A stretch of DNA of 64,000 nucleotides from Amphiscolops sp. MND2022 (Eukaryota): positions 70,556,001-70,620,000 of the forward strand of contig OZ076412.1 in assembly GCA_964187785.1 (NCBI GenBank). Direction: 5' to 3'. Under the pieces are notes generated by a model, which saw only the letters and a list, made by a program, of their open reading frames with translations, searched no databases and was not told the origin of the DNA. The translations under genes were made by a program, and so were the position numbers. Each line of letters starts with the position of its first letter. Within the stretch, counting starts at the first letter, position 1. Positions 1-64,000 of the stretch are shown here, in pieces.

Positions 1-547
1 TTAATTCAGCTTTCCAATCAATTTGTGCCTATCTAGTAATGGTATACATATCTTTTACAATTATTCGATAAATATGAGTTGAAATGTGTGGTATAAATAA
101 ATGACATGTTATTGAAATATTAAAGTCATTAGCTATGTGAACAAACCTTAGTGTGGGCCTTGATTGTAGGTTAGGTGGGCTCGAAAGCATGTTTACAGTA
201 TGTTAATATTATCAATTTCAACAGAGTTACATTCTAATGTGTTTATATAGAGAAATAACAGTGTTTAAATTTTTGGCACAATGACCTTGAATATAGCACA
301 TGTGAAGGATGAAAGGTGTTATGATGGGTGAATGACCTCAAAACGTAACCGATGTGTCCGTGTCAGGTCGTTACATATGTGTGCCAACTTTCGTGGCTCT
401 ACGACTTTTAGTTGTCAGGAAAATCCCGACTGGGGGGTTCGATTTGGTCCCCCTTGACTTTTCGTCAAAATTTCAGCTAAGTTATAAAGCGTTTAAGTTC
501 TTGTTTCTCAACTAGCATGTTCTAAATCAAGTTTCCCTGCTTTATGA

Positions 548-3500
548 TGACTGGCGCCAACAATGCTACAACCAAATGAAATCGCAAACATTGAAAAGTT
601 ACTAGTCGAATTCCACGATATATTCGCGAGACATCGATTCCACAAAGGCACGAACGAGGAATTCAAAGTTGAACTAACACCAAAAAATGATTCCCCGGCC
701 TGTAGTCAAACTCTACCAACGCCTATTAATCTCAAAGAAGACATCCTTGTAGAATTAGCAATTCTCCAACGATATGGGATAATAACAACCCTCCCATTCT
801 CCAAATATGCTAGTCCAATTTTTGCACAAAAGAAACCCAATGGAAAATTAGGACTCTTAGTCGACCTTCGGAAGATCAACAACCTTGTATTAGATGACTA
901 CATCAACAATAATCATCCCGTCAGTACACTAACAGAAGCTGCTCAACATATGACAGGCAAAAAAACTGTTTTGCAAATTGGATCGCTCGCAAGCAAACCA
1001 TTGTCTGCAGATGGCGGACCAAGGGTCTATCGAGATGTTGGCATTCAGTTTTGCCAGCAGAACCTTTGCGTATCGCAGATTGGCACAACGTGTCTCAGTC
1101 GTGCCTTATCGGATTTCTCCAGCTTTCTGCGGGAAAACGATATTGTTGCAAATTAGCGTTCAAACAAGCGTTACCGAACAAGCAAATAGCACTCATGATC
1201 GATGCCAGCTTCATGGCTGCTGTTTATGCAGTCCTAATTGAGGATGATCCCCAAAAAATACACTTCAATGAGGAAAGCTTACGCTCCGGTGGACTACGGC
1301 TTCAGGACTTTCAGTCCCGCACAATTGAAGATGTACATCTATGCTAAAGACTTCTTAGCAATATTCTGCGCATTCAAGGAATTTGGACATATAAACAGGA
1401 GGACCCCAAAACCGGTAATAATACTAACAGACAACAATCAGTTACGCGCATCTTTCAAACCAGATTTATTCCACCTACCCTCTGGAATGAATGTGATTAC
1501 GTCATACAATTTAACTTTACAATTGCACATATTCCTGGCAAGAACAATACAGCAGCCGACTACTTGTCTTGTCTCGAAATCTCTCCTAAGGAAAAATTGA
1601 TCCTCAGAATCCGCGTAGACTTTCCAACGAAGCCTATTGAACTACACGTCCAATCGACAGGAGTATCGGAAGAAGAGCAAATATACTTTACGGAAGATGA
1701 CGAAGAAACAGAAGAAGAAATCTGGCAACGGAAAAAACAGGCACGAGACAGCCCTACCCACCAATTACCCGACATATCGTTCGAAAAAATCAGGACTCAT
1801 CACAGCAACTATCAAAAATTTTCCATTTGTCAAAAAGTAGCCAATACCAACACTGTGGCTATTGAACAAAACAGTGATGTTATATTGCAACAACTCAATT
1901 TTAAACTTCAAAAGGAAGACTTTTCCCAAACAACCTTGTTACAAGATAACAGATACCAACACTACCTACGCCAACCGGACCGGATGCAGTTCAGGATGAA
2001 ATCATCACCAGATAGTACTATGATGAAACGGGAAACGTCAAGTACAATCAAGTGCTCTTACCCAAACACCTGCTGAATGAACTGCTAGAATCACTCCATG
2101 GAAAAGCAAATCGACACCCACGCATTGCAAAGATGTTACAGGAAATCCGATGTAAATAATATTACCCTGGAATAGCAAAGCTTGTCCGTAAATGGGTCAT
2201 TGGATGTGAAACTTGAATAAAAGATCAGAGAATAAGGAATGAGCTAATAATTCCCGAGTTACACAACCTACCAAAGTGAACCTTAGGTCAAGAAGACGCA
2301 ATGCAACTAGACCTTTTACCAAATCTCTCAACAAGTGGAGGATACGAAAATATTGTTACAGCTGTGGATGTCTTTTCGCAATATCTTTTTGCCTAACCAG
2401 TTACTGATGCATCAGCAACCAAAACAGCTAAGGTTATCATTGATATATCCACCAAACATACCTCTTTGCCAACGACTTTGATACCTGACAAAGGGTCAGC
2501 CTTTACATCAAAGCTAGCTGCTGAAATTGCACAAATATTGGGAATTCAAATTAGATGTGCGACAACGAAACAACCGCAGACCATAGGAAAGCTCGAAAGG
2601 ACTCATGCAAGCCTCAAAACAAATCTTAAAATGGCTTCACGGGAGTATAGACGTCAGTGGCACAAATACTTTCCTTTAGCAGTACTCAACTACATCACGT
2701 CCTACCATTCCACCTTGGGCTGCGAGTCTTCAAGGATAATTCATGGCAGAATACCATATAACAGTTTAGACAACAAACTGGGACTTAATCCCAATCCTAC
2801 AGCATTACCAACAACGGATTTTGCTGAAGAATTTCAACGGCGATCACAAATCTTAATTGACGATACAAAGAAAAACATCATGCAGTCTTACTTGAAGTAC
2901 AAAGAACACAATGACCGAAAGGCCAAAGCAGGACCCTTGGAACAAAATGACTACTGTTTTATTTTGTAACCACTAACTGATAATCAAGGGTCAAAAATCC
3001 CATTTAGGGATTTTAGGTGGATTGGTCCTTACATCATTGAAAATGTTTTACCGAACGACAATTATATAGTCAGAAAACTTAAATCAACCAAAACACAAAT
3101 CTTACATAGACTTCGTCTTCGCAAATATGAACCGAATACTAGTTTGCAAGACGTTCGCTGGGACGTTTGCAGCCTGATAACGATATTATTATTCCACAAG
3201 ATGATCTATACGTTATCACGTGGGAGACGAATTTTGGGGACTTCGAGTCCAGTCGTCGTAATGGGACCTGCGAACTATCGAACGATCGACTGAAAAGACT
3301 AATGCTGACGTAATTGAGCAACCAGATCAATTTCTGATCGACGTGGACATTCGGTCCACCAGACGAGATAAGACAGATGAAATTCTTCCCAATCAGCCAG
3401 CGCTCGAAAAGAGTGATAAAGCAAATAGCGAATGATAAAGAATTCTCAGGGGGGAGCGATATTATCGTGCCCGGAGTATTGGAAAGTGAAAATGATGATT

Positions 3501-3584
3501 GTAGAAAATGGAAGTCCTAGGGGAGGAAAACATAACCTACGACCTTACCCAACTCCCAACTTTACTGATGAATGCAGATACTAG
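548..3584 (+). pseudogene. pol: Gypsy-like pol remnant (RT N-half, RNase H, integrase), frameshifted, internal deletion near 1140
   Basis: ORFs 563, 1564 and 2466 carry PFSKYASPIFAQKKPNGK, LVDLRKIN, TTLIPDKGSAF and IGKLERTH. GPY-like RWIGPY near 3016. C-terminus NLRPYPTPNFTDECRY*. Confidence 0.92.
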
Positions 3585-3747
3585 CCACATATACTTCTTA
3601 CAGGTCCCAGTATACTACTTTGACTATGGGACTGATCTGACTTCAACTAGAGATAACAATCCACTGCAACAAAAGACTATGTACAAACACTCTAAACAGA
3701 ATAATACAATACTACGACAAAAGTTTAAAAATGTACACTAGGAACAA

Positions 3748-6700
3748 TTAGTCTTTACTGCTACATTGACGCAGACTTTTGGCTGACTGGTTATTCTCAG
3801 AATCGGACAATAGATGAGTGGGACGAACATTTTTCTTCGAGTAGCTGAGCGTACTTGGGGGCTGTTGCACCATGGAGCTCTCTGTAGCTTTCCCTTTGCT
3901 GACCTTACAGGTACTTATCAGTCGGATCCAGTTTAGATAAATTTTCACAACAACCAAAATTATTCAGTCCCAACCATGGATCGTAGGTATCGCTTAAGGC
4001 TCCGCGATCAAAGGTAGTTTCCAACTCAAGGAACTCTGCAATTGAAGCATCAGTAGTAACTGTATAGATTCAATTGACTACGGTACTAAAGTATGATTGC
4101 ACCGGAAGGACTACGTCGACCAATTTACTTGTAAGATCACCGGTGTTCACAGACCCGAATTTGACTACAAGTAGAGGCCGAAACGGCTCATCCAGACAAA
4201 GGCAAGCCAGTTTAAAACACTGCAACAGGGGCGATTGAGTCACCAAGGTAGTCTGTCCCATTAGGACATCCACAGTGTTTGGAATCAGCAGAGTAGGCTG
4301 GTCAAATTCGACAAACTTCACCCTCAATTCATCCACAAAACACGAATACTCTTACCCTGGGCTTGAGACTCCTGATCTTGAGAGAAGCAACCGCGAGTCG
4401 GAAAGCCGTGAACAAGTTGCCAAAACATCTGGTAGCGAGCGAAAGAGGAAATTTGAGGAGAATTTTCAAGTCAAAACTCCCTAACCCTTGGACAATTATG
4501 GTCGTAAAATTAAAATGACTCCTCCGTGTCTCCTTGAACATGTGAGTGACGTAACTTCTAGCAAGTCGACCATGTTCATCACGAGTCTTTTCAGTGAGCT
4601 CTTCTAGCGTCAACTTTTCACTCTTGCGCTCATGCAACTCCAATTCCACCTTTAACTTGCAGGCCTGATCCAGTTTTGCTCCCATCGTCATACGATTAAG
4701 GAACACGGTCACACTCAATGCAGGGGCCGTCGTGATATCCAGGTCCAAAATGCCAGCAATGTCATCTTCCGCTGGGAGGGCTGTGGGCAACAATATTCGT
4801 TTAGCTAACTTGCGCAAGTATAAACACAACTGCCTGAAGGCATGGAATGATCGGTCTCGTCGTCCACTGATGCTGAAAGAGACGTTAATAGTATCTAAAT
4901 AGAATAATGAATGACGCTAATGATTATGGAGACCTCCGGCCTCACTACGTTGTCAGTTTTCCACGGTACAAAATGAAGAATTAGTTGAAAAAGAGAAATC
5001 GCACTATTTAGCCATTACCTAAACTACGAATGCTTATGAAGGAAAGCCAATCAAGTATCACCAATAATACTTACAATCCCGGACGAGTTCGTAGTAGAGC
5101 TCCAGCTTGCAAGTAAAGAAGTTGTCATAAACAATTGACCACTCAAGTGATCGAGGTTGATTTCTAACCACCCGCATCTCTTGTTGGTCCGTGTGGGACA
5201 TTAAGTTGTTGTTGACCAATTTCCAGTGAGTTATCAGCTCCTGACATGAATTTGGTACAGACGGCACGTCTAGTTTGCCAGCCTTTATCACCTGTAGAAA
5301 TGCATTACCTCGAGTTTTGGCCTAAATTAAAAGCCACTTAGTAATGTGAACTTTAAGTCTCACCACGACTAACGTGGGAATCAGAAGGGTCCAGTCCAGT
5401 TGAAGACCTCAAGCTGATCACAAGATACTGCAGTATCGAAAAGAAGTCTATTCTTCCGAATACACTGTAACTATCCTTGTGCATCAACTTCTTTATGGCA
5501 ATGTCATCGAACAAAGTGGGCCTTTGGACTCCGTGTTTTGTAACAGTAGAGTTGTCCAGCATGTGTGCCAAACCGTAAGTTGCTCCTAAACAGCAAACCA
5601 AATCGGCTTCGGATGAGATAGCAGCCATGAGGGAGCTCACCAGTCGCAGCTCGGCAGAAGCTTGTCCGCTGGTACGCCCAGTTTTTAAGAGGTAGACTCG
5701 ACACAGCCTGTCCCCCTTCCAAAACCGTAAGTGCAGCAGCAAGAAGACTCCTTGTGACTCAAACTCAACAGAGAACTGCCCAGACGCAAGGATGTCATTG
5801 CCCAAATTCGGTATCAGTTGTAGGAACAAATGGTGGAACAACACCTGTAATTCAACATTAAGATTAGCTAAATCATACCTTCAACCGGAACCGATACCCT
5901 GAGACTCAAATTTTGAATGGTACTAAAGGATCTTCCAATAGCTTAATGACGGAGCCATTGAATAATGTATATGAGAATATGGACCTGGTGTTGATACGCA
6001 AATGTGTGACTACTTACTGATAACTTGGTAGTACTCCAATCGATGTCGCAAAACAGTGCCTGATGGTTGACAATTGTACCGATGTGTTGCCAGAGCTTGC
6101 GCAATACCGCGATATCTCCAGATAACGGGAGGTAATGGCTCAAAATGGAAGTTAGATTGCGAGTTCTGTTTTGTGGGGAAGCGCTCATGTTATCGACTCT
6201 AGCCATCGCTTCCTCATAAAAGGAAGGTTTCTCCCCAATGTCCACCAGTTCGGCGCTGATGAAATGGGGCAGCTCAAGTTGCAATTGGTAATTTGTTAAG
6301 ACTCTACCATCTCTACCCCTGACTTGATCTCGAGGCCTTTCAGTCAGTGGATCATCGACTGTGAGGTGTTCGTACCTCCAGCGCTGATTTTTGCGCAAAT
6401 GTCTCTCAGTTGAAAAGTGGCGCAGAATTTCTTTGAGGCCATTGGCCCTGATTGAGACTTTGCACTTACAAATCTGGCAATATAGTTCATTCGGGTTCCA
6501 CTTCGGGTCCATGGGGCCAGAAACGAACGTGCGAGTCCAAGGCATTGACTCGAAGTACTCTTTTTTCATTATTCGACCGATACGTCTTCTTTGTGTTGGT
6601 CGACCTCGAGACTTATTTCTGACTTGAGACCGTTTACCTGCCTTGCCCTTCTCTTTGATTGCTTCCTGTTTCAACGTAGCCAGAGACTTGCCTCCGAGAC

Positions 6701-7884
6701 TGGAGCATGCTGGGGATAGGGGCTCTGTAGAACTCATCGCTATTCCATCGGGAGAGAATCCGGGTGGTGATGGGATAGTGATGCCGGCCTGAAAGTCCTG
6801 ATGGGGTTCAGCGTCGCTGGTTACAGCTTGGCTACTATCTCCTTCTCTGGTTCCATACGTCATTATGGATTCACTGCCTGCCTACGTCAGTGTCAGTCCC
6901 TGGATCAGTCGTGGACCGAGTTCGATTTCGTTGTTGTGGACGTGAGGGACTTTTCAAGTTCAACCGGCTTGCTCTTTGTACGACACTGTTTAGCATCTCA
7001 AAAGACGCCCGGGCGCTTTCATCCGCAACGATGCGCAAGATACTGCTGATTTGGTCTTGGTTAAAGACAACAATAGGATGTCCGGGATCAAACCATATGG
7101 GATTTGTTTCAGTGAAGCGTTGCTTGATTATTCCTCTACTTGAGCCAGAGAATGGTATGGGGCCTCTGTCTACAGGGACGGTTGGTACGCTTGACTCATT
7201 GCTTGAGTCATTAGGGCAAGCAAGACTTTCATGCTTAGCTGGACAATAACGAGCTTGGGCTAGTGTAGAACGCGCTATCGATCCTGTGTCAGTTTCCATA
7301 CCGGAGCAGGAATCATCATAAGTGTAGGACCGGTACTTCATTTGCTCACCAAGGTCACTAGCATCGGCTCCTCTCTCTTCAGTTTGTCCCATCTGCACTT
7401 CTGGTGGAAGAATTGTAGCTGGACGCTCAGTCTATTCTTCGTTGCCCGCCCTATCTATACCAGCACTTGCAACCTGAGGAAGATCTTCGGGTTTGTTTAA
7501 GAAGACAACTTTAGGGACGTCGTCTGGAGTTTGGGGCTCTGGTATCAGTTCATTTATACAAGGAGTAACAGTGACGGGATCACTCATGCTGACTTTGCCC
7601 TCACCAGGAATCACATCATTAGGGTTTGCAGGAGCAGGCTGTAGGGATTCTACTTTCCGGCTAATGTAAGCCTCGCAACTTTCGGAGTCAGACGTTGATA
7701 ACAGTTCAACTATAGACCTCTTGTCAACTGGTAGTTCAGTTATTTCTGGCGCAGGCACTGGTTCAATTGACTGCTGATTAGTCTCCATCGGCGCAGCAAC
7801 GTCTTGCTTTGGTTGGCCACTCATTTCGTTGTCTAAACGGAAAGAAATAAATATTCGCGATCCACCTCCTCTAAAAAAATCCAT
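3748..7884 (-). pseudogene. Antisense multi-exon gene of element A: zinc finger plus hAT-transposase-like protein, decayed
   Basis: ORFs 7432, 6871, 5943 (YCQICK..H..H finger), 5353, 5058, 4329, 4070 and 3748 are colinear with the E and F genes. Candidate introns: 6017-5845, 5373-5292, and a donor at 5074. Confidence 0.85.
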
Positions 7885-8942
7885 CTTGTCGCGTTTGATG
7901 GTCTTTCGAAAGCAGGTATATTATTCGTTCACTCTTATGGTTGAATTGTTCACGATAGAGGAAGTGAAAATTTAGTCAATGGGAAGCACTGATCAAGCTC
8001 AAAATTGACAAAACATTTGAAAGAACCAACCTGATGTTTGTCTCAATTGGACGAACAGAATTTCTTTTCCAAGCGTTGACTGCAGGGATTTGAAGGTGAA
8101 CTATTGCCAAGTGGTTCAAGATTTAAGTGCTGTGGATATAAGAAAGTTGTGTTTTGTCACGGAACAAAATTGAGTTTGGGCTTAGTATTTCGGACAGACT
8201 GGCAGTCCAGAGGATGCGAATCTGGGGGTGTTACTGCTACTGAGACAAAGCTGCAAATTTGGTCCGGAAAATCCGAATGACGAGGTAGATCCAGATAAGA
8301 GGAAAGGTAATCTGATTCCAATAAATGATTCAAAATTAGCTAATACAGAGAGCAAATGTAGACTGACGAAAGCTGAAATAGCTGGAAAATTAGTTTACGA
8401 TGCTTTATGGCTATTAGAGTTCATGCACACTCTACTTGTATTCATTCATTACCATCATACTACACTCACAAGACAGTTAATTACACAATTACTTAGCTCT
8501 TGTTTCAATAATACATTAAAGGACGTTGTGGCTACATGTACATTGGTGTACCAGTGCATCAAATACAATCACTGAAATGTGCACCTTTATTACAACTTAC
8601 AGTGTTGCCGAAGCTGCCAGAGAAGCACACTTAATAATTAGAATGATCGTTACCATTATTACCATCCTTTATATCACTATTTCATCAAGTTATTTCATTC
8701 GTTACCTTGAGTCTTAGCTCATGATCATTGATTATTTCGCATATTAATCAGGATATTTTATTCATAAAATTCAATTACTCATTCATAAAATTTCATTGGT
8801 TAGCTAGTTGTAGTTAGTAAGGTGGACCGGTGGTCTCTGAAGAATTCTGTTGACAGAAAAGTATTTTTAACAAACACTCTCGCTGGTAATTACCAACACT
8901 CTCGCGATTATTACAACTACTAAAAAAGACCTCAAGGACCAC

Positions 8943-9977
8943 TTGCCCAAGGTAGTCGGAGGCGCATCAAAAGCGATGAAAGAACATAAAACTCCGAAAA
9001 CGGTAGAAAAAGGAACTGTTTGGAATGGTTACTACTCAGAACTCCCGCTAAAAGTTTTCCCGCTAGTCTGGAGGAGAGATTCAAGATCTGTAACAATCAA
9101 GAAATCACTTTTACAAAATCATCACTGAATTCAGTCACTCCGAAATCGATCAAAGTAGCAAAGAAACTGTTCTTGAAAAGACACTCAGTCGAAATGTCAC
9201 TGCAGTTTCCAGTGGATGAATTGATCCAACTTTTAGTTAGCCTCTCGTATTAATCGTCAGATGAAGACATGGAGGTGGACTGCCCGCTCTCAACAACTGA
9301 GGAAGACCAAGCAGAAGACAGTGATATAGAGGTCATTGCTTGCTTTAGAGAGGCACCAGTCTCCATCCCACAAAGATTTGGGGGAAGGGGAAAGACTCTG
9401 AATGACACAAATAACTTGGGGAAATGCGTCGACAGTGGGTCCGAATAGGCACAGTCTGTAGCCAAGAGAAATTTTTTGATGCAGAACCAAACAGCGAATC
9501 GATTGACCTAGTATTGGGCGAACACCTTCCGACCGGAGGGCTAGACGACTTAAACCGACTTAAACCAACACCCGATAGAAAGTTGCAGAAAACTGGAACC
9601 AGTGTTGCAATCACCACTATCACCGCCACCTCATGGAAGGGGACAGCAAGTCAAACCAGATGTTACAAATTGGGATCAAGAGGAATACTTTTCTCCACAA
9701 AATTCCCATATAACCGGAGTAGCAGTACGACCTAGTGGACGGCATACAGAACCTTATTCAACACGGTGATTGCTTGATTTGTGGTAAATCAGCCGATATC
9801 GTACACGAAGAGGTAACTTTCGACTACTTGGAAAGAACACATAGAGCTGGAGAATCATATACAACAAAGCAACGTAGACGACACGCATTCCAAGTTGGGA
9901 TGCGGGCAGGCTCGTTTGTTCTCGTACCCAGGGGACTGTCGCAGGCTGCCGCCTGCGATGGCAACAACTACCAGTAA
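8943..9977 (+). pseudogene. Sense accessory ORF (ORF-S) of element A, frameshifted, ends inside the 3' LTR
   Basis: SLQFPVDELIQ, EDSDIEVIAC and GDCLICGKS...AFQVGMRAGS match ORF 33014-33913. The start position is uncertain. Confidence 0.8.
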
Positions 9978-11720
9978 CTCCTGACGAAGCTAATGAGATG
10001 CCTCTTCCTACAGGAGTATTGCCGCTATAGGCCACGTAGACCACCAGTCCATTTTAGAACAACTTTTATAGATACTCAATTTCCATAGACTACTTTAGTA
10101 TGAATTTATATTTTCTTACGGACGACAGGTCCGCCCGTCTACATTCGACGTCTGATCAAATCATAACTTTGGAGCTTAATGCATGTACGATTTTTTTTGA
10201 TTATATGTTTTGTCATGCAAACCAGTGCTATTTTGTGCTATTTATACGGAATTGTAATATAAATAGAGTAATCAACTAGTAAAGTGAAGGAAACAGCGTT
10301 CGAATCAAAAGGTTCTCTAGCTACTTCGACGTGTGGTCCGCTTACTTAATCAAGCAATCAGAAAACACCATTAGTGCAGTAACGCTTTCACTTATTCATC
10401 AACTAGACGCATCTAGTCACTTGGACCGAAGGTCCACTACATGAAAAATTTACTTTAGCTAACATACATGTAAACAATCAACACTAGAAGAATTGTCAAT
10501 GAAAATCATACTTGAAAGGCGTGCCGCCTTTTCCCTCTTTTTTAGTTGTTTGATGTATTTTTAGGTTACTATATTCTCGAATGATGCTATTTTTATATGA
10601 AATCAAATGACGTGATGGTGATGTCATGGCCCAAGAGTTGCTCTGCCCCAAATTGACGCTTTTTTTAGTAACGTGATCACAATTATTTTGCGTGTCATGC
10701 TCTGATGACTATATATACCTTTGATTGATTGCTGAGGGATCTTCTCCTTGGAAATACCGATCTCGAAATCGCACACTCAGTCATTTGGCTCTCTGATCAA
10801 TTTGTGACTACCAGTCTGCTTGGACTATGGAAACTTTTGTAATACATAACAGTACCTGTTTGTTGTTAAATCTTGTTCTGTTTGTTACAAAACTGATTAC
10901 GAACAATATAGTATTGTTTAGTACTAGACATCTTCGATGCCTTCTTCTAGGAAGCAGAAAGCTAGAGAAAAGCGCTCTAGGCAGTCGGACGTGATGTCCG
11001 ATTTAGAGGATATGAATGTTATGCTGGGTAACAACCAGGAAATCCTTCTGATGAAGAATTAAATGAAAATGTTCACATAGACTCAACGTCCAATGAGACC
11101 AGGACTGACATGGCCAGAAATTGTGAGGACTTTAGATCACTATTGAATACTGAAAACAGGATTGAAAACGAAGTAACTATAGACACTTCCAGGTTTATTA
11201 GCACTGAAATATCGCAGCAAATGTCAAGAAAACTAGATGAACTTAAAAGAGATTTGAATACTCAAAATACAGAGTCAATAAGCTCTGCGATTCAAGAAAC
11301 TATTCTTCCTTCTCTGCAAAATTCATTATCAGGCTTGAATAGAGGGTTGGGGACAAATGTGGACTCACGGTCCAGTAGACTTAGCAGGAACATCGAAGGC
11401 AAAAAGCACCAAAGTGCTTGGTGAAATACCCAGAATTCAATTCAGATAAATTCAAACAATCATCCCCATTCTAGAGATAATTCACTTAGCACCCTAGACT
11501 GCAACCTACGGCCCAACACGCCTAATTCTGGAATTTTAAAAAAAACTAGTTTGAGTTGAAAACACTAAAGAAAATTGGTCGAGACTAAAAACAAAGGTCT
11601 CAATTCGCTTTTGTTTAGAATCAGAAAACTCTTCCACGAGTTTCAACGAGGTTTTTCTGTTTTCTAAATTTGACCGTAAACTTAGAATTTTCATTTTGAT
11701 AACCCCGTGACTCATACACA
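9937..11720 (+). repeat. 3' LTR of element A (~1.78 kb)
   Basis: Starts TGTCGCAGGCTGCCGCC like the D and E LTRs, contains the MPSSRKQKAR ORF, and ends ...CATACACA without a following TGG. The end is accurate to about 2 nt. Confidence 0.8.
10937..11720 (+). pseudogene. LTR-encoded Gag N-terminal extension (MPSSRKQKAREKRSR...), frameshifted
   Basis: ATG at 10937. ORF 11110-11424 (ISQQMSRKLDELKRDLN...SAIQETILP) is homologous to ORFs 31456-32046 and 44760-45287. Confidence 0.8.
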
Positions 11721-12164
11721 TGCTGTGCCACCCAATATATTGACTAGTAACTCAAGTCGGTTGATGACTTTGAAAGGAAGCTCAAAAAATTTTGAATACT
11801 TATCTCGAGTATAGTTTTGCAAATACTTTTGTTAAAACATGATAAAGCTAATGGATTTGTGTCGCCGACACATTAAACTGATGTCGTTTTTCTTTCTAGT
11901 TTGAACTCAATTTTATTGATGTACATGTTCAGAAGAAGAGCTCACAAATGGCACAATATGCAAATCCGTGTTGCGCCTCAATCCAACTTGGCATTGAAGT
12001 TTGAGATATTCATAGTATATTCAGCATCCGCTCGTGAAATAAATCTTCCCTAGCCATCCATCCCACTTCTGCAATCACTCAGAACCCACTCAGATAGATG
12101 AATAGATATATAGATAGATAGATTGCTTAGAATAAAACAAAAAAAAACATGAAATCGAAAAAAT

Positions 12165-15100
12165 ATGAAATTCCTATATTTTCATGACTAGGGTAACATC
12201 TAATGAAATGAACATTATGTCAAAAACGTAGTTTTTTGGCAGTAGGAAATCTCGTTTATTGAAAAGTTCGAAATGACACATTTATTCCATTTTAGATAGA
12301 ATTTTCCGTATTTTTTAACAAGCAAAAGTTTCACCACTACCTAAACCAGGCGACGAAACCTAAATTACAAAAAAAATACAAAAATTTTGGGTTTCCATAA
12401 AAATTCCACGATTTTGCGCGACTCTAGGGAGAACCACGTTTATCACGGTTCTAGAACGTACGATTAGTAAAAGCAGCTGAGTAGGTTCACCAGAGAGTGT
12501 TTTGTTATTGCTTCATAGGTAAACTCGATGTTTACTTAGTCATCTTCATGTTGTAATTGTCCGAATCTATAACAGAACAGAGTTGATCTCTTAGGGCGAA
12601 GTTTATCAAGATTCACTTTATGGAAAAATAGTCTCAGACACTGAACTGAAAACCAAGTGTTGACAATCTTTAAACCCTCCCCAGTTTAGGTTTCATCGAA
12701 GACCGCTAAACGCAGAGACATAATATTTGGCACATGTAAACATGAAAAGTTGGGCTACCCACCAGAAAAGTTGCTAACGTAACCGAGATACACGGGCCCT
12801 CGGATGTTGGCACCGGAAGTGCAAGTGCAAAGGTTCGACCTCCCAGCTGGCACGTCGCCGAGGCTGGAAATAATGCATGTTATATATGGAACTGATAGCC
12901 CATATAACATTAGGCCATTTGCCTAAACGTTCTTAACCGCAAATCACCTGTATGTGGAGCACTGACCCTAAGTAAACAAATACTGAATGATATGTAAACC
13001 TTCACAAGTTGAATCATTGATCACAAAACTTGCCTTAAATTTTCACCTCCAACCCATAGTAAAATACACGAAAGTTACATTGATCAGCACAATCGGCGAG
13101 ACGGAGGAGTGATAGTTGTTTGAGAAACGTGGAATCAGACGTCCGACGCTGGCAGAAGAGATGCAATTGTTTGTGGCTTGTAATGTCGTAGTCGAACCGC
13201 AATGGCAATTGTAGTCGATTGCTAGCACGAATAGAACTGTGTAGCTGCTTTAAGTAAACGAACCGTTTCAATGAACAAAAATGTGCGACTCATATAATTC
13301 GGAGACTATTAACCCCAGATCTCTAAAACCCAGCATATATGAACGTTAGACGACACGGAGAAGCTTCAAGGTCATAGTCGGGCCTCAAGGGCATCTCAGT
13401 GCGCAACCTCCGACCATCTGGAAAACATACGACTAAACATGTGAATCAGCTTCATTTGCGTGATAATTGATGCACTTCACTTATTAGAGAGAATTCACCA
13501 TGAGCCACACAATGATTGCGAAGCACAGCCACTTGTAGAAAATATTTGAAACATGTAAGCAAAGCCATTGAACAGTCTTCGCTACTTTGGAAATACCTTG
13601 GCGGACTTCAATTGTCGTGGAATGTGAACTTCAGTCCGGTTGTTGAACTATTCTGTAGTGGCGGCAAAATATGTTTAGTCGAACTATAGATAAAGTTCAT
13701 AGTAGCGTTCGCTATAGAATAAAAGGATATAGAATCAAAAAAAGTGACCACAGTGCAAACTTAAGCGGTCGCTCAGTAATACTTATGTCAGGTATCATAA
13801 ATTGTGAAGAAGTTAATCTGAGAAGTTTGAACAATTGCCGCGAACCACAAATTCTAGTCGCGGACGATGACGGAACCTTCAACTTTTTTCCTTAGAATGG
13901 AAAATATATAGCAGACAAAATATTTCTCAAACGTTTCTCAACAAAAAGATTCGGAAATTTCTATATTTTCATGACTAAGGTAACATCTAATGAAATGAAC
14001 AATAATTCAAAAACATCGTTTTTTTGACAGTAGGACTTCTCGTTTATTCAAAAGTTTGAAATGGCACATTTATTCCATTTTAGACAGAACTTTCCTGGTT
14101 TTCTTACAAGCAAAAGTTTCACCACTACTTAAACCAGGCGACGAAACCTAAATTACAAAAAAAACTACAAAAAATTTGAGCTTCCATAAAATTCCACAGT
14201 TTTGCGCGACTCTAGAGAGAACCACGTTTATCACGGTTCTAGAACGTACAATTAGTAAAAGCAGCTGAGTAGGTTCACCAGAGAGTCTTTTGTTATTGCT
14301 TCTTCTGCAAACTCGATGTTTACTTAGTCATCTTCATGTTGTAATTGTCCGAATCTATAACAGAACAGAGTTGATCTCTTAGGGCGAAGTTTATCAAGAT
14401 TCACTTTATAGAAAAATAGTCTCAGACAATGAACTGAAATCCAGGTGTTGACAATCTTTAAACCCTCCCCAGTTTAGGTTTTATCGAAGACCGCTAATCG
14501 CAGAGACACGATATTTGGCACACGTAAACATGAAAAGTTGGGCTACCTACCGAAAAAGTTGGTAACGGAACCGAGACACACGGGCCCTCGGCTGTTGGCA
14601 CCGGAAGTGAAAGTGCAAAAGTTCGACCTCCCAGCTGGCACGTCGCCGAGGCTGGAAATAATGCATGTTATATATGGAACTGATAGCCCATATAACATTA
14701 GGCCATTTGCCTAAACGTTCTTAACCGCAAATCACCTGTATGTGGAGCACTGACCCTAAGTAAACAAATACTGAATGATATGTAAACCTTCACAAATTGA
14801 ATCATTGATCACAAAACTTGCCCTAAATGTTCACCCCCATAGTAAAATACACGAAAGTTACACTGATCAGCACAATCGACAAGGCGGAGGAGTGATAGTT
14901 GTTTGAGAAACATGGAATCAGACGTCCGACGCTGGCAGAAGAGATGCAATTGATCGTGGCTTGTGATGTCGTAGTCGAAACGCAAAAGCAATTGTAGACG
15001 ATTGCTACCACGAATAGAACTGTGTAGCTGCTTTAAGTAAACGAACCGTTTCAATGAACAAAAATGTGCGATTCATATAATTCGGAGACTATTAACCCCA

Positions 15101-15600
15101 GATCTCTAAAACCCAGCATATATGAACGTTAGACGACACGGAGAAGCTTCAAGGACATAGGCGGGCCTCAAGGGCATCTCAGTGCGCAACCTACCTCCGA
15201 CCATCTGGAAAACATACGACTAAACATGCGAATCAGCGTCATTTGCGTGATATTTGATGCACTTCACTTAGTAGAGAGAATTCACCATGAGCCACACAAT
15301 GACTGCGAAGCACAGCCACTTGTTGAAAAGATTTGAAACATGTAAGCAAAGGCCATTGAACAGTCTTCGCTACTTTGGAAATAACTTGGAGGACTTCAAT
15401 TGTCGTGGAATGTGAACTTCAGTCCGGTTGTTGAACGATTCTGTAGTGGCGGTATAAAATGTTTAGTCGAAATATAGATAAAGTTGATACTAGCGTTCGC
15501 TATAGAATAAAAGGATACAGAATCATAAAAGTGACCACAGTGCAAACTTAAGCGGTAGCTCAGAATACTAATGTCAGGTATGATAAATTGTGAAGATGAT
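12165..15600. repeat. Tandem direct duplication, unit ~1.79 kb, two copies
   Basis: 12165-~13810 aligns with 13953-~15600 (e.g. ttttcatgacta-ggtaacatctaatgaaatgaac at both starts, gtgaccacagtgcaaacttaagcggt at both ends). Roughly 90% identity by eye. Confidence 0.9.
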
Positions 15601-16057
15601 TCCACTAGAAACGTGCGATAAATAAATACAAGACGCCCGCTAAGCACCGGGATATTTTCCTCCCTTTTCGCCTTCATCACTTGAGCCATAACTATTTTGG
15701 GTGGGGAATAGGATCTAAATAATAAGATCTAAAATTTAGTGATTTTAGATCTTATTCCATTTAGATCTTATTCCCGTCCTGAAATTTTAGATCTTATTCC
15801 CTTTGGATCCTAATCCCATTTTCGACTTTAGATCTTATTCCCCCTCCTACTAAAATAGTCAAGTATCCAAATAGTCAAGCAACTAAATAGTCAAGTAATG
15901 GAGCGTGGAGACTTGGCAGAATTTGTAAAAAAAACGCAACACAGATGAGGATTTTCCTCCCCATTAAAAATGTGGGTCGGAAAATAATAACTGAGGATGA
16001 AATGGAATCTAATGGAACAACCAGAACCGAGTAGAAAGCTAACAAGGAGATAAGGTC

Positions 16058-16749
16058 TTTTTTAGTCGGCGCTTCATGAAGTGAAACGCGACTATTATAG
16101 TGACTCTTTTTTTTTCTATCCACACGAACTGACCAAAATAGTTCTTAAAAGTTCTACAAAATATTATGGTGTCAAATAGCACCATTTGGCCTAGCGAACT
16201 GGACCAAAATGGTTTTACCTGTTTTTCCGCGTAACATATCATACCGGGCGAGACCAAAGAGTCCCCCCTTTCAATTTTTTTCGGCACTGCGAGACATTTT
16301 TTTTCGGATTTTTTTTCGAAAATTTTTTTTCCGCAAAAGGCCCCCTGCATTTTTTTTTGATGTTTTGCGACAGAATGGATGTTGGAAAATCCCAAAGGGT
16401 TCCTCCTTTCAGTTTTTTTCGGCATTGTGAGATTTTCTCCCGAAAATAAAAAAAAAATTTTTCATCAATTTTTTCATGTTTTGCGAAAGAATGGATGTTG
16501 AAAAACCTCAAAGGGTCCCCCCTTTCAGTTTTTCGGCATTGTGAGACGTTAGCGCGCCAGGGGCTCGCGGTAGCGAGCCCCGGCGCGCCTTTCGGTCCAT
16601 TTTTTTACTATGTAATTTTTTTCAAAAAAAAATTTTTCGAAAAATTTTCGAGTTTCGACTACTGTAAACGAATACTTGACACTTGGAAGTCTTTTTGCTA
16701 TTTTTGAGCCTTGGATATGGCGCCGACTTGGGCCGGTCCCGGCTTGTTT
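16058..16749 (-). mobile_element. Helentron-associated (HINE/DINE-1-like) non-autonomous element
   Basis: Subterminal inverted repeats AGTCGGCGC (16064) and GCGCCGACT (16720), an AACAAG terminus on the - strand, T-run at the other end, internal ~110-bp tandem units (16240-16550) and a GC hairpin at 16552-16588. Confidence 0.55.
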
Positions 16750-16969
16750 AGATTATACTCGCGCTTCTCGCATGCGAAGATAGAGTTTGAAACTGTCTCT
16801 GAAAACCGTGATTCAGATGAAGTTGCTTTGTAGCTTACAGAGCTGGAATACTGAAGTCTAAGGGTAGCTGAATCGTGGATCTCGATCTTTGATATCTTGA
16901 TCGATGAGTATAAAGGGTCGACTTGATTGCCACTATTAAAAGTATTGAGATGTTTGATTTTCTCTTTTC

Positions 16970-17280
16970 TTGATCGATCGGGTGGCGACGAAGATCACAT
17001 CGGAGAGAAAACTAGCCGAACAAATCCTTTCTGATAGAGTGAGGTCTTTGGAAAAATTTGGAAATCCAAAATCTCTACACACCCTTATTGATTCATCGGG
17101 AGCCTTTCATATAGTAGATTATGAAATTTTACAAGCGAGATTGGAGCAATATGGAGATAAGCGCTATGTTTTATTGTTTATGCAATTCTTTCTGGAAAGA
17201 AGAAAACAATACGTGAAATATATTCATCAGAGTCTGGCCTTGGGTTAAAAATACCCCAAGGTGTTCCCCGAGAACTTACT
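16970..17280 (+). pseudogene. Non-LTR (CR1/L2/Jockey-like) reverse transcriptase fragment
   Basis: IDSSGAFHIVDYEILQARLEQYG...FLERRKQYVK resembles the LINE RT motif DLSKAFDTVDHxILLxKLxxYG...YLxxRxQYV. A PQGVP-like remnant follows near 17255. Confidence 0.7.
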
Positions 17281-18584
17281 TTCAAGCCTTCTGAATAGCT
17301 GCGCTTTGGATAACTGGTTGTTTGGTTTTGGAATTTTTTGTTATTTTCCGACCCCGCATTTTATAAATGGGGGAGGAAAATCATGATCTGTGACGCGTTT
17401 TGTTTCCAAATTTTGCCAAATCTCCACAATCTCCACTTTTTGATAACTTGACTATTTTATATAGCTACTAGTAACGAAAATATTCAAGTAACTAAAATAG
17501 GATACAGCGGGAATAATATCTAAAATCAAAAAAGGGAAAAAGATCTAAAGGGATTAAGATCTAAAATTTCAGTGCGGGAAAAAGATCTAAAAGGAATAAG
17601 ATCTAAAATCACTAAATTTTAGATCTTATTCTTTAGATCCTATTCCCCCCTCCTAAAATAGCTATGGCTCAGTTGGTGAAGGCGAACAGGGCGGAAAATA
17701 TCCCGGTGATTAGCGGAAACATTCAAAATCAAATCGGTACAAAGCGGTGCAATTGAATGGTCAAAAAATGGACTATCAGTTCCATTTTCTGCCCTAAGAA
17801 GTCTAGACAAGGCGCCTGCTGAGCGCGGAGATAAATTCAGCTAGTGTAGCCAATAAATTTACGCCAAAACGTTGGTAACATTAAATTTTGTACCAAAAAC
17901 AAAATTGTTGAAGAGATAATTTTGCCGTTGAATCTGGTGGTTATCCACATTAATGAGAACGTTCAGATATTCTACAAAACTACATCAAAGGATCAAAATT
18001 TCACAAATTGAAGGATTTCCGGCCTATTTGGAGCAATTTGGTACTCACTTTGGAAGAAAATTGTTTCAGATTGATTGTATGCAGGGAAAACTTTGACCAG
18101 TAACGAGTTTAGTTGGGTCTGGGTACCAATGCAATTTAGTGAGCGTAATAATCAGCCAACAAGATTTTTCTGTTTTCTCTAATTCCACACAAAGATTCTT
18201 AGTGAATGTGGGTATTATAAATGGTTGATTTTTATATATGAATATAAATAAATTGCACGGGGTGCGTATTGAATAGGGTATATAAAGGAACCCAGTCAAC
18301 GAAAATCAATTAGACAAGTCCTCGGGTGTTCGAAAAGTGCATCGAAAATTTCGCGGTAGAAAATTAATAAGGTTTTCATCTTCAATTGCCTAGGAAAAGC
18401 TGTAGCGGAATGACCTCCCCATTTCGTCTGTCTGGGAATTGGGTGTGGTTCATTTCACTGTGACCACAGTTTCCTGATACCTCTGGGCGATTGTACTGGG
18501 GAGTAACTACTTTATCGTGCAGAACTTGTTGCCAACCGGCATAATCGAACTAGCACTGAACCTCAATCATGTTGTGTAACACGC

Positions 18585-19532
18585 TTGGGAGAATTGCAAA
18601 CTGCTACATTACGTCAATTGTCTACAGAGGACTTACTGATTCGTCTCAATCTCCGAACGGATCTAGATGCTGCCGCCAAAGCCAAGGCTGAGAGACAGTT
18701 GGGCGAGCAGAAGACTACTGAGGCAGCTAAGACTGAACTTGCAGCTACTTTCAAAGAAGAGTTTGCTCGTCGAGCACGGGGTTACCTTGTGTCCTTACTT
18801 GAGGAGTTCTTAAACCATATCAGTCTCAATGCCGATATTGTCAAGGGAATGGCCACGTTCGATCCTCATATATTCTTGGGCAGTTCCATGGAGCAGGCTA
18901 CTTTCTGTTTCGCCCCCTTGTTTCGCAGTTTCAGTTTGCGTGGCTGGTTGGAAGGTTTCCCTGAGGCCGACTGTAGAGATGAGTACATGGAATTTTTCGA
19001 TCATTTCCGACACACTTACTCTGCTCTGAAGGGCTCTGAGCGGATCACGGACATGGTGGATTTGTTTATCTCGATGCCCGAACGTCAAAACCGGCCCCAT
19101 TTATGTCGCTTGTTCCGACTGAGCTGCTTGTGTTTAGGCGAAGATACAGCCTTGTTACCGCCTATCAAGTTCCAAGATGTTGTCGCCCAAAGTTCACGTT
19201 GTCGACTTAGTGATGTTTTGTTGCCATCACAGTCTTATTTGACAGTGGTCCCTAATGGTATTGCCAAATGCACGAGTGAGGCTTCACTGGCTAAATACAA
19301 AGAACTTGAGCGACAATTCAACTCTGGAAATGTACCTAGCGACCCTTGGTCGCACGTAGATTCTTTTGAGCGTGAAAAATTCCAGAAAGTGTTAACTTCC
19401 GTTTACAAAGCTTCATACCGAGGGCCCAAGCCTACTGCTTCTAGTCGTTCCGCCTCTGAGTCAGAGTCGACTTCCTCTACACATTCTCCTAGCAAGGCTG
19501 AGGCTGGTCGGAAGGTCGTTTTTGGAGATTAG
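18585..19532 (+). CDS. Terminal exon of element D antisense hAT-like gene (open 315 codons)
   Basis: ARGYLVSLL...IVKGMATFDP and LFRLSCLCL match ORF 37880-39073 (ARSYVIFL...IVKGLGSFDL, IFRLSCLCL). Confidence 0.8.
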   Translation: MGELQTATLRQLSTEDLLIRLNLRTDLDAAAKAKAERQLGEQKTTEAAKTELAATFKEEFARRARGYLVSLLEEFLNHISLNADIVKGMATFDPHIFLGSSMEQATFCFAPLFRSFSLRGWLEGFPEADCRDEYMEFFDHFRHTYSALKGSERITDMVDLFISMPERQNRPHLCRLFRLSCLCLGEDTALLPPIKFQDVVAQSSRCRLSDVLLPSQSYLTVVPNGIAKCTSEASLAKYKELERQFNSGNVPSDPWSHVDSFEREKFQKVLTSVYKASYRGPKPTASSRSASESESTSSTHSPSKAEAGRKVVFGD

Positions 19533-19895
19533 TATACTCATGGAGTCAGTAACACAGGAAAAGGGGTTCGTTTCAGCCCTTCAAAACCGAGTACCTCTAA
19601 AGACTTATTGTACATAGTGTACATTTGTTTCATTCTGTTGTTCTATTTGTACTTTTTTTATCTGAGTTTTAGCAGTTTTCTTGGCTTCTTTTTGTATTAT
19701 ACGCCATTGTATCCTTTGTTGTAAATTTTCAATATATATCGGCTGTGGTCCAGTTGTGGCTTTGTATTATTCGCCTTCAAGTCTGTTTGTCGTTGTATAT
19801 ATTTATATAAACAAATGCAGTCAGAATAGTGCAAAGTAAAAATACATGTCCTTCGAGGACAGATAGCAAAAAGGACTTGCAATTTAAAATTCTGA

Positions 19896-22800
19896 CTAGT
19901 ATCTGTATTCATCAGAAAAGTTGGTGGTGGGGTTACGTCGAAGGTTGTATTTCCCTCCTCTAGGGCTCGAATTTTCCTCAGATTTTTCATTTACCGATAT
20001 TCCGGGCACGGTAATATCCGCGCCTTCAATTGAAACGTTTTCCGCATCGTTTAAATCATTAGTGACGTCATTTTCATGTTCAGTCCCGCTAGGCGATTCG
20101 TTAATCGTGGACGTCGCGTCATGGCTGCTGGCCGGTCTCGGCCTTATTTCGTTCTCGCTGACGTCATAGTCATTCTTTTTCTCGCTGCTATGTTGGCTTT
20201 CTTTTATGCTGCTGATTTCATCCTCGGTGACGTAAGCATCTACTTCGCCGCTCGTAGCGACGTTCGGTAGTCGTATGGCCGTGTCCGGTCAATTATCTTT
20301 TCTCGTTTCAAGCAGCTCGTAATCGAAGTCTACTTCCCATGAAATAGTATACAAGTTGTCTTGCGGTTATTACTATCTCTTCATCAGGCTGTAATTTTTC
20401 ACCAGAGAAACTGTCCTGTAAGGGCGTATTAGGTACAAATTTTTAAAGTCTATTCCGGTGTATTATATGCGTTTTATTGGTATTTACCCGACGCACAATA
20501 TAATTGTCGTTTGACCAGACCTTTTGAATGACAATAGGGCCAATCCACCGATAGTCTCTAAACCTAAACTTGAGAGGTATGTAGTATTATTATTGAGCAC
20601 AGCTAATGGCAGGTATTTGTGACATTGAGGTCGATATTCCCCTGAGGCCATTTTCAAGTTTGTTTCGAGAAAGGCGTGAGTCCTTTCCAATTTGCCATTT
20701 GTTTGCGGGTGTTTTGTAGTAGCGCATTTGAATGTTATACCCAAGTTTTGTGTATTTCTGCTACGATCGTTGAAGTAAATGCGGACCCTTTGTCCATGAT
20801 GAGGGTTGTTGGCAGGTATGAATGCTTTGTTATGATATCAATTAGCACCTTGACTACATTTGCGGCTGTTGCCTCAATTAGCGGGTATGCGAACAAGTAT
20901 CTTGGAAAAACATCAATCGCCGTCATCACCGACTGGTATCCGCCACTGGTAGATAAATTTGACAATAAATCAATTTGCACGGCATCCTCTGGACCAAGGT
21001 CCCATTCTGGCAAGTTAACTAATTCCGATGTTATTGCGTTGTTTGCGACACGTTTATCCTTGGCACATACTTCGCATCCTTCTACCCATTTTTGGCATGT
21101 TTTGTTTTCCCTGGGTAGTAATTTGTTGAGCGAATTTACTGCAGCATTTTTGATATGCCAGGGTGCTTGTGTGTGGTGCTATCTAATGCGAGTAAAAGGT
21201 CTTTCAACAAGTGTTTAGGAAGTAGTATTTGGTGATATTTGACCTGACCATTTCATCGTAAAATTGTCTCGTGATTACTTTGTCCTTGAGGACTATACGG
21301 TCTGAGTGTTTCAAGTAATGCTTGTACCGTATGTCCTGTTGGAGAATTTCTTCAGAATATTCTTCATTCTGTATTTTCACTTTGAGTTGGCGCAGTATGG
21401 GGTCTCTAGCCTGCTCCATAAGTATCTGATTAGTTCGTCGTAATTTTTGGGAGAAACTGGTGATTTCATCCACATTGTTCTCGGATATGGCATCAATGTG
21501 TATTACAGCCTCGTCGAATTTATTTCCTTCTTTGGATGTTCGCTTGCGCTCCCAAATTTGTTCTTCTCTTTCGTCTCCTTCTTCAGTGAGGAATACTTGT
21601 TCTTGCTCGGACACTCCGGCCGATTGAAAATTGACCTCTGGCCTGGCTTCAACATCCTCTCATCTTTTTAGGGTTACGTTCTCATTAGGATCCTTTTCCA
21701 TACGAGACAAGTAATCCACCGCTGTGTTGTTTTTGCCCGAAGCGTGGGCTATGATAAAGTTGAACTGAATCACATAGTCTTATGCGTTCCAGAGTGTCGG
21801 TGGTATAATTTTTGTCTGGAAGAACCGTGTGACCAATTTGTTGTCTCTGAGGATAATTATCGGTTTAGGCGTCTCCCAGAAAAAGTGTCCAAACTCTTTG
21901 AATGCGTAATATTTTGATAGGAATTCATTTGCATATAATGACATCTTGAGTTGCGGAGGAGTTAAAATCTTTGATCCATAAGCAATGGGTGCGTAGGACT
22001 TTTTGACAGAAGTGAACTTTTTATTTGGGTCGACTTCGGTCAGGATGGCGTGACCGACAGCCATGAAGCTGGCGTCTGACATCAGGACCAGTTGTTTGTC
22101 CGGCAATGGCTGCTTCAATGCTAGTTGGCTAAACGAGTCGAGATCCTTTTTGATTTCATTGAATTGTTGTATAGTTGCGTGGTCACTAGGACCTTCACGT
22201 CTTTTTTAAAGAGTTGGAAGATTGGTGCCAGTTTTTCGGATAATCTTGGAAAATAATTTCTGTAGTATTTGATAAAACCAAGGTAACTTTACAAGGCCCT
22301 CTTGGACTTCCAAATTTTTGTCTTATCCAAGAAGTTAGTTATTCTTTCCTTCTGGGGCTTGACACCCTCTGAATGATGGTTCGTCCCAAAAAATCAAATT
22401 CAGTTGCGCAAAACTTGCACTTGTGCATTGTCACTTTTGATCCGGCTTCTCTGATGCATTCAAAGGTCGCCCTCAAATTTTTAATGAGATGGCCGGAGTC
22501 ATTAGCTGCAATTCCGATGTCGTGGACATATTGGGCGCATTGGTCTGCTTTGATAACTCGGTCAAGGTGTTCCCCCATGAAGCTGGAAAAGACCAATAGG
22601 GCTCTACTAATTCCCTGAGCCAATCGTCTATAGGCGGAAGTCCTGCTTGCAAAGTTAAATGCCAGCATTTCTTTGGACATCTGGTCCGCCATCTGAAGAC
22701 AGTGATAGGCCTGGGAACAACGTAGTTTGCAGAAAAGCTTCCTTCCGGCTATATGCTGTGCAGCATCCGTCAGAGTACTGACCGGGTGGTTAATACTAAT

Positions 22801-24716
22801 GTAATCATCTGAAATGAGATTATTATTTTTCCTCAGGTCGACCAGTAGTCTGAGTTTACCATTGGTTGTTTTCTGCGGGAATATGGGACTGGCGTATTTA
22901 GGAAATGGCATAGTTGTAATAATGCCATTTTCAGGGAGTGACGCCAGCTCGACCAATATGTCCTCTTTTAAGTACACAGGGGTTGGCAAGCTTTGGCCGT
23001 AGGCTGGGGAATCATCTTTTGGGGGTCAGTTTGATAGTAAATTTTTCCTTCATGCCAATGTCGAGTCTTTGACGTGCGAATAAGTCATGAAATTCTTCCA
23101 AAAATTATTGAATCCTTTTGATCTCGTGCTGTTGTAGCCTTGAGTCCTTCCAGTCAAAGTTGCTGAGGTACTTGCGGCGCGATTCTTCGTCGTCATTCGG
23201 GTTCAGTTTTTCCGCTTCTTGCAAGCTACGTAATTCTCTGAGTATTCGTTGCTGTATGGGTGTATGAGACACTTCGTCTCCTGGCTTTTCGGGTGTTGGG
23301 AACCAATATTGTTCGTTTTGATCAATGTTCCGATTGGCTTTAAGGAGGCTGATGATGTATTGGATAGCGTCCTCTTCATTCTCGTGTAGTGAATGCCAGG
23401 TGGACACTGGGTCTATTGGTCTGACATGTTTCATTTGTTCGGGAGTCATAACTCAGAAGTTTGCAATATGCAATCCTTTTTTAAGATTGAAGGTTGATCA
23501 GTGAAATTATTGACGCGGTCCCTTGGTCCCTGGTCCCCATGGTCCCTTCATTTAGTGTGCCTACTGCGACGCAAAATATTACGTCGCCTTTCTCATGCAG
23601 AAGGTCACTATGTTGTAATATCCCTGTGACTGCGTTTTCTGCATAAATTTGAGAGTTTATTGTAATGACCGCATGGTCATTCGGTGGAATCGTCACACGT
23701 TCGGGGCTAAGCAGAGGTTACATGACGTTTGAGTACTTGTGGTTCGCCGTTTTCAGTTGCACGGAGAAATAGGGCAAGTTGAGGATACCTTGGGGCATGT
23801 CAAGGACTGTGTTGTTCCTTTGCAGAAACATAAGGCCAACTGTGGGGCTGAACAATCTCTCCAATACTATAAAGATTTCATGGAATTCGACGTCTCCCAC
23901 TTTGAATGGTGCTCTTTGAGGTTTCTAAGTCTCCATTTGCAACCATTATTTGAAATGAAAGAGCAGGGCCCTCTTTTATTACGGATTGAGGCGCGCGCTA
24001 GGAGGCGTATTTTTCAGAGGTCTGCTTCGGGTATTGCACTGGAGTGGCCCCAATGCAGTGTCTATCAGGCCATCTAAGGTTAGTCCTCCAAAGTCCATGG
24101 AGAAATATAGCATCCTTCGTTTGAATTTGAGGCCTAGGTTCGTTGATAGGGGGATATAAGCTGGTTCTCCCTCCTTTGTGACCAGAACATGCAAAAAAGC
24201 CTTTTCGTCTGAGAGACTGTTTTTGGCCTTGTATATTTGCTTCTCTTGATGTTCCTCTATACTTTCTTGGTGACTCGCTTCTGAATTCGTTTGCCACAGT
24301 TCTATGAGTGCCCTGGATAATTTGGTATCGAGAATTTCATGGTCGTCCTCATAGTCCGTTGGAGGATAATAGTCATGTCGAAAATGCAAATTTTCCCTAT
24401 CATTTAAATCATCATCCCAATACGGATCCTTTCCGTACTCAGGGTCAATGTATTTAAGGTTATAGTCATCGATCAATTGTAAAGGGCGAAATTGAGTCTC
24501 AAAGTCTTTAGTATAGTCCATTTCATTGTATCGGTCTGGGCGATCGGTGTGTACTACTTTATAAGTTTTGATGTAGGCCTTTTCCATCTGTTGCTGCCAG
24601 ACAACAGACGAGGTGCCAATGGTAACATTGATATAATGGCGAAAGTTAATAGTTGGAGGATCTAATATGACATATTGTCGGACTGACATATAGTCATGTA
24701 TTTGGAGTCGTCGCGA
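19896..24716 (-). pseudogene. pol: Element D pol (protease, RT, RNase H, integrase), frameshifted, deletion near 20550
   Basis: LDGLIDT, CAQYVHDIG, KQLVLMSDASF, IDVFPRYLFAYP and KLERTH. C-terminus GKYNLRRNPTTNFSDEYRY*. Confidence 0.92.
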
Positions 24717-24718
24717 AA

Positions 24719-26437
24719 TTAGTTTTATGATTCAGTCTTTTTAGAAGGGGGTTGGCCTGAGGGGGAAGTTTCAGTATTGTTAGGCATTAGGCTTCTTGGA
24801 TTTTCCTCCGACATTTGAGTGATTGTTGGTTTTTTCATCATGTCGAGTCCTCTTGGGACGAAGATGGGATCCAGCGCCTTTCCAACATCTCTCTTGTGGG
24901 TGATTCTTTTTGCCGCAAGTCTCACATTGTGGGGAAGTCATATGTCTGGCGTTGGGATTTTTTTGCCATTTTTGTCCTCCATTTTTTTTCTTCTTCTGTT
25001 TCGGACAATTTTTGTGGGAATGACCAGTTGCTTTGCAGTAAGAGCATCGTGCGTCCTTATTGGAGTTGATGCCATTAGACAGCAAGTTGCTGTTACTTGT
25101 AGACACCGAGGCCATAGTGGCAATTGGTAGGTCATCTGATTCCTCCAATGCATTGAATTCAAGCTCTCTTTCGAGACGAGCTACATTTTGTTCATATGTC
25201 CCATTCTCCAGACGGGCTATATTGACAGATCGTTTCAACTTTGGAGGCAACTTAGCATACAACAAACTGTCAATCAAGTTTTTTTGCATTTTCACAAAGG
25301 CGTTTTCAGCGCCTTGGTTCAATTCTTCTAAGAAGTCAGGCAATTTTATGGTATTAGGGCCAAAATGAGCCGATGCCATTTATGTTTTGCCGTAGCTTGG
25401 GACTCTGGTTTTACGTATTTTCGTCGGAATTTGACCAGCACGTCTTCAAGTGTTTGACAGTTGATGTTGTTTATGTTTCTGAATGTCTGCAGTGGCCCTT
25501 TCCGCAGCAAGGAGAGAAAATGGTTAAATTTCATTTGCTCGTTCATAACGGGTTGCATTTTGATCATTGTATGGAACAAGTCCTCAAAGAGCTCAATTTT
25601 TCGCTCTTGCAGTCAAATGTCACGGGGGGTGGTTGTAACTGGTCTTATCGTCATTGACTTTGGCTTGTTCTGGAGATTGACCAGAACATCAGCCAATTTG
25701 TTTATTGGGTCCTGGGGTGTTTGTGGCACCTCGGGCTGTGGAGCTGACGGAGTCGTGTCCAGAGAGACATTATGGGTCGACTCCTGTCTCTCAAGATTCG
25801 GGTGTGAGTGGATTCGTCCAGTCAGGAGTTCAGGAATTTGCTGTTGGATGTCGGAAGCTCCTGTCACCATGTAAGGACTACTGTCACTGGGGACTCGAAA
25901 GTCACAAGCACACCGTCAGTGCTTCTTCATAATTTTAGTTTTAAACCCACTGTTCTTTTCAGTATTCTCCGGACTAAAAGGAGACAAACTGCCCTCAGTG
26001 CCCCGATTCCCTAAGGATGGCCTTGAACTGACCATGTTCTGAATCTCTGTAATTACTCTTTCAGCTATTGCAGTGTTGATTGCTCTACTTCTTTGACTGT
26101 GCGCCATGGACATCTTTGAGTCCATTTCCTGTGAAAGTCTCATGTTAAACTCGCTGGTAAAAGTTTCCATTGTCTCTTGAAACTTATCCTGCCTAGGGAT
26201 CAAGTTTTCATGGACGAAGTGTCCGAAGTCATTTTCATGAGAGTTTTTTTCTCTAGACTGTAAGTTAGACTCAGCGTCACATTGATTTTCTGAGTTTCCC
26301 ATTACATTTGAAATGTCTCGCGCAATAGCATTGGCAATACCATTTCCAACCAAAACGTCCATTTTTTCAAAATCGGACATCATGTCCATTTTCCTTGACC
26401 TTCTAGCTTTCGCTTTCTGCTTTCTTGTGGAAGGCAT
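24719..26437 (-). pseudogene. gag: Element D gag, beginning inside the 5' LTR
   Basis: ATG 26437 (MPSTRKQKAK) is in the same frame as MVTG at 25870, with one intervening stop. Knuckles CSYCKATGHSHKNC and CETCGKKNHPQERC. Confidence 0.88.
25859..25869 (-). promoter_or_regulatory. Primer-binding site TGGTGACAGGA (element D)
   Basis: Directly follows the LTR-terminal CA. Identical 11-mer in E and F. Confidence 0.8.
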
Positions 26438-27469
26438 AAATGGCTATTGCAAGAGGTAAGATTTGAATTATCTCAGGCTTGCAAACAAACAGTAACAAGA
26501 ATTTGATAGATTGCAACAAAATAGTATTACTAATTATGTCCCCCGGTCCACGAATCCCGGGTATATACAGTATGAGTTGCATGACTATCGAAAAGTTTGT
26601 GGTCATGATCCCAAAAATAGATTAACCGTTGCTAAAAATAGCTCCGTCTCTTTTTAGATTAAATTACGTCAGGGCTTGAAAGATGTTGTTCGCCGACAAT
26701 GGCGGGTAACATAACAAAATGTCAAACAGTGTATTACATGTATACAAAAGGTACTAGCAGCTTTACATGCTGATTCATTTCACAAATCATGCATATGCAA
26801 AATTGAGTGTGCTGGAAATGAGACTAGAGGGGGAAAAGGGCAGTGAGTCCAGCTTGATGTTATACGGATACATTCCTGCAATGACTACATATATCATGGA
26901 CAACTATTTGCAACAGGCCATAAGGGTTATATTCAACAATTAGCACAACGTTTTCATATTATTAGTTTGATTTGGACCGGTGGGCCCATAGCCGTAAAGC
27001 ATCTCTTTGATTAGTGAAATGGCCGAGGACGGCCTTCATATAAATGCCCAATTAGCACAACAATAGAAATGCTCAATTCTCATTGGTTAAAATCCACTTT
27101 GGAATCGCTGTCCAAGACGACAGGCAAAGAAACATTTGAACACGTTTCCTTTGCCTGTACGCCTTGGCGTCCAATTACAAATAATGCATCGTATATTCAC
27201 ATGTTAAATTATTTTAAAGTGATTAGATGTTTCAACAGTATAAATAGGCTAAACTACATGAAGGTTATACCTTCATAGCTCCGAATATTAATGTTAAACT
27301 AATGGCAACAATAAAATAATGATAGGATGGAAAATGAGTTTTAATTTCATATCGCCTTTTGGACAGCGTGTCCCTTTCCCTCAATCGAGGGGGATTGTTC
27401 CAGGGAAAGTGTTGTAGTGGTTGTAGGCAATTGAATACCAGTTGCCATTGGAGGCGGCCGCCTGCGACA
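25870..27469 (-). repeat. 5' LTR of element D (1600 bp)
   Basis: TGTCGCAGGCGGCCGCC...CCTTACA followed by the TGG PBS. Confidence 0.85.
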
Positions 27470-27779
27470 CCGCCTACTCTCTGCTAATTACTCTGATCTA
27501 TCTGCTAGAGCAAACCAGTTAGTGATGCTAAATCTAGTTTCAGGAAGCAATCTTCGTTATTTAGAATTGTTGCCATTTTTAGGTTAGTGAACACTCCTTT
27601 TTGTAGTGTCATCCGATATTAGGTTTAGAGGTCCGGGATTTTAATTCAAAACATTTATTATTGATGTGGTTTTTGCTACTGTCACAATACTTCGTTATTT
27701 CAAAACAAAACTTGTTGAAACAATAATATTACAGAAAATTTATTTCTTCCTCCTCTACATTTCCAATAAACTAGAAAGC

Positions 27780-28310
27780 TACAGGCAGCATATCAAGAAA
27801 AATGGACATATTGTCCAAACACGGCAGTATGGATATAATGTTAGGGCAAATAAAACCAAATTCAATTGAGAGAGAGTTAGAAAGAGTTCTAAATGGACCG
27901 GAACGAGAAACGAAGTCAAGCGCTCTACGTCATAAAGAAAATTCATCCCAAGGGAATGGAATTAGGGACATCGGTGACGGAAATAGCTTTTCTGGGCGTG
28001 ACGGACTCTTAGTATCTATTGAAATTTTATCAGACAAAATGAATACGAGGTTATCCCAAGAAATGGATTTACTAATGAACATGACGCATACACAAATTAA
28101 TAGGGCCATCATTTCTGCTATTAGTGATAGGGTCTTCTCAGAAATTCAAATTAAATTTTGGAATTTGGCTTTGAACCAAAAGGGCACTGGAACGGGTACG
28201 TCCACATATGATCAAGGTATTGAAAGTTAGCTGAAAGAGCCCAACACAAACTTAAAACGGAGGACTCTAGGACCTACTTCCCAGCTTCGGTCGCCACGTC
28301 GTTACACCCG
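27780..28310 (+). repeat. Orphan LTR fragment of a fifth related family (LTR-encoded ORF part)
   Basis: ORF 27802-28230 RLSQEMDLLMNMTHTQINRAIISAISDRVFSEIQ matches D RLSQEMDSKMSMAHSQRSRAINTAIAERVITEIQ. No PBS or gag follows. Confidence 0.7.
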
Positions 28311-30594
28311 CGGTAACCACTAAACCAAGTGGCCATTACTTTCCAGCAATATCCACCTGAAATAATAGTCAATTAAGAAGTAGTTTTACGAAAACGATAA
28401 AGAAATCAAGTGTCGTTATGAGACATGTTGCTCTGTTCGAGCCTTTAAAAAAGAACGACAAAAATTTAATGTCATCTAATAACGTGTCATTTAATAACCT
28501 GTTGTTCCAGAAAAACCACTTTTAACTCCAAAAGCTTCAACAAACCAGAAACAGCTCTCTCTCAGGACCGTTATTCTGTGAACAATTTTCCACACGCTTG
28601 AAACTGGATGGTACAACTCAGCAAACAATGACAACGAATCGGTTTTTCGAAACATTCGAACCCTTGATTGGCTAAATATTTGGAATCGACGATTCTACAA
28701 TCTTGATCAACAAAAAAAGTTTACAGGCAAACTCATTTCCAGTTGTTGTTGTGTATCATTTTCCCGATACATATAACTGCTGAAATTGTGCAGAGATATG
28801 TTGATCTTTTTTGGGCTTGCATCCATTTGGAATGAAATAGCATTTTCTGAACGTTCGCCCTCTAGGGTCGGCAGGTGATGTAAAATAATTATTTTGACCG
28901 AGCTGCATCAACTACTATACCTATCACTACCTTCTTTTGAGCCGAAGTACGTCCGGAGGTTGTAATGGTCACATAAGTCATAACTAGCTCGGAATCAACG
29001 CAACACTGGACTTCCACTACCATTCACGGTTGTGTAATATTGTGTTACAATTCATTGCACGTTTTAATCAATTATTCCAACGAGTCTTCCCTTGCAAGAA
29101 ATTATTATTGCTAATCAAAAAACATTGCGATCATTTGAACTAAAATAGTTATGCAAGTTATTACCTCAGGTATAAGATAGTTGACCATTGTTGGCAATGT
29201 TCCAGTAGCCCGAAAAATGGTACCATACGTGTTTTCGGAATCAAAATTTCTCATCAAAGTTATTTTGACTGCGCTTGTTGTCATTACAACTTTTCTGTTT
29301 TTACGTTCAGAAAAAAATTAATTCAAATTAGCACCAATTAACAATTCAATCATTTTCAAAATAATTGCAGTGAGAAACAGCATGCAGCTCAGAACCAAAA
29401 AAACTACACTAGTTTCTTGCAACTATTTTAATTGCAATACAAAATTACCTGTCCTTGTTGTCATTTCAATAATTTTCTCCATCGGAATTGTTTGTAAATA
29501 ATCATTCTTGAAATCATTAATCAACCGCTTTATGAATTCGAAGAATTTCGTCGCATCATCTTTCCTTTAAAATCGCCCGTAGGTTTACACTTTACAACTC
29601 TCCTCGCAACACGAGAACTGCATTTGTACCTAGAGTTCCAACTTTGAAAAAGTTTATTGAACAGGTATTATGCTAAATATTAACAAACACATCTTACTAA
29701 AACATTATCAATTGAATCAACTTCCTTTTTTACATCAACTTTTACAAAACAAGAAAATTTGTTGCGTTGTATGTTTTTGGGCTTATATCAGGGTTTAAAC
29801 GTGTTTGAAATTACCATTTTTAAAGGAATAAATGTGGCAATTCATCTAGAGGGTAACCTTATGTCGAAGTTATTTATTTCATTGGATGCAATCTTTTGCA
29901 TGAAAAATCTGCTCAAACGATGTCAAAATGAGCAAGCGCAATTTTTTGCGCGGATGTTGCCGCGAGATAGTGGGATATTTTGTCTCCATGATGAGAAATA
30001 CCGTCAAGAACTCAGTTAATTCTCCGGGTTGACACTTCATGCAAGTCGCTGTACGATAGTACAACAATTGCAGCACGATAAAGCCAAAACCGTAACCGTA
30101 ATCAAGATTCGCGTAATGTAGTAGGAAGATCGTATTAGGAAACGAATGATGGTACGATACATCGTTCTACGGAACAAGTGATAGCTATAGAATTCATAGA
30201 AAGTGTAGCAAATCGAAAGAATCAATGCAATTTCAATTCCAATTCGTACGAGTACCTTGGCAGTATCATTTGTGAACGAATCTAAACAAAAAGTTGGCTT
30301 TCTCAGCGAGAAGATGATTTGTTTAATTAGACGGATGCATTGGCCTTGAAAAGTTTGCCTGCTATGCTAAATCATTGCTAGTAACATCGTACTGTCCAGT
30401 ACCAATTTTTGGAAACAAATTTTTATAAGTTTATCCTTTCTAAGCTATTTCAAGTTCCTAATAACTTTTATGATCGATCAACATTGTTTCCCAAAATTGT
30501 TAGAGGCGCTATTGGAAGAATAGAAGGCGCCTGAAAAAAAACTTTTGTGTTTTGGGAGTTCTGCCTGACCTGTGAATTTCCTTGAATGTGAGAG

Positions 30595-31404
30595 TGTCGC
30601 CGGCATACCCGTGCGAGATGTCCGGAAAGCAACATCGATGAAGCAGTCAACGCTGCTTACCCATCATGATGGCTGTCTACCCGAATATGGTGAAGAACTT
30701 GATAAACATTTCAAACTTTAAACTTAAACAATACTTGTTATTGTTCGTTTGATAAAATGTTGCTTTTAGTTGTACATTTCATCTAAAATGATGATTGTTG
30801 AACGTCGTTATTGTTGTTATAGTTTCACCTATAGGGTGCCTTGATCAATTGAAAAACAACTGGAAAGGTAACGCCAAAGTTATCAAAACAGTGCTAAATC
30901 TTTGTTTTGTCGTCTTAAACGATAGGAAGGAATTAAATTCAATGGTCCTATATATCTTTGCTACATTAAGTCATTTGTAGTTCTATCATGAGGAAAACAA
31001 TCAAAAACAGTATGATGATCCATTTGAAAATCAGCAAAGTGATTTCGTACGTTCATTTGATACTGGTTATGCGGCAATATGCAGTTTTCATAAAACAGCA
31101 AATGCGGTTTTGTTAAAGAAACAGCATAATGATTATGTACGCAGTGTAGTTTATACCTTGTATTGCAATATGCGGAAACCCCGTGGAAACAGCATGACGT
31201 TTCAATATAAGAACAGCATATGCGGAAATTTGACAGAAACAGTATGATGTTTTAACTTAAAAACAGTATAAAGATTCTTTTTTCAGTTGATAAAATTATA
31301 CTGAATTATGAGGTTTTCATGAGACAGCATATACTGCATTATGACGTAAAACAGCAAAATTTGCAGGATGTTCAGTGCTACGATGTTGTAAGTCACAGTG
31401 CTAT
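30595..31404 (+). repeat. Element F 5' LTR, left part (interrupted by E)
   Basis: Aligns with 60187-~61035. Confidence 0.92.
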
Positions 31405-33035
31405 TGTCGTGATTTTGTTCACTATTCGCAGAGTCTACTGAACTCTGTCGTGATGTTAGTCTTTTGTTTTCCTGCATAAAACACTTTCTAGGGCAATTTT
31501 CCCACGATTTCTGAGCGTTTTCAACTTCGGAGTTCCATTGTAGCCCACTGGACCTTCGGTCTCCTGTGGTGAAATTAGCTGATTTTGAACTATCATGTAG
31601 CCCAATGGACCCTTTACCACCACGGTGTGATTTACTCTGTCCTGCGATTCCAACGTATTTTGGAAGGAAGGAAGTATTTTCTCAGTGATTGCGCTACTAA
31701 TAGCGTCTTGTATTTGAATGTTCAAGCTATTTTTGATTTTATTTAGTTTCCTTGACATTTGATTAGAAATCTCTTCATTAATCATTCTAGTGGTCTCAAT
31801 AGTAATTTCATTATTCTCCTTGCTATTTGTATTGAGTAAAGATCTAAAATCCTCCCCAATTACGTTCGAACTTTGCTGTGGCCTATTGGACCCTGAGTCC
31901 AAATTTACTCCGTTTTTACTAATATCATTTTCCTCATCATCCCTGCAGTAGCTTCCGAGCATTATATCAACATTTTCCACGTTGGACATCATGTCCAATG
32001 GTCTAGAGCGTCGCTCTTTAGCCTTTTGCTTCCTGGTTGAAGGCATCGAAGAATCAATTTAATCAATAATGAATAGATCAAAAGAAGTTATCGAAACAGA
32101 TTTCAACAAGTGAAAAGACAAATCAATTTATGTAGGATTTGTGAACGTAGTGTTAGGTATCGCAATTACTGTAAGAATCATCCTCGGGACCTGGCGTCCC
32201 TGCTATTTATATTTTCCACTGCATGACAAGCACAATTTATCAGGTCATTGTTTTAAATTTAGCCCCTAAGTAGGCTAAAAATAGCCTTGAGGGAGATGAC
32301 ATCATTATTACCTCACTTTCAAGTAACTATAAATAGCAACAGGTTATATTAAAGCAAAAGGTGTGGGGGTTTCAAAGTTATACCAGAGGGCCTTTTAGCA
32401 TCAAATAATATCTACATGTGCGTCATAATATCATCATGATTGCATAACGGATATAGTAAGCAACTAAACGCGTTAATAATACCAAAGCGGACCTAAAGTC
32501 CGCATAGCAACAACACAGTGACGTCATAGTCATAGTATATGAATAACACCATGGCGGACTCAAGGTCCGTTTGACCACCATAAATAAAAGACTGCCTTCT
32601 GATTGGCTATGAGTGTTATAGACAGCGCGTACAATTTCGCAAAGGAAACAAGCATTTGAACTCGTTTCCTTTGCTACGTACAATTGCTAATTACCAATTT
32701 CACAGCGTTGAATTTATTCAATTTGCCATTGCTATTACATCAATTAACTAACAGTTCTAGGTAACACAAACACTAAATAGATAAAAATAATACTCCAAAA
32801 TATGGTTAATATCCGTATAAGAGTGAGTTTAAGTTTGAAACATTTTTTGTAGGCAAATCGACCGACGGTCTACTATGGTGTAATTTGCATTCCTCTTGTC
32901 GTATGCCATGATGGTGCTTCTTAAGTCGCTGAGACTTTCTTAATTAGATCGGTAGAACTCCTGGGGGTGGATTGGGCACACTATTTCCCGCTGGGAATTG
33001 ATATAGAATCCCGTCACAGGCGGCAGCCTGCGACA
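31405..33035 (-). repeat. 3' LTR of element E (1631 bp)
   Basis: Aligns with 44644-46263 and carries the MPSTRKQKAK ORF from 32046. Confidence 0.95.
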
Positions 33036-33913
33036 CCCCCTGGGACTAAAATCACACTCCCAGCTCGCATACCTGCTAAGATAGCATTTCGTCGTCGGAT
33101 ACGTTGTGCGTAATTTTCTTCTGGGATGTGGGTTTGTTCCAAGTATCCAAGAGTGATCTCCTCTTGTATAGTTGCGAATGATTTGCCACACTTTGTACAA
33201 TGGCCCTGTTGGATGTACTTTGGTTCCCCACAGGACCCACCTGTGCTGATTGCCAGTCCAGTGATATGTTGATTGGTGATCCACGAATCAACTTGTTCTG
33301 GCCCTTCCGACCACTGGTTATTTCCAATATTTTGCGATGTCCCTTGGTCAATCAACGGGGGCGACATCGGTGAATATGGTATTGGCTCCAATTGGCTACA
33401 ATGGGCCATACGGTGGTTCGGGTCATCTGCGGTGTGAGAATTGGTGGGGGGACTCCCAACTAGCCAGTCGACCAAGCTGTCAGACGGGTCGAATGTTGGG
33501 TCGAACGATCCCGACGGGCCACAAAAGTATTGTATCTCATCATCAGTGTATGCGTCATGATCGAAAGCCATTGCTCTCCCTCCGGCTAATTGGGGCAGAT
33601 ACACAGGAGTCTCCCTATAACAGGCGATTACTTCTATATCGCTGTCCGCGTCCTGATCTTGTTCTATAGCCGTCACGGAAGCCGAGTCAAGTTCCATATC
33701 CCTTTCCGAGGATTCGTAGAGTGCACTGATCAAGGGTCTGATAAATTCTTCAACGTCAAATTGTAAGGACATTTCGCTATGAAATCGTGAAAGAAGATTT
33801 TCTTCGCAATGATTGCAATGTCGACTTGATTGTAGCTTTAAAAATGGGTAGAATGGCTTGCTCTGGCCGAGTAGACCTTGAGTCTTTCTTGGTTTTGCGG
33901 GAAGCCGTTTCAC
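33014..33913 (-). CDS. Sense accessory ORF-S of element E (299 codons open), stop inside the 3' LTR
   Basis: Open frame with DADSDIEVIAC and GHCTKCGKS...AILAGMRAGS. Homologous to 8943-9977 and, at the C-terminus, to 59289-60233. Confidence 0.8.
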   Translation of the reverse strand: MKRLPAKPRKTQGLLGQSKPFYPFLKLQSSRHCNHCEENLLSRFHSEMSLQFDVEEFIRPLISALYESSERDMELDSASVTAIEQDQDADSDIEVIACYRETPVYLPQLAGGRAMAFDHDAYTDDEIQYFCGPSGSFDPTFDPSDSLVDWLVGSPPTNSHTADDPNHRMAHCSQLEPIPYSPMSPPLIDQGTSQNIGNNQWSEGPEQVDSWITNQHITGLAISTGGSCGEPKYIQQGHCTKCGKSFATIQEEITLGYLEQTHIPEENYAQRIRRRNAILAGMRAGSVILVPGGVAGCRL

Positions 33914-34931
33914 CGGAAGCCGTTTCGCGGGAAATCATAGTAGATAGTTTCCCCCGAATTTTCCTAACTCTCCTTTTAAGTAAATATATGATATTAGGTA
34001 AACTTTTATGAATAGGTTGTCACACCTCTTAATAGGCCCTTGATGGTCACTCAGTTTATTTGTTCAGTGGCTACCGAGTAGATGATCATCAATGAAAGTG
34101 TTGACTAGCTATAATTGCTGGTAAATAATAACACCATCAAAGACCACCCGTCCGTGTGACTACACTCAATATTCTGACCAATGAGACAACAGCGATAAGT
34201 AAATGAATAAAGCCTCCAAGAAAATAAGTAATGGTGGCGGAATTAAATGATTGATGCCCTAATAGGTGAAATGAAGGGTTTAGATTGCGAAATGAACGCT
34301 AAGTTCACGCGTCACTGGCAGGTAACTAACATGAAATATTAGAATCAGATAATGTTAGGAGTGATTAATATTAGGTGTTTTCAGCATGAGCCACGACCTC
34401 CAGGCTAAATAATCTTCCTCAATCATGTATTCATTTTAAGTTAGTTTATAGTGAAGTCTCAAAGTCTGGAGTAAATCAGATAAATGACGGCTAAATAATT
34501 TTATACCAGTGTTTGTAGTACTGTTCGGTCCCTTCTTCTATTACATCAGTCACAATTTCACTCTGCCTAATCACGTTTCATTAAATAACCATCTTGTACT
34601 AATTAATTGGTCCTGCTCTTGCAACCATCTCTATTGGAGTATCCACGATCGCCCTCTGGTCCAAACGGCCACAGTCTGAGGTAACCTCAATTGAAGTCCC
34701 AGCAGCCTATCTGTTGCAGAATTTAGCCGTAGATCCAGTTTTAACGACGTCATTACACGAATTCTGTTCCCCAAATGGAAATGACATCAGGTTGGTTCTT
34801 TTGATTGAAATCATCAGCATAAACTTGGTCAAGGTCTAGTTTTGATTTTTGACACTTCCTCCATTGTGAAATTATTTCATATTAAATCATTGATTCTATC
34901 TTACTTCCGGAAGGTTTTCAAACGCGGCAAA

Positions 34932-37900
34932 ATGGATTCTTATTCTGGAAGTGAACCGCGCAAATTCATATCTTTCTATTTAGGTAAAGAGAATATTGGC
35001 CAACCTCAACAAACGTCTTGTGAGCCTGAATCAATAACTAATCCCGAACAATTGGCTGGTAATGAAACCCCAGCAATCGAGTCAACCGGACTTAGCATCA
35101 GTCCAGCCACAGAAGTGGACCAGGAGGTCGCGCAGCCACAGCAATCACCAGGACCTTCCCTGGTCTCCCGATTCTTTGCCACCGACAGCAGTGGGTCAAA
35201 TGAGAGTTGCGAGACTTACATTATTTGCAAGCGTAACCAGTTGGCTCAGAAGGTTGCCTTGGGAACATCCGAAGTTACTGAGTTTAGTCAGAAAGAAAGC
35301 GTCAGTGAAGCCATAACACTCACTCCTAACGTCCAACATTACCAGTATTTTCAACTCGAAAGGAGCTCTTGCCCCCAAGTCATCTTCCTTGATTCTCCAA
35401 AAGAAGCTGGGACCAGCAGTTGCCCGGAACGAGAAGCGTTAGCAGCAAAGAAGCCGAGAATGACACCGCCCCAATGTAGTTCGTCTGGGACCGACGTACC
35501 AGCTGGCCCACCTACTGATGTCTCAGCTACCAAGAGGCAAACTGCCTCTGACAGTGAGGGCGAACAAGTTGAAATTGAGCCACCATTCGATAATTTTAGC
35601 AGTTCGGAAATTGGAAACCTTACTGACAATGAGTCGGACCGATATGTCGGGTCAACATTAGCGGAGGCGTTAAATCCGAATGCACAATATTCTTTGTTGG
35701 TTGCTAGCGATCAATTTAGTGACGTTGCTACAGTTAAAACTCCCGAAGAGCCTAAGGTCCGCCCCTTAGGTGGAAGTAGCAGAGCCTTGATTAAAGAATA
35801 TTTTGGCAATATTGAACCTGAAAGACTCCCACCAAGCCATTCCGTTATTGCTTCCACAGATGGACAATTGGGCAGTGTCCTTAGGGTCGTTGCCGATGAA
35901 ACTGCTCGGGCATCGTACGACATGCTCGAAAACTTGGTGTACAGGGCAAGCCCCCTTTCTTTGTTCACTAAGACAGGGGCTAACTCAGGCAAGAGTAGAA
36001 CTTCGTCTAGACAAGGATCTTCTGCCGACTCTTCACGTAGCCAACGGCCTAGTTCAACTACCGGCAAGGGCAGCGACACCAGTGGGGTGCTAAGGAGTGA
36101 TGACGACTTTAGTAGCATCGGCTATTCATTTGAACACTCCGAGCCCGAACACATAGCTGCTGCTCCTCGACCAACTCAGCCTTCTTCTAGCCGTAATGAC
36201 CCTGGGTCCCCTATGGTCACTTTCAGTGCTGATAGTCCAGGAATTCAAACTCTGGCTGAGTTGAAGAAAGAGGCGTTACACGACCGGCAGCAAAAGACCA
36301 GGAATGAAAAAGGACGCTACGTAGCCTCTTCGAAAGGTACTGCGAGAGCTAAGCGGGGTGTGACCAGATCCTGCAAGGTAATGAAGGAAGCCTATTTTAA
36401 AGGCATGGAATGGACACGAACTTTCGTCTCAGGACCAGTCGACCCCCAGTGGAACAAATACAAGTTTTATTGCCAGATTTGCAAGGCAAATATTTCCATC
36501 TACTCGAAAGGGGCCCGAGAGATTCTCAGACACCATTCGACAGAGAAACATCTCCGCAAGGATCAGCGTTGGAGATATGAATACCTTCATAAAGTTGATC
36601 CCGTAACCAAGGCGCGTTACCCTCAAGTACGCGGGAAAGATGGCAAACTGCTATCCCCTTACCAACTTGCTCTTGAGTTGCCCAAGTTTAAAGATGTCGA
36701 GCTGGTTGACCTAGGTGAGAAGTTGCCCTTTTATGACGAACTCATGTCAGGAGCAGACCACATGTCCTCCAGTTCAGAGAATCGGGCACGGATTCAAATA
36801 TCCGTGTTGGGACGGTTCCTTCCCCGGAATGGCGACATTGAGTTACTTCGTCACTTCTGGCGAGACATTGGAGTGATAGTAAATCACCAGTCCCTTTTCA
36901 CGGACTTCAACTGGAACAAAGAACGGCTGACAGTAAGTATGCACTTTGGCTACTCTAAGTGCCTTAACAACCAGTCACTTGATCTTGTTTCAATCCTGTT
37001 CACCTTCTGATATGCTCGAGTAGACTTAAGGTCCATCGGCTTACAACACGGTATTTCATTGGCTGTTTTGTTTTACAGGTCATATTCCACGTATATTCCC
37101 ATATGTTCCTCGAGCTCGTGAAAGACATCGGCCACCACGTGGTTTCAACAGGAGAGTATGGGCTCGAACTCGCGCATGATGGGGCTTTTCTTCTAGTGTT
37201 CATCCGTTTCTGGCATGAGGACCAGCTTTGCCGATTTATCCGAAGCGGACCGGAAGGACCCAAGGCCAGAGCCAATCTGAGCTCACTCTCGTGGCGCACG
37301 TGATGGGTGCTCTCTCCACTGAACTGCACATTATCAGTGTTACCGGGAGTACGGTCCAGACTCTACAACAACTCGATTATAGTCGCTACAGCAACTACGC
37401 AGTCCAGAGTTCTCCCTGTTTTGAAGAGCTTCAGCTGAGGGCATTAATGCACAAGAAGAGCGCTAATGTGTTTGGCAAAATCGACTTCTTCGGCGTTCTA
37501 CATTACTTGGTGGTTTCCCTAGTGCCAAGCCTCGAACTAGACTGGGTACTGCTCTCAACCGAATTGACTAAGGTAAGCAACGTTTTCCTTGTCCCGCGAT
37601 TTTTGGTGACAAGAAGCAATATATATCATTTTCTAGGCAATTCGGACGTGTCAGCTTGGGATGACTGGATTATCCTTGTGGTGCCAAGAGTTACTCAAGC
37701 AATGGCCAAAGGTGACAGCCTACCTCAGCGAACACACTGCTTCCCAACAAATGCAGGGAGTGAGAAACCAGGTAATTTCTTTTACTTTGTTTTTGGTTAT
37801 AAGTTGCTTTGAGAATTTCCCAATTCTCTGGTCCAATGGACGTTCGGTCTCGTATGGCTTCTGATCTTGTAAACGTTGATTGCATCAAGTTGGCCACCAC

Positions 37901-39073
37901 AAGTTCTTAATCATGATGATTTTCCCTTGTTTCATGACAATTTTGTGTTTTACCCTAAATTTAAAACAAAGGCGAGACAGAGGCTTCCAAGTGTTCCGGG
38001 AACTCGTCCAGTTCCTTTTCAAATTGGGCCGACGCTGTATCCGACCAGCTAATTTACCCATTGAGAGTGACATGCTGAACATTTTGTGTCTGCCGATACC
38101 AGACGTCAAGGCCTTGAGCATCAGCGATTTCCTCTCAAGGTCAAAAGTAGAGACGAGACTCGAAACGACTTGTAAAGCCCAAGCAGAGGCTGAAAAAGGA
38201 GAGCGTAAAAATGAAGGATTGAAGCTGGAAGAGATCGCCTCGAAAATTAAAGAAGAGTTCGGACGGAGTGCCCGTTCCTACGTTATCTTTCTGTTTAAAG
38301 GGGCACAGGGGCTCACCCGATTCACCTCTGGTATAGTCAAAGGTCTAGGGTCTTTTGACCTCGAGATAATGCTGGTCGAGCCATTGGAGAATGCGGCGTA
38401 TTGCTTCAAGCAGCTCTTCACAAGTTTTCGACTCCGGGGATTATTGCAGCCAGAGGAGGAAACAGTTTATACTGAAGAGTATATGTCTTTCCGTGACATA
38501 CTTCGTCAATCTCACCCGGGTGTGCAACAGCCAAAGCTTTTGATTGCAGACACCATCGAATTCGTTTGTGGGCAAGAGTCCTTCAAGTCCAGAGTGTACC
38601 TGCGTCACATATTCCGGCTAAGTTGTTTGTGTCTGGATGAACATCGCCTGTCATTCCCGCTGGTCAAATTTGGTTCTCGTCGCACTGACGACCCTCTAAG
38701 TCCTATGTTCGATGTTATTGCGCCCATACAATCGTATCTTGACAATGTGCCCCGAGGTCTAGATGTCCTCACTAGCGATTCCTCCATCACGCGGTTCGTA
38801 GCATTAGAGCAAATTTTTGGTAATGGCGGGCTTAGTGATGTGTACAGCCTCTGGGATTCGATCGACCATTTTGGCAGGGTCCAAATTAGGGGAGCTCTAG
38901 GTACCGTCGGTACCGGGCAGTCGACGACTTCCAGCGTTGATGGAGCTGCTGAGAGCACTGGTTTGAAGCCTTTCGCTGTCCCAAAGCCTTACAAGCGCCG
39001 TAGTCATCTACTGTCTGGGAAGGAACTGGCGGATTCTGCTTCACGTCTTGCCGCTAGTTGCAGTAAAGATTAA
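34932..39073 (+). CDS. Antisense multi-exon gene of element E: zinc finger plus catalytically degenerate hAT-like domain
   Basis: Exon 1 34932-36932, exon 2 37079-37572 (1-nt frameshift near 37232), exon 3 37637-37771, and a terminal exon within 37880-39073. GT-AG introns in phase 0. Exon 4 unresolved. Confidence 0.85.
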
Positions 39074-39237
39074 TTGTACCATATGTACAAATGTATGTTA
39101 GACTTTGCCTCTCATGTATAAACTTTATCTTGTTTTGATTGTTTTATTGTTATTTTAGTCCAGTTTGTTGGTAATTTCCTAGTCAGTTTTAGTCTTTCAG
39201 TTGAGATTGTTGAAAGAGACAGAATATTACTATTTGT

Positions 39238-42200
39238 TTAGTATCTGTATTCATCAGTGAAGTTGAAGGTGGGGTTAGGACGAAGGTTATATTTCCTTCC
39301 TCTAGAGCTTTCATTTTCCACAATCATATCGTTTCCATCATCTAATACTTCAGGCACGATAGTATCGCTCCCGCCTGATGATTGTTGTTCATCAAGCCAG
39401 TCATTTGTCCCTTCTAAGGGTGTTTTTTCAAGCGATACGGGATTGTCACTTTGGTGTGGCCCGGTGGACCGAAGGTCCACGTCGGTGAAAATTTCGCCTG
39501 GTGGGCTGGTATTGTCCACAAAGCTACCTGGAGTGTCTGCGGTATCAAGACGCGTAGGATTTGCGGTTTCTGCAGTTGGATCGGGGAATTCTCCAAAATT
39601 AGTTTCCCACGTGATGACATATAGGTCATCTTGCGGAATAACAATTTCATCGTCCGGTTGCAAATTGCCTTCCGGTCGGTTGTCCTGTAGGGCAGTGTTC
39701 AATTAGTATTTGCGCAGTCTAATGCGGTGTAGGATTTGCGTTTTGTTGGAATTTAGTTTTCTAACTATGTAGTTTTCATTCGGTAAGACCTTTTCTACAA
39801 TGTAGGGTCCTGTCCATCGGTATTCGCGGATTGGAGTTTTCGATCCTTGGTGGTCAGCAATGGGTTGTAATATGAAACAATTTGTCTCAAAGGAGCCGTT
39901 TTGGCTTATCGGTCGTTTTGTCTCAAAGGAGCCGCTTTGGCTTATCGGTCAAATTATTCCTTGTATTTCAAATAGGATTGCATTATGTTTTTCTTTGTGG
40001 AATCTAGTAATATTTGGGTCCGTCTTTGAAATTCATCTGCGAAGTCTGTAGTCGGAAGGACCTTTGGGTTTGGGTTAAGGCCTAATTTGTGATCCAATAT
40101 AATATATGGGATTCTTCCGTGGAACATTCTGGATAGTTCACATCCCAGGGTGGCGTGATAAAATGTATTGTAATTCAATACGGCGGCAAGTTTTTGTGCC
40201 ACCGTCGCCTATAGTCCCCTGAGGCCATCTTGAGATTCGTTTTGAGACTAGCGTGAGTACGCTCTAGTTTACCGATTGTTTGCGGATGTTTTGTAGTTGC
40301 GCATTTTATTTGGATTCCTAGGATTTGAGCTACTTCAGCGATTAATTTGGACGTGAAGGCCGTCCCTTTGTCCGTGATCAAAGTAGTAGGCAAATAAGTA
40401 TGTTTGGTCATTATGTCTATAATAACCTTAGCCGTGTTTGTGGCCGAAGCATCGGTGACTGGATGTGCAAAAAGATATCGTGAAAACACGTCCAATGCGG
40501 TTATGATATTTTCGTACCCTCCACTGGGGGGCAGGTTTGGTAACAAATCAATTTGCCTTGCATCTTCTGGGCCTAAGTCGCATTCGGGCAAATTCAATAA
40601 TTCTGGTGTGATGGATGAGTTTGGAATTCTTTTGTCTTTGATACAGATTTCACATCCCTGAACTTATTGTCCGTCAGTATAATCACCGGTTTTGGGGTTC
40701 CCCGAAAGATATGTCCAAATTCCTTGAAAGCAAAGAAAATTGTTAAGAATTCTTTTGCATAGATGGACATTTTCTATTGGGTAGGACTAAAGGTCTTGGA
40801 TCCATAGGCTACTGGTGCGAAAGCCTTCCTCGTGGAAGTGTACTTTTCGAAAGGATCATCCTCAATGAGAACTGCGTACCCCGCGGCCGAAAAGTTGGCA
40901 TCTGTCATAGGAGCTATTTGCTTGTTCGGTAAGGGCTGTTTGAGTGCCAGTTCACAACATCGATCAAGAGCCTTGTTGATCTCGGTGAATTTTTCCAAGA
41001 GGTCCGGTGTTACCAGGACTTTTTCATCTTTAGTAAGTAGTCTGAAAAACGGTGTTAGTTTTTCTGATAATCTTGGGATGTAATTTCGGTAATAGTTTAG
41101 AAATCCCAAGTAACGCTGTAGTGCTTTCTTGGACTTCGGAAATTTTGCATTTTCCAGGAAGTTTTGGACCCGAGGTCTCTGCGGCTTCACTCCAGAAGGA
41201 GTGATGGTACGACCTAGGAAATCGATTTCCATTGCTCCGAAGTGACATTTGTGCATGGTAAGTTTCGGACCAGCTCTTTGAATGCATTGGAAAGTGGCCC
41301 TCAGGTTGTTGACGAGTTGTTCGGCATCATTAGCAGCGATGCCAATGTCATCAACGTATTGGGCACATTGGTCTGCTTTGATAACTTTATCCAAATATTC
41401 ACGCATAAAGCTGGAAAAGGCCGATAGGGCTCTACTAAGTCCTTGTGCCAGTCTTTTATATGCGAAGGTTCTGCTTGCGAAATTGAAGGTAAACAATTCG
41501 ATGGACCGCCGGTCAGCCATCTGTAGACAATGATATGCTTGCGAGCAGTCCAATTTGCAAAATAGCTTTTTCCCGGCCATGTGTTGGCCTGCGTCTGTGA
41601 GCGTACTCACCGTGTGATTGTTGTCTATGTAATCATTTGAAATGAGGTTGTTGAGTTTCCGTAAATCGACTAAAAGACGTAGTTTTCCATTGGTTTCTTT
41701 TGGGCAAAAATTGGGCTTGCATATTTGGAGAACGGGAGGGTTGTAATGATCCCATAACGGTGTAGTAGTGCTAGCTCCACAAGGATATCCTCCTTGAGAT
41801 TGATTAGGGTTGGTAAACTCTGACTATAGGCTGGGAAATCATCTTTCGGCGTCAATTTGACCTTGAAGTCCTCGTTCATGCCTATGTCAAATCGATGTCT
41901 TGCGAATATGTCGTGAAATTCGACAAGTAAGTCTTTTATGCGAGCTATTTCAGCTGGTTGTAGCATAGAGTCTGTCCAATCAAAATTGGACAAGAATTGT
42001 CGTCTGGACTCAGTGTCATCCTGAGGGTTAAATTTCTCTAGTTCCTGAAGGTTGATTAGGTCTGACAGAATCCTTTTCTGGATGGGTGTGTGATGCTGAG
42101 GGTCCCCAGGGTCTTCTGGTGTTGGGAACCAGTAATTCTCCCTGAAGTCCTCAGGTTTGGTAGATTTGATCAAGCTGCTTGCATAATGAGCAGCATTTAG

Positions 42201-43529
42201 TAGGTGCCATGTGGTCACCAGGTCTATAGATTCAACATATTTCATCCGTTCTTGTGTCAGAACAGTGAAAGTGGCTACTTGCGTGTCCTTTTTAAGAGTG
42301 TAGGGACTGTCAGTAAATTTCTTCAGGTGGACTGATACTTGACCATTGGTCAAGGTGACTAGAGCAGCACAAAAGGCTATATCGCCATCATCAGTGATGT
42401 TGTTGCTCGGTTGAAGGATCCCAGTAACTGTAGTGACCTCGTACAGTTGTGAAGCCATTAGGACCGAGTGTCGGCCATTAGGTGGGATGGTTACATCTTC
42501 CCTAATGCAAATGGGTTCCATGACATTAGTGTATTTGTGATCCGCGGTCTTTGATTGCATGGAAAAGAAAGGAAAATTTAGGACTCCTTGTCTCATGTCC
42601 AGGATAGTGTTGTTCCGTTGAAGGAACGAAAGGCCAATCAAAGGACTAGTGAGTTTTTCCATGACCATAAATATTTCGTGAAATTCTATGACGCCAACTT
42701 CAAATTTAGGTTCGACAGTGCTCTTTGGTGTTTCCAGCTGCTCATTTGCAACCATGATTTGGAAGTTGGGTGCCGGGCCCTCGTTGACAATAGACTGAGG
42801 GGCTAGTAATCCGATTTTACGTAGATCAGCTTTTGGGATTGCGCTAGATAGAGCTCCCGTGTCTAGAAGGCCATCTAGAGTTAGTTCGCCAAAATCCATT
42901 GGAAAATAGAGCATTCGTCGTTTGTGTTTGAGAACAAGATTGGTTGTTAGCGGTACATAGTCTGGTTCACCTGTTCTGGTGACTAGGGTGTTCACAAAGC
43001 GTGCTGTAACGGCTGTAGCCAGGGAGACTTGTGGTCCCACATGGTGGAATTCGTCGTCAACAGCAGCGTGATTCGTTTGATGAGTGAAGAAAGTGCCACG
43101 TTGCCATGGGTCGACTCGGGCCTTTACTAGGACCGCATTGAGTGCTTGATCAATTTCAGTGGAGTCTGACTCTATGTTCTGGTGTGGCTTGTTAAAATTA
43201 TGGTAGAAGTATAGATGATGTTTATTGTAGGAATTAGAGTCCCAATAGGGGTCAAAACCATAGTCAGGGTCAGGGTAGTGCGGGTTATAGTCATCAATAA
43301 GTGGTATCATTCGTATAGTGGAAGTATCGTTTTGTAGTCTGTTGGACATAGGGTCCAACGTGGTGGAAGAGATAGGTGGATTCTTCATCTGCTGCTGCCA
43401 GTCAGCCGATGGTGTTTCTTTAAGAGCTGTATAATATTCTGTATAATATTTGTTTGGAGGGTCAGATAATACGTATTGTCGAATTTCGAGTTTTGTGTTT
43501 ATTTGGAGTCGTGGCGAAGCTAGTTTTTT
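39238..43529 (-). pseudogene. pol: Element E pol; deletion near 40662 removes the RNase H end and integrase N-terminus
   Basis: LLDTGA protease, CAQYVDDIG RT, ALDVFSRYLF and ITDKGTAF integrase. ILTDNK is fused directly to GCEICIKDK. Confidence 0.93.
43523..43529 (-). promoter_or_regulatory. -1 ribosomal frameshift heptamer A AAA AAC (element E)
   Basis: Immediately precedes the gag TAG. The -1 frame is open into pol (LASPRLQ...). Confidence 0.75.
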
Positions 43530-44632
43530 GGATTTTTTAAGATTGAAGTTGTTTGCTTATTTTTTGTGTCTTCTTGGCTGGTGGACGTATCGGTAACTGT
43601 GGTGTCGTCCATTTTAAGGTTTCTGGGCTTGAGATGGGCTCCAGCGCCTTTCCAACATCGTTCCGCCGGGTGATTCGTTTTGTCGCAAGTTGGTCATTTT
43701 GGATATTCTTTCTTGGTATCCTGTCCGTCATTCCGGCGTTGTTCCTCCTTTCTTTTAGGTTTTCGACAATCATCCTTGACATGTCCGGGTTTTTTGCAAT
43801 AGTTGCAAGTAACGTTGGGATCAATGCCAGAAGAAAGAAGGCCAGTTCCCGGTCGTTTTGCTGTAGGGGCAGTGGACATTGTTGGTACGGGAATGTCGTC
43901 CCATTCCTCAAGTCCGTTGAGCTCTAGCTCACGTTCTAAATGGGTGACAATTTCTTCCTAGGTTGCGTTTTCAAGTCTAGCCATGTTGACTGAACGTTTT
44001 AATTTCGGCGGCAATTTGGCATATAGTAGGCTGTCGATCATTGCCTGGGCATTTTCGCCAAACGCTTTTTCTGCTCCTTGGTTGAGTTCTTCAAGGAAGT
44101 CTGGCAATTTCATGGTGTTTGGGTCAAACACCAATCTGTGCCATTTGTGTTTGGCGGTCGCCTGGGACTCTGGTTCGATGTATTTCCGACAAAATACTGC
44201 CAGGATGTCCTCCAAGGTTTGCCTGTTTGCCTTATTTATGTTACGGAAAGTTTGTAGAGCGTTCTTTCGTAACAATGAATGAACATGATTTATTTTCATT
44301 GTTTCAGTCATATCCGGCTGCATTTTAATCATTGTGTGAAAGAAATCTTCGAAAAGTTCAACTTTCTCTGATTTTCCGTCAAACGTCAGTGTAGTCGTAC
44401 TGACTGGGCGTACCATCAATGTTTGTTGGGATGGACGGTTATTCATACCGACTAGTACTTCTGAAACACGGTTGATAGGGTCAGAAGGAGTTGTAGGTGC
44501 TGTAGTCTCAGGGACTTGAGGGATTGTTTCCTGAGGCTCGTGATCGGTCGAATTGTGGCGTTGCAGGGGTTCACGGGATTGCATGGGACGTCCAGTGAGA
44601 AACTCAGGAACCAAATGTAGGGTAGGGCTGGC

Positions 44633-44643
44633 TCCTGTCACCA
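44633..44643 (-). promoter_or_regulatory. Primer-binding site TGGTGACAGGA (element E)
   Basis: Follows the 5' LTR end and is absent after the 3' LTR end. Confidence 0.85.
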
Positions 44644-46263
44644 TGTCGTGGTTTTGTTCACTATTCACAGAGTCTACTGAACTCTGTCGTGATCTTAGTC
44701 TATTGTTTTCCTGCATAAAACACTTTCTAGGGCAATTTTCCCACAATTTCTGCGCGTCTTCAACTTCGGAGTTCCAATGTAGCCCCACTGGACCTTCGGT
44801 CTCCCGTGGTGAAATTAGCTGATTTTGAACTATCATGTAGCCCAATGGACTCTCGGTCCACCACGGTGTGATTTACTCTGTCCTGCATTTCCAACGTATT
44901 TTGGAAGGAAGGAAGTATTTTCTCAGTGATTGCGCTACTAATAGCGTCTTGTATTTGAATGTTCAAGCTATTTTTGATTTTATTTAGTTTCCTTGACATT
45001 TGATTAGAAATCTCTTCATTAATCATTCTAGTGGTCTCAATAGTAATTTCATTATTCTCCTTGCTATTTGTATTGAGTAAAGATCTAAAATCCTCCCCAA
45101 TTACGTTCGAACTTTGCTGTGGCCTATTGGACCCTGAGTCCAAATTTACTCCGTTTTTACTAATATCATTTTCCTCATCATCCCTGGAGTAGCTTCCGAG
45201 CATTATATCAACATTTTCCACGTTGGACATCATGTCCAATTGTCTAGATCGTCGCTCTTTAGCTTTTTGTTTCCTGGTTGAAGGCATCGAAGAATCAATT
45301 TAATCAATAATGAATTGATCAAAAGAAGTTATCGAAACAGATTTCAACAAGTGAAAAGACAAATCAATTTATGTAGGATTTGTGAACGTAGTGTTAGGTA
45401 TCGCAATTACTGTAAGAATCATCCTCGGGACCTGGCGTCCCTGCTATTTATATTTTCCACTGCATTAACAGGTCATTGTTTTAAATTTAGCCCCAAAAAA
45501 GGCTAAAAACAGCCTTGAGGGAGATGACATCATTATTACCTCACTTTCAAGTAACTATAAATAGCAACAGGTTATATTAAAGCAAAAGGTGTGGGGGTTT
45601 CAAAGTTATACCAGAGGGCCTTTTAGCATCAAATAAAATCTACATGTGCGTCATAATATCATCATGATTGCATAACGGATATAGTAAGCAAATAAACGCG
45701 TTAATAATACCAAAGCGGGCCTAAAGTCCGAATAGCTACAGCACAGTGACGTCATAGTCATAGTATATGAATAACACCATGGCGAACTCAAGGTCCGTTT
45801 GACTACAGTAAATATAATACTGCCTTCTGATTGGCTATGAGTGTTATAGACAGCGCGTACAATTTGGCAAAGGAAACAAGCATTTGAACTCGTTTCCTTT
45901 GCTACGTACAATTGCTAATTACCAATTTCACAGCGTTGAATTTATTCAATTTGCCATTGCTATTACATCAATTAACTAACAGTTCTAGGTAACACAAACA
46001 CTAAATAGATAAAAATAATACTCCAAAATATGGTTAATATCCGTATAAGAGTGAGTTTAAGTTTGAAACATTTATTGTAGGCAAATCGACCGACGGTCTA
46101 CTATGGTGTAATTTGCATTCCTCTTGTCGTATGCCATGATGGTGCTTCTTAAGTCGCTGAGTTTTTCTTAATTAGATCGGTAGAACTTCTGGGGGTGGAT
46201 TGGGCACACTAATTCCCGCTGGAATTTGATATAGAATCCCGTCACAGGCGGCAGCCTGCGACA
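44644..46263 (-). repeat. 5' LTR of element E (1620 bp)
   Basis: Aligns with 31405-33035. Confidence 0.95.
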
Positions 46264-46268
46264 GCTAT

Positions 46269-47155
46269 ATTTAGACCTTCCAGGAGTCTGACGCAATATT
46301 ATATTTTTAACATTTGACCCTAGAAACATTACGTTATGATGATTTACATAAAATTGAAAGTCATGTAACTAAAAACACCACCCAATAGGATCAGTTGAAG
46401 GAGGATCATCAAAAGATCATTCTTCTAACCATCATTCGAAAAATATCACACATTCAGAGCAGTCATTCAATTTCACAAACAAATCACAATCCCCAAACTT
46501 CGCAGTTTCCTTTCTCTGTAAAAATAACTTCCACAGTTTCATTTTGCCAAAATATCTTTGTAATTCAAAGATTTTTGCACCCAACATTGTTTTCATTATG
46601 GGAAACAAGAGAAATAGACGATCGAGGAGAGTAGAGTCTCAATCATCAGACAGAGACGAAAATACTTCAGAAACAAGCTTCGCTCAAGGTAATGGGACTT
46701 TAGTTGGTGTTTCTGAAAATGTTAATAATGTTCTTGACAGGAACTTAGGCAGCGAACTAACAGAACCTTCTCTGATAAGCAATGAGATAGAAGTCATTTC
46801 GCAAAGACTAACAGAGCAGAATAACGACAAGATGTCACAGATTGAAGAGCAACTAAATAACAAATTCGAAGAGATACTTAAGGAGACTAGAACAAACAAA
46901 AACCACCTTGTAATAACTGATGAAGAGGATGTTGAGAACAATCAGCCCCGTCCTTCTAACTATAGAAATAAGGGTCTCAGGAACAAACACGCATCAAATT
47001 GAACATCAGATAAAAATAAGAATCAGGATGACCGGTTCTATCCTCTGAAATGAGTGAATTAAGACAACCGTACACTCCTCTTGGGATTGCTGAAGACACT
47101 TTAGACGAAACCAACATCATAAATGAAAACAGACAGGAAAGGGCCGATCATCACA
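46269..47155 (+). repeat. Element F 5' LTR, right part
   Basis: Aligns with ~61040-61935 and ends GGGCCGATCATCACA followed by TGG. Confidence 0.92.
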
Positions 47156-47166
47156 TGGTGACAGGA
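47156..47166 (+). promoter_or_regulatory. Primer-binding site TGGTGACAGGA (element F)
   Basis: Follows the LTR-terminal CA. Confidence 0.85.
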
Positions 47167-48122
47167 CCTACCAAGAACATCCTGAGACAAAGTTCGACTA
47201 ACTCCACCACCAATACACAAGGACCACACGCACAATTTCCTCTCGAGCATCCTGAACCAACAGATCCCGTCAGTCAAATTGCCATAGGAATCGAAAACTT
47301 CGCAAGAAGAAATACCGAACCATCCCTTTTTCACCCGAAGAACACACTTACTTTCAATGGGAAATTAGATAAAAATGAAAAATTTGAGTATTTTGAAGAT
47401 CTTTTCCACACAACACTCAAAATGCAACCACACCTCACGGAAAACATGAAAATCAACCATTTTCATGCCCATCTAAGAGGACTAGCATTGAAAACTTTTA
47501 AAAACATCCAACGATTTCCGACAACAACACTTGAAGGTATACTAGTAGTCTTCAGAAGGAAATATGTTAAGCCTGAATCCAGTGCTTCTGCAAAACACAG
47601 ATTTAACCGGCTCATGTTCCAACCAGTTCAACCAGGCTTACCTCGAAAACGGTACCTAAGAACAAATAGTGAGACATCTAGAAAGAGAGATGGAGCTCAA
47701 TGGACTCGAAGCAGATGAGCCCCTAATGAAAACTCAAATGACTGCAGTCAAACAACAAACCAACACACAAAACACTAAACACCCCCACAAAACACAAAAA
47801 CAAAAACAAAAACTCCAAACACAGTACCCAACAGCACACTTCAAGATAACCAATGCCGATATTGCAAGAATGAAGGCCACATAGCAAAAGAAAGCCCAAA
47901 AGTTGCAAAACGACAGAAAATGGATCAAGACCCAGATGCACCAAGATGTTACCATTGTAACACCCCTGGTCATGAAGAACCAAACTGTTACTTCGGAGCA
48001 AACATGGAAAATCGTCCACCTAAATGGACACTCACCGAAACCCAGAAAAAACTAATCGAAGAATATAAAAAATCAAACAAGCCAATCAACCCTCGAAATC
48101 TCGAACCTTCGACATCGAAGGA

Positions 48123-48129
48123 TTTAAAC
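48123..48129 (+). promoter_or_regulatory. -1 ribosomal frameshift heptamer T TTA AAC (element F)
   Basis: Immediately precedes the gag TAA. The -1 frame reads LMKPRLQ, matching LASPRLQ in E. Confidence 0.75.
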
Positions 48130-51100
48130 TAATGAAGCCACGCCTTCAAACCACAACACCCCAAAAACAATGCTCAGCAGATGACTGGCAGCATCCGCCG
48201 AGCCCCAAACCTATAAAAATCACAACCTACAATCACAACTCGACAAACAAAAAAGACTCTCCGACTGCAAACACTCAAACTACACCACCTTCAAAAGAGG
48301 ATCTTTATGACTTACTCAAAGATGCCCCAGATAATTATCGACTACGATCCATGTTTGAACCTGAAACTGAAACCGAAACACAAAATCAGCAACCCACAAT
48401 CTCGCGACCTCAAGAAACACAAACTGACCAATTAAAAGTACAATCCACATCGACAACCCAAACTGACGATGACACTACATCGGAATTAACCAACACTCTC
48501 TTCAGTGCGTCTCCTGGAAAGCAACCCCTCCTTGATGCCGACGTTTTTAATTACCTCACAACAGACGAAGGTAATAACGTCGCATACCTAAAACTTTCCA
48601 CAAACCTTACCCTCGAAAGAAGCGTCATATGTACTATTTCCCAATTGATTTCGAGAATTTAACTCTGGATGGACTCATTGATACTGGCGCCCTTACAAGC
48701 GCCATTTCTGAAGAAGATCTCAACAAAATAAAACTCCTTTCAAACGAAGCCATAAAAGATACTGGTCCAGCACCCAATTTTCAAATCATGGTGGCAAATG
48801 GTCATTTTGAGCAACCCATCGGCACCGTCTTACTTCACTTTGAAGTAGCAGACTTCCAATTTCAAGAGAACTTCATTGTCATGAAGGTACTACCCAACCC
48901 ATTAATCGGCCTGTGTTTGTTACAAGGACACAATGCCATGTTTGACATTCGTCAAGGGATAATTACTTTCTTTTACCTGTCGATGCAACTACGACCAGAC
49001 CGCACAACAAATACCCGAACAACAACACCCCTCCTAACAGAAACTTCATTGACCCTACAACCTGGAGAAACCCTCGCAATCTCCAGCAAAATGCCACACC
49101 TGATAGATCACAATGCCACAGGTATTGTCACTCCGTCGTCACTAATGGAAGATCACGAAAGTATTTTCATTACATCTTCCCTATGTACGGTTAATAACAA
49201 TACAGTGGGCTAACAAGTGATCAATTTTTCGGATATGCCTTACACTCCTCCTATTGACACACACATGGCAGACTTCCGAGTTCTTACGCTCGAACAGATT
49301 AAACACATCAAACCTGTTAATCCATCAACCCTCACATTCATGATGCATCAATACATGGAATACACAGATCTATACCTCAACCAATTGATGAAAACAAATC
49401 AATCATCAGATGAACCAGAAACTTACTGGTTCCCAACGCCTGAGGAACCTGGGGATCCAGATACATACATTCCAATACAACAACGCATATTTGATGAACT
49501 ACTGGAATTCAAACAGCTAGAACCATTAAACCCAAACGACAACGATGAGTCAAGAATGAAATTTTTCAGTCACTTCGACTGGACAGACACTACCCTAAGC
49601 CCGTTCGACAAACAACACATAGAAGACATCCTGGTACAATATCACGACATCTTCGCAAGACATCGTTTCGATATAGGTACCAATAGAGAATTCAAGGTCA
49701 AACTGACTCCGAATGATGACAGACCAGCCTACAGTCAAAGTCTTCCTACACCCATCAACCTCAAGGTCGACATAACTGTTGAACTGGCCCTTCTTCATCG
49801 TTATGGAATCATCACGACCCTACCGTTCTCTAAATACGCAAGCCCTATTTTTCCTCAGAGAAAACCAAACGGACGCCTTCGACTTTTAGTGGATCTACGC
49901 AAAATCAACAACCTCATCACTCTGGACTACGTGAACAACAATCACCCAGTTAGCACTCTGTCAGATGCAGCACCGCATATGGCCGGCAAGAAACTTTTTT
50001 GCAAACTTGATTGCTCTCAAGCATATCACTGCTTGCAAATGGCAGACTACTAGTCCATACAGATGTTAGCCTTTAATTTCGCAAGTCGAACATTCGCATA
50101 TCGCCGCCTTGCACAAGGTCTCAGCCGATCACTGTCTGCTTTCTCATCCTTCATGAGAGAATATTTGGATAAGGCAATCAAAGCTGATCAGTGCGCTCAA
50201 TATGTCGATGACATTGGTATCGCTGCGAACGATTCTACCCAGCTTTGCATCAACATCAAAACAGTCTCTGAATGCATACGCAAAGCAGGACTCAAACTTA
50301 CGATGGCCAAATGCCACTTCGGAGTCAAACAAGTTGACTTCTTGGGTCGGACAATTACCCCAGAAGGAGTCTCTCCACAAACTGCAAAAGTCAAACAATT
50401 CCTTCAAAAACTCAAATTTCCGAAATCCAAAAAAGCACTCCACAGATATATTGGGTTTCTCAACTACTACAGAAACTACATCCTTCGCTTATCAGAAAAA
50501 CTAACCCCCTTTTTCAAATTGCTCAAACAAACATCACAATTCTCCATTCCGGATACAATTCTAGAGGCATTCAAAACTCTCAACCAGCAACTGGAACAAT
50601 CATGCAAACTTGCTCTCAAACAACCGATCAAAAACAAACAACTCATTTTAATGACCGACGCTAGCTTTACAGCGGCAGGATACGCCATCATGATTGAGGA
50701 TGATCCCGACCAAAAGCTCCAATCTAGAAGGAAAACCTACGCTCCAATAGCCTTTGGTTCAAAAACTTTTAATCCAACCCAATTGAATATGTCCATACAC
50801 GCAAAAGAGTTCCTAGCAATCTACTTTGCATTTTGTGAATTTGGACACTTAATGTGGGGCAGCGTTTTTCCTGATATCGTCTTCACAGATAACAGATCTG
50901 TAACTCGCTTTTTTCAAACCAAAATCAACCCTCCGGCTCTTTGGAATGCATGCGATTACGTCCTCCAATACAATTACGTCATTGCACATGTTGCCGGGGC
51001 CATGAATACGGCTGCAGATTGCCTATCGCGAGCTGAATCGAACCCCACAGAAAAACTTGAAATGAACATCCGCAATGATGTCAATACAAAAGCAATTGAA

Positions 51101-53116
51101 GTTAACATACAGTCCACTGGGGTCGCCGAAGAGGAACTCCTATACATACTTCCTGGAGAATCCCCCACGAAACAACAATTGTGGGAAGAAAAAGAAGCAA
51201 TTCGTCAATAAGCAAAAACTGAAACCCACAACGAACCGGAAAATGAAGTGTTCGAACTACAAACTTTCCACAAACCCACAGCGGGAACCATCAACTAAAG
51301 AGAGGGTCACTTCAAAGACAATGCAAAAATCCGCTTAGAACAAAACAATGATGAAGTCTTTGAAGACGCAGTTTGAGAGCCAAAATTGAAGGCAAACCCT
51401 ACGACGAAACATAATTCACACAAGACTACCAATACAAACATTATTTACAAAACATCACGAGGATTGAAATCAAGCAAGATGTCCCAACAAGAAGATACTA
51501 CAATGACGCTGGGATGATATCCCAATACCAAATTCTTCTACCTAAACAACTCCTAGATGAACTCCTTCATGCCCTTCATGGTCATAATGCAAATCATCAG
51601 GGAATAACTAAAATGATCCAAGAAGCACGACAAAAATACTACTACCCGTGCATCGCCAAATATATCCGGAATTGAGTGACAAAATGTCAAATGTGCATCC
51701 AAAACAAACGGATCAGCAATGACCTACTCAAAACGAAACTACTAAACTGCCCTGAATGGGATTCAGGCCCAGAAGACATCCTACAATTGGACATCTTTCC
51801 CAATCTCCCACCATGCGGAGGATATGACAATATCATCACTGAAATAGACGTGTTCTCACGCTATTTGTTTGCCTATCCAGTCACGAGAATCACTGCTCCA
51901 GCAGTTGCAAAAATGCTTATGGACATTTTGTGTAAACACACATATCTACCCACAACAATCATTACCGACATGGGCACCCAATTTAATTCTCAGGTTACAA
52001 AAGAAGTAGCCGCAGTCTTGAACATAGAACTGAAACATGAAACGACAAAACACGCCCAAACAATTGGACTCTTAGAACGTACTCATGCATCAGTCAAAGC
52101 GCACCTTAAGGCAGCCACTGGAGAATTTAGAAATAATTGGCACAAGTTTTTACCATTGGCGGTCTTAAACCATAATACAACCTACCATGCAACACTAGGA
52201 TGTGAACCTACACGGGTCTTCCATGGAAGAATTCCACACAATATATTAGATTTCAAACTTGGATACAACCCAAATCCTCGTTTCCAACCCCAAACTGAGG
52301 TAGCAGAGGAAGTACAAAGAAAGATTGCTTTACTTCATGATCAAACGAAGAAAAATATCATGCAATCTTACCTCAAATATAAAGCATATTACGACAGGAA
52401 AGTAAAGGCATCACCTCTAACGACAGAGGATTATTGCTTTATCCTGAATCCAAAGGCCGACACACAAGCCACGAAGATACCTCTCGTGAATTTCGTTGGG
52501 TTCTTCCCTAAAAAGTTGAAAGAGTCCTACCGAACAACAATTATATTGTTCGCAGATTGGGCACAAATAAAACCCAACTACTCCACCGCATTAGACTACG
52601 AAAATACACTCCACAAACTCCTCTCGCAGACAATTTTGTCAGAGAAACTGACTGGCAGAAAGAGGATACACTTGTCTCTCAAGATGATTTATACGCCCAT
52701 GCTTGAGACAGCAATTTTGGCAGCAGTCCATTTGATCCTGACCACGAAAACTGTGATCAACAGGAAAACACAGTGGAATATGAACCTACTTCTCAACCAA
52801 AAATATACCACCCTCCCGCCCTCAATAATTCAAAAAATAGTGGGGGATCCCAGCAGGACAACCTGCTGCGAACGACAAAGAACCTCAAATAACCAAAAAA
52901 ACTTCTTCAGAAAATGAAAATCATGAGCCCATCCCAGAAACTTCCAGAAATCCAGAAGATACTCAAGAAATCCCTTCCCAAAATTCCCCAGAAACTCCCG
53001 AAAATAACCCAGAAATAGATGCACAAGAAGCTGAAGAAACTGTCAACACAAGAGGCGAAAAAAATAACCTACGCCCAAACCCCAACCCAAACTACTCAGA
53101 CTCTTTTAGATACTAA
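48123..53116 (+). pseudogene. pol: Element F pol (protease, RT, RNase H, integrase), several stops and frameshifts
   Basis: LIDTGA, CAQYVDDIG, LMTDASF, EIDVFSRYLF, ITDMGTQF and IGLLERTH. C-terminal NLRPNPNPNYSDSFRY*. Confidence 0.95.
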
Positions 53117-53384
53117 AAAGACAATACAAGAGACGCAGAGACTTTATGTAAACACTACAGCCTCAACTGCCGTCGCTTCTTTAACTTTCAGTTTCAGTTT
53201 TTTCCCTTCAGCACAGAGACTGGAAAGTTTTATCTTTTGACTCCATTACGGGGGAAGAAACCAAATTAGGCAAATTAGCCAAAACAAAGTAGATACACAA
53301 ATATCCAAACAACAACAGAAATAAATACACTAAAATCAAAATCACATACAAAAGAGAATGAACAATATAACGTCAGAGTAGTCT

Positions 53385-56300
53385 TCACTTATCTTCAACA
53401 TTCTTCTTTCGGGCGACAAGTTTTTTAGAAGATCCTTGCTTCACCTCAGGCAGGAAAGGTATGTCGGTCACACGCCGAGTTACGGAAACAACAAGAGTAC
53501 CAAGAACAGGAGACTTTCGGGTGTTTTTAGCAGAATTGCCAGTAGCGCTGGGCCCAACTTGAATAGAAGTAGGTACAGCAAATTTAGGAGGAGACCGGAC
53601 GGATGTAGAGTCAGGTTTCTTGGGACTACTTTGAAGCGAAACCCAAAGCTTTTCTTCATCGGAAACAGTACATGTTTATCGTGAGTCCAGTTGGTTAGAC
53701 AGTCGTCGGCGCCGAGAAGAACATGAGAAAGTTATGTCCCAAACTCTGAAATTTTCATCCTCTAACAGACTCTGACCTCGTCCAAGTAAAGAGAAGACCG
53801 AGGACACAGTTCGTGGATTCGAATATAACTCAGACACACTAGGAACTCCAAATAAAGAGGACTGTACACTCCTTACACATGACTGGAACTCATTAATATC
53901 GGATTTCAAGTCCTCTAGAGCAAAAGTAAAGATGTGTGGAATGATAGGAGCAGCGGGGAGACACAGATTGAAAATGGAGAACAAATTTTCCCGGCAATGT
54001 AGTTCATAATAATTTGTTAAAAAGGTAATCCATTCGCCTTTGTAAGAAACATCATGCGATCTGAACTTCTCCACAAACGACCAGTATTCAGTCAGGATCA
54101 GCGGTTTAGCGGCATGGGATACCCATTTTTGCTGAACAAAGAAGTCACAAAGCATTTCGGATTCGTGAGTGTAATCCACCTCTTCCCAAAATCGAATAAG
54201 GGCTTCGTCGAAGATTGAAAAACCGCGAACAAGCTTTGACTTACAAAGTTTATGCTTCAAGAGAAGAATGCATACGTTCTTACAGAAACTTAGGGCTTGC
54301 TCCACAAAATGCGAGGGCGTCGGCAGATCACTTTCAGCAACCAGGTCGGCGAAGTCTTTGTTGCGTAAGAAGTCGGCTACAGTTTTGTAAGGCAAATTAG
54401 GGGACGAGAGATCAATAGTCAAGAAATGGTCCCAATTAGAAATGTCGCCCAAGAAGGAAACGGGGAGTATGGTCTGTAATTGACTGTAAACAAAGGTAGC
54501 AAAAGCACTGAAGACGCGGAAACCATCTGGGGGGTGATGGCCCGATCACTCCTTTGAAAGCTGAAGTATCTAAACAAGCAGAATATTGAGCACACTTAGA
54601 GTGATACGAATTATGAATGAAGAATAACAACTAACAGTGCAAGAGGACATTTCGGATCAAAAACAACTTGACCGCATACGTTTTGTCCTTGACGAATGTT
54701 TCATCTAGACTCTTTGGCTGAAGAAAACACATACTAAAAAATCGAACAACACGCGAGACGCAAAAATAATAATAAAAACAATAAATACCTCTTTCATGTG
54801 ATATTTGAATGCCTTCATTCGATCAGCAAGTCGAAGATGTGAGACAACATGGCTCCAATTACGATACAATTGCTCAAGGATTATGACTGATTCCTCATGA
54901 CTGTACTTGAGACTAGAAATTGCCTGAAACAACAAACAAAATCGGAAATTATGATGCATTATGCTGAATTCTGAATACAGTATAGGATGTCACACAGCAT
55001 ACATCAGTAATTATGCGGATTATGCGGTTTTCAGAAGGAAACAGCATAGAAGAACGAATTATGCGGTTTTCAGAAGAAAACAGCATAGAAGAATGATATA
55101 TGCGGTCTTCAGAAGAAAGCAGTATAGACGAATGAATAATGCGGTTTTCAGAAGAAAACAGCATAGAAGAATGAATTATGCGGTTTTCAGAAGAAAACAG
55201 CATAGAAGAATGAATTATGCGGTTTTCAGAAGAAAACAGCATAGAAGAATGAATTATGCGGTTTTCAGAAGAAAACGGCATAGAAGAATGAATTGTGCGG
55301 TTTTCAGAAGAAAACAGCATGGAAGAATGAATTATGCGGTTTCCACGAGGAAACAGCGCAAAAGAACGAATTATGCGGCTCCCAGGGAAGGACAGTACGA
55401 AGGAAAGAATTATGCAGTTTTCAGGAGAAAACAGCATAAAAGAACAAACCGTATCATCTATACCGTTTTCTGGAGAAAACGGCATAGGAGGATGTATCAC
55501 GAGACTTAGAAGAAAACAGCCTATATGATATAGTACCCGAAAGAAAACAGTAAAAAACACAAGGAATACGAAACCGAACTAAATAAAAATCAATGGTAGA
55601 ATTAGCTAGTGATTCGACTAATATTATGCAACATTATGCGGTTTTCGGAACACAGAATAGGAAGACTATGACTCAACGTAGACTACAACACAAAGCGCAA
55701 ACGTGGAAATTAGTACACCTAGAAAGAATAAAATTACGTTGGAATGAGGGACATCAAAACATTCCAAAAATTAAATGAAATTACCTTGCGGAGTTCAGGG
55801 AGATCGCTGAGCCACACAGAGCCAGTGGCTGATCGTAATTTCATCAAGAGGAATTGCAGCACGCTGTGATGGTCATAACGGTCAAGAATTTTGATAGCAG
55901 GACCAGCTAAGACTTTGCCCAAATCTTCGAAAGAAAACGTGGGTATTACACATACGTTTGGTGCCTGGACTAATTCTGCTGAAATGGTTTTCGTAGTGCG
56001 CCCGTCAAAACCCATGACTGAGTAAAGTGGGGGAACGGTCGGAAAGATGGCTAAGAAAGAACTGATCGTTTGAAGGATCTCTTTGGGCGAATTGAGGCTG
56101 TTTGTAAATTCAGCCAACAGAAACCGATTGAAGTCATTTCCGGACCAGAAGACCAGGATGAGCTGAGAATCGTATTGTTCCGTTCGAAGTTGTAGCGAAA
56201 ATTGTCCTGATTGGCCAATGGAAGTCGAAGAGTAAGAGAGCAGTGTGCGGAACATATGGACCAGAATACCCTGTAAATGTTAGAAGACAAACAGTTAAAA

Positions 56301-57720
56301 TGTAGACAGGAATATGTCAGAAGTTGTTTAGAATGACAGGAAAAGGAAATACTTACGAAAATGCGTGCAACACTCCAATCGTATTGGGGAACTTTGACAG
56401 GCCCGCGGACCTCGAGACTGAGATTGGACCAAAGTGAGGATAAGATGGTTGAGTCACCCCCTTGTTGTAGACCGGTTAACAAATCCGTATTTGAGAACAA
56501 ACTACAGACGATGGATCGAGTTCGTCAATTGCTACAGGAAACTTTCGTTGTCCTGGTAACAAGTAGCATTCTCCCAGTATTGGAATGATGGGGTACGCAA
56601 GCTCAGCTTTCTCTCGAGCCTCGACAAGGGCCGGACCTGTTAGCTCTTGCTCATCTTTCCCGAAAAGCGGCAACCCCGGAGTTTCCATCCTAATTCGTCG
56701 CTCGCGAACCAGGTGGGAGTCTATTCTGTAATGGGAAAGAATTTGCAAAGATCCTTTCGTTTTGAGGGATAACTCAATGTGGGCAGACTCTACAACGCCA
56801 CTTATGGGGATGATTCTCGGAAACAGCAGGCGCGGTCACAAAAAACTTAAAAACCGGATGCTTTTTGTACATGCTTCCAGTTAACTGAAGCCTTGGCCTG
56901 GGTCTATTTGATGCAGAAGCTTGGTCTCCCTGAGGATCATGAGGAGGTACTCGATCTCTCGCCCGTAATTGGCTCCTTTCTCGTCGCGATCTTCCCGGAG
57001 GAGGTGTAGGTTGATCTTCACTTACACTTGTTGGGGAAAACACAAGCGAAGAATCAAGATTTATCCCACTCGTTTCTGCCAAGGTGGTTGCCCCAGTGGT
57101 AACAGTGGGAGTCATCGAGAACTGTTCAAACAACCTTGAGCTAACTGCAGTCGTTACCTCAGAAACCAAAACTTGCATTCGTCGCTCAAGGGCGGCTAGA
57201 TCTGAACTGGTGACAAATTCATTTCCTGAGAACTGGGGAGGTATGGCTGATGTACTTGCGACTAAAGCGCTGAATGCAGCTACGTCGGGGTTGTTGTCCT
57301 GCGGTGGTTGGTAGATGAAATTTGAGAAGGATGAGAACGGAGTCCGCTCCGATGGAGTGTCAATGGCAGTAACGTCGACGTTTTGGGTCACATTAGGATC
57401 AGCTAGTTCATCCATTGGAGTTATGCTAGCTCTTGAGTCTGGCCTTGGATTCACATCAGGTAAATCAGCGACAGTGCCAGGATCACCGAGAAAACAAATT
57501 GCAGTTTCTGTGGGGACCGCACTAGTGTTGAGGCTCTTGTCAAAAGAATGTTTTATCCCATCAGCGTCGACGGAAGTTCCAGAACTCTCTTCGAAGGCGT
57601 AATTATGATCAGGAGTAGAATGATGCGGAGGAAGACCAAAAGGGAGCAACAAAGCCAAATCACCGGTAGCTGAAGTCGATTGAACTGGCAGATTAGATGC
57701 CGCGGTGTCTGAAACACAAC
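53385..57720 (-). pseudogene. Antisense multi-exon gene of element F: zinc finger plus degenerate hAT-like domain
   Basis: KWRCRVC...KTKG...ILSHY...H finger near 56700-56790. Introns 56356-56271, 55784-54924, 54788-54718 and a donor at 54635. The last exon includes ORF 53676-54452. The 5' end is uncertain. Confidence 0.82.
55018..55495. repeat. Minisatellite, 39-bp unit AATTATGCGGTTTTCAGAAGAAAACAGCATAGAAGAATG, about 11-12 copies
   Basis: Direct reading of the sequence. It lies inside predicted intron 2 of the F antisense gene. Confidence 0.95.
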
Positions 57721-59288
57721 CAAATCAAGAAATCAAGAATAGAGGACAGTTAGGAACGAAAACCAACTGTTAATACAATGAAAACCTGATCAACTTTCAC
57801 TTTAAAAAAACAGAACTAGTTCGACAAAATTGTTCATCAACTTGGACAAGAAATCCGGAAATAATTTTGTGAAAGTTGACGAGAATTGGAAATCTGTTCA
57901 ACATTTAAAACGGGATGTTAGAAAATGTCCGGTGATGACTGATTGAAATCTAATACTCAGATGCCTTCCCCTATTTCAATGAATCTGGAAGAATGTGATC
58001 TAGAAATACAAACCTTGTGTGGAGGGCTCGTCTCCTTTCTGTTCAGACATCCCGTTTCACTACTGGCGAAAGAAGAGTAGAAGCTCGGAAAAGGATGAAA
58101 TCGTACTGGAATAATAATTGAGGAAAGGAGCAAGACAAAATGCGAGCAGGCTGTGTAAACCAAGACGAAGAAGCGAATAATGATTTGCTGGTAGAAACAA
58201 TGAAGAAGGCTCAAAATCCTGAGGAAGAGAAGAAAAGACAATGTCTAAATCTGAAAACTATAATGTAGAGAGGTAAACTCGAATTAAAGAAGATCTGAAA
58301 ACTGATAAAAGAAGTGTGGAAGTGAAGCTGTAGGACTATCTCGACTACAAGATTAGGACGATTAAAAGACTGTGAAAACAAAAGGAATTGAAAGATTTTC
58401 AATGCAAAGATTGAAGGCAGAAGGCGTGACTATTAGCGTGAAAGGCAAGAAAGCAAATGGACGACGTCAGTATTGTCGTTTTCAGCGTATCTCAAACTTG
58501 ATTGGCTAAGAAGGATGTACGTAGTTTGGACAGCTCTGCCAGCGTACACCAATCGTTCAGCGCAACTAAGAACGCCAATGCATAATCACACGACGTTGGG
58601 AGCGCTTCGGAGCAGCATAACTATGCAAAATCTTATGCTGAAAACTTACTAGAGCAGTATGACGCGATTATGCGGAATTGAGTGAAAAACAGCATAATGA
58701 ATTTATGGTGATAGCAAAGAACTATGATGCATTATGATGTTTTCAGTGAGAAGTATATGATGTAAATTACTACTAATACTGCCTCTTCATATGTTATGAG
58801 GTGTTAAATGAATGAATGAAAATTTACACTTCGAAAGGAGTGATTCATGCAACGAAGCGTGAAAACTTTCACTTTGATAAACCTGAATGAACCTATGATA
58901 TATTTAATTATGAGCAATTAAAATTATTCAGACAGAATAAGAAGACGACAATTGAAACATAAAAGAAAATGAAAAGAAAATTTCAGGATCTGATGATTGT
59001 TTATATGACAATAACAATTTTACCGGTGCTATTCCCCCGATATCTCATGATAAATTACCTGAAAACCCGGGAAATGGGTAATTCGAGATATGTTTTGATG
59101 CTATTTGTAAGAAAACCTCTGTAACCCAATAAAAACTATAAGATCTTATCATTCTGATCATAAATCTTCAAAAACTAGCCGCTTATTTTTCCTCCCTCTC
59201 TTTGACAAATTCCTTGAGAAATTTATAATCATATTGTGTTAAATCTTCTTGAAACTTGACTGGAATTAAATAAACTCATAGTCTGACA

Positions 59289-60233
59289 ATGGAGAGCACA
59301 CCACGAAACTCGATCCTTAATAGAACAGATTCAATGAACCCTGTATTGGACCTGATCAACATCTCAAGTAGTTCGGGGGAAGAATTCATGGTGGAGCCCC
59401 TCTCAGTGAACGATCGCGATGAAAGATTTAGATCTGCCCCATACCCTCTGACATACATGTCCACAGCCTTTATGGGGGCAGCAGGAGCAGTGTTATTCCC
59501 TAACAGTACCGATCCACAAGCAGGAGAAGGTCAACAAATTGGTACTAGAAACTCTCGTATCGAAAATGAACTGATGGACCTCATGGATGACGTATCTAAT
59601 ATATCCTCCCTGACCTTCATCGGATCATCAGAAGAAGAAGACAATCCGTTCCTTGGTGCCAATTTCGCTAATGTAGATCAGGCTGAAAGAAACAGCTATG
59701 GTCGACCAGTCCAAAGGGTACAACCTATGGTTAGAACCCCAAGAGTAACAAGAGCAACAGTGAACCCGCTCGTACCAAGTAGCAGAAGCGCTTTCTCAGT
59801 GGTAATACCGGAACAAAGAAGGGCTCCAGAAATACAAACACACCCACCTATGCAAGCTAATTACTTGCCTATGCCCATTCCATTTTACCCCAATAATTGG
59901 AAGAATATTACACATCCTCAACAAAACTTTCACGGTCAAGCTCAATTTCAACATCAGTTGCCGCCTAACGGGCTTATATTGCAGATGAACCCCTCAGTAA
60001 AGCCCGAAGTGGCCGGGTTTTGTGCTGGCTGTTCCAAAACTTATGACCAAATTGCTGTCGAGACGCTCACACACTATGTTGCGTGGTCCGAATATCCAGA
60101 CGAAACAATTTGCGATCGCAATGTGAGGTCAAGAGCATTTGTTGATGGGTTTGGAGCAGCGCTGATCGTCTTCAAAAATGCTGGACTGTCGCCGGCTCAC
60201 CCGTGTGAGATGTCCGGAGTGCCACATCGATGA
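59289..60233 (+). CDS. Sense accessory ORF-S of element F (314 aa, intact), stop inside the 3' LTR
   Basis: ATG-to-stop open. C-terminal GFCAGCSKT...E.LTHY...AFVDGFGA is homologous to ORF-S of A and E. Confidence 0.8.
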   Translation: MESTPRNSILNRTDSMNPVLDLINISSSSGEEFMVEPLSVNDRDERFRSAPYPLTYMSTAFMGAAGAVLFPNSTDPQAGEGQQIGTRNSRIENELMDLMDDVSNISSLTFIGSSEEEDNPFLGANFANVDQAERNSYGRPVQRVQPMVRTPRVTRATVNPLVPSSRSAFSVVIPEQRRAPEIQTHPPMQANYLPMPIPFYPNNWKNITHPQQNFHGQAQFQHQLPPNGLILQMNPSVKPEVAGFCAGCSKTYDQIAVETLTHYVAWSEYPDETICDRNVRSRAFVDGFGAALIVFKNAGLSPAHPCEMSGVPHR

Positions 60234-61935
60234 AGCAGTCAACGCTGCTTACCCATCATGATGGCTGTCTACCCGAATATGGACAAGAACTTGATAAACA
60301 TTTCAAAGTTTAAACTTAAACAATACTTGTTTTTTTTCGTTTGATAAAATGTTGCTTTTAGTTGTACATTTCATTTAAAATGATGATTGTTGAACGTCGT
60401 TATTGATTTTATAGTTTCACCTATAGGGTGCGTTGATCAATTGAAAAACAACTGGAAAGGTAACGCCAAAGTTATCAAAACAGTGCTAAATCTTTGTTTT
60501 GTCGTCTTCAATGATAGGAAGGAATTAAATTCAATGGTCCTATATATCTTTGCTACATTAAGTCATTTGTAGTTCAATCATGAGGAAAACAATCAAAAAC
60601 AGTATGATGATCCATTTAAAAATCAGCATAATGATTTCGTACGTTTCTTTGATACTGCTTATGCGGCATTATGCAGTTTCCATAAAACAGCATATGCGGT
60701 TTTGTTAAAGAAACAGCATAATGATTATGTACGCAGTGTAGTTTTGTACCTTGTATTGCATGACGCGGTAATTCAGCAGAAACAGCATGATGACTTGAGT
60801 TAGAAACAGCATATGCGGAAACCCTGTGGAAACAGTATGACGTTTCAATATAAGAACAGCATATGCGGAAATTTGACAGAAACAGTATGATGTTTTAACT
60901 TAAAAACAGTATGAAGATTCTTTTTTCAGTTGATAAAATTATACTGAATTATGAGGTTTTCATGAGACAGCATATACTGCATTATGACGTCAAACAGCAT
61001 AATTTGCAGGATTTTCAGTGCTACGATGTTGTAAGTCACAGTGCTTTGTTTGGACTTTCCAGGAGTCTGACGCAATATTATATTTTTAACATTTGACCCT
61101 AGAAACATGACGATATGATGATTTACATAAAATTGAAAGTCATGTAACTAAAAATACCACCCAAAAGGATCGGTTGAAGGGGGACCATCAAAAAATCATT
61201 CTTCTAACCATCATTCGAGAAATATCACACATTCAGAGCAGTCATTCAATTTCACAAACAAATCACAATCCCCAAACTTCGCAGTTTCCTTTCTCTGTAA
61301 AAATAACTTCCACAGTTTCATTTTGCCAAAATATCTTTGTAATTCAAAGATTTTTGCACCCAACATTGTTTTCATCATGGGAAACAAGAGAAATAGACGA
61401 TCGAGGAGAGTAGAGTCTCAATCATCAGACAGAGACGAAAATACTTCAGAAACAAGCTTCACTCAAGGTAATGGGACTTTAGTTGGTGTTTCTGAAAATG
61501 TTAATAATGTTCTTGACAGGAACTTAGGCAGCGAACTAACAGAACCTTCTCTGATAAGCAATGAGATAGAAGTCATTTCGCAAAGACTAACAGAGCAGAA
61601 TAACGACAAGATGTCACAGATTGAAGAGCAACTAAATAACAAATTCGAAGAGATACTTAAGGAGATTAGAACAAACAAAAACCACCTTGTAATAACTGAT
61701 GAAGAGGATGTTGAGAACAATCAGCCCCGTCCTTCTAACTATAGAAATAAGGGTCTCAGGAACAAACACGCATCAAATTCAACATCCAATAAAGATAAGA
61801 ATCAGGATGACCGGTTCTATCCGTCTGAAATGAGTGAATTAAGACAACCGTACACTCCTCTTGGGATTGCTGAAGACACTTTAGACGAAACCATCATCAT
61901 AAATGAAAACAGACAGGAAAGGGCCGATCATCACA
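60187..61935 (+). repeat. 3' LTR of element F (1749 bp)
   Basis: TGTCGCCGGC...CATCACA followed by TSD GAGAG. Confidence 0.95.
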
Positions 61936-61967
61936 GAGAGACATACTTAAAAACATGCATTTCGTAA
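61377..61967 (+). CDS. Intact LTR-encoded Gag extension in the F 3' LTR, reading 10 codons into the flank
   Basis: ATG 61377 is open for 186 codons to the LTR end (ERADHH) and then continues RETYLKTCIS*. Confidence 0.7.
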   Translation: MGNKRNRRSRRVESQSSDRDENTSETSFTQGNGTLVGVSENVNNVLDRNLGSELTEPSLISNEIEVISQRLTEQNNDKMSQIEEQLNNKFEEILKEIRTNKNHLVITDEEDVENNQPRPSNYRNKGLRNKHASNSTSNKDKNQDDRFYPSEMSELRQPYTPLGIAEDTLDETIIINENRQERADHHRETYLKTCIS

Positions 61968-62489
61968 GAAGTACGGTTTGTTTCACGAATCGTAGTGTGA
62001 GGTTCATGATTGATACAATCGATCTTGGAACAGTCTTGTTAACATAGGAGTGGTAGTGCCGAGAGAGTCTACTTGAATGAGCTTTTTTGAAACACTTCGC
62101 TAGTCGAAAACAGTTTTGAAACTTATAGTGCTGCATATCCACGTGATCCAGGATGTGCAAAACTAGCTTCATTAAAATCAGATCAAATGAAAATAGTGAC
62201 CAAGAAAAAACACGAAAACCGTCGTCGACAAATAATATCAGGATTTCAGTTATCTCGACTTTGCTAGTTACAGACATGGATGGTGTACAGCATCGAAACT
62301 CTGTTCACAGATCTGTACCAGCTTAGTTTTTGTAACAAAAATCTATTTGAATCAATAACTTTACTTCCTGAAAGTTCCAACACAATGACTAATGAGAATG
62401 CGGGTTAAAATCATCATTAGATATTTCATATGCAAAACAAGGAATCACCGATAATTTTCAAGTATTGAACATATCGCCCGCCTTGATTT

Positions 62490-63720
62490 CCTCTAGGCAA
62501 ATCAATGTAATTGCAAGTCAGTAGTAGGGCAGTGGCAGTTTCCGCAATTTATGAACGGCACGGTTATATTCTCCCCTCCCGGAACCTCGCCCAATGTAGA
62601 GTTGCTTGACACGTCCTAATGGCCATTGTAAAGGTGAAACAATGTCATCAGTTATGTACACTTGATCTCCAAGCTTTAGGTTGGGGACTTCATTTCTCCA
62701 TTTACTTCTTTCTTGGAGAATGGCGAGGTACTATTTACTCCCTCGCTTCCAGAAATGTGTCAGTTTTGTTCGGATACAAGCCCATCATTTTTCGAGTTGC
62801 ATTGCGAAACTGAGACTGCTTTTTGACTAATTTCTACTGTTGATGCACCCAGCTTCCAACTTTGCACCCATACACAAAACTCCTGGAGTGAGTGGTAATT
62901 CATCTTTAGAATCATCAATCAGAAAACTAAAAATTCAAGACCATTTCAATCTGACAGAGGTCTGCAGTTCTTCATGATTTGGGACACATTTACCCAAGAC
63001 ACGTCCAAGATGCTTTTTAGCGCTTTTTATGGCCGCTTCCCACAAGCCACCGAAATGAGGAGTCCTGAAGGAATTATTGTTCAAACAACTGACAGTCCTG
63101 GTAAAAAGCATGAAAAGAATCGCTATGATTGGCTAAAAGAAGCTTTCGAAGTTCTTTCAGCTCTGCTTGCGCTCTAGTGAAATTTGATCCGTTATCGCTA
63201 AATATCCTTTTAGGACAGCTTCGGCATGAAACAAATCTTCGTAGTGCAGCAGTAAAGGCTTGCGAACACAAGTCTGACACTAACTCCAAGTGAACAGCAC
63301 AGCTGACAAAACAAATAAAAAGTGCAATTTAAACCTCAGCCTCGTTCGAGCCACCTGTATTACACACACAAAAATGGTCCTCCGGAGTCAACACCAACAT
63401 CTTGGAATGCTCGAGTTGGAATATCTATTCTTTCTTTCTGTGAGTCACCCATCAAAGGAATAATGTCTCTGGTTAGAAAGCGACAGCATGAAACACAGTT
63501 TCTGACAAGTTTGCGTATCATTCAGGAAAAGATTCAGCATTTGAAGTTTACCCCAATTCACTTGTGGACTAGTTTGAAGCGTTTTTATTTCATCGGAGAA
63601 GAAGGTTCCCGCTCCTGTACGAAGAGGTGGTTCATGGGTTCAGTTACCTCGCTGGTTGTGATGAAAATAGAATACTTGGTTTTATGTTTACAGATAGAAA
63701 CAAATATTTTGACCTAAGCG
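62490..63720 (-). pseudogene. BEL/Pao retrotransposon integrase remnant with C-terminal DUF5641-like region
   Basis: GVDSGGPF, ELVSDL...ALRRF...IFSDNGSNF, PHFGGLWEAAIKSAKKHL, HFWKR...KW...LGDQV...WPLGRV and RAVHKLRKLP. A GGCGGG tract then TGTT (probable 3' LTR start) follows at 62471. Confidence 0.88.
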
Positions 63721-64000
63721 ACAATTCAGAGAACTCTTTTTAGGGAACTTTGAGCTGATAAATCCATTTAATCTTGATTTCTGCAACTTGAGACAGGTTA
63801 ACCAAAACTTTTTGTTTCAGTGCTTCTTTTTTGGTAGCTATTTCCGTTGTTTGTAGCAGTGCTACGGTAATCAACCACTAAGGCCACTTCCACCATAAAA
63901 CAATTGAGCAGGATTTTAATGAAAAGTTACATGGTTATATCAGCAACAATTGTTGACTAATTGTTTCCTTCTCGGTTTAGCTAATTAAGAAGAATGGTAG

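Follow-up and report, generated by a model that had tools for sequence, protein, structure and literature searches.

The gene that lies opposite pol in a lineage of Ty3/Gypsy LTR retrotransposons of Amphiscolops sp. MND2022 is under purifying selection in its exons (dN/dS about 0.07). Its splice-site sequences indicate that it is very probably a real spliced gene, and structure models make its origin from a hAT transposase likely, the encoded protein being predicted to be a catalytically dead member of that group. We consider the chances about even that the gene is a captured, disarmed hAT transposase whose product binds the element's own motifs and thereby activates the element or shields it from silencing. 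The window, that is, the whole stretch of 64,000 nucleotides that was analysed, contains four related elements (A, C, E and F), each with the gene or a remnant of it opposite pol (Table 1).

Structure of the Antisense Gene and Its Carrier Element

Spliced alignment resolved the antisense gene into five exons and four introns of phases 0, 0, 0 and 1, with internal exons of 486, 135 and 82 nt, and exactly these three lengths were found in 33 of the 60 loci fetched from the genome. The original prediction had placed intron 1 in phase 0 at the same site in three of the elements of the window, and the sequence bears this out: ACA precedes gtaagt (36933) and ttacag (37078) precedes GTC in E, the corresponding words being TCA/gtaagt (6017) and ttacag/GTG (5845) in A, and TTC/gtaagt (56356) and ttacag/GGT (56271) in F. 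The donors of intron 2 after ELTK in E (37573) and ELRK in F (55784) were found as quoted, exon 3 is indeed 135 nt long in both E and F, and the introns of the window span the 64-861 nt claimed. Two other statements held in part. The "same 45 codons" of exon 3 agree in length, but identity is 17/45 between E and A and 6/45 both between E and F and between A and F. The 82-nt exon with a phase-1 donor has its donors at 5074 in A and 54635 in F, but in A these 82 nt are no separate exon because intron 3 is absent, exons 3 and 4 forming a single exon of 217 nt. All three multi-exon copies of the window (A, E and F) are broken: F carries frameshifts in exons 1 and 5, and in E a deletion of ~99 bp near 37948, absent from its close relatives, has removed acceptor 3 and the stretch corresponding to exon 4. 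The LTRs of element E (31405-33035 and 44644-46263) are 96.3% identical, and the element, flanked by the 5-bp target duplication GCTAT, is inserted in the 5' LTR of element F.

Table 1. Positions, within the window, of the antisense gene copies and of associated features
Feature	Position	Strand	Remarks
Element E, complete Ty3/Gypsy LTR retrotransposon	31405..46263	-	gag, protease, RT and integrase domains
E exon 1, 667 codons from ATG	34932..36932	+	long N-terminal part rich in Ser, Pro and acidic residues; basic cluster; CxxC..H..H zinc finger
E intron 1, phase 0, 146 nt	36933..37078	+	
E exon 2, 494 nt and out of frame; intact copies have 486 nt	37079..37572	+	predicted RNase H-like core
E intron 2, phase 0, 64 nt	37573..37636	+	
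E exon 3, 135 nt	37637..37771	+	
E intron 3	37772..37948	+	donor kept; acceptor and the stretch corresponding to exon 4 deleted
E last exon, remainder	37949..39073	+	exons 4 and 5 fused in the E clade; predicted helical insertion and C-terminal part, hAT-like
Doubled TGTAC word directly after stop	39074..39096	+	conserved in clades E, A and C
E extra sense ORF, 306 codons	33014..33934	-	head to head with the antisense gene; enters 3' LTR
A intron 1, phase 0, 173 nt	5845..6017	-	remains of exon 1 at ~6018-7970
A exon 2, 481 nt, out of frame	5364..5844	-	
A intron 2, 72 nt	5292..5363	-	
A exons 3 and 4, fused (135+82 nt)	5075..5291	-	lacks intron 3 exactly, as do two sister copies
A intron 4, phase 1, 180 nt	4895..5074	-	followed by broken exon 5 to ~3750
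F intron 1, phase 0, 86 nt	56271..56356	-	remains of exon 1 at ~56357-57724
F exon 2, 486 nt	55785..56270	-	
F intron 2, 861 nt	54924..55784	-	39-bp tandem array of CCGCATA and CAGCATA words at ~54941-55486
F exon 3, 135 nt	54789..54923	-	
F intron 3, phase 0, 71 nt	54718..54788	-	
F exon 4, 82 nt	54636..54717	-	
F intron 4, phase 1, 66 nt	54570..54635	-	followed by broken exon 5 to ~53400
CCGCATA/CAGCATA cluster upstream of the F antisense gene	58613..58690	.	
CCGCATA/CAGCATA cluster in F 3' LTR	60624..60995	.	likewise in F 5' LTR, 31068-31325
Element C, last exon of the gene only	18558..19430	+	

Since spliced alignment itself requires GT-AG, the splice sites were also tested with profiles blind to these dinucleotides, namely ungapped protein profiles from which close relatives were left out, so that exon ends were set by protein homology alone. 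The sample consisted of 63 copies (the 60 loci and three window copies) and 252 positions, 235 of which showed an intron-sized gap, 12 no gap and 5 could not be placed. GT was found at 219/235 donors and AG at 222/235 acceptors, against backgrounds of 6.1% and 6.3%, so the intron positions are conserved beyond chance, as had been proposed; many of the misses fall in frameshifted copies. A GTRAG/GTAA-type context surrounds 82% of the GT sites compared with 9% of background GTs, and YAG is found at 98% of the AG acceptor sites compared with 42% in the background. The GT-AG boundaries, donor consensus and pyrimidine-rich acceptors at homologous coding positions are those of U2-type introns, and this consensus is preserved between clades that are only ~20% identical in protein. 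In a fifth clade, G (20 loci), the profiles found GT-AG at 54/60 of introns 2-4; for intron 1, 11 loci had GT-AG and 9 were unplaceable, the exon-1 profile having misplaced donor 1 in several of them, and spliced alignment put this intron in phase 0 at the same codon in 20/20. A canonical antisense poly(A) signal was not evident, AATAAA being present in 7/45.

Retention of the intron would disrupt the reading frame in 123 of 132 cases. Every exon is open in 27 of the 60 fetched loci, which encode proteins of 1005-1365 aa. The selection postulated in the original prediction was confirmed on the 33 loci with canonical exon lengths, among which only 11 within-group pairs are unsaturated: dN/dS was 0.06-0.17 in nine of these, the other two (0.41 and 2.83) having dS <0.02. 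In exon 2 of the four most diverged pairs, third codon positions differ at 24%, compared with 2.8 and 2.5% at the other two, and reading the same pairs on the reverse strand gave ratios of 2.0-2.8.

A first look at the 1.07-Gb genome returned 8021 candidates for the zinc-finger part of the gene, a figure that is not a copy number. The 60 loci were chosen among the best matches of four queries, a choice that favours intact copies, and the 20 loci of clade G were added, all of them being sampled via the antisense gene itself. Integrase is encoded downstream on the opposite strand in 60/60 of the former and 19/20 of the latter (79/80 loci). The gene thus lies antisense between pol and the 3' LTR, in the position and orientation of the aORF-3R class, the order of the element being LTR, gag, pol, antisense gene, an extra sense ORF of ~300-350 codons, and LTR. 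Eight loci extended to 30 kb gave elements of ~15.6-16.5 kb whose LTR matches are 99.5-100% identical. Clean 5-bp target duplications flank L053, L037 and L069, and these three, together with window element E, have TG..CA LTR ends, a target duplication, a PBS and a PPT. The carrier encodes gag followed by protease, RT and integrase; its RT is Ty3-like, with foamy-virus, Ty3 and other RTs as the best relatives in the PDB. Searches for homologues yielded nothing but unnamed ENA or Logan proteins. The carrier lineage is very abundant and young.

Trees of the antisense gene and of integrase were built with FastTree, leaving out L083 and window C from both and L090 also from the latter. Distances in the two trees are correlated (Mantel rho 0.87, 61 rows, 0/999 permutations as high), and the deep clades agree, but only 14 of 58 splits are common. 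Integrase is nearly invariant within clades, and the antisense gene is about six times more divergent.

Exact Intron Losses

The original prediction attributed the persistence of the introns to their antisense orientation relative to the genomic RNA. The layout of the element fits this explanation, and the rest of it is reasoned from the mechanism of reverse transcription: the genomic RNA that is copied would carry the introns on the wrong strand for splicing, and they would therefore persist. Several introns are nevertheless missing from individual groups of copies. One clade of 10 rows, the E clade, lacks intron 4, window copy E being counted here on the strength of its clade because its own junction is deleted; intron 2 is absent in L037, and intron 3 in window A and in L087 and L088. 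On the gene tree, which has no true root, this amounts to one change for intron 4, one for intron 2 and two for intron 3. Since intron-bearing groups surround every intron-less one in the tree, loss is the simpler reading, and under it single introns were lost exactly at least four times. Comparison with intron-bearing sisters shows the losses to be exact to the codon. The form without intron 2 was found in 5 copies, and the relatives nearest to it have a 69-nt intron between the same two codons; the A form without intron 3 was found in 3 copies; their occurrence in several copies excludes assembly errors. Intron 1 was never absent among the copies examined.

An AG microhomology is present at the losses of introns 2 and 3, which could thus be DNA deletions, and there is none at the loss of intron 4 (ATT/gt..ag/A), which would favour copying from spliced RNA. 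LTR elements are documented to switch templates onto mRNAs (PMC5131818), and the reverse transcriptase of the element may now and then copy part of the spliced antisense RNA, removing one intron exactly. The four exact losses can be taken as indirect signs of spliced RNA. They are replicated inside an element that makes reverse transcriptase, and if they did arise in this manner, the lineage would constitute a natural, many-copy record of intron loss mediated by reverse transcription. Two further candidates were rejected as intron losses: P0369 reads through a 69-nt intron 1 that contains no stop, and the 818-aa frame of L091 seems to stem from an internal deletion that fused exon 1 with the last exon. 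The losses, like the likely hAT-transposase origin and the motif arrays, had been overlooked in the original prediction.

Motif Arrays and Putative Role of the Protein

In clade F, the words CCGCATA and CAGCATA are common to the 39-40-bp array of intron 2, the 26- and 50-bp repeats of the LTR, and the region upstream of the gene. Their density in 12 F loci, inflated by the tandem arrays, is 27.2 per kb in intron 2, 3.6 upstream and 0.3-0.7 in coding sequence, against 0.57 in non-F loci. Clade G has a short intron 2 and a long intron 4, and with a slightly widened motif pattern, 3-9 motif words were counted in intron 4 of 20/20 loci and 0 in introns 1-3; the arrays consist of 32-33 and 64-65-bp units, which recur upstream of the gene. 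The amplification of the same word in different introns, with different unit lengths, suggests selection for binding sites, and CCGCATA/CAGCATA is a candidate target of the encoded protein. Comparable arrays are absent from the E, A and C clades, so the motif-binding step rests on two clades, F and G.

The protein has features that could serve in such binding. At the end of exon 1 there is a zinc finger in which CxxC and the first H are invariant and the second H nearly so. It is preceded by a low-complexity N-terminal part of 170-500 aa, in which S, P, E, T and D make up 42-47% of the region before the finger, and by basic clusters. Under the explanation that we put forward, a hAT transposon, introns included, would have inserted in reverse orientation into the 3' internal region and then lost its termini; transcription of the gene would start in the spacer between it and the extra sense ORF, the two being arranged head to head, and the transcript would be spliced. 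The zinc finger and the hAT body would bind the arrays in the LTR, in the region upstream of the gene and in one intron, and host factors would be recruited by the long acidic, Ser/Pro-rich N-terminus. A broader proposal, which we hold tentatively, is that the lineage has domesticated a whole DNA-transposon transposase gene, along with the introns, as a sequence-specific activator or anti-silencing factor for itself, that the antisense introns offer a protected space for arrays of the protein's binding site, used independently in intron 2 and in intron 4, and that its own reverse transcriptase erases single introns from time to time.

The zinc finger and the basic clusters would equally suit a protein that acts at integration or nuclear entry, binding cDNA ends or chromatin and tethering the integration complex, with no role in transcription. 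A nuclear-import function has been proposed for plant antisense ORFs (PMC7264820), and both the lack of motif arrays in clades E, A and C and an evolutionary rate about six times that of the integrase core are compatible with such a protein. However, in clades F and G the motif occupies an intron, the region preceding the gene and the interior of the LTR rather than its termini, and the long acidic Ser/Pro-rich N-terminus suits an activator, which leads us to regard this alternative as unlikely. Somewhat further down stands the possibility that the protein binds the same motifs to dampen the LTR, acting as a repressor or copy-number brake, or that the antisense RNA is itself the regulator. Dead transposases can repress, which counts in its favour, as does the convergent layout with pol, and RNA-level roles have been discussed for antisense ORFs (PMC7264820). 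Selection, however, acts on the protein, the lineage is very abundant and young, and the stop codon of the antisense gene is situated past that of pol, leaving no overlap between the coding parts; we therefore think a brake of either kind rather improbable.

Likeness to hAT Transposases and to Known Antisense Genes

The descent from hAT transposases is suggested by folds predicted from natural single-exon frames only. In the model of a fused exon 2-3 (pLDDT 71.7), a helix, three strands, a helix and a strand follow one another, and Foldseek placed Hermes at ranks 1-11 (best E 1.6e-4). The model of a fused exon 4-5 (pLDDT 70.5) returned nothing in Foldseek at E<=0.001. In the wide search, residues 1-110 of the former matched Hermes 153-264 (Z 5.7, rmsd 3.0, rank 26), and residues 1-264 of the latter matched Hermes 333-569 (Z 6.5, rmsd 5.5, 170 aligned, tied first), both VIA Z-scores falling within the range that common folds reach; the 170-residue alignment is the longest among the 50 matches listed. 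The predicted models, with modest scores, thus show an RNase H-like core and a helical insertion in the order of hAT proteins. The ten best named Atlas matches have a family or clan in common; the listed ones, clusters DUF4371, FAM200-ZBED5, GTF2IRD2-like and DUF659 at 0.81-0.86, derive from hAT, and the Atlas scores of 0.81-0.88 serve as leads only; the Atlas search with the last exon gave only unrelated ATPase clusters, below 0.82.

At the sequence level, Pfam scans of single exons gave no hAT match, no zf-BED and only sub-threshold C2H2 matches, and Dimer_Tnp_hAT (PF05699) was found in 0/36 last-exon peptides at E<=1. For PF14291 there was no match, and none for its control either. PDB sequence searches with A1 and A2 returned 0 matches, and HHalign against 11 hAT rows of the same genome gave probabilities <=1%. 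A donor hAT was not found in the genome when profiles A1-A3 were compared with 2413 ORFs of 44 hAT loci, which yielded nothing convincing; the best A1 rows there fall within a repeat, antisense to another ORF. Alignments and column counts showed no conservation of the hAT words CxxH, TRW and SxERxFS, nor of the catalytic D, D and E, which in Hermes we take to be D180, D248 and E572. Exon 2 has no invariant acidic column, a single Glu of strand 1 being kept in only 22/33 rows. Such losses combined with a hAT-like fold are read here as those of a hAT transposase that would have lost catalysis.

An origin outside hAT, as a captured host gene or an unrelated RNase H-fold protein whose match to Hermes reflects a common fold, would agree with the lack of sequence-level hAT matches and with the Argonautes, actin-like ATPases and others that rank above Hermes in the wide search with the exon 2-3 model. 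It appears improbable, however, since two separately folded parts match successive parts of the Hermes chain, with a zinc finger before them, and the Atlas neighbours belong to families derived from hAT. A separate DNA transposon, active to this day and inserting repeatedly into Gypsy elements, would account for the hAT-like fold and for the departure of the integrase tree from the gene tree within clades, but is barely credible given the identical place and orientation in 79/80 loci, the agreement of the deep clades and the absence of the catalytic words; the fixed place argues against mobility as a hAT transposon, and no inverted pairs of at least 60 nt flank the gene in the window.

The captured hAT transposase that we favour shares with Hermes and with hAT derivatives (ZBED, FAM200, GTF2IRD2, ZMYM1-like) the order of a zinc finger, which may correspond to the BED-like finger of hAT proteins, and of the predicted RNase H-like core, helical insertion and C-terminal helices. 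It differs from them in lacking conserved DDE, TRW and SxERxFS, in its low-complexity N-terminal part, and in being carried by a retrotransposon instead of lying between terminal inverted repeats or at a host locus. Antisense extra genes are known from other LTR retrotransposons. Those of plant Ty3/Gypsy elements (Retand, Grande gene23 and RIRE2) have the same position and orientation and are present in most copies (PMC7264820), and gene23 of Grande is described as nuclear, with its own promoter, in the available portions of the sources (PMC7264820; PMC11963269). The gene described here differs from them in its five exons, its length of 1000-1370 aa and its traceable, likely DNA-transposon origin. 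The review of 2020 describes the plant antisense ORFs as without similarity to other transposons, calls the origin and job of antisense genes of LTR retrotransposons open, and urges a search for spliced antisense transcripts (PMC7264820); in the Retand paper, the word "intron" has 0 occurrences. Boty-like Gypsy elements of Botrytis and Sclerotinia carry the antisense accessory gene brtn in the same place (PMC8365987; PMC7264820), whose proteins are described as small and six-cysteine, whereas the product of the present gene is hAT-like. Neither the TRP28 domain (Retand type) nor the six-cysteine cluster (brtn type) was found in the antisense gene by Pfam scans and alignments.

The closest functional parallels may be VANC of VANDAL and TnpA of Spm, non-catalytic proteins encoded by the element itself, whose short motifs occur as tandem repeats in introns and other non-coding parts. 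VANC21 binds tandem motifs of this kind in VANDAL21 (available part of PMC5735166), and the accessible portion of 10.64898/2026.08.24.746577 describes transposases as sequence-specific activators and TnpA as derived from a transposase. These are proteins of plant DNA transposons established by experiment, whereas the present gene belongs to an LTR retrotransposon and its product is a putative binder of the motif. By this analogy, a DNA-binding self-regulator of the VANC/TnpA type is an interpretation for which the balance is even; if correct, retroelements would join plant DNA transposons as carriers of self-regulators derived from transposases. In the text available, "retrotransposon" and "Gypsy" have 0 whole-word occurrences in 10.64898/2026.08.24.746577, and PMC12477816 and PMC13317346 contain nothing on a Gypsy-borne, hAT-derived antisense gene. 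A spliced gene of this kind was not found in the literature, with subscription papers, Repbase/Dfam entries and supplements outside the scope of the search, and neither the hAT origin nor the intron history was found in print. The traceable likely origin, the candidate motif of two clades and the many near-identical young copies make the function of this gene directly testable. In addition, thousands of candidate copies (8021 at first look) are liable to be mis-annotated as host genes or separate ORFs.

Sense reading frame and possible signals around the antisense gene

The antisense gene, predicted to be spliced and to encode a hAT-like protein, is arranged head to head with an extra sense ORF of 300-350 codons, which is conserved among the elements, overlaps the start of the 3' LTR and carries a CxxC close to its end. 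A Pfam scan of this ORF from the window gave no match at a useful level. Directly past the antisense stop, a doubled TGTAC word was found in 26 of the 32 loci of the E, A and C clades, whereas none of the 13 F loci has it; its rate in shuffled sequences was 0.1%. By likeness to motifs of these classes, the word may act in RNA, as a signal for 3'-end processing or of the Pumilio type; alternatively it may be a palindromic DNA site. On the genomic-RNA strand, AATAAA occurs between the pol and antisense stops in 34 of 45 loci, compared with 48% in shuffles, and this hexamer might terminate a shorter gag-pol mRNA ahead of the antisense gene.

Features of the window
Feature	Position	Strand	Remark
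Extra sense ORF	33014-33934	-	element E
Extra sense ORF	about 9170-9941	+
Extra sense ORF	59274-60233	+
Doubled TGTAC word	39074-39096		directly 3' of antisense-gene stop; equivalent site in other loci
Element E	31405-46263		enclosing span 30592-47163
1.65-kb tandem duplication (94%)	12167-15596		upstream of C remnant (last antisense exon only)
2-kb unit with long inverted ends	15637-17716		upstream of C remnant

Probable exchange, nesting and unusual copies

Loci L069 and L087 have identical integrase rows, while their antisense proteins are distant and their intron sets differ, a mismatch that likely reflects a 3' module swapped between elements. Gag and pol lie in a single 2292-codon frame in L043 and its neighbours, in contrast to the two overlapping frames of the other elements. 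Within the window, element E is nested in the 5' LTR of element F.

Among copies of the antisense gene, L091 (G000:C2:94731001-94741000) has one 818-aa frame, apparently the N-terminal part of exon 1 fused to the last exon via an internal deletion. Intron 1 of L075 and L076 is 69 nt long and in frame, and two database proteins without names (P0369 and P0381) read uninterrupted through an intron 1 of this type.

Follow-up and report, generated by a model that had tools for sequence, protein, structure and literature searches.

The F-clade Ty3/Gypsy retrotransposons of Amphiscolops sp. MND2022 harbor, in their non-coding parts, a short oriented DNA dyad, TATGCGG-N14-CAGCATA, in which two conserved half-sites are held at a fixed spacing around a free centre. 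Two sister clades, E and H, have codes of their own, and over 74 loci the three codes are mutually exclusive, save for one E-type site in one F locus. An intron-containing gene on the antisense strand, for which the exon structure is inferred, is present in all three clades, and in F and E this gene is under purifying selection. On balance, we favor the view that its product is a captured and disarmed transposase, which binds the candidate sites of its own clade and regulates the element in a manner similar to VANC or TnpA. The wider proposition is advanced tentatively, as a possibility rather than an expectation: a large Gypsy radiation, in a genome that is not a plant's, may have captured and disarmed a hAT transposase as a transcriptional self-regulator, with finger and code diverging together into at least three orthogonal systems (an inverted N14 dyad, a direct-repeat triad and an N5 palindrome) and thousands of sites seeded over the host genome.

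The window, by which is meant the whole 64-kb stretch of DNA that was analyzed, is a nest of Ty3/Gypsy elements according to self-BLAST and Pfam. Element F spans positions 30595-61935 and has the features of a Ty3/Gypsy LTR retrotransposon, namely LTRs of 1.75 kb with TG...CA ends, a 5-bp target duplication (GAGAG, at 30590-30594 and 61936-61940) and the domain order PR-RT-RH-IN. The 5' LTR, delimited by self-BLAST on the plus strand, is split into a left part (U3, 30595-31404), with five N14 dyads at 30988-31269, and a right part (46264-47155), which contains the start of a gag-like frame. Between the two lies element E (31405-46263, minus strand), a member of the sister Gypsy clade with the target duplication GCTAT. 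The gag-like frame of F continues over a primer-binding-site-like sequence, TGGTGACAGG, at 47156. In gag-pol (47156-53117, plus strand), Pfam recognizes capsid-like, protease, RT, RNase H and integrase domains; this region has no dyads and in the window copy is interrupted by frameshifts and stops.

Downstream of pol, F is organized in the order antisense gene (with three inferred introns), spacer, and sense ORF reaching into the 3' LTR, and elements E and A have the same layout. The antisense gene (53400-57724, minus strand) was delineated by three-frame translation, alignments, models and splice sites, and has four inferred exons, at about 57724-56357, 56279-55786, 54924-54790 and 54571-53400. 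Its second intron (54925-55785, GT...AG on the minus strand) houses a tandem array of 39-bp units (55019-55444, plus strand), with degenerate units running on to about 55495. Two further N14 dyads, at 58635-58695 on the plus strand, occupy the spacer from which the antisense gene and the sense ORF diverge, a region that is a putative two-way internal promoter. The sense accessory ORF (59274-60233, plus strand) has 319 codons and its stop lies within the 3' LTR. This LTR, of 1,749 bp (60187-61935, plus strand), harbors in its U3 seven N14 dyads, at 60580-60912, with unrelated centres.

The tandem array reported in the preliminary description is recovered by Tandem Repeats Finder at 55019-55444, with a period of 39, 10.9 copies and 85% matches, and the arms of the inverted repeat described there, ATGCGGTTTTC and GAAAACAGCAT, are indeed complementary at 10 of 11 positions. 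The sequence that had been quoted as part of each 39-bp unit is less regular than was claimed, as the exact 26-mer occurs in 4 of the 11 units and a loose dyad in 6; the units are intact or decayed copies of an ATGCGG-N14-CAGCAT dyad. Nor is the site a true palindrome, since it is oriented: among 706 dyads in the fetched loci, 543 have the GG half upstream and the TG half downstream, and a single one is reversed. Decay of CpG as the origin of this asymmetry was considered and ruled out, because a difference between G and T is not a product of deamination. A coding role for the array was also rejected, its long frames being stop-free by-products of the 39-bp unit, and the period is 40 in 23 of 48 arrays.

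Within the window, the half-site ATRCKGTTT is found 34 times against 2.66 expected, a number reached by none of 100 shuffles, and 33 of these occurrences fall in the intron, spacer or LTRs of F, the other being at 29375. All 20 dyads of the window belong to F (5' U3, five; array, six; spacer, two; 3' U3, seven), with none in A, D or E. The half-sites do recur as the preliminary description stated, and all that were counted as dyads are non-coding, but the variable spacing that it gave them is ruled out by an excess of one gap, both in individual loci and genome-wide. Outside the array, over 33 loci (36 fetched via the array, minus four that were duplicated, rearranged or off-target, plus the window), half-sites placed head to head are separated by 14 bases in 261 cases, where shuffled sequences give a mean of 1.0; gaps of 38 (128), 0 (63), 21 (59) and 11 (48) form lesser peaks. 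Over the 1.07-Gb genome, the strict pattern TATGCKG-N14-CMGCATA is present at 1,416 sites, as compared to 8 at a gap of 17 and 1 for the reversed control; 11 are GG/GG, 199 TG/TG and 1,206 mixed, and since such counts are inflated by the copying of elements and units, they show fixation rather than independent events.

The independent signal comes from sequence divergence around the sites. When the U3s of 26 distant copies are compared with that of the window copy, identity is 0.78 in the half-site columns, 0.56 in nearby columns and 0.40 in the dyad centres, and when the nine sites in the spacer and U3s of the window copy are compared with one another, identity over their central five bases is 0.27. 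The half-sites are thus selectively conserved above their flanks, whereas the centres have diverged. A fixed length, a free centre and conserved ends are together the signature of a site that is read by two linked DNA-binding modules. The array length, which ranges from 2.2 to 37.8 units, and the inflation of genome counts by element copying would fit a neutral by-product, in which an old repeat spread via slippage and was copied along with the element. This explanation is highly improbable and already largely refuted by the conserved half-sites and randomized centres; moreover, the gap is kept across subfamilies in which synonymous sites are saturated, and three different codes are found in comparable non-coding zones.

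The distribution of the dyad was followed in loci fetched either via the array (36) or via the finger protein (20), from which 49 of 51 F-clade loci were counted after one near-duplicate and one covering pol were dropped. In 45 of the 49, each of the three zones (intron, spacer and U3) contains dyads; three of the four exceptions are internally duplicated, rearranged or devoid of U3, and one has no spacer match. The array itself had served to choose 34 of the loci, so that an unbiased view comes from the 15 that were chosen by protein, with finger identities of 61-75%, and all 15 have dyads in the three zones. Arrays are present in 48 of the 49 loci, with a period of 38-40 and a median of 12.1 units. 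The finger exon zone and two stretches of gag-pol were free of dyads in the F-clade loci.

The sister clades E and H have enriched motifs of their own, distinct from that of F, which is what the family-by-family check proposed in the preliminary description was meant to look for. That account had treated the motif as specific to F and had not seen it in A, D or E. The F dyad, which marks a whole clade and not one family, is absent from these three elements, and all three harbor a different site, GAC-N5-GTC. No F dyads and no comparable intron arrays were found in 20 E-clade loci. When spaced inverted repeats were sought de novo in E, GGAC-N5-GTCC came out at the top, with 135 occurrences at a gap of 5 and 0-7 at other gaps from 0 to 15; the core GAC-N5-GTC is found 389 times at a gap of 5 as compared to 28-70 at other gaps. 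The code is seen only by such a scan for spaced dyads, as single-word enrichment in E returned nothing strong. Within the window, GAC-N5-GTC numbers 24 in A, 13 in D and 30 in E, against 2.0, 3.3 and 2.9 at other gaps, and 4 in F against 3.0. Genome-wide, counted without assignment to elements, TGGAC-N5-GTCCA has 6,699 occurrences, against 398 at a gap of 6 and 324 reversed. The sites of E, unlike the clustered sites of F, run through coding and non-coding parts at about one every 500 bp; those of element E extend along its length, for example at 32490 and 32557 in the U3.

Clade H, sampled thinly through five closely related loci, has no N14 dyads; instead, arrays in its intron and spacer repeat the ATGCGG half-site in direct orientation, at distances of 10 and 22 bases. 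Its code as derived from these loci, ATGCGG-N16-ATRCGT-N4-ATRCRG, is found at 542 genome sites, many with unrelated interiors, and at none when reversed. In terms of loci, the F dyad is present in 49/49 F, 0/5 H and 0/20 E; GGAC-N5-GTCC in 20/20 E, 1/49 F and 0/5 H; and the H triple in 5/5 H, 0/49 F and 0/20 E.

The antisense gene of the window copy is disrupted by frameshifts and stops, and stop-free stretches from other natural copies were used as queries for this reason. Among the 16 of 54 loci in which both exons that flank the array-bearing intron are detected, a GT donor is seen by eye at the projected place in 14 and an AG acceptor in 15. The ratio pN/pS of the finger core is 0.13 in F and 0.07 in E, with values of 0.15-0.33 elsewhere, and the synonymous distance is saturated in most pairs. 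The fingers of F and H share 50% identity, whereas that of E is 22-25% identical to these; the closer pair, F and H, have the ATGCGG half-site in common, which the distant E is without. On the finger tree, the three codes lie on three sides, F and E/A each occupying one side of a branch, and the three code labels need two changes, the smallest number possible. The integrase, Gag and sense ORF give the same grouping, and for this reason the covariation does not single out the antisense protein and the finger tree shows clustering, not co-evolution. The three clades represent at most two independent changes, and motif and protein covary only to the extent of their common ancestry. Element A has the code of E, yet its finger departs from that of E at several positions within the putative recognition segment.

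LTRs often gather sites for host factors, and the sites described here could serve host transcription factors, the LTR and internal promoter of each clade being tuned to a different host dimer (GCM-like for F and H), with the antisense protein doing something else; we regard this as unlikely, though it is the alternative to which we give the most weight. The 5-bp spacer before GTC in the E code may be reminiscent of Smad composite sites. The first six bases of the F half-site are the start of the GCM motif ATGCGGG (PMC4701085), which, according to that source, requires G at position 7. This base is present in 1% of array, 12% of spacer and 9% of U3 sites, and the GCM motif is therefore not matched. 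Ten genome sites were sampled away from known F genes, and nine of these belong to LTRs, spacers or introns of the F clade. Solo LTRs and one internally deleted copy are among them and retain their dyads, as sites serving a host factor might; the tenth, about 240 bases from an LTR-like fragment, is unassigned. From this small sample no host target set is evident, and the motif, rather than being common across the genome independently of F, is tied to F-clade elements. The exclusive codes that track the finger tree, the long gaps (14 and 16) and the position of the array within the antisense gene's own intron also fit a host factor less well.

The antisense protein is made up of a low-complexity N-terminus, a BED-like C2H2 finger, a helical region, an RNase H-like domain and a helical C-terminus. 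Across 40 finger rows, C40 and C43 are invariant and H60 and H66 are conserved in at least 90%; Pfam zf-BED matches 5 of the 40 (best E 1.6e-4), and the nearest neighbors in a language-model search, at the level of a lead (0.84-0.87, below 0.9), are GTF2IRD2, FAM200 and zf-BED clusters. The finger model has a pLDDT of about 87-95 over residues 11-100 and resembles matrin-type and BED fingers weakly, all Foldseek E values being above 1; RNA-binding matrin-type fingers fit it at least as well as BED domains (TUT4: Z 5.7, rmsd 3.0, 63 aligned). The core predicted in a second model, of an E-type relative (P0161) and covering finger and exon 2, consists of three strands, a helix, a strand and a helix at a pLDDT of about 80-87. 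With this model, Foldseek gives Hermes in 9 of the top 10 rows, the best E value of 5.5e-3 lying above the 0.001 line, whereas VIA-align gives generic RNase H-like folds (Z 6-7.4), integrases and actin-like proteins, with no Hermes among the top 50. For the C-terminal part, where a hAT dimerisation domain would be expected, 20 rows were without a match in Pfam or PDB; a search with its profile for longer proteins, weak as evidence, found none, and language-model recognition of the C-terminus was low. Pfam returned no matches above cut-off for the accessory ORFs, and profiles of the finger, exon 2, C-terminus and sense ORF had nothing below E 0.06 against PDB sequences.

From the models, an origin of the antisense protein in the hAT family is probable. 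When the alignments are read by eye, neither the first nor the fourth predicted strand, on which folds of this kind bear catalytic aspartates, shows an acidic column conserved in the F or H rows, and the E/A rows keep a glutamate on the first strand; the catalytic residues may have been lost. The analogy with hAT zinc fingers drawn in the preliminary description fits this candidate, with its purifying selection, BED-finger-like module and RNase H-like domain.

The matrin-type fingers, being the closest structures to the finger model, bring in a reading at the level of RNA, in which the palindromes are hairpins for packaging, splicing or export and perhaps the targets of such a finger. The array unit does fold on both strands, with z scores of -5.0 and -6.2, but among 6 dyads from the LTRs and spacer, 4 show no folding advantage over shuffled sequences (z 0.07-0.46), the prevailing GG/TG asymmetry is a mismatch in the stem, and other stem sequences are not enriched at these gaps. 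The H code is a direct repeat, and one-sided variants of the E site are found both ways (64 against 38), all of which makes the hairpin reading very unlikely.

The sense ORF has a conserved C-terminal CxxC/helical domain with a basic helix, for which no known family was found in Pfam-type and PDB profile searches; weak C2H2 matches are seen in 4 of 13 rows. Identity over this C-terminus is 73-89% within F, 57% to H and 25-31% to E, a pattern like that of the motifs. The binder could therefore be another product of the element, whether this domain, with its CxxC and basic helix, the LTR-encoded N-terminus of Gag or the integrase, and the spread of E sites over the whole element is what a coat or a packaging signal might require. 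Against this, the sense ORF belongs to no known DNA-binding family, the sole recognizable DNA-binding module is that of the antisense protein, and the F sites avoid gag-pol; we consider such a binder improbable, a little more so than a host factor.

In the mechanism that we propose, the motif would be recognized as double-stranded DNA by a protein that is oligomeric and sequence-specific, likeliest the element's own antisense product. This product would be a derivative of a hAT-like transposase that has kept the BED finger and the scaffold and has lost the catalytic residues. The antisense orientation would preserve the introns through retrotransposition, since the RNA that is packaged is of the opposite strand. 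Within F, two fingers at a fixed distance would read half-sites whose centres are 20 bp, or two helical turns, apart, and in H the half-sites may be read at 10 and 22 bases; the system of clades E and H would be the same, except that both the fingers and the codes are different. The U3 sites would control the LTR promoter, and the spacer sites the internal promoters from which the spacer would drive the antisense and sense genes, such that binding at both places would couple the promoter of the regulator itself with that of the LTR. The intronic array may act as a high-density landing pad or a sink, providing a gain in avidity or titrating the protein, and its length would change by duplication of units, both growing and shrinking. 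By analogy with VANC and TnpA, activation or anti-silencing seems somewhat more likely than repression or copy-number control. The removal of DNA methylation, which is the VANC mechanism proper, finds little support: CpG depletion is mild (o/e 0.79-0.83) with CpG transitions in 1.5-fold excess (104/901 vs 289/3841), so that little methylation would be left to counter and demethylation is not the expected route.

The system has likenesses to several known ones. Introns and intergenic regions are where VANC motifs have built up as tandem repeats, and F resembles VANDAL/VANC in its family-specific short non-coding motifs, its tandem arrays of shifting copy number and its adjoining accessory gene, whereas VANDALs are Mutator-like DNA transposons that have 8-9 bp motifs in one orientation and for which binding and demethylation have been shown (PMC5735166). 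The elements described here are LTR retrotransposons, rather than Mutator-like hosts with a VANC gene, and have spaced dyads or triads, a BED-like protein and weak CpG depletion. A family-specific non-coding motif amplified in tandem is found in F and H, while the sites of E are also coding.

The closest likeness in layout is with the Retand, Grande and RIRE2 Gypsy elements of plants, which have antisense ORFs and family-specific arrays between pol and the 3' LTR; in the accessible parts of the two sources, what the extra antisense ORFs and the family-specific tandem repeats do in LTR retrotransposons is given as unknown, TRP28 (transposase 28 domain) is proposed to bind DNA and regulate, and no link from the repeats to LTR motifs or to a fixed-spacing site is described (PMC11963269, PMC7264820). 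As far as these sources extend, the TRP28 of the Retand group is not BED/hAT, whereas the antisense gene described here has introns and is accompanied by a second, sense ORF. An antisense ORF with TRP28 (PF04195) was not found, the accessory ORFs giving no PF04195 match at E <= 0.1.

The BED domains of Hermes are reported to bind a quasi-palindrome cooperatively and to need exact phasing (PMC10368747). The BED-like finger and predicted RNase H-like core occur in the same order here, and the candidate sites are phased half-sites, but the system differs from hAT/Hermes in that terminal inverted repeats are absent, catalytic acidic residues are not apparent, the gene is borne by a retroelement and the gap between half-sites is far longer. 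Transposases act as sequence-specific activators and their derivatives lose catalytic residues, and the proposed protein resembles TnpA of Spm as a transposase-derived regulator of cognate copies; in the text available, TnpA-type regulation either remains confined to DNA transposons or is taken over by the host, and the words 'retrotransposon' and 'LTR' have 0 occurrences (10.64898/2026.08.24.746577). The proposed action on an LTR and an internal promoter also recalls the element-encoded activator Tas of foamy viruses (PMC8670036, PMC13220597). Tas differs in being sense-encoded and in the absence of tandem arrays, and is not known to be transposase-derived. The F system, as proposed, would thus share its mode of action with VANC/VANDAL and TnpA/Spm and has the layout of Retand elements, and is a member of neither group.

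In the literature searched, which consisted mainly of papers outside subscription journals, no description was found of a Gypsy element that combines cognate sites with an antisense gene of BED/hAT-like type. Antisense ORFs and family-specific repeats come together here with candidate sites that are explicit and exclusive, three in number, and with proteins to match. If the proposal is true, transposon-encoded sequence-specific regulators extend from plant DNA transposons to retroelements, a retroelement has captured a transposase for use as a regulator, and class I elements are served by a VANC-like programme that depends on a DNA-binding module of class II. The clades would also represent natural orthogonal protein-DNA pairs.

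No relatives were found in metagenome contigs. For the finger region, 216 relatives at E <= 0.001 are present in the public library, and the genome itself contains 6,700-7,800 first-look candidates. Further zinc-finger clades were also seen.

Several F-clade copies among the loci L031-L065, fetched from the same genome, carry LTRs that are 87-92% identical to those of the window's element F, whereas their antisense genes are just 66-68% identical. Because of this disparity in identity, the sequences suggest that the antisense cassette may have been exchanged between subfamilies. The clade also includes a tandem row of three copies with a period of 15,161 bases (G000:C13:16095878-16129764), as well as an internally deleted element of 8.5 kb, L137, which has lost most of its pol along with the finger and the array but retains both LTRs with their dyads. 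In a further locus, L058 (8800-9394), an unrelated cysteine-containing ORF fragment, which may be envelope-like, follows in frame behind the 3' LTR.

The GGAC-N5-GTCC palindrome is proper to elements E, A and D and one solo LTR (window 31405-46263, 1-11500 and 17300-28400); the sites in these elements also occur within gag and pol. A pattern search of the genome returned 6,699 strict sites of this type, and the direct-repeat triad of clade H gave 542. This triad, which has the ATGCGG half-site in common with the F clade, makes up arrays with 32- and 65-bp periods in the clade H loci L129-L133 (for example, L131 at about 1780-1900 and 5395-5614). Many additional finger clades, at about 30-35% identity to P0042, a zinc-finger sequence of the antisense gene, are found in the genome, with open frames of about 870, 310, 265, 222 and 210 codons.

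In element F, the gag-like frame starts within the LTR and runs on past a primer-binding-site-like sequence (window 46600-47163 and 61378-61935), an arrangement also found in elements E and A. The sense accessory ORF (window 59274-60233 and 33017-33934), which belongs to no known family, ends within the 3' LTR and has a strongly conserved CxxC/helical C-terminus.

Between A and D lie two 1.65-kb tandem repeats, 93.6% identical (window 12167-15596), with inverted-repeat elements further out (15637-15990 and 17338-17716). The minus strand of window 61940-64000 holds a remnant that we take to resemble a Bel/Pao integrase region.

Follow-up and report, generated by a model that had tools for sequence, protein, structure and literature searches.

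What is the protein encoded by the sense open reading frame that lies just upstream of the 3' LTR of a long retrotransposon of Amphiscolops sp., and why does this frame run through the plus-strand primer site and into the LTR itself? The window, by which we mean the whole stretch of 64,000 nucleotides analysed here, holds LTR retrotransposons nested within one another, in a genome of 1.07 Gb, and the frame in question, ORF-S, belongs to the element that we call F, the parts of which are as follows.

30595-61935, plus strand: element F, with a flanking GAGAG duplication.
30595-31404 and 46264-47155, plus strand: 5' LTR of F, split by element E.
31405-46263, minus strand: element E, with a GCTAT duplication, sitting in the 5' LTR of F.
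46598-52917, plus strand: gag-pol of F, with capsid, CCHC, protease, RT, RNase H and integrase, broken in this copy.
47156-47166, plus strand: PBS of F, TGGTGACAGGA, directly after the 5' LTR; gag reads through it.
53676-57724, minus strand: three-piece antisense gene, likely with introns, that encodes a BED/C2H2-like finger and faces ORF-S head-to-head.
59289-60233, plus strand: ORF-S of F, an intact ATG-to-TGA frame of 314 amino acids with its stop 47 nt inside the 3' LTR.
60187-61935, plus strand: 3' LTR of F, 1,749 bp, opening with TGTCGCC.

Element F has paired TG...CA LTRs, a 5-bp target-site duplication and a PBS, and its LTR identity is 95.8% and 97.7% for the two 5' parts, compared with 97.3% in E. 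Pfam matches place capsid and CCHC in gag and give the order protease-RT-RNase H-integrase in pol, which is seen intact in a relative, and the pol order therefore assigns the element to Ty3/Gypsy. Whole-element stretches of four families share the same layout of gag, pol, three-piece antisense gene, ORF-S and LTR, and the genomic RNA of these elements is 13-15 kb long. In this genome, 1,061 sites match a tRNA 3'-end pattern that is complementary to the PBS, and most of the 100 that were detailed lie in a tandem array (C8:35.59-35.63 Mb and beyond) with units that by eye resemble intron-containing tRNA-Leu(CAA) genes (ARAGORN in bacterial mode called none); we consider a tRNA-Leu the likely primer. 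About 45 nt of a tRNA 3' half including CCA are also found at a PBS-like position, once (C2:1972720 region) adjoining an LTR-end-like TGTCG, which suggests that the primer tRNA may have been copied. Head-to-tail arrays of elements are frequent in the genome, with a period of 14-15 kb and LTRs that are apparently shared (e.g., C13:16.09-16.12 Mb, C7:62.49-62.52 Mb and C5:67.77-67.79 Mb). The window also holds a 1.65-kb direct duplication of 93.6% identity (12167-15596), an inverted-repeat element of ~2 kb (15637-17716), and a fourth related element, D, with its 5' LTR and PBS at 27469-25870 (minus strand); a pattern scan of the window found no ORF-S motif for D.

The preliminary description had assigned such a sense frame to three elements of the window, namely A (8943-9977), E (33913-33014) and F, each with its stop 20-47 nt inside the LTR. 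For F this holds, as the frame is uninterrupted from upstream of the 3' LTR to the stop within it, but the two other copies must be redrawn.

9194-9977, plus strand: ORF-S of A, broken by stops and frameshifts, its start counted from the translation.
33014-33772, minus strand: ORF-S of E, with the family start MSLQF at 33772 and its stop 22 nt inside the LTR.

The A copy is not one ORF, having in-frame stops and frameshifts with only the last 84 codons open (its LTR start at 9937 is inferred from the motif), and the codon at 33913 from which E was read is GTG and not the family start. Among intact relatives, those of the F and G types end 44-47 nt into the LTR and those of the A/E types 92-95 nt into it, and the 22 and 41 nt seen in the window are specific to these copies; E departs from the frame of its family at the LTR junction.

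That ORF-S is nonetheless a genuine second accessory gene, as had been proposed, is supported by its fixed position and frame among homologues and by purifying selection. Every family of this genome that was examined has homologues at the same place and in the same frame, each of five domain searches of the genome gave at least 150 scored matches (from 3,058-8,355 candidates), and a frame of at least 310 codons is kept in 18 of the 30 best F-family loci. Among 15 F-family pairs, omega for the C-terminal domain is 0.00-0.11 in the 12 that are not dS-saturated, and pN/pS, pooled and uncorrected over pairs that are non-independent, is 0.10 (F), 0.16 (G) and 0.30 (A/E) in the domain and 0.42-0.51 over most of the N-terminus. 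ORF-S and RT give the same family grouping, (F,G) versus (A/E,H), by which measure ORF-S is co-inherited with RT, and the domain is 24-35% identical where RT is 77-83% identical, a far faster divergence that would fit a role in host- or self-recognition. A profile search of 1.84 billion representatives returned 357 clusters at E <=0.001, the best 150 of these 357 being detailed, and for 10 divergent homologues none of the cluster members is named. Two divergent ORF-S families were not found in this genome at strict thresholds and the family therefore reaches other assemblies; the association of ORF-S with an LTR is established in this genome, and one protein query of a metagenome collection found no locus.

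The passage of ORF-S through the plus-strand primer site and into the LTR is likewise confirmed, in that the frame continues across the junction and codon constraint is seen inside the LTR.

60183-60192, plus strand: plus-strand primer/LTR junction of F, GGAC/TGTCGC (the slash marks the LTR edge), read Gly-Leu-Ser, with a 4-nt purine run.

Among 28 family representatives the junction has the consensus GGA[CG]/T[GC]T[CT][GA]C and no canonical PPT is seen, the purine run before the LTR being 4-8 nt in length and ending in GGA[CG] in 28/28. The synonymous third positions are near-invariant (A at -2 in 28/28, G at +2 in 27/28, and G in 26 and A in 2 at +5), and because this fixation is not attributable to the protein, the junction bases are DNA-level signals. 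The earlier idea that coding explains the conserved TGTCGC start of the LTR thus has its causal direction reversed for the first bases: it is more likely that the integrase/RNase H signal imposes the xTG codon at the edge, where the residue column contains V, L or M only, as such a codon forces. The first LTR codons are also under protein-level constraint, as the same description implied, since inside the LTR codon positions 1 and 2 vary less than position 3 in each of the three groups (conservation of 0.94/0.92/0.74 in F, 0.82/0.81/0.63 in G and 0.81/0.83/0.57 in A/E). Moreover, the Cys codon at LTR +18 to +20 begins with TG in 28/28 copies and has only C or T as third base, and in 117 of 131 cases the CxxC and the G-[VLM]-S at the LTR edge are spaced by exactly 50 residues. 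DNA-signal and protein constraints overlap at the LTR start. One could read the whole frame as neutral, a side effect of DNA or RNA signals close to the LTR, which the fixing of the junction bases at the DNA level would favour, but the codon-level constraint among copies (omega 0.00-0.11), the codon pattern that continues in the LTR and the 50-residue spacing refute this reading, the probability of which is vanishingly small.

The opposite LTR edge is also coding, as gag begins within the LTR and crosses the PBS as [HDY]-M-V-T-G in every case found.

46598-47170 and 61377-61935, plus strand: gag start in the F LTRs, with the gag ATG at 61377 and ~560 nt inside the LTR.

The element is unusual in having both LTR edges protein-coding and a PPT shrunk to a few bases. 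The LTR overlap is probably a matter of signal compaction, in which the integrase TG would fix the xTG codon and the protein would use the next 14-30 codons.

As ORF-S is located ~6 kb downstream of pol and is head-to-head with the antisense gene, it requires its own RNA, and two promoter-like features bear on how this might be made.

59148-59181, plus strand: Inr-like ATCATTC with a predicted +1 at 59151 and AG[TC] at +27, a candidate internal core promoter.
61213/61240, plus strand: Inr/DPE-like pair in the 3' LTR of F, with the same pattern as before ORF-S.

Of 28 copies, 19 have CAT[TA] with AG[TC] at +27/+28 upstream of ORF-S, where shuffles give an expectation of 1.9, and the combination is found in the LTR upstream of gag in 7 of 22 copies (2.2 expected), comprising 5/5 F, 2/5 G and 0/12 A/E, although these expectation values overstate the significance because the pattern was defined after viewing the alignments and the copies are related. 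The A/E LTRs bear a TATA box instead. The pair fits the Inr and DPE consensus and spacing. Its AG might alternatively serve as a splice or trans-splice acceptor, and an acoel is described as trans-splicing 30% of its genes (PMC9911081). Transcription of ORF-S from its own internal promoter is nevertheless likely on the basis of these motifs, and the subgenomic RNA would begin near 59151 and end in the 3' LTR. HIV and SIV nef and retroviral 3' accessory genes are separate sense ORFs over the PPT and U3, and ORF-S resembles them as a separate sense ORF across PPT/U3, but it differs from nef in having no sequence or fold match, no canonical PPT that can be seen, and likely an internal promoter rather than splicing.

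What the protein does must be sought in its two parts, the first of which is the C-terminal domain.

60015-60206, plus strand: conserved C-terminal domain of F, with CxxC at 60021-60032, two predicted helices and G-[LV]-S-x4-C.
60204-60206, plus strand: third Cys, inside the LTR.

The C-terminal pattern that had been noticed in three copies extends to 24 genome copies, which are 22-76% identical to F and have 12 invariant columns. Three Cys are invariant in total, the CxxC pair and the LTR-encoded distal Cys. An AlphaFold2 model from a 78-sequence alignment predicts a CxxC knuckle and then two helices (mean pLDDT 76.7, with 83-97 in the core blocks), and the third Cys is in an uncertain tail of the model (pLDDT 52-64). 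No significant match was found by Pfam (full proteins and 24 domain copies), by two profiles against PDB sequences, by the ESM Atlas for the domain, or by Foldseek against PDB (both models) and BFVD (first model), and a wide VIA-align search with both models gave a best Z of 5.8, to unrelated helical hairpins; these absent library matches say nothing firm on the newness of the fold. The possibility raised at the outset that the domain is a known gypsy ORF3/env fragment is not borne out by Pfam, PDB or BFVD. A weak match to the Rad50 hook has E 0.012 in 1 of 24 members with Pfam and E 1.5 with a PDB profile, and a zinc hook or knuckle has four ligands, within or between chains. A likeness to Nef, with E 3.5 and a TM-score of only 0.21, is noise. 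The proteins have neither a RING pattern nor a Pfam RING match, with three invariant Cys only.

The A/E types carry an Arg-rich helix in this domain (RIRRRNAF or RQRRRHAF), and such a helix would suit a role of ORF-S on RNA or on the particle, either in the export of the 13-15 kb genomic RNA, a Rev/CERV-like role, or in tethering of the integration complex in the manner of a CR motif. The targeting motif of group A CRM elements is described as being encoded inside the 3' LTR (PMC3059260), and the SIM discussed below could read SUMOylated chromatin. On the other hand, the domain is close to neutral in net charge (-3 to +4), the Arg positions pair in conservation with two invariant Glu, suggesting that they form structural salt bridges, and the ORF is ~6 kb from pol and unfused to integrase, so that we regard a role of this type as rather improbable. 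In group A CRM the LTR overlap is the integrase C-terminus, whereas ORF-S is a separate gene ~6 kb past pol in an animal lineage. An integrase extension of the CR-motif type was rejected, as pol has its own stop ~6 kb upstream and the antisense gene lies between.

The N-terminal part of the protein, which spans 190-280 residues, contains two features of note.

59352-59387, plus strand: SIM-like motif of F, with core LINI followed by the Ser/acidic SSSSGEE, a predicted phospho-SIM.
59289-59900, plus strand: Lys-free stretch of F, residues 1-204, acidic and Pro/Gln/Asn-rich, predicted from its composition to be disordered.

This region had been characterized as acidic and of low complexity; it is indeed acidic, being net negative in all 37 non-redundant long homologues, but it carries conserved motifs beyond low complexity. 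A SIM-like core with an S/D/E tract is found in 25 of the 37 with a textbook-style rule (1.5 expected from shuffles) and in 29 with an alignment-tuned pattern (0.5 expected). Of the 12 that fail the textbook rule, several are truncated at the N-terminus and others vary in the core. Examples are LINISSSSGEE, VIDISSESGEE and VIYISSDEEE, with the reversed DSDIEVI in A/E types, and most proteins have one match and 4 of 37 have two, with no tandem-SIM layout. The pooled pN/pS of the motif is 0.10, 0.21 and 0.16 in the three groups versus 0.42-0.51 in the rest of the N-terminus, and by this estimate it is as constrained as the folded domain. By definition, a phospho-SIM has S/T and acidic residues beside its hydrophobic core (PMC8430037), and phospho-SIMs exist in PML, Daxx and PIAS1 (PMC4276917).

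The second feature is the depletion of lysine. The N-regions of the 37 proteins contain 74 Lys versus 402 Arg in 8,375 residues (0.88% versus 4.80%), with a Lys-free run of at least 150 residues in 23, compared with 7.9-8.5% Lys in Gag and 6.4-6.8% in Pol of the same elements. The depletion is strong in F/G types (runs mostly of 200-333 aa) and weaker in A/E and several divergent ones (some 46-112), and Lys-free runs, here of 88-150, occur in the antisense protein as well. Acidic activation domains are likewise Lys-poor. Lys deserts that retain Arg are reported to be enriched in proteins of the ubiquitin system, including Slx5 and San1, and the same source allows that viral proteins may lose lysines merely for stability (10.1101/2022.12.08.519562).

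Among other conserved motifs are an N-terminal [QTY]-F-x-hydrophobic-[DE] in 15/37, [ST]-P-x-S-P and [GA]-R-x-M-T, and none of the 37 proteins has a basic NLS-like run. Some G-type ORF-S proteins contain RGRGRG repeats, which we take as a possible arginine-methylation/Tudor-binding signal. The earlier judgement that the protein has no TM segment and is not env-like agrees with a hydropathy scan, in which a 19-residue window reaches 1.6 in 2/37 and 1.9 in 0/37. An env-like protein, or a membrane protein of the sORF2/FAST type serving cell-to-cell spread, would suit the position between pol and the 3' LTR and the mildly hydrophobic end of helix 2, but without TM-level hydropathy or a Pfam match, and with N-termini that are acidic and not signal-like, the env/fusogen reading was rejected and any membrane role is highly improbable. 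Moreover, sORF2 is described as a transmembrane protein of ~70 aa encoded upstream of gag (PMC11952523).

We propose, tentatively and with somewhat less than even confidence, that ORF-S is a separately expressed accessory protein that engages the SUMO/ubiquitin system of the host, probably against silencing. The host genome carries a SUMO gene, the nearest named relatives of which are acoel proteins, in keeping with an acoel host. The N-terminal SIM would likely bind this SUMO, and its Ser tract would undergo CK2-type phosphorylation. The CxxC and the LTR-encoded Cys would bind zinc or dimerise, and family specificity would come from contact of the domain with a partner, which may be a ubiquitin ligase of the host or the finger protein that the element's antisense gene encodes. 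In the nucleus, the protein may then act as a lysine-poor adaptor or decoy that blunts SUMO-dependent silencing of the element, a proposal in which the anti-silencing direction is itself conjectural. Like viral SIM proteins and cellular STUbLs (HSV-1 ICP0, KSHV K-Rta; RNF4, RNF111, Slx5), ORF-S has a SIM-like core with an S/D/E flank in an acidic region. STUbLs carry tandem SIMs, whereas ORF-S usually has a single one, lacks a RING, and has an unmatched C-terminal CxxC-helix-helix-Cys; by these features ORF-S is not a STUbL and the likeness is in working logic at most. The lysine desert is shared with Slx5 and RNF111 (10.1101/2022.12.08.519562; PMC8430037). The viral SIM proteins ICP0 and K-Rta are described as SUMO-targeted ligases (PMC8430037), and Piwi silencing in Drosophila uses a SUMO ligase and SIM-bearing effectors through SUMO-SIM contacts (PMC8490990).

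Caution is called for in that ORF-S has no RING or other ligase domain, mostly a single SIM and no NLS-like run, and a SIM can equally recruit repressors. The same sequence features would fit a self-limiting repressor, in which the SIM brings SUMO-dependent co-repressors to the element or ties up a host factor to control copy number, and SIMs are typical of silencing effectors (PMC8490990). This lineage, however, is present at very high copy number with recent identical copies, which makes self-limitation quite improbable in our estimate.

The antisense gene must also be considered in any account of ORF-S, as the three-piece finger gene is present in all four families examined. It has no Pfam match, and its Atlas leads score 0.81-0.84 (all <0.9) and are zf-BED, zf-C2H2_12 and FAM200/ZBED5 clusters, which suggests a hAT-transposase origin. 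In the F family, clusters of AAACAG[CT]AT, nearly all in one orientation (55000-55450, 58500-58760 and 60500-61000), are located in the intron (as a 39-bp tandem array), the intergenic region and U3, much as in VANDAL target arrays; none were seen in A-type or G-family stretches. These observations bear on the possibility that ORF-S is a trans-activator or co-activator in a Tat/Tax/TnpA-like role, with the acidic N-terminus as an activation domain that the antisense finger protein brings to promoters and the SIM incidental or secondary. The net negative N-regions in 37/37, the short conserved hydrophobic-acidic motifs, and the head-to-head arrangement with the BED/C2H2-like finger gene in four of four families argue for such a role, and the F-family clusters recall the targets described for VANC (PMC5735166). 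It is nonetheless unlikely in our view, as constraint on the SIM-like segment is far stronger than on the remaining acidic region and the clusters are unseen in the A-type and G-family stretches.

The engagement of the SUMO/ubiquitin system that we favour may be extended to include both genes. In this more speculative and somewhat unlikely form, the two would constitute a counter-silencing module driven from a bidirectional internal promoter, in which the transposase-derived finger protein would recognise the element and SUMOylated silencing factors would be removed or neutralised by ORF-S, acting as an adaptor with a phospho-SIM, a lysine desert and a new zinc domain.

How far does this arrangement depart from known systems? 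Gypsy elements with additional ORFs in sense or antisense orientation have been described (PMC7264820; PMC5408684; PMC11952523), and those of Athila/Bagy2 (env-like), of Grande/RIRE2/Retand (antisense) and of bdelloids (ORF3 types) share with the present elements the Gypsy backbone and extra ORFs, in both orientations, that are conserved in most copies. The present elements differ from them in pairing two divergent accessory genes and in having a sense ORF that runs across the PPT/LTR junction, and ORF-S itself has no TM segment and, with Pfam, no similarity to GDSL, DEDDy or env. The MDG1-group sORF1 is likewise a helical accessory protein of a Gypsy-family element, and is described as separately expressed and subnuclear (PMC11952523), but it is ~110 aa and lies upstream of gag. 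Plant DNA transposons are known to encode anti-silencing proteins (PMC5735166; 10.64898/2026.08.24.746577), and ORF-S resembles VANC and TnpA in being transposon-encoded, in diverging quickly between families and, in one family (F), in its association with non-coding motif clusters; these, however, are transposase-derived DNA binders of plant DNA transposons, and here the DNA-binding candidate is the antisense gene. As a layout this is not categorically new, since Gypsy elements with extra ORFs and ORFs that overlap a 3' LTR have both been described. The literature searched contained no account of this ORF or of a SIM-bearing retrotransposon accessory protein, and on this search the protein family is apparently undescribed, in a position of known kind.

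ORF-S represents a family that is without a match among the libraries searched, is under selection, is found in hundreds of clusters, and has a motif set pointing to the SUMO/ubiquitin system. The SUMO system is the one used in Piwi-guided transposon silencing in flies, and the finding bears on how retrotransposons may counter silencing in animals. LTR elements are reported to make up about half of the genome in acoels (PMC9911081). The two-gene module, if true, would give a retrotransposon its equivalent of herpesvirus ICP0 and might partly account for the LTR-rich genomes of acoels.
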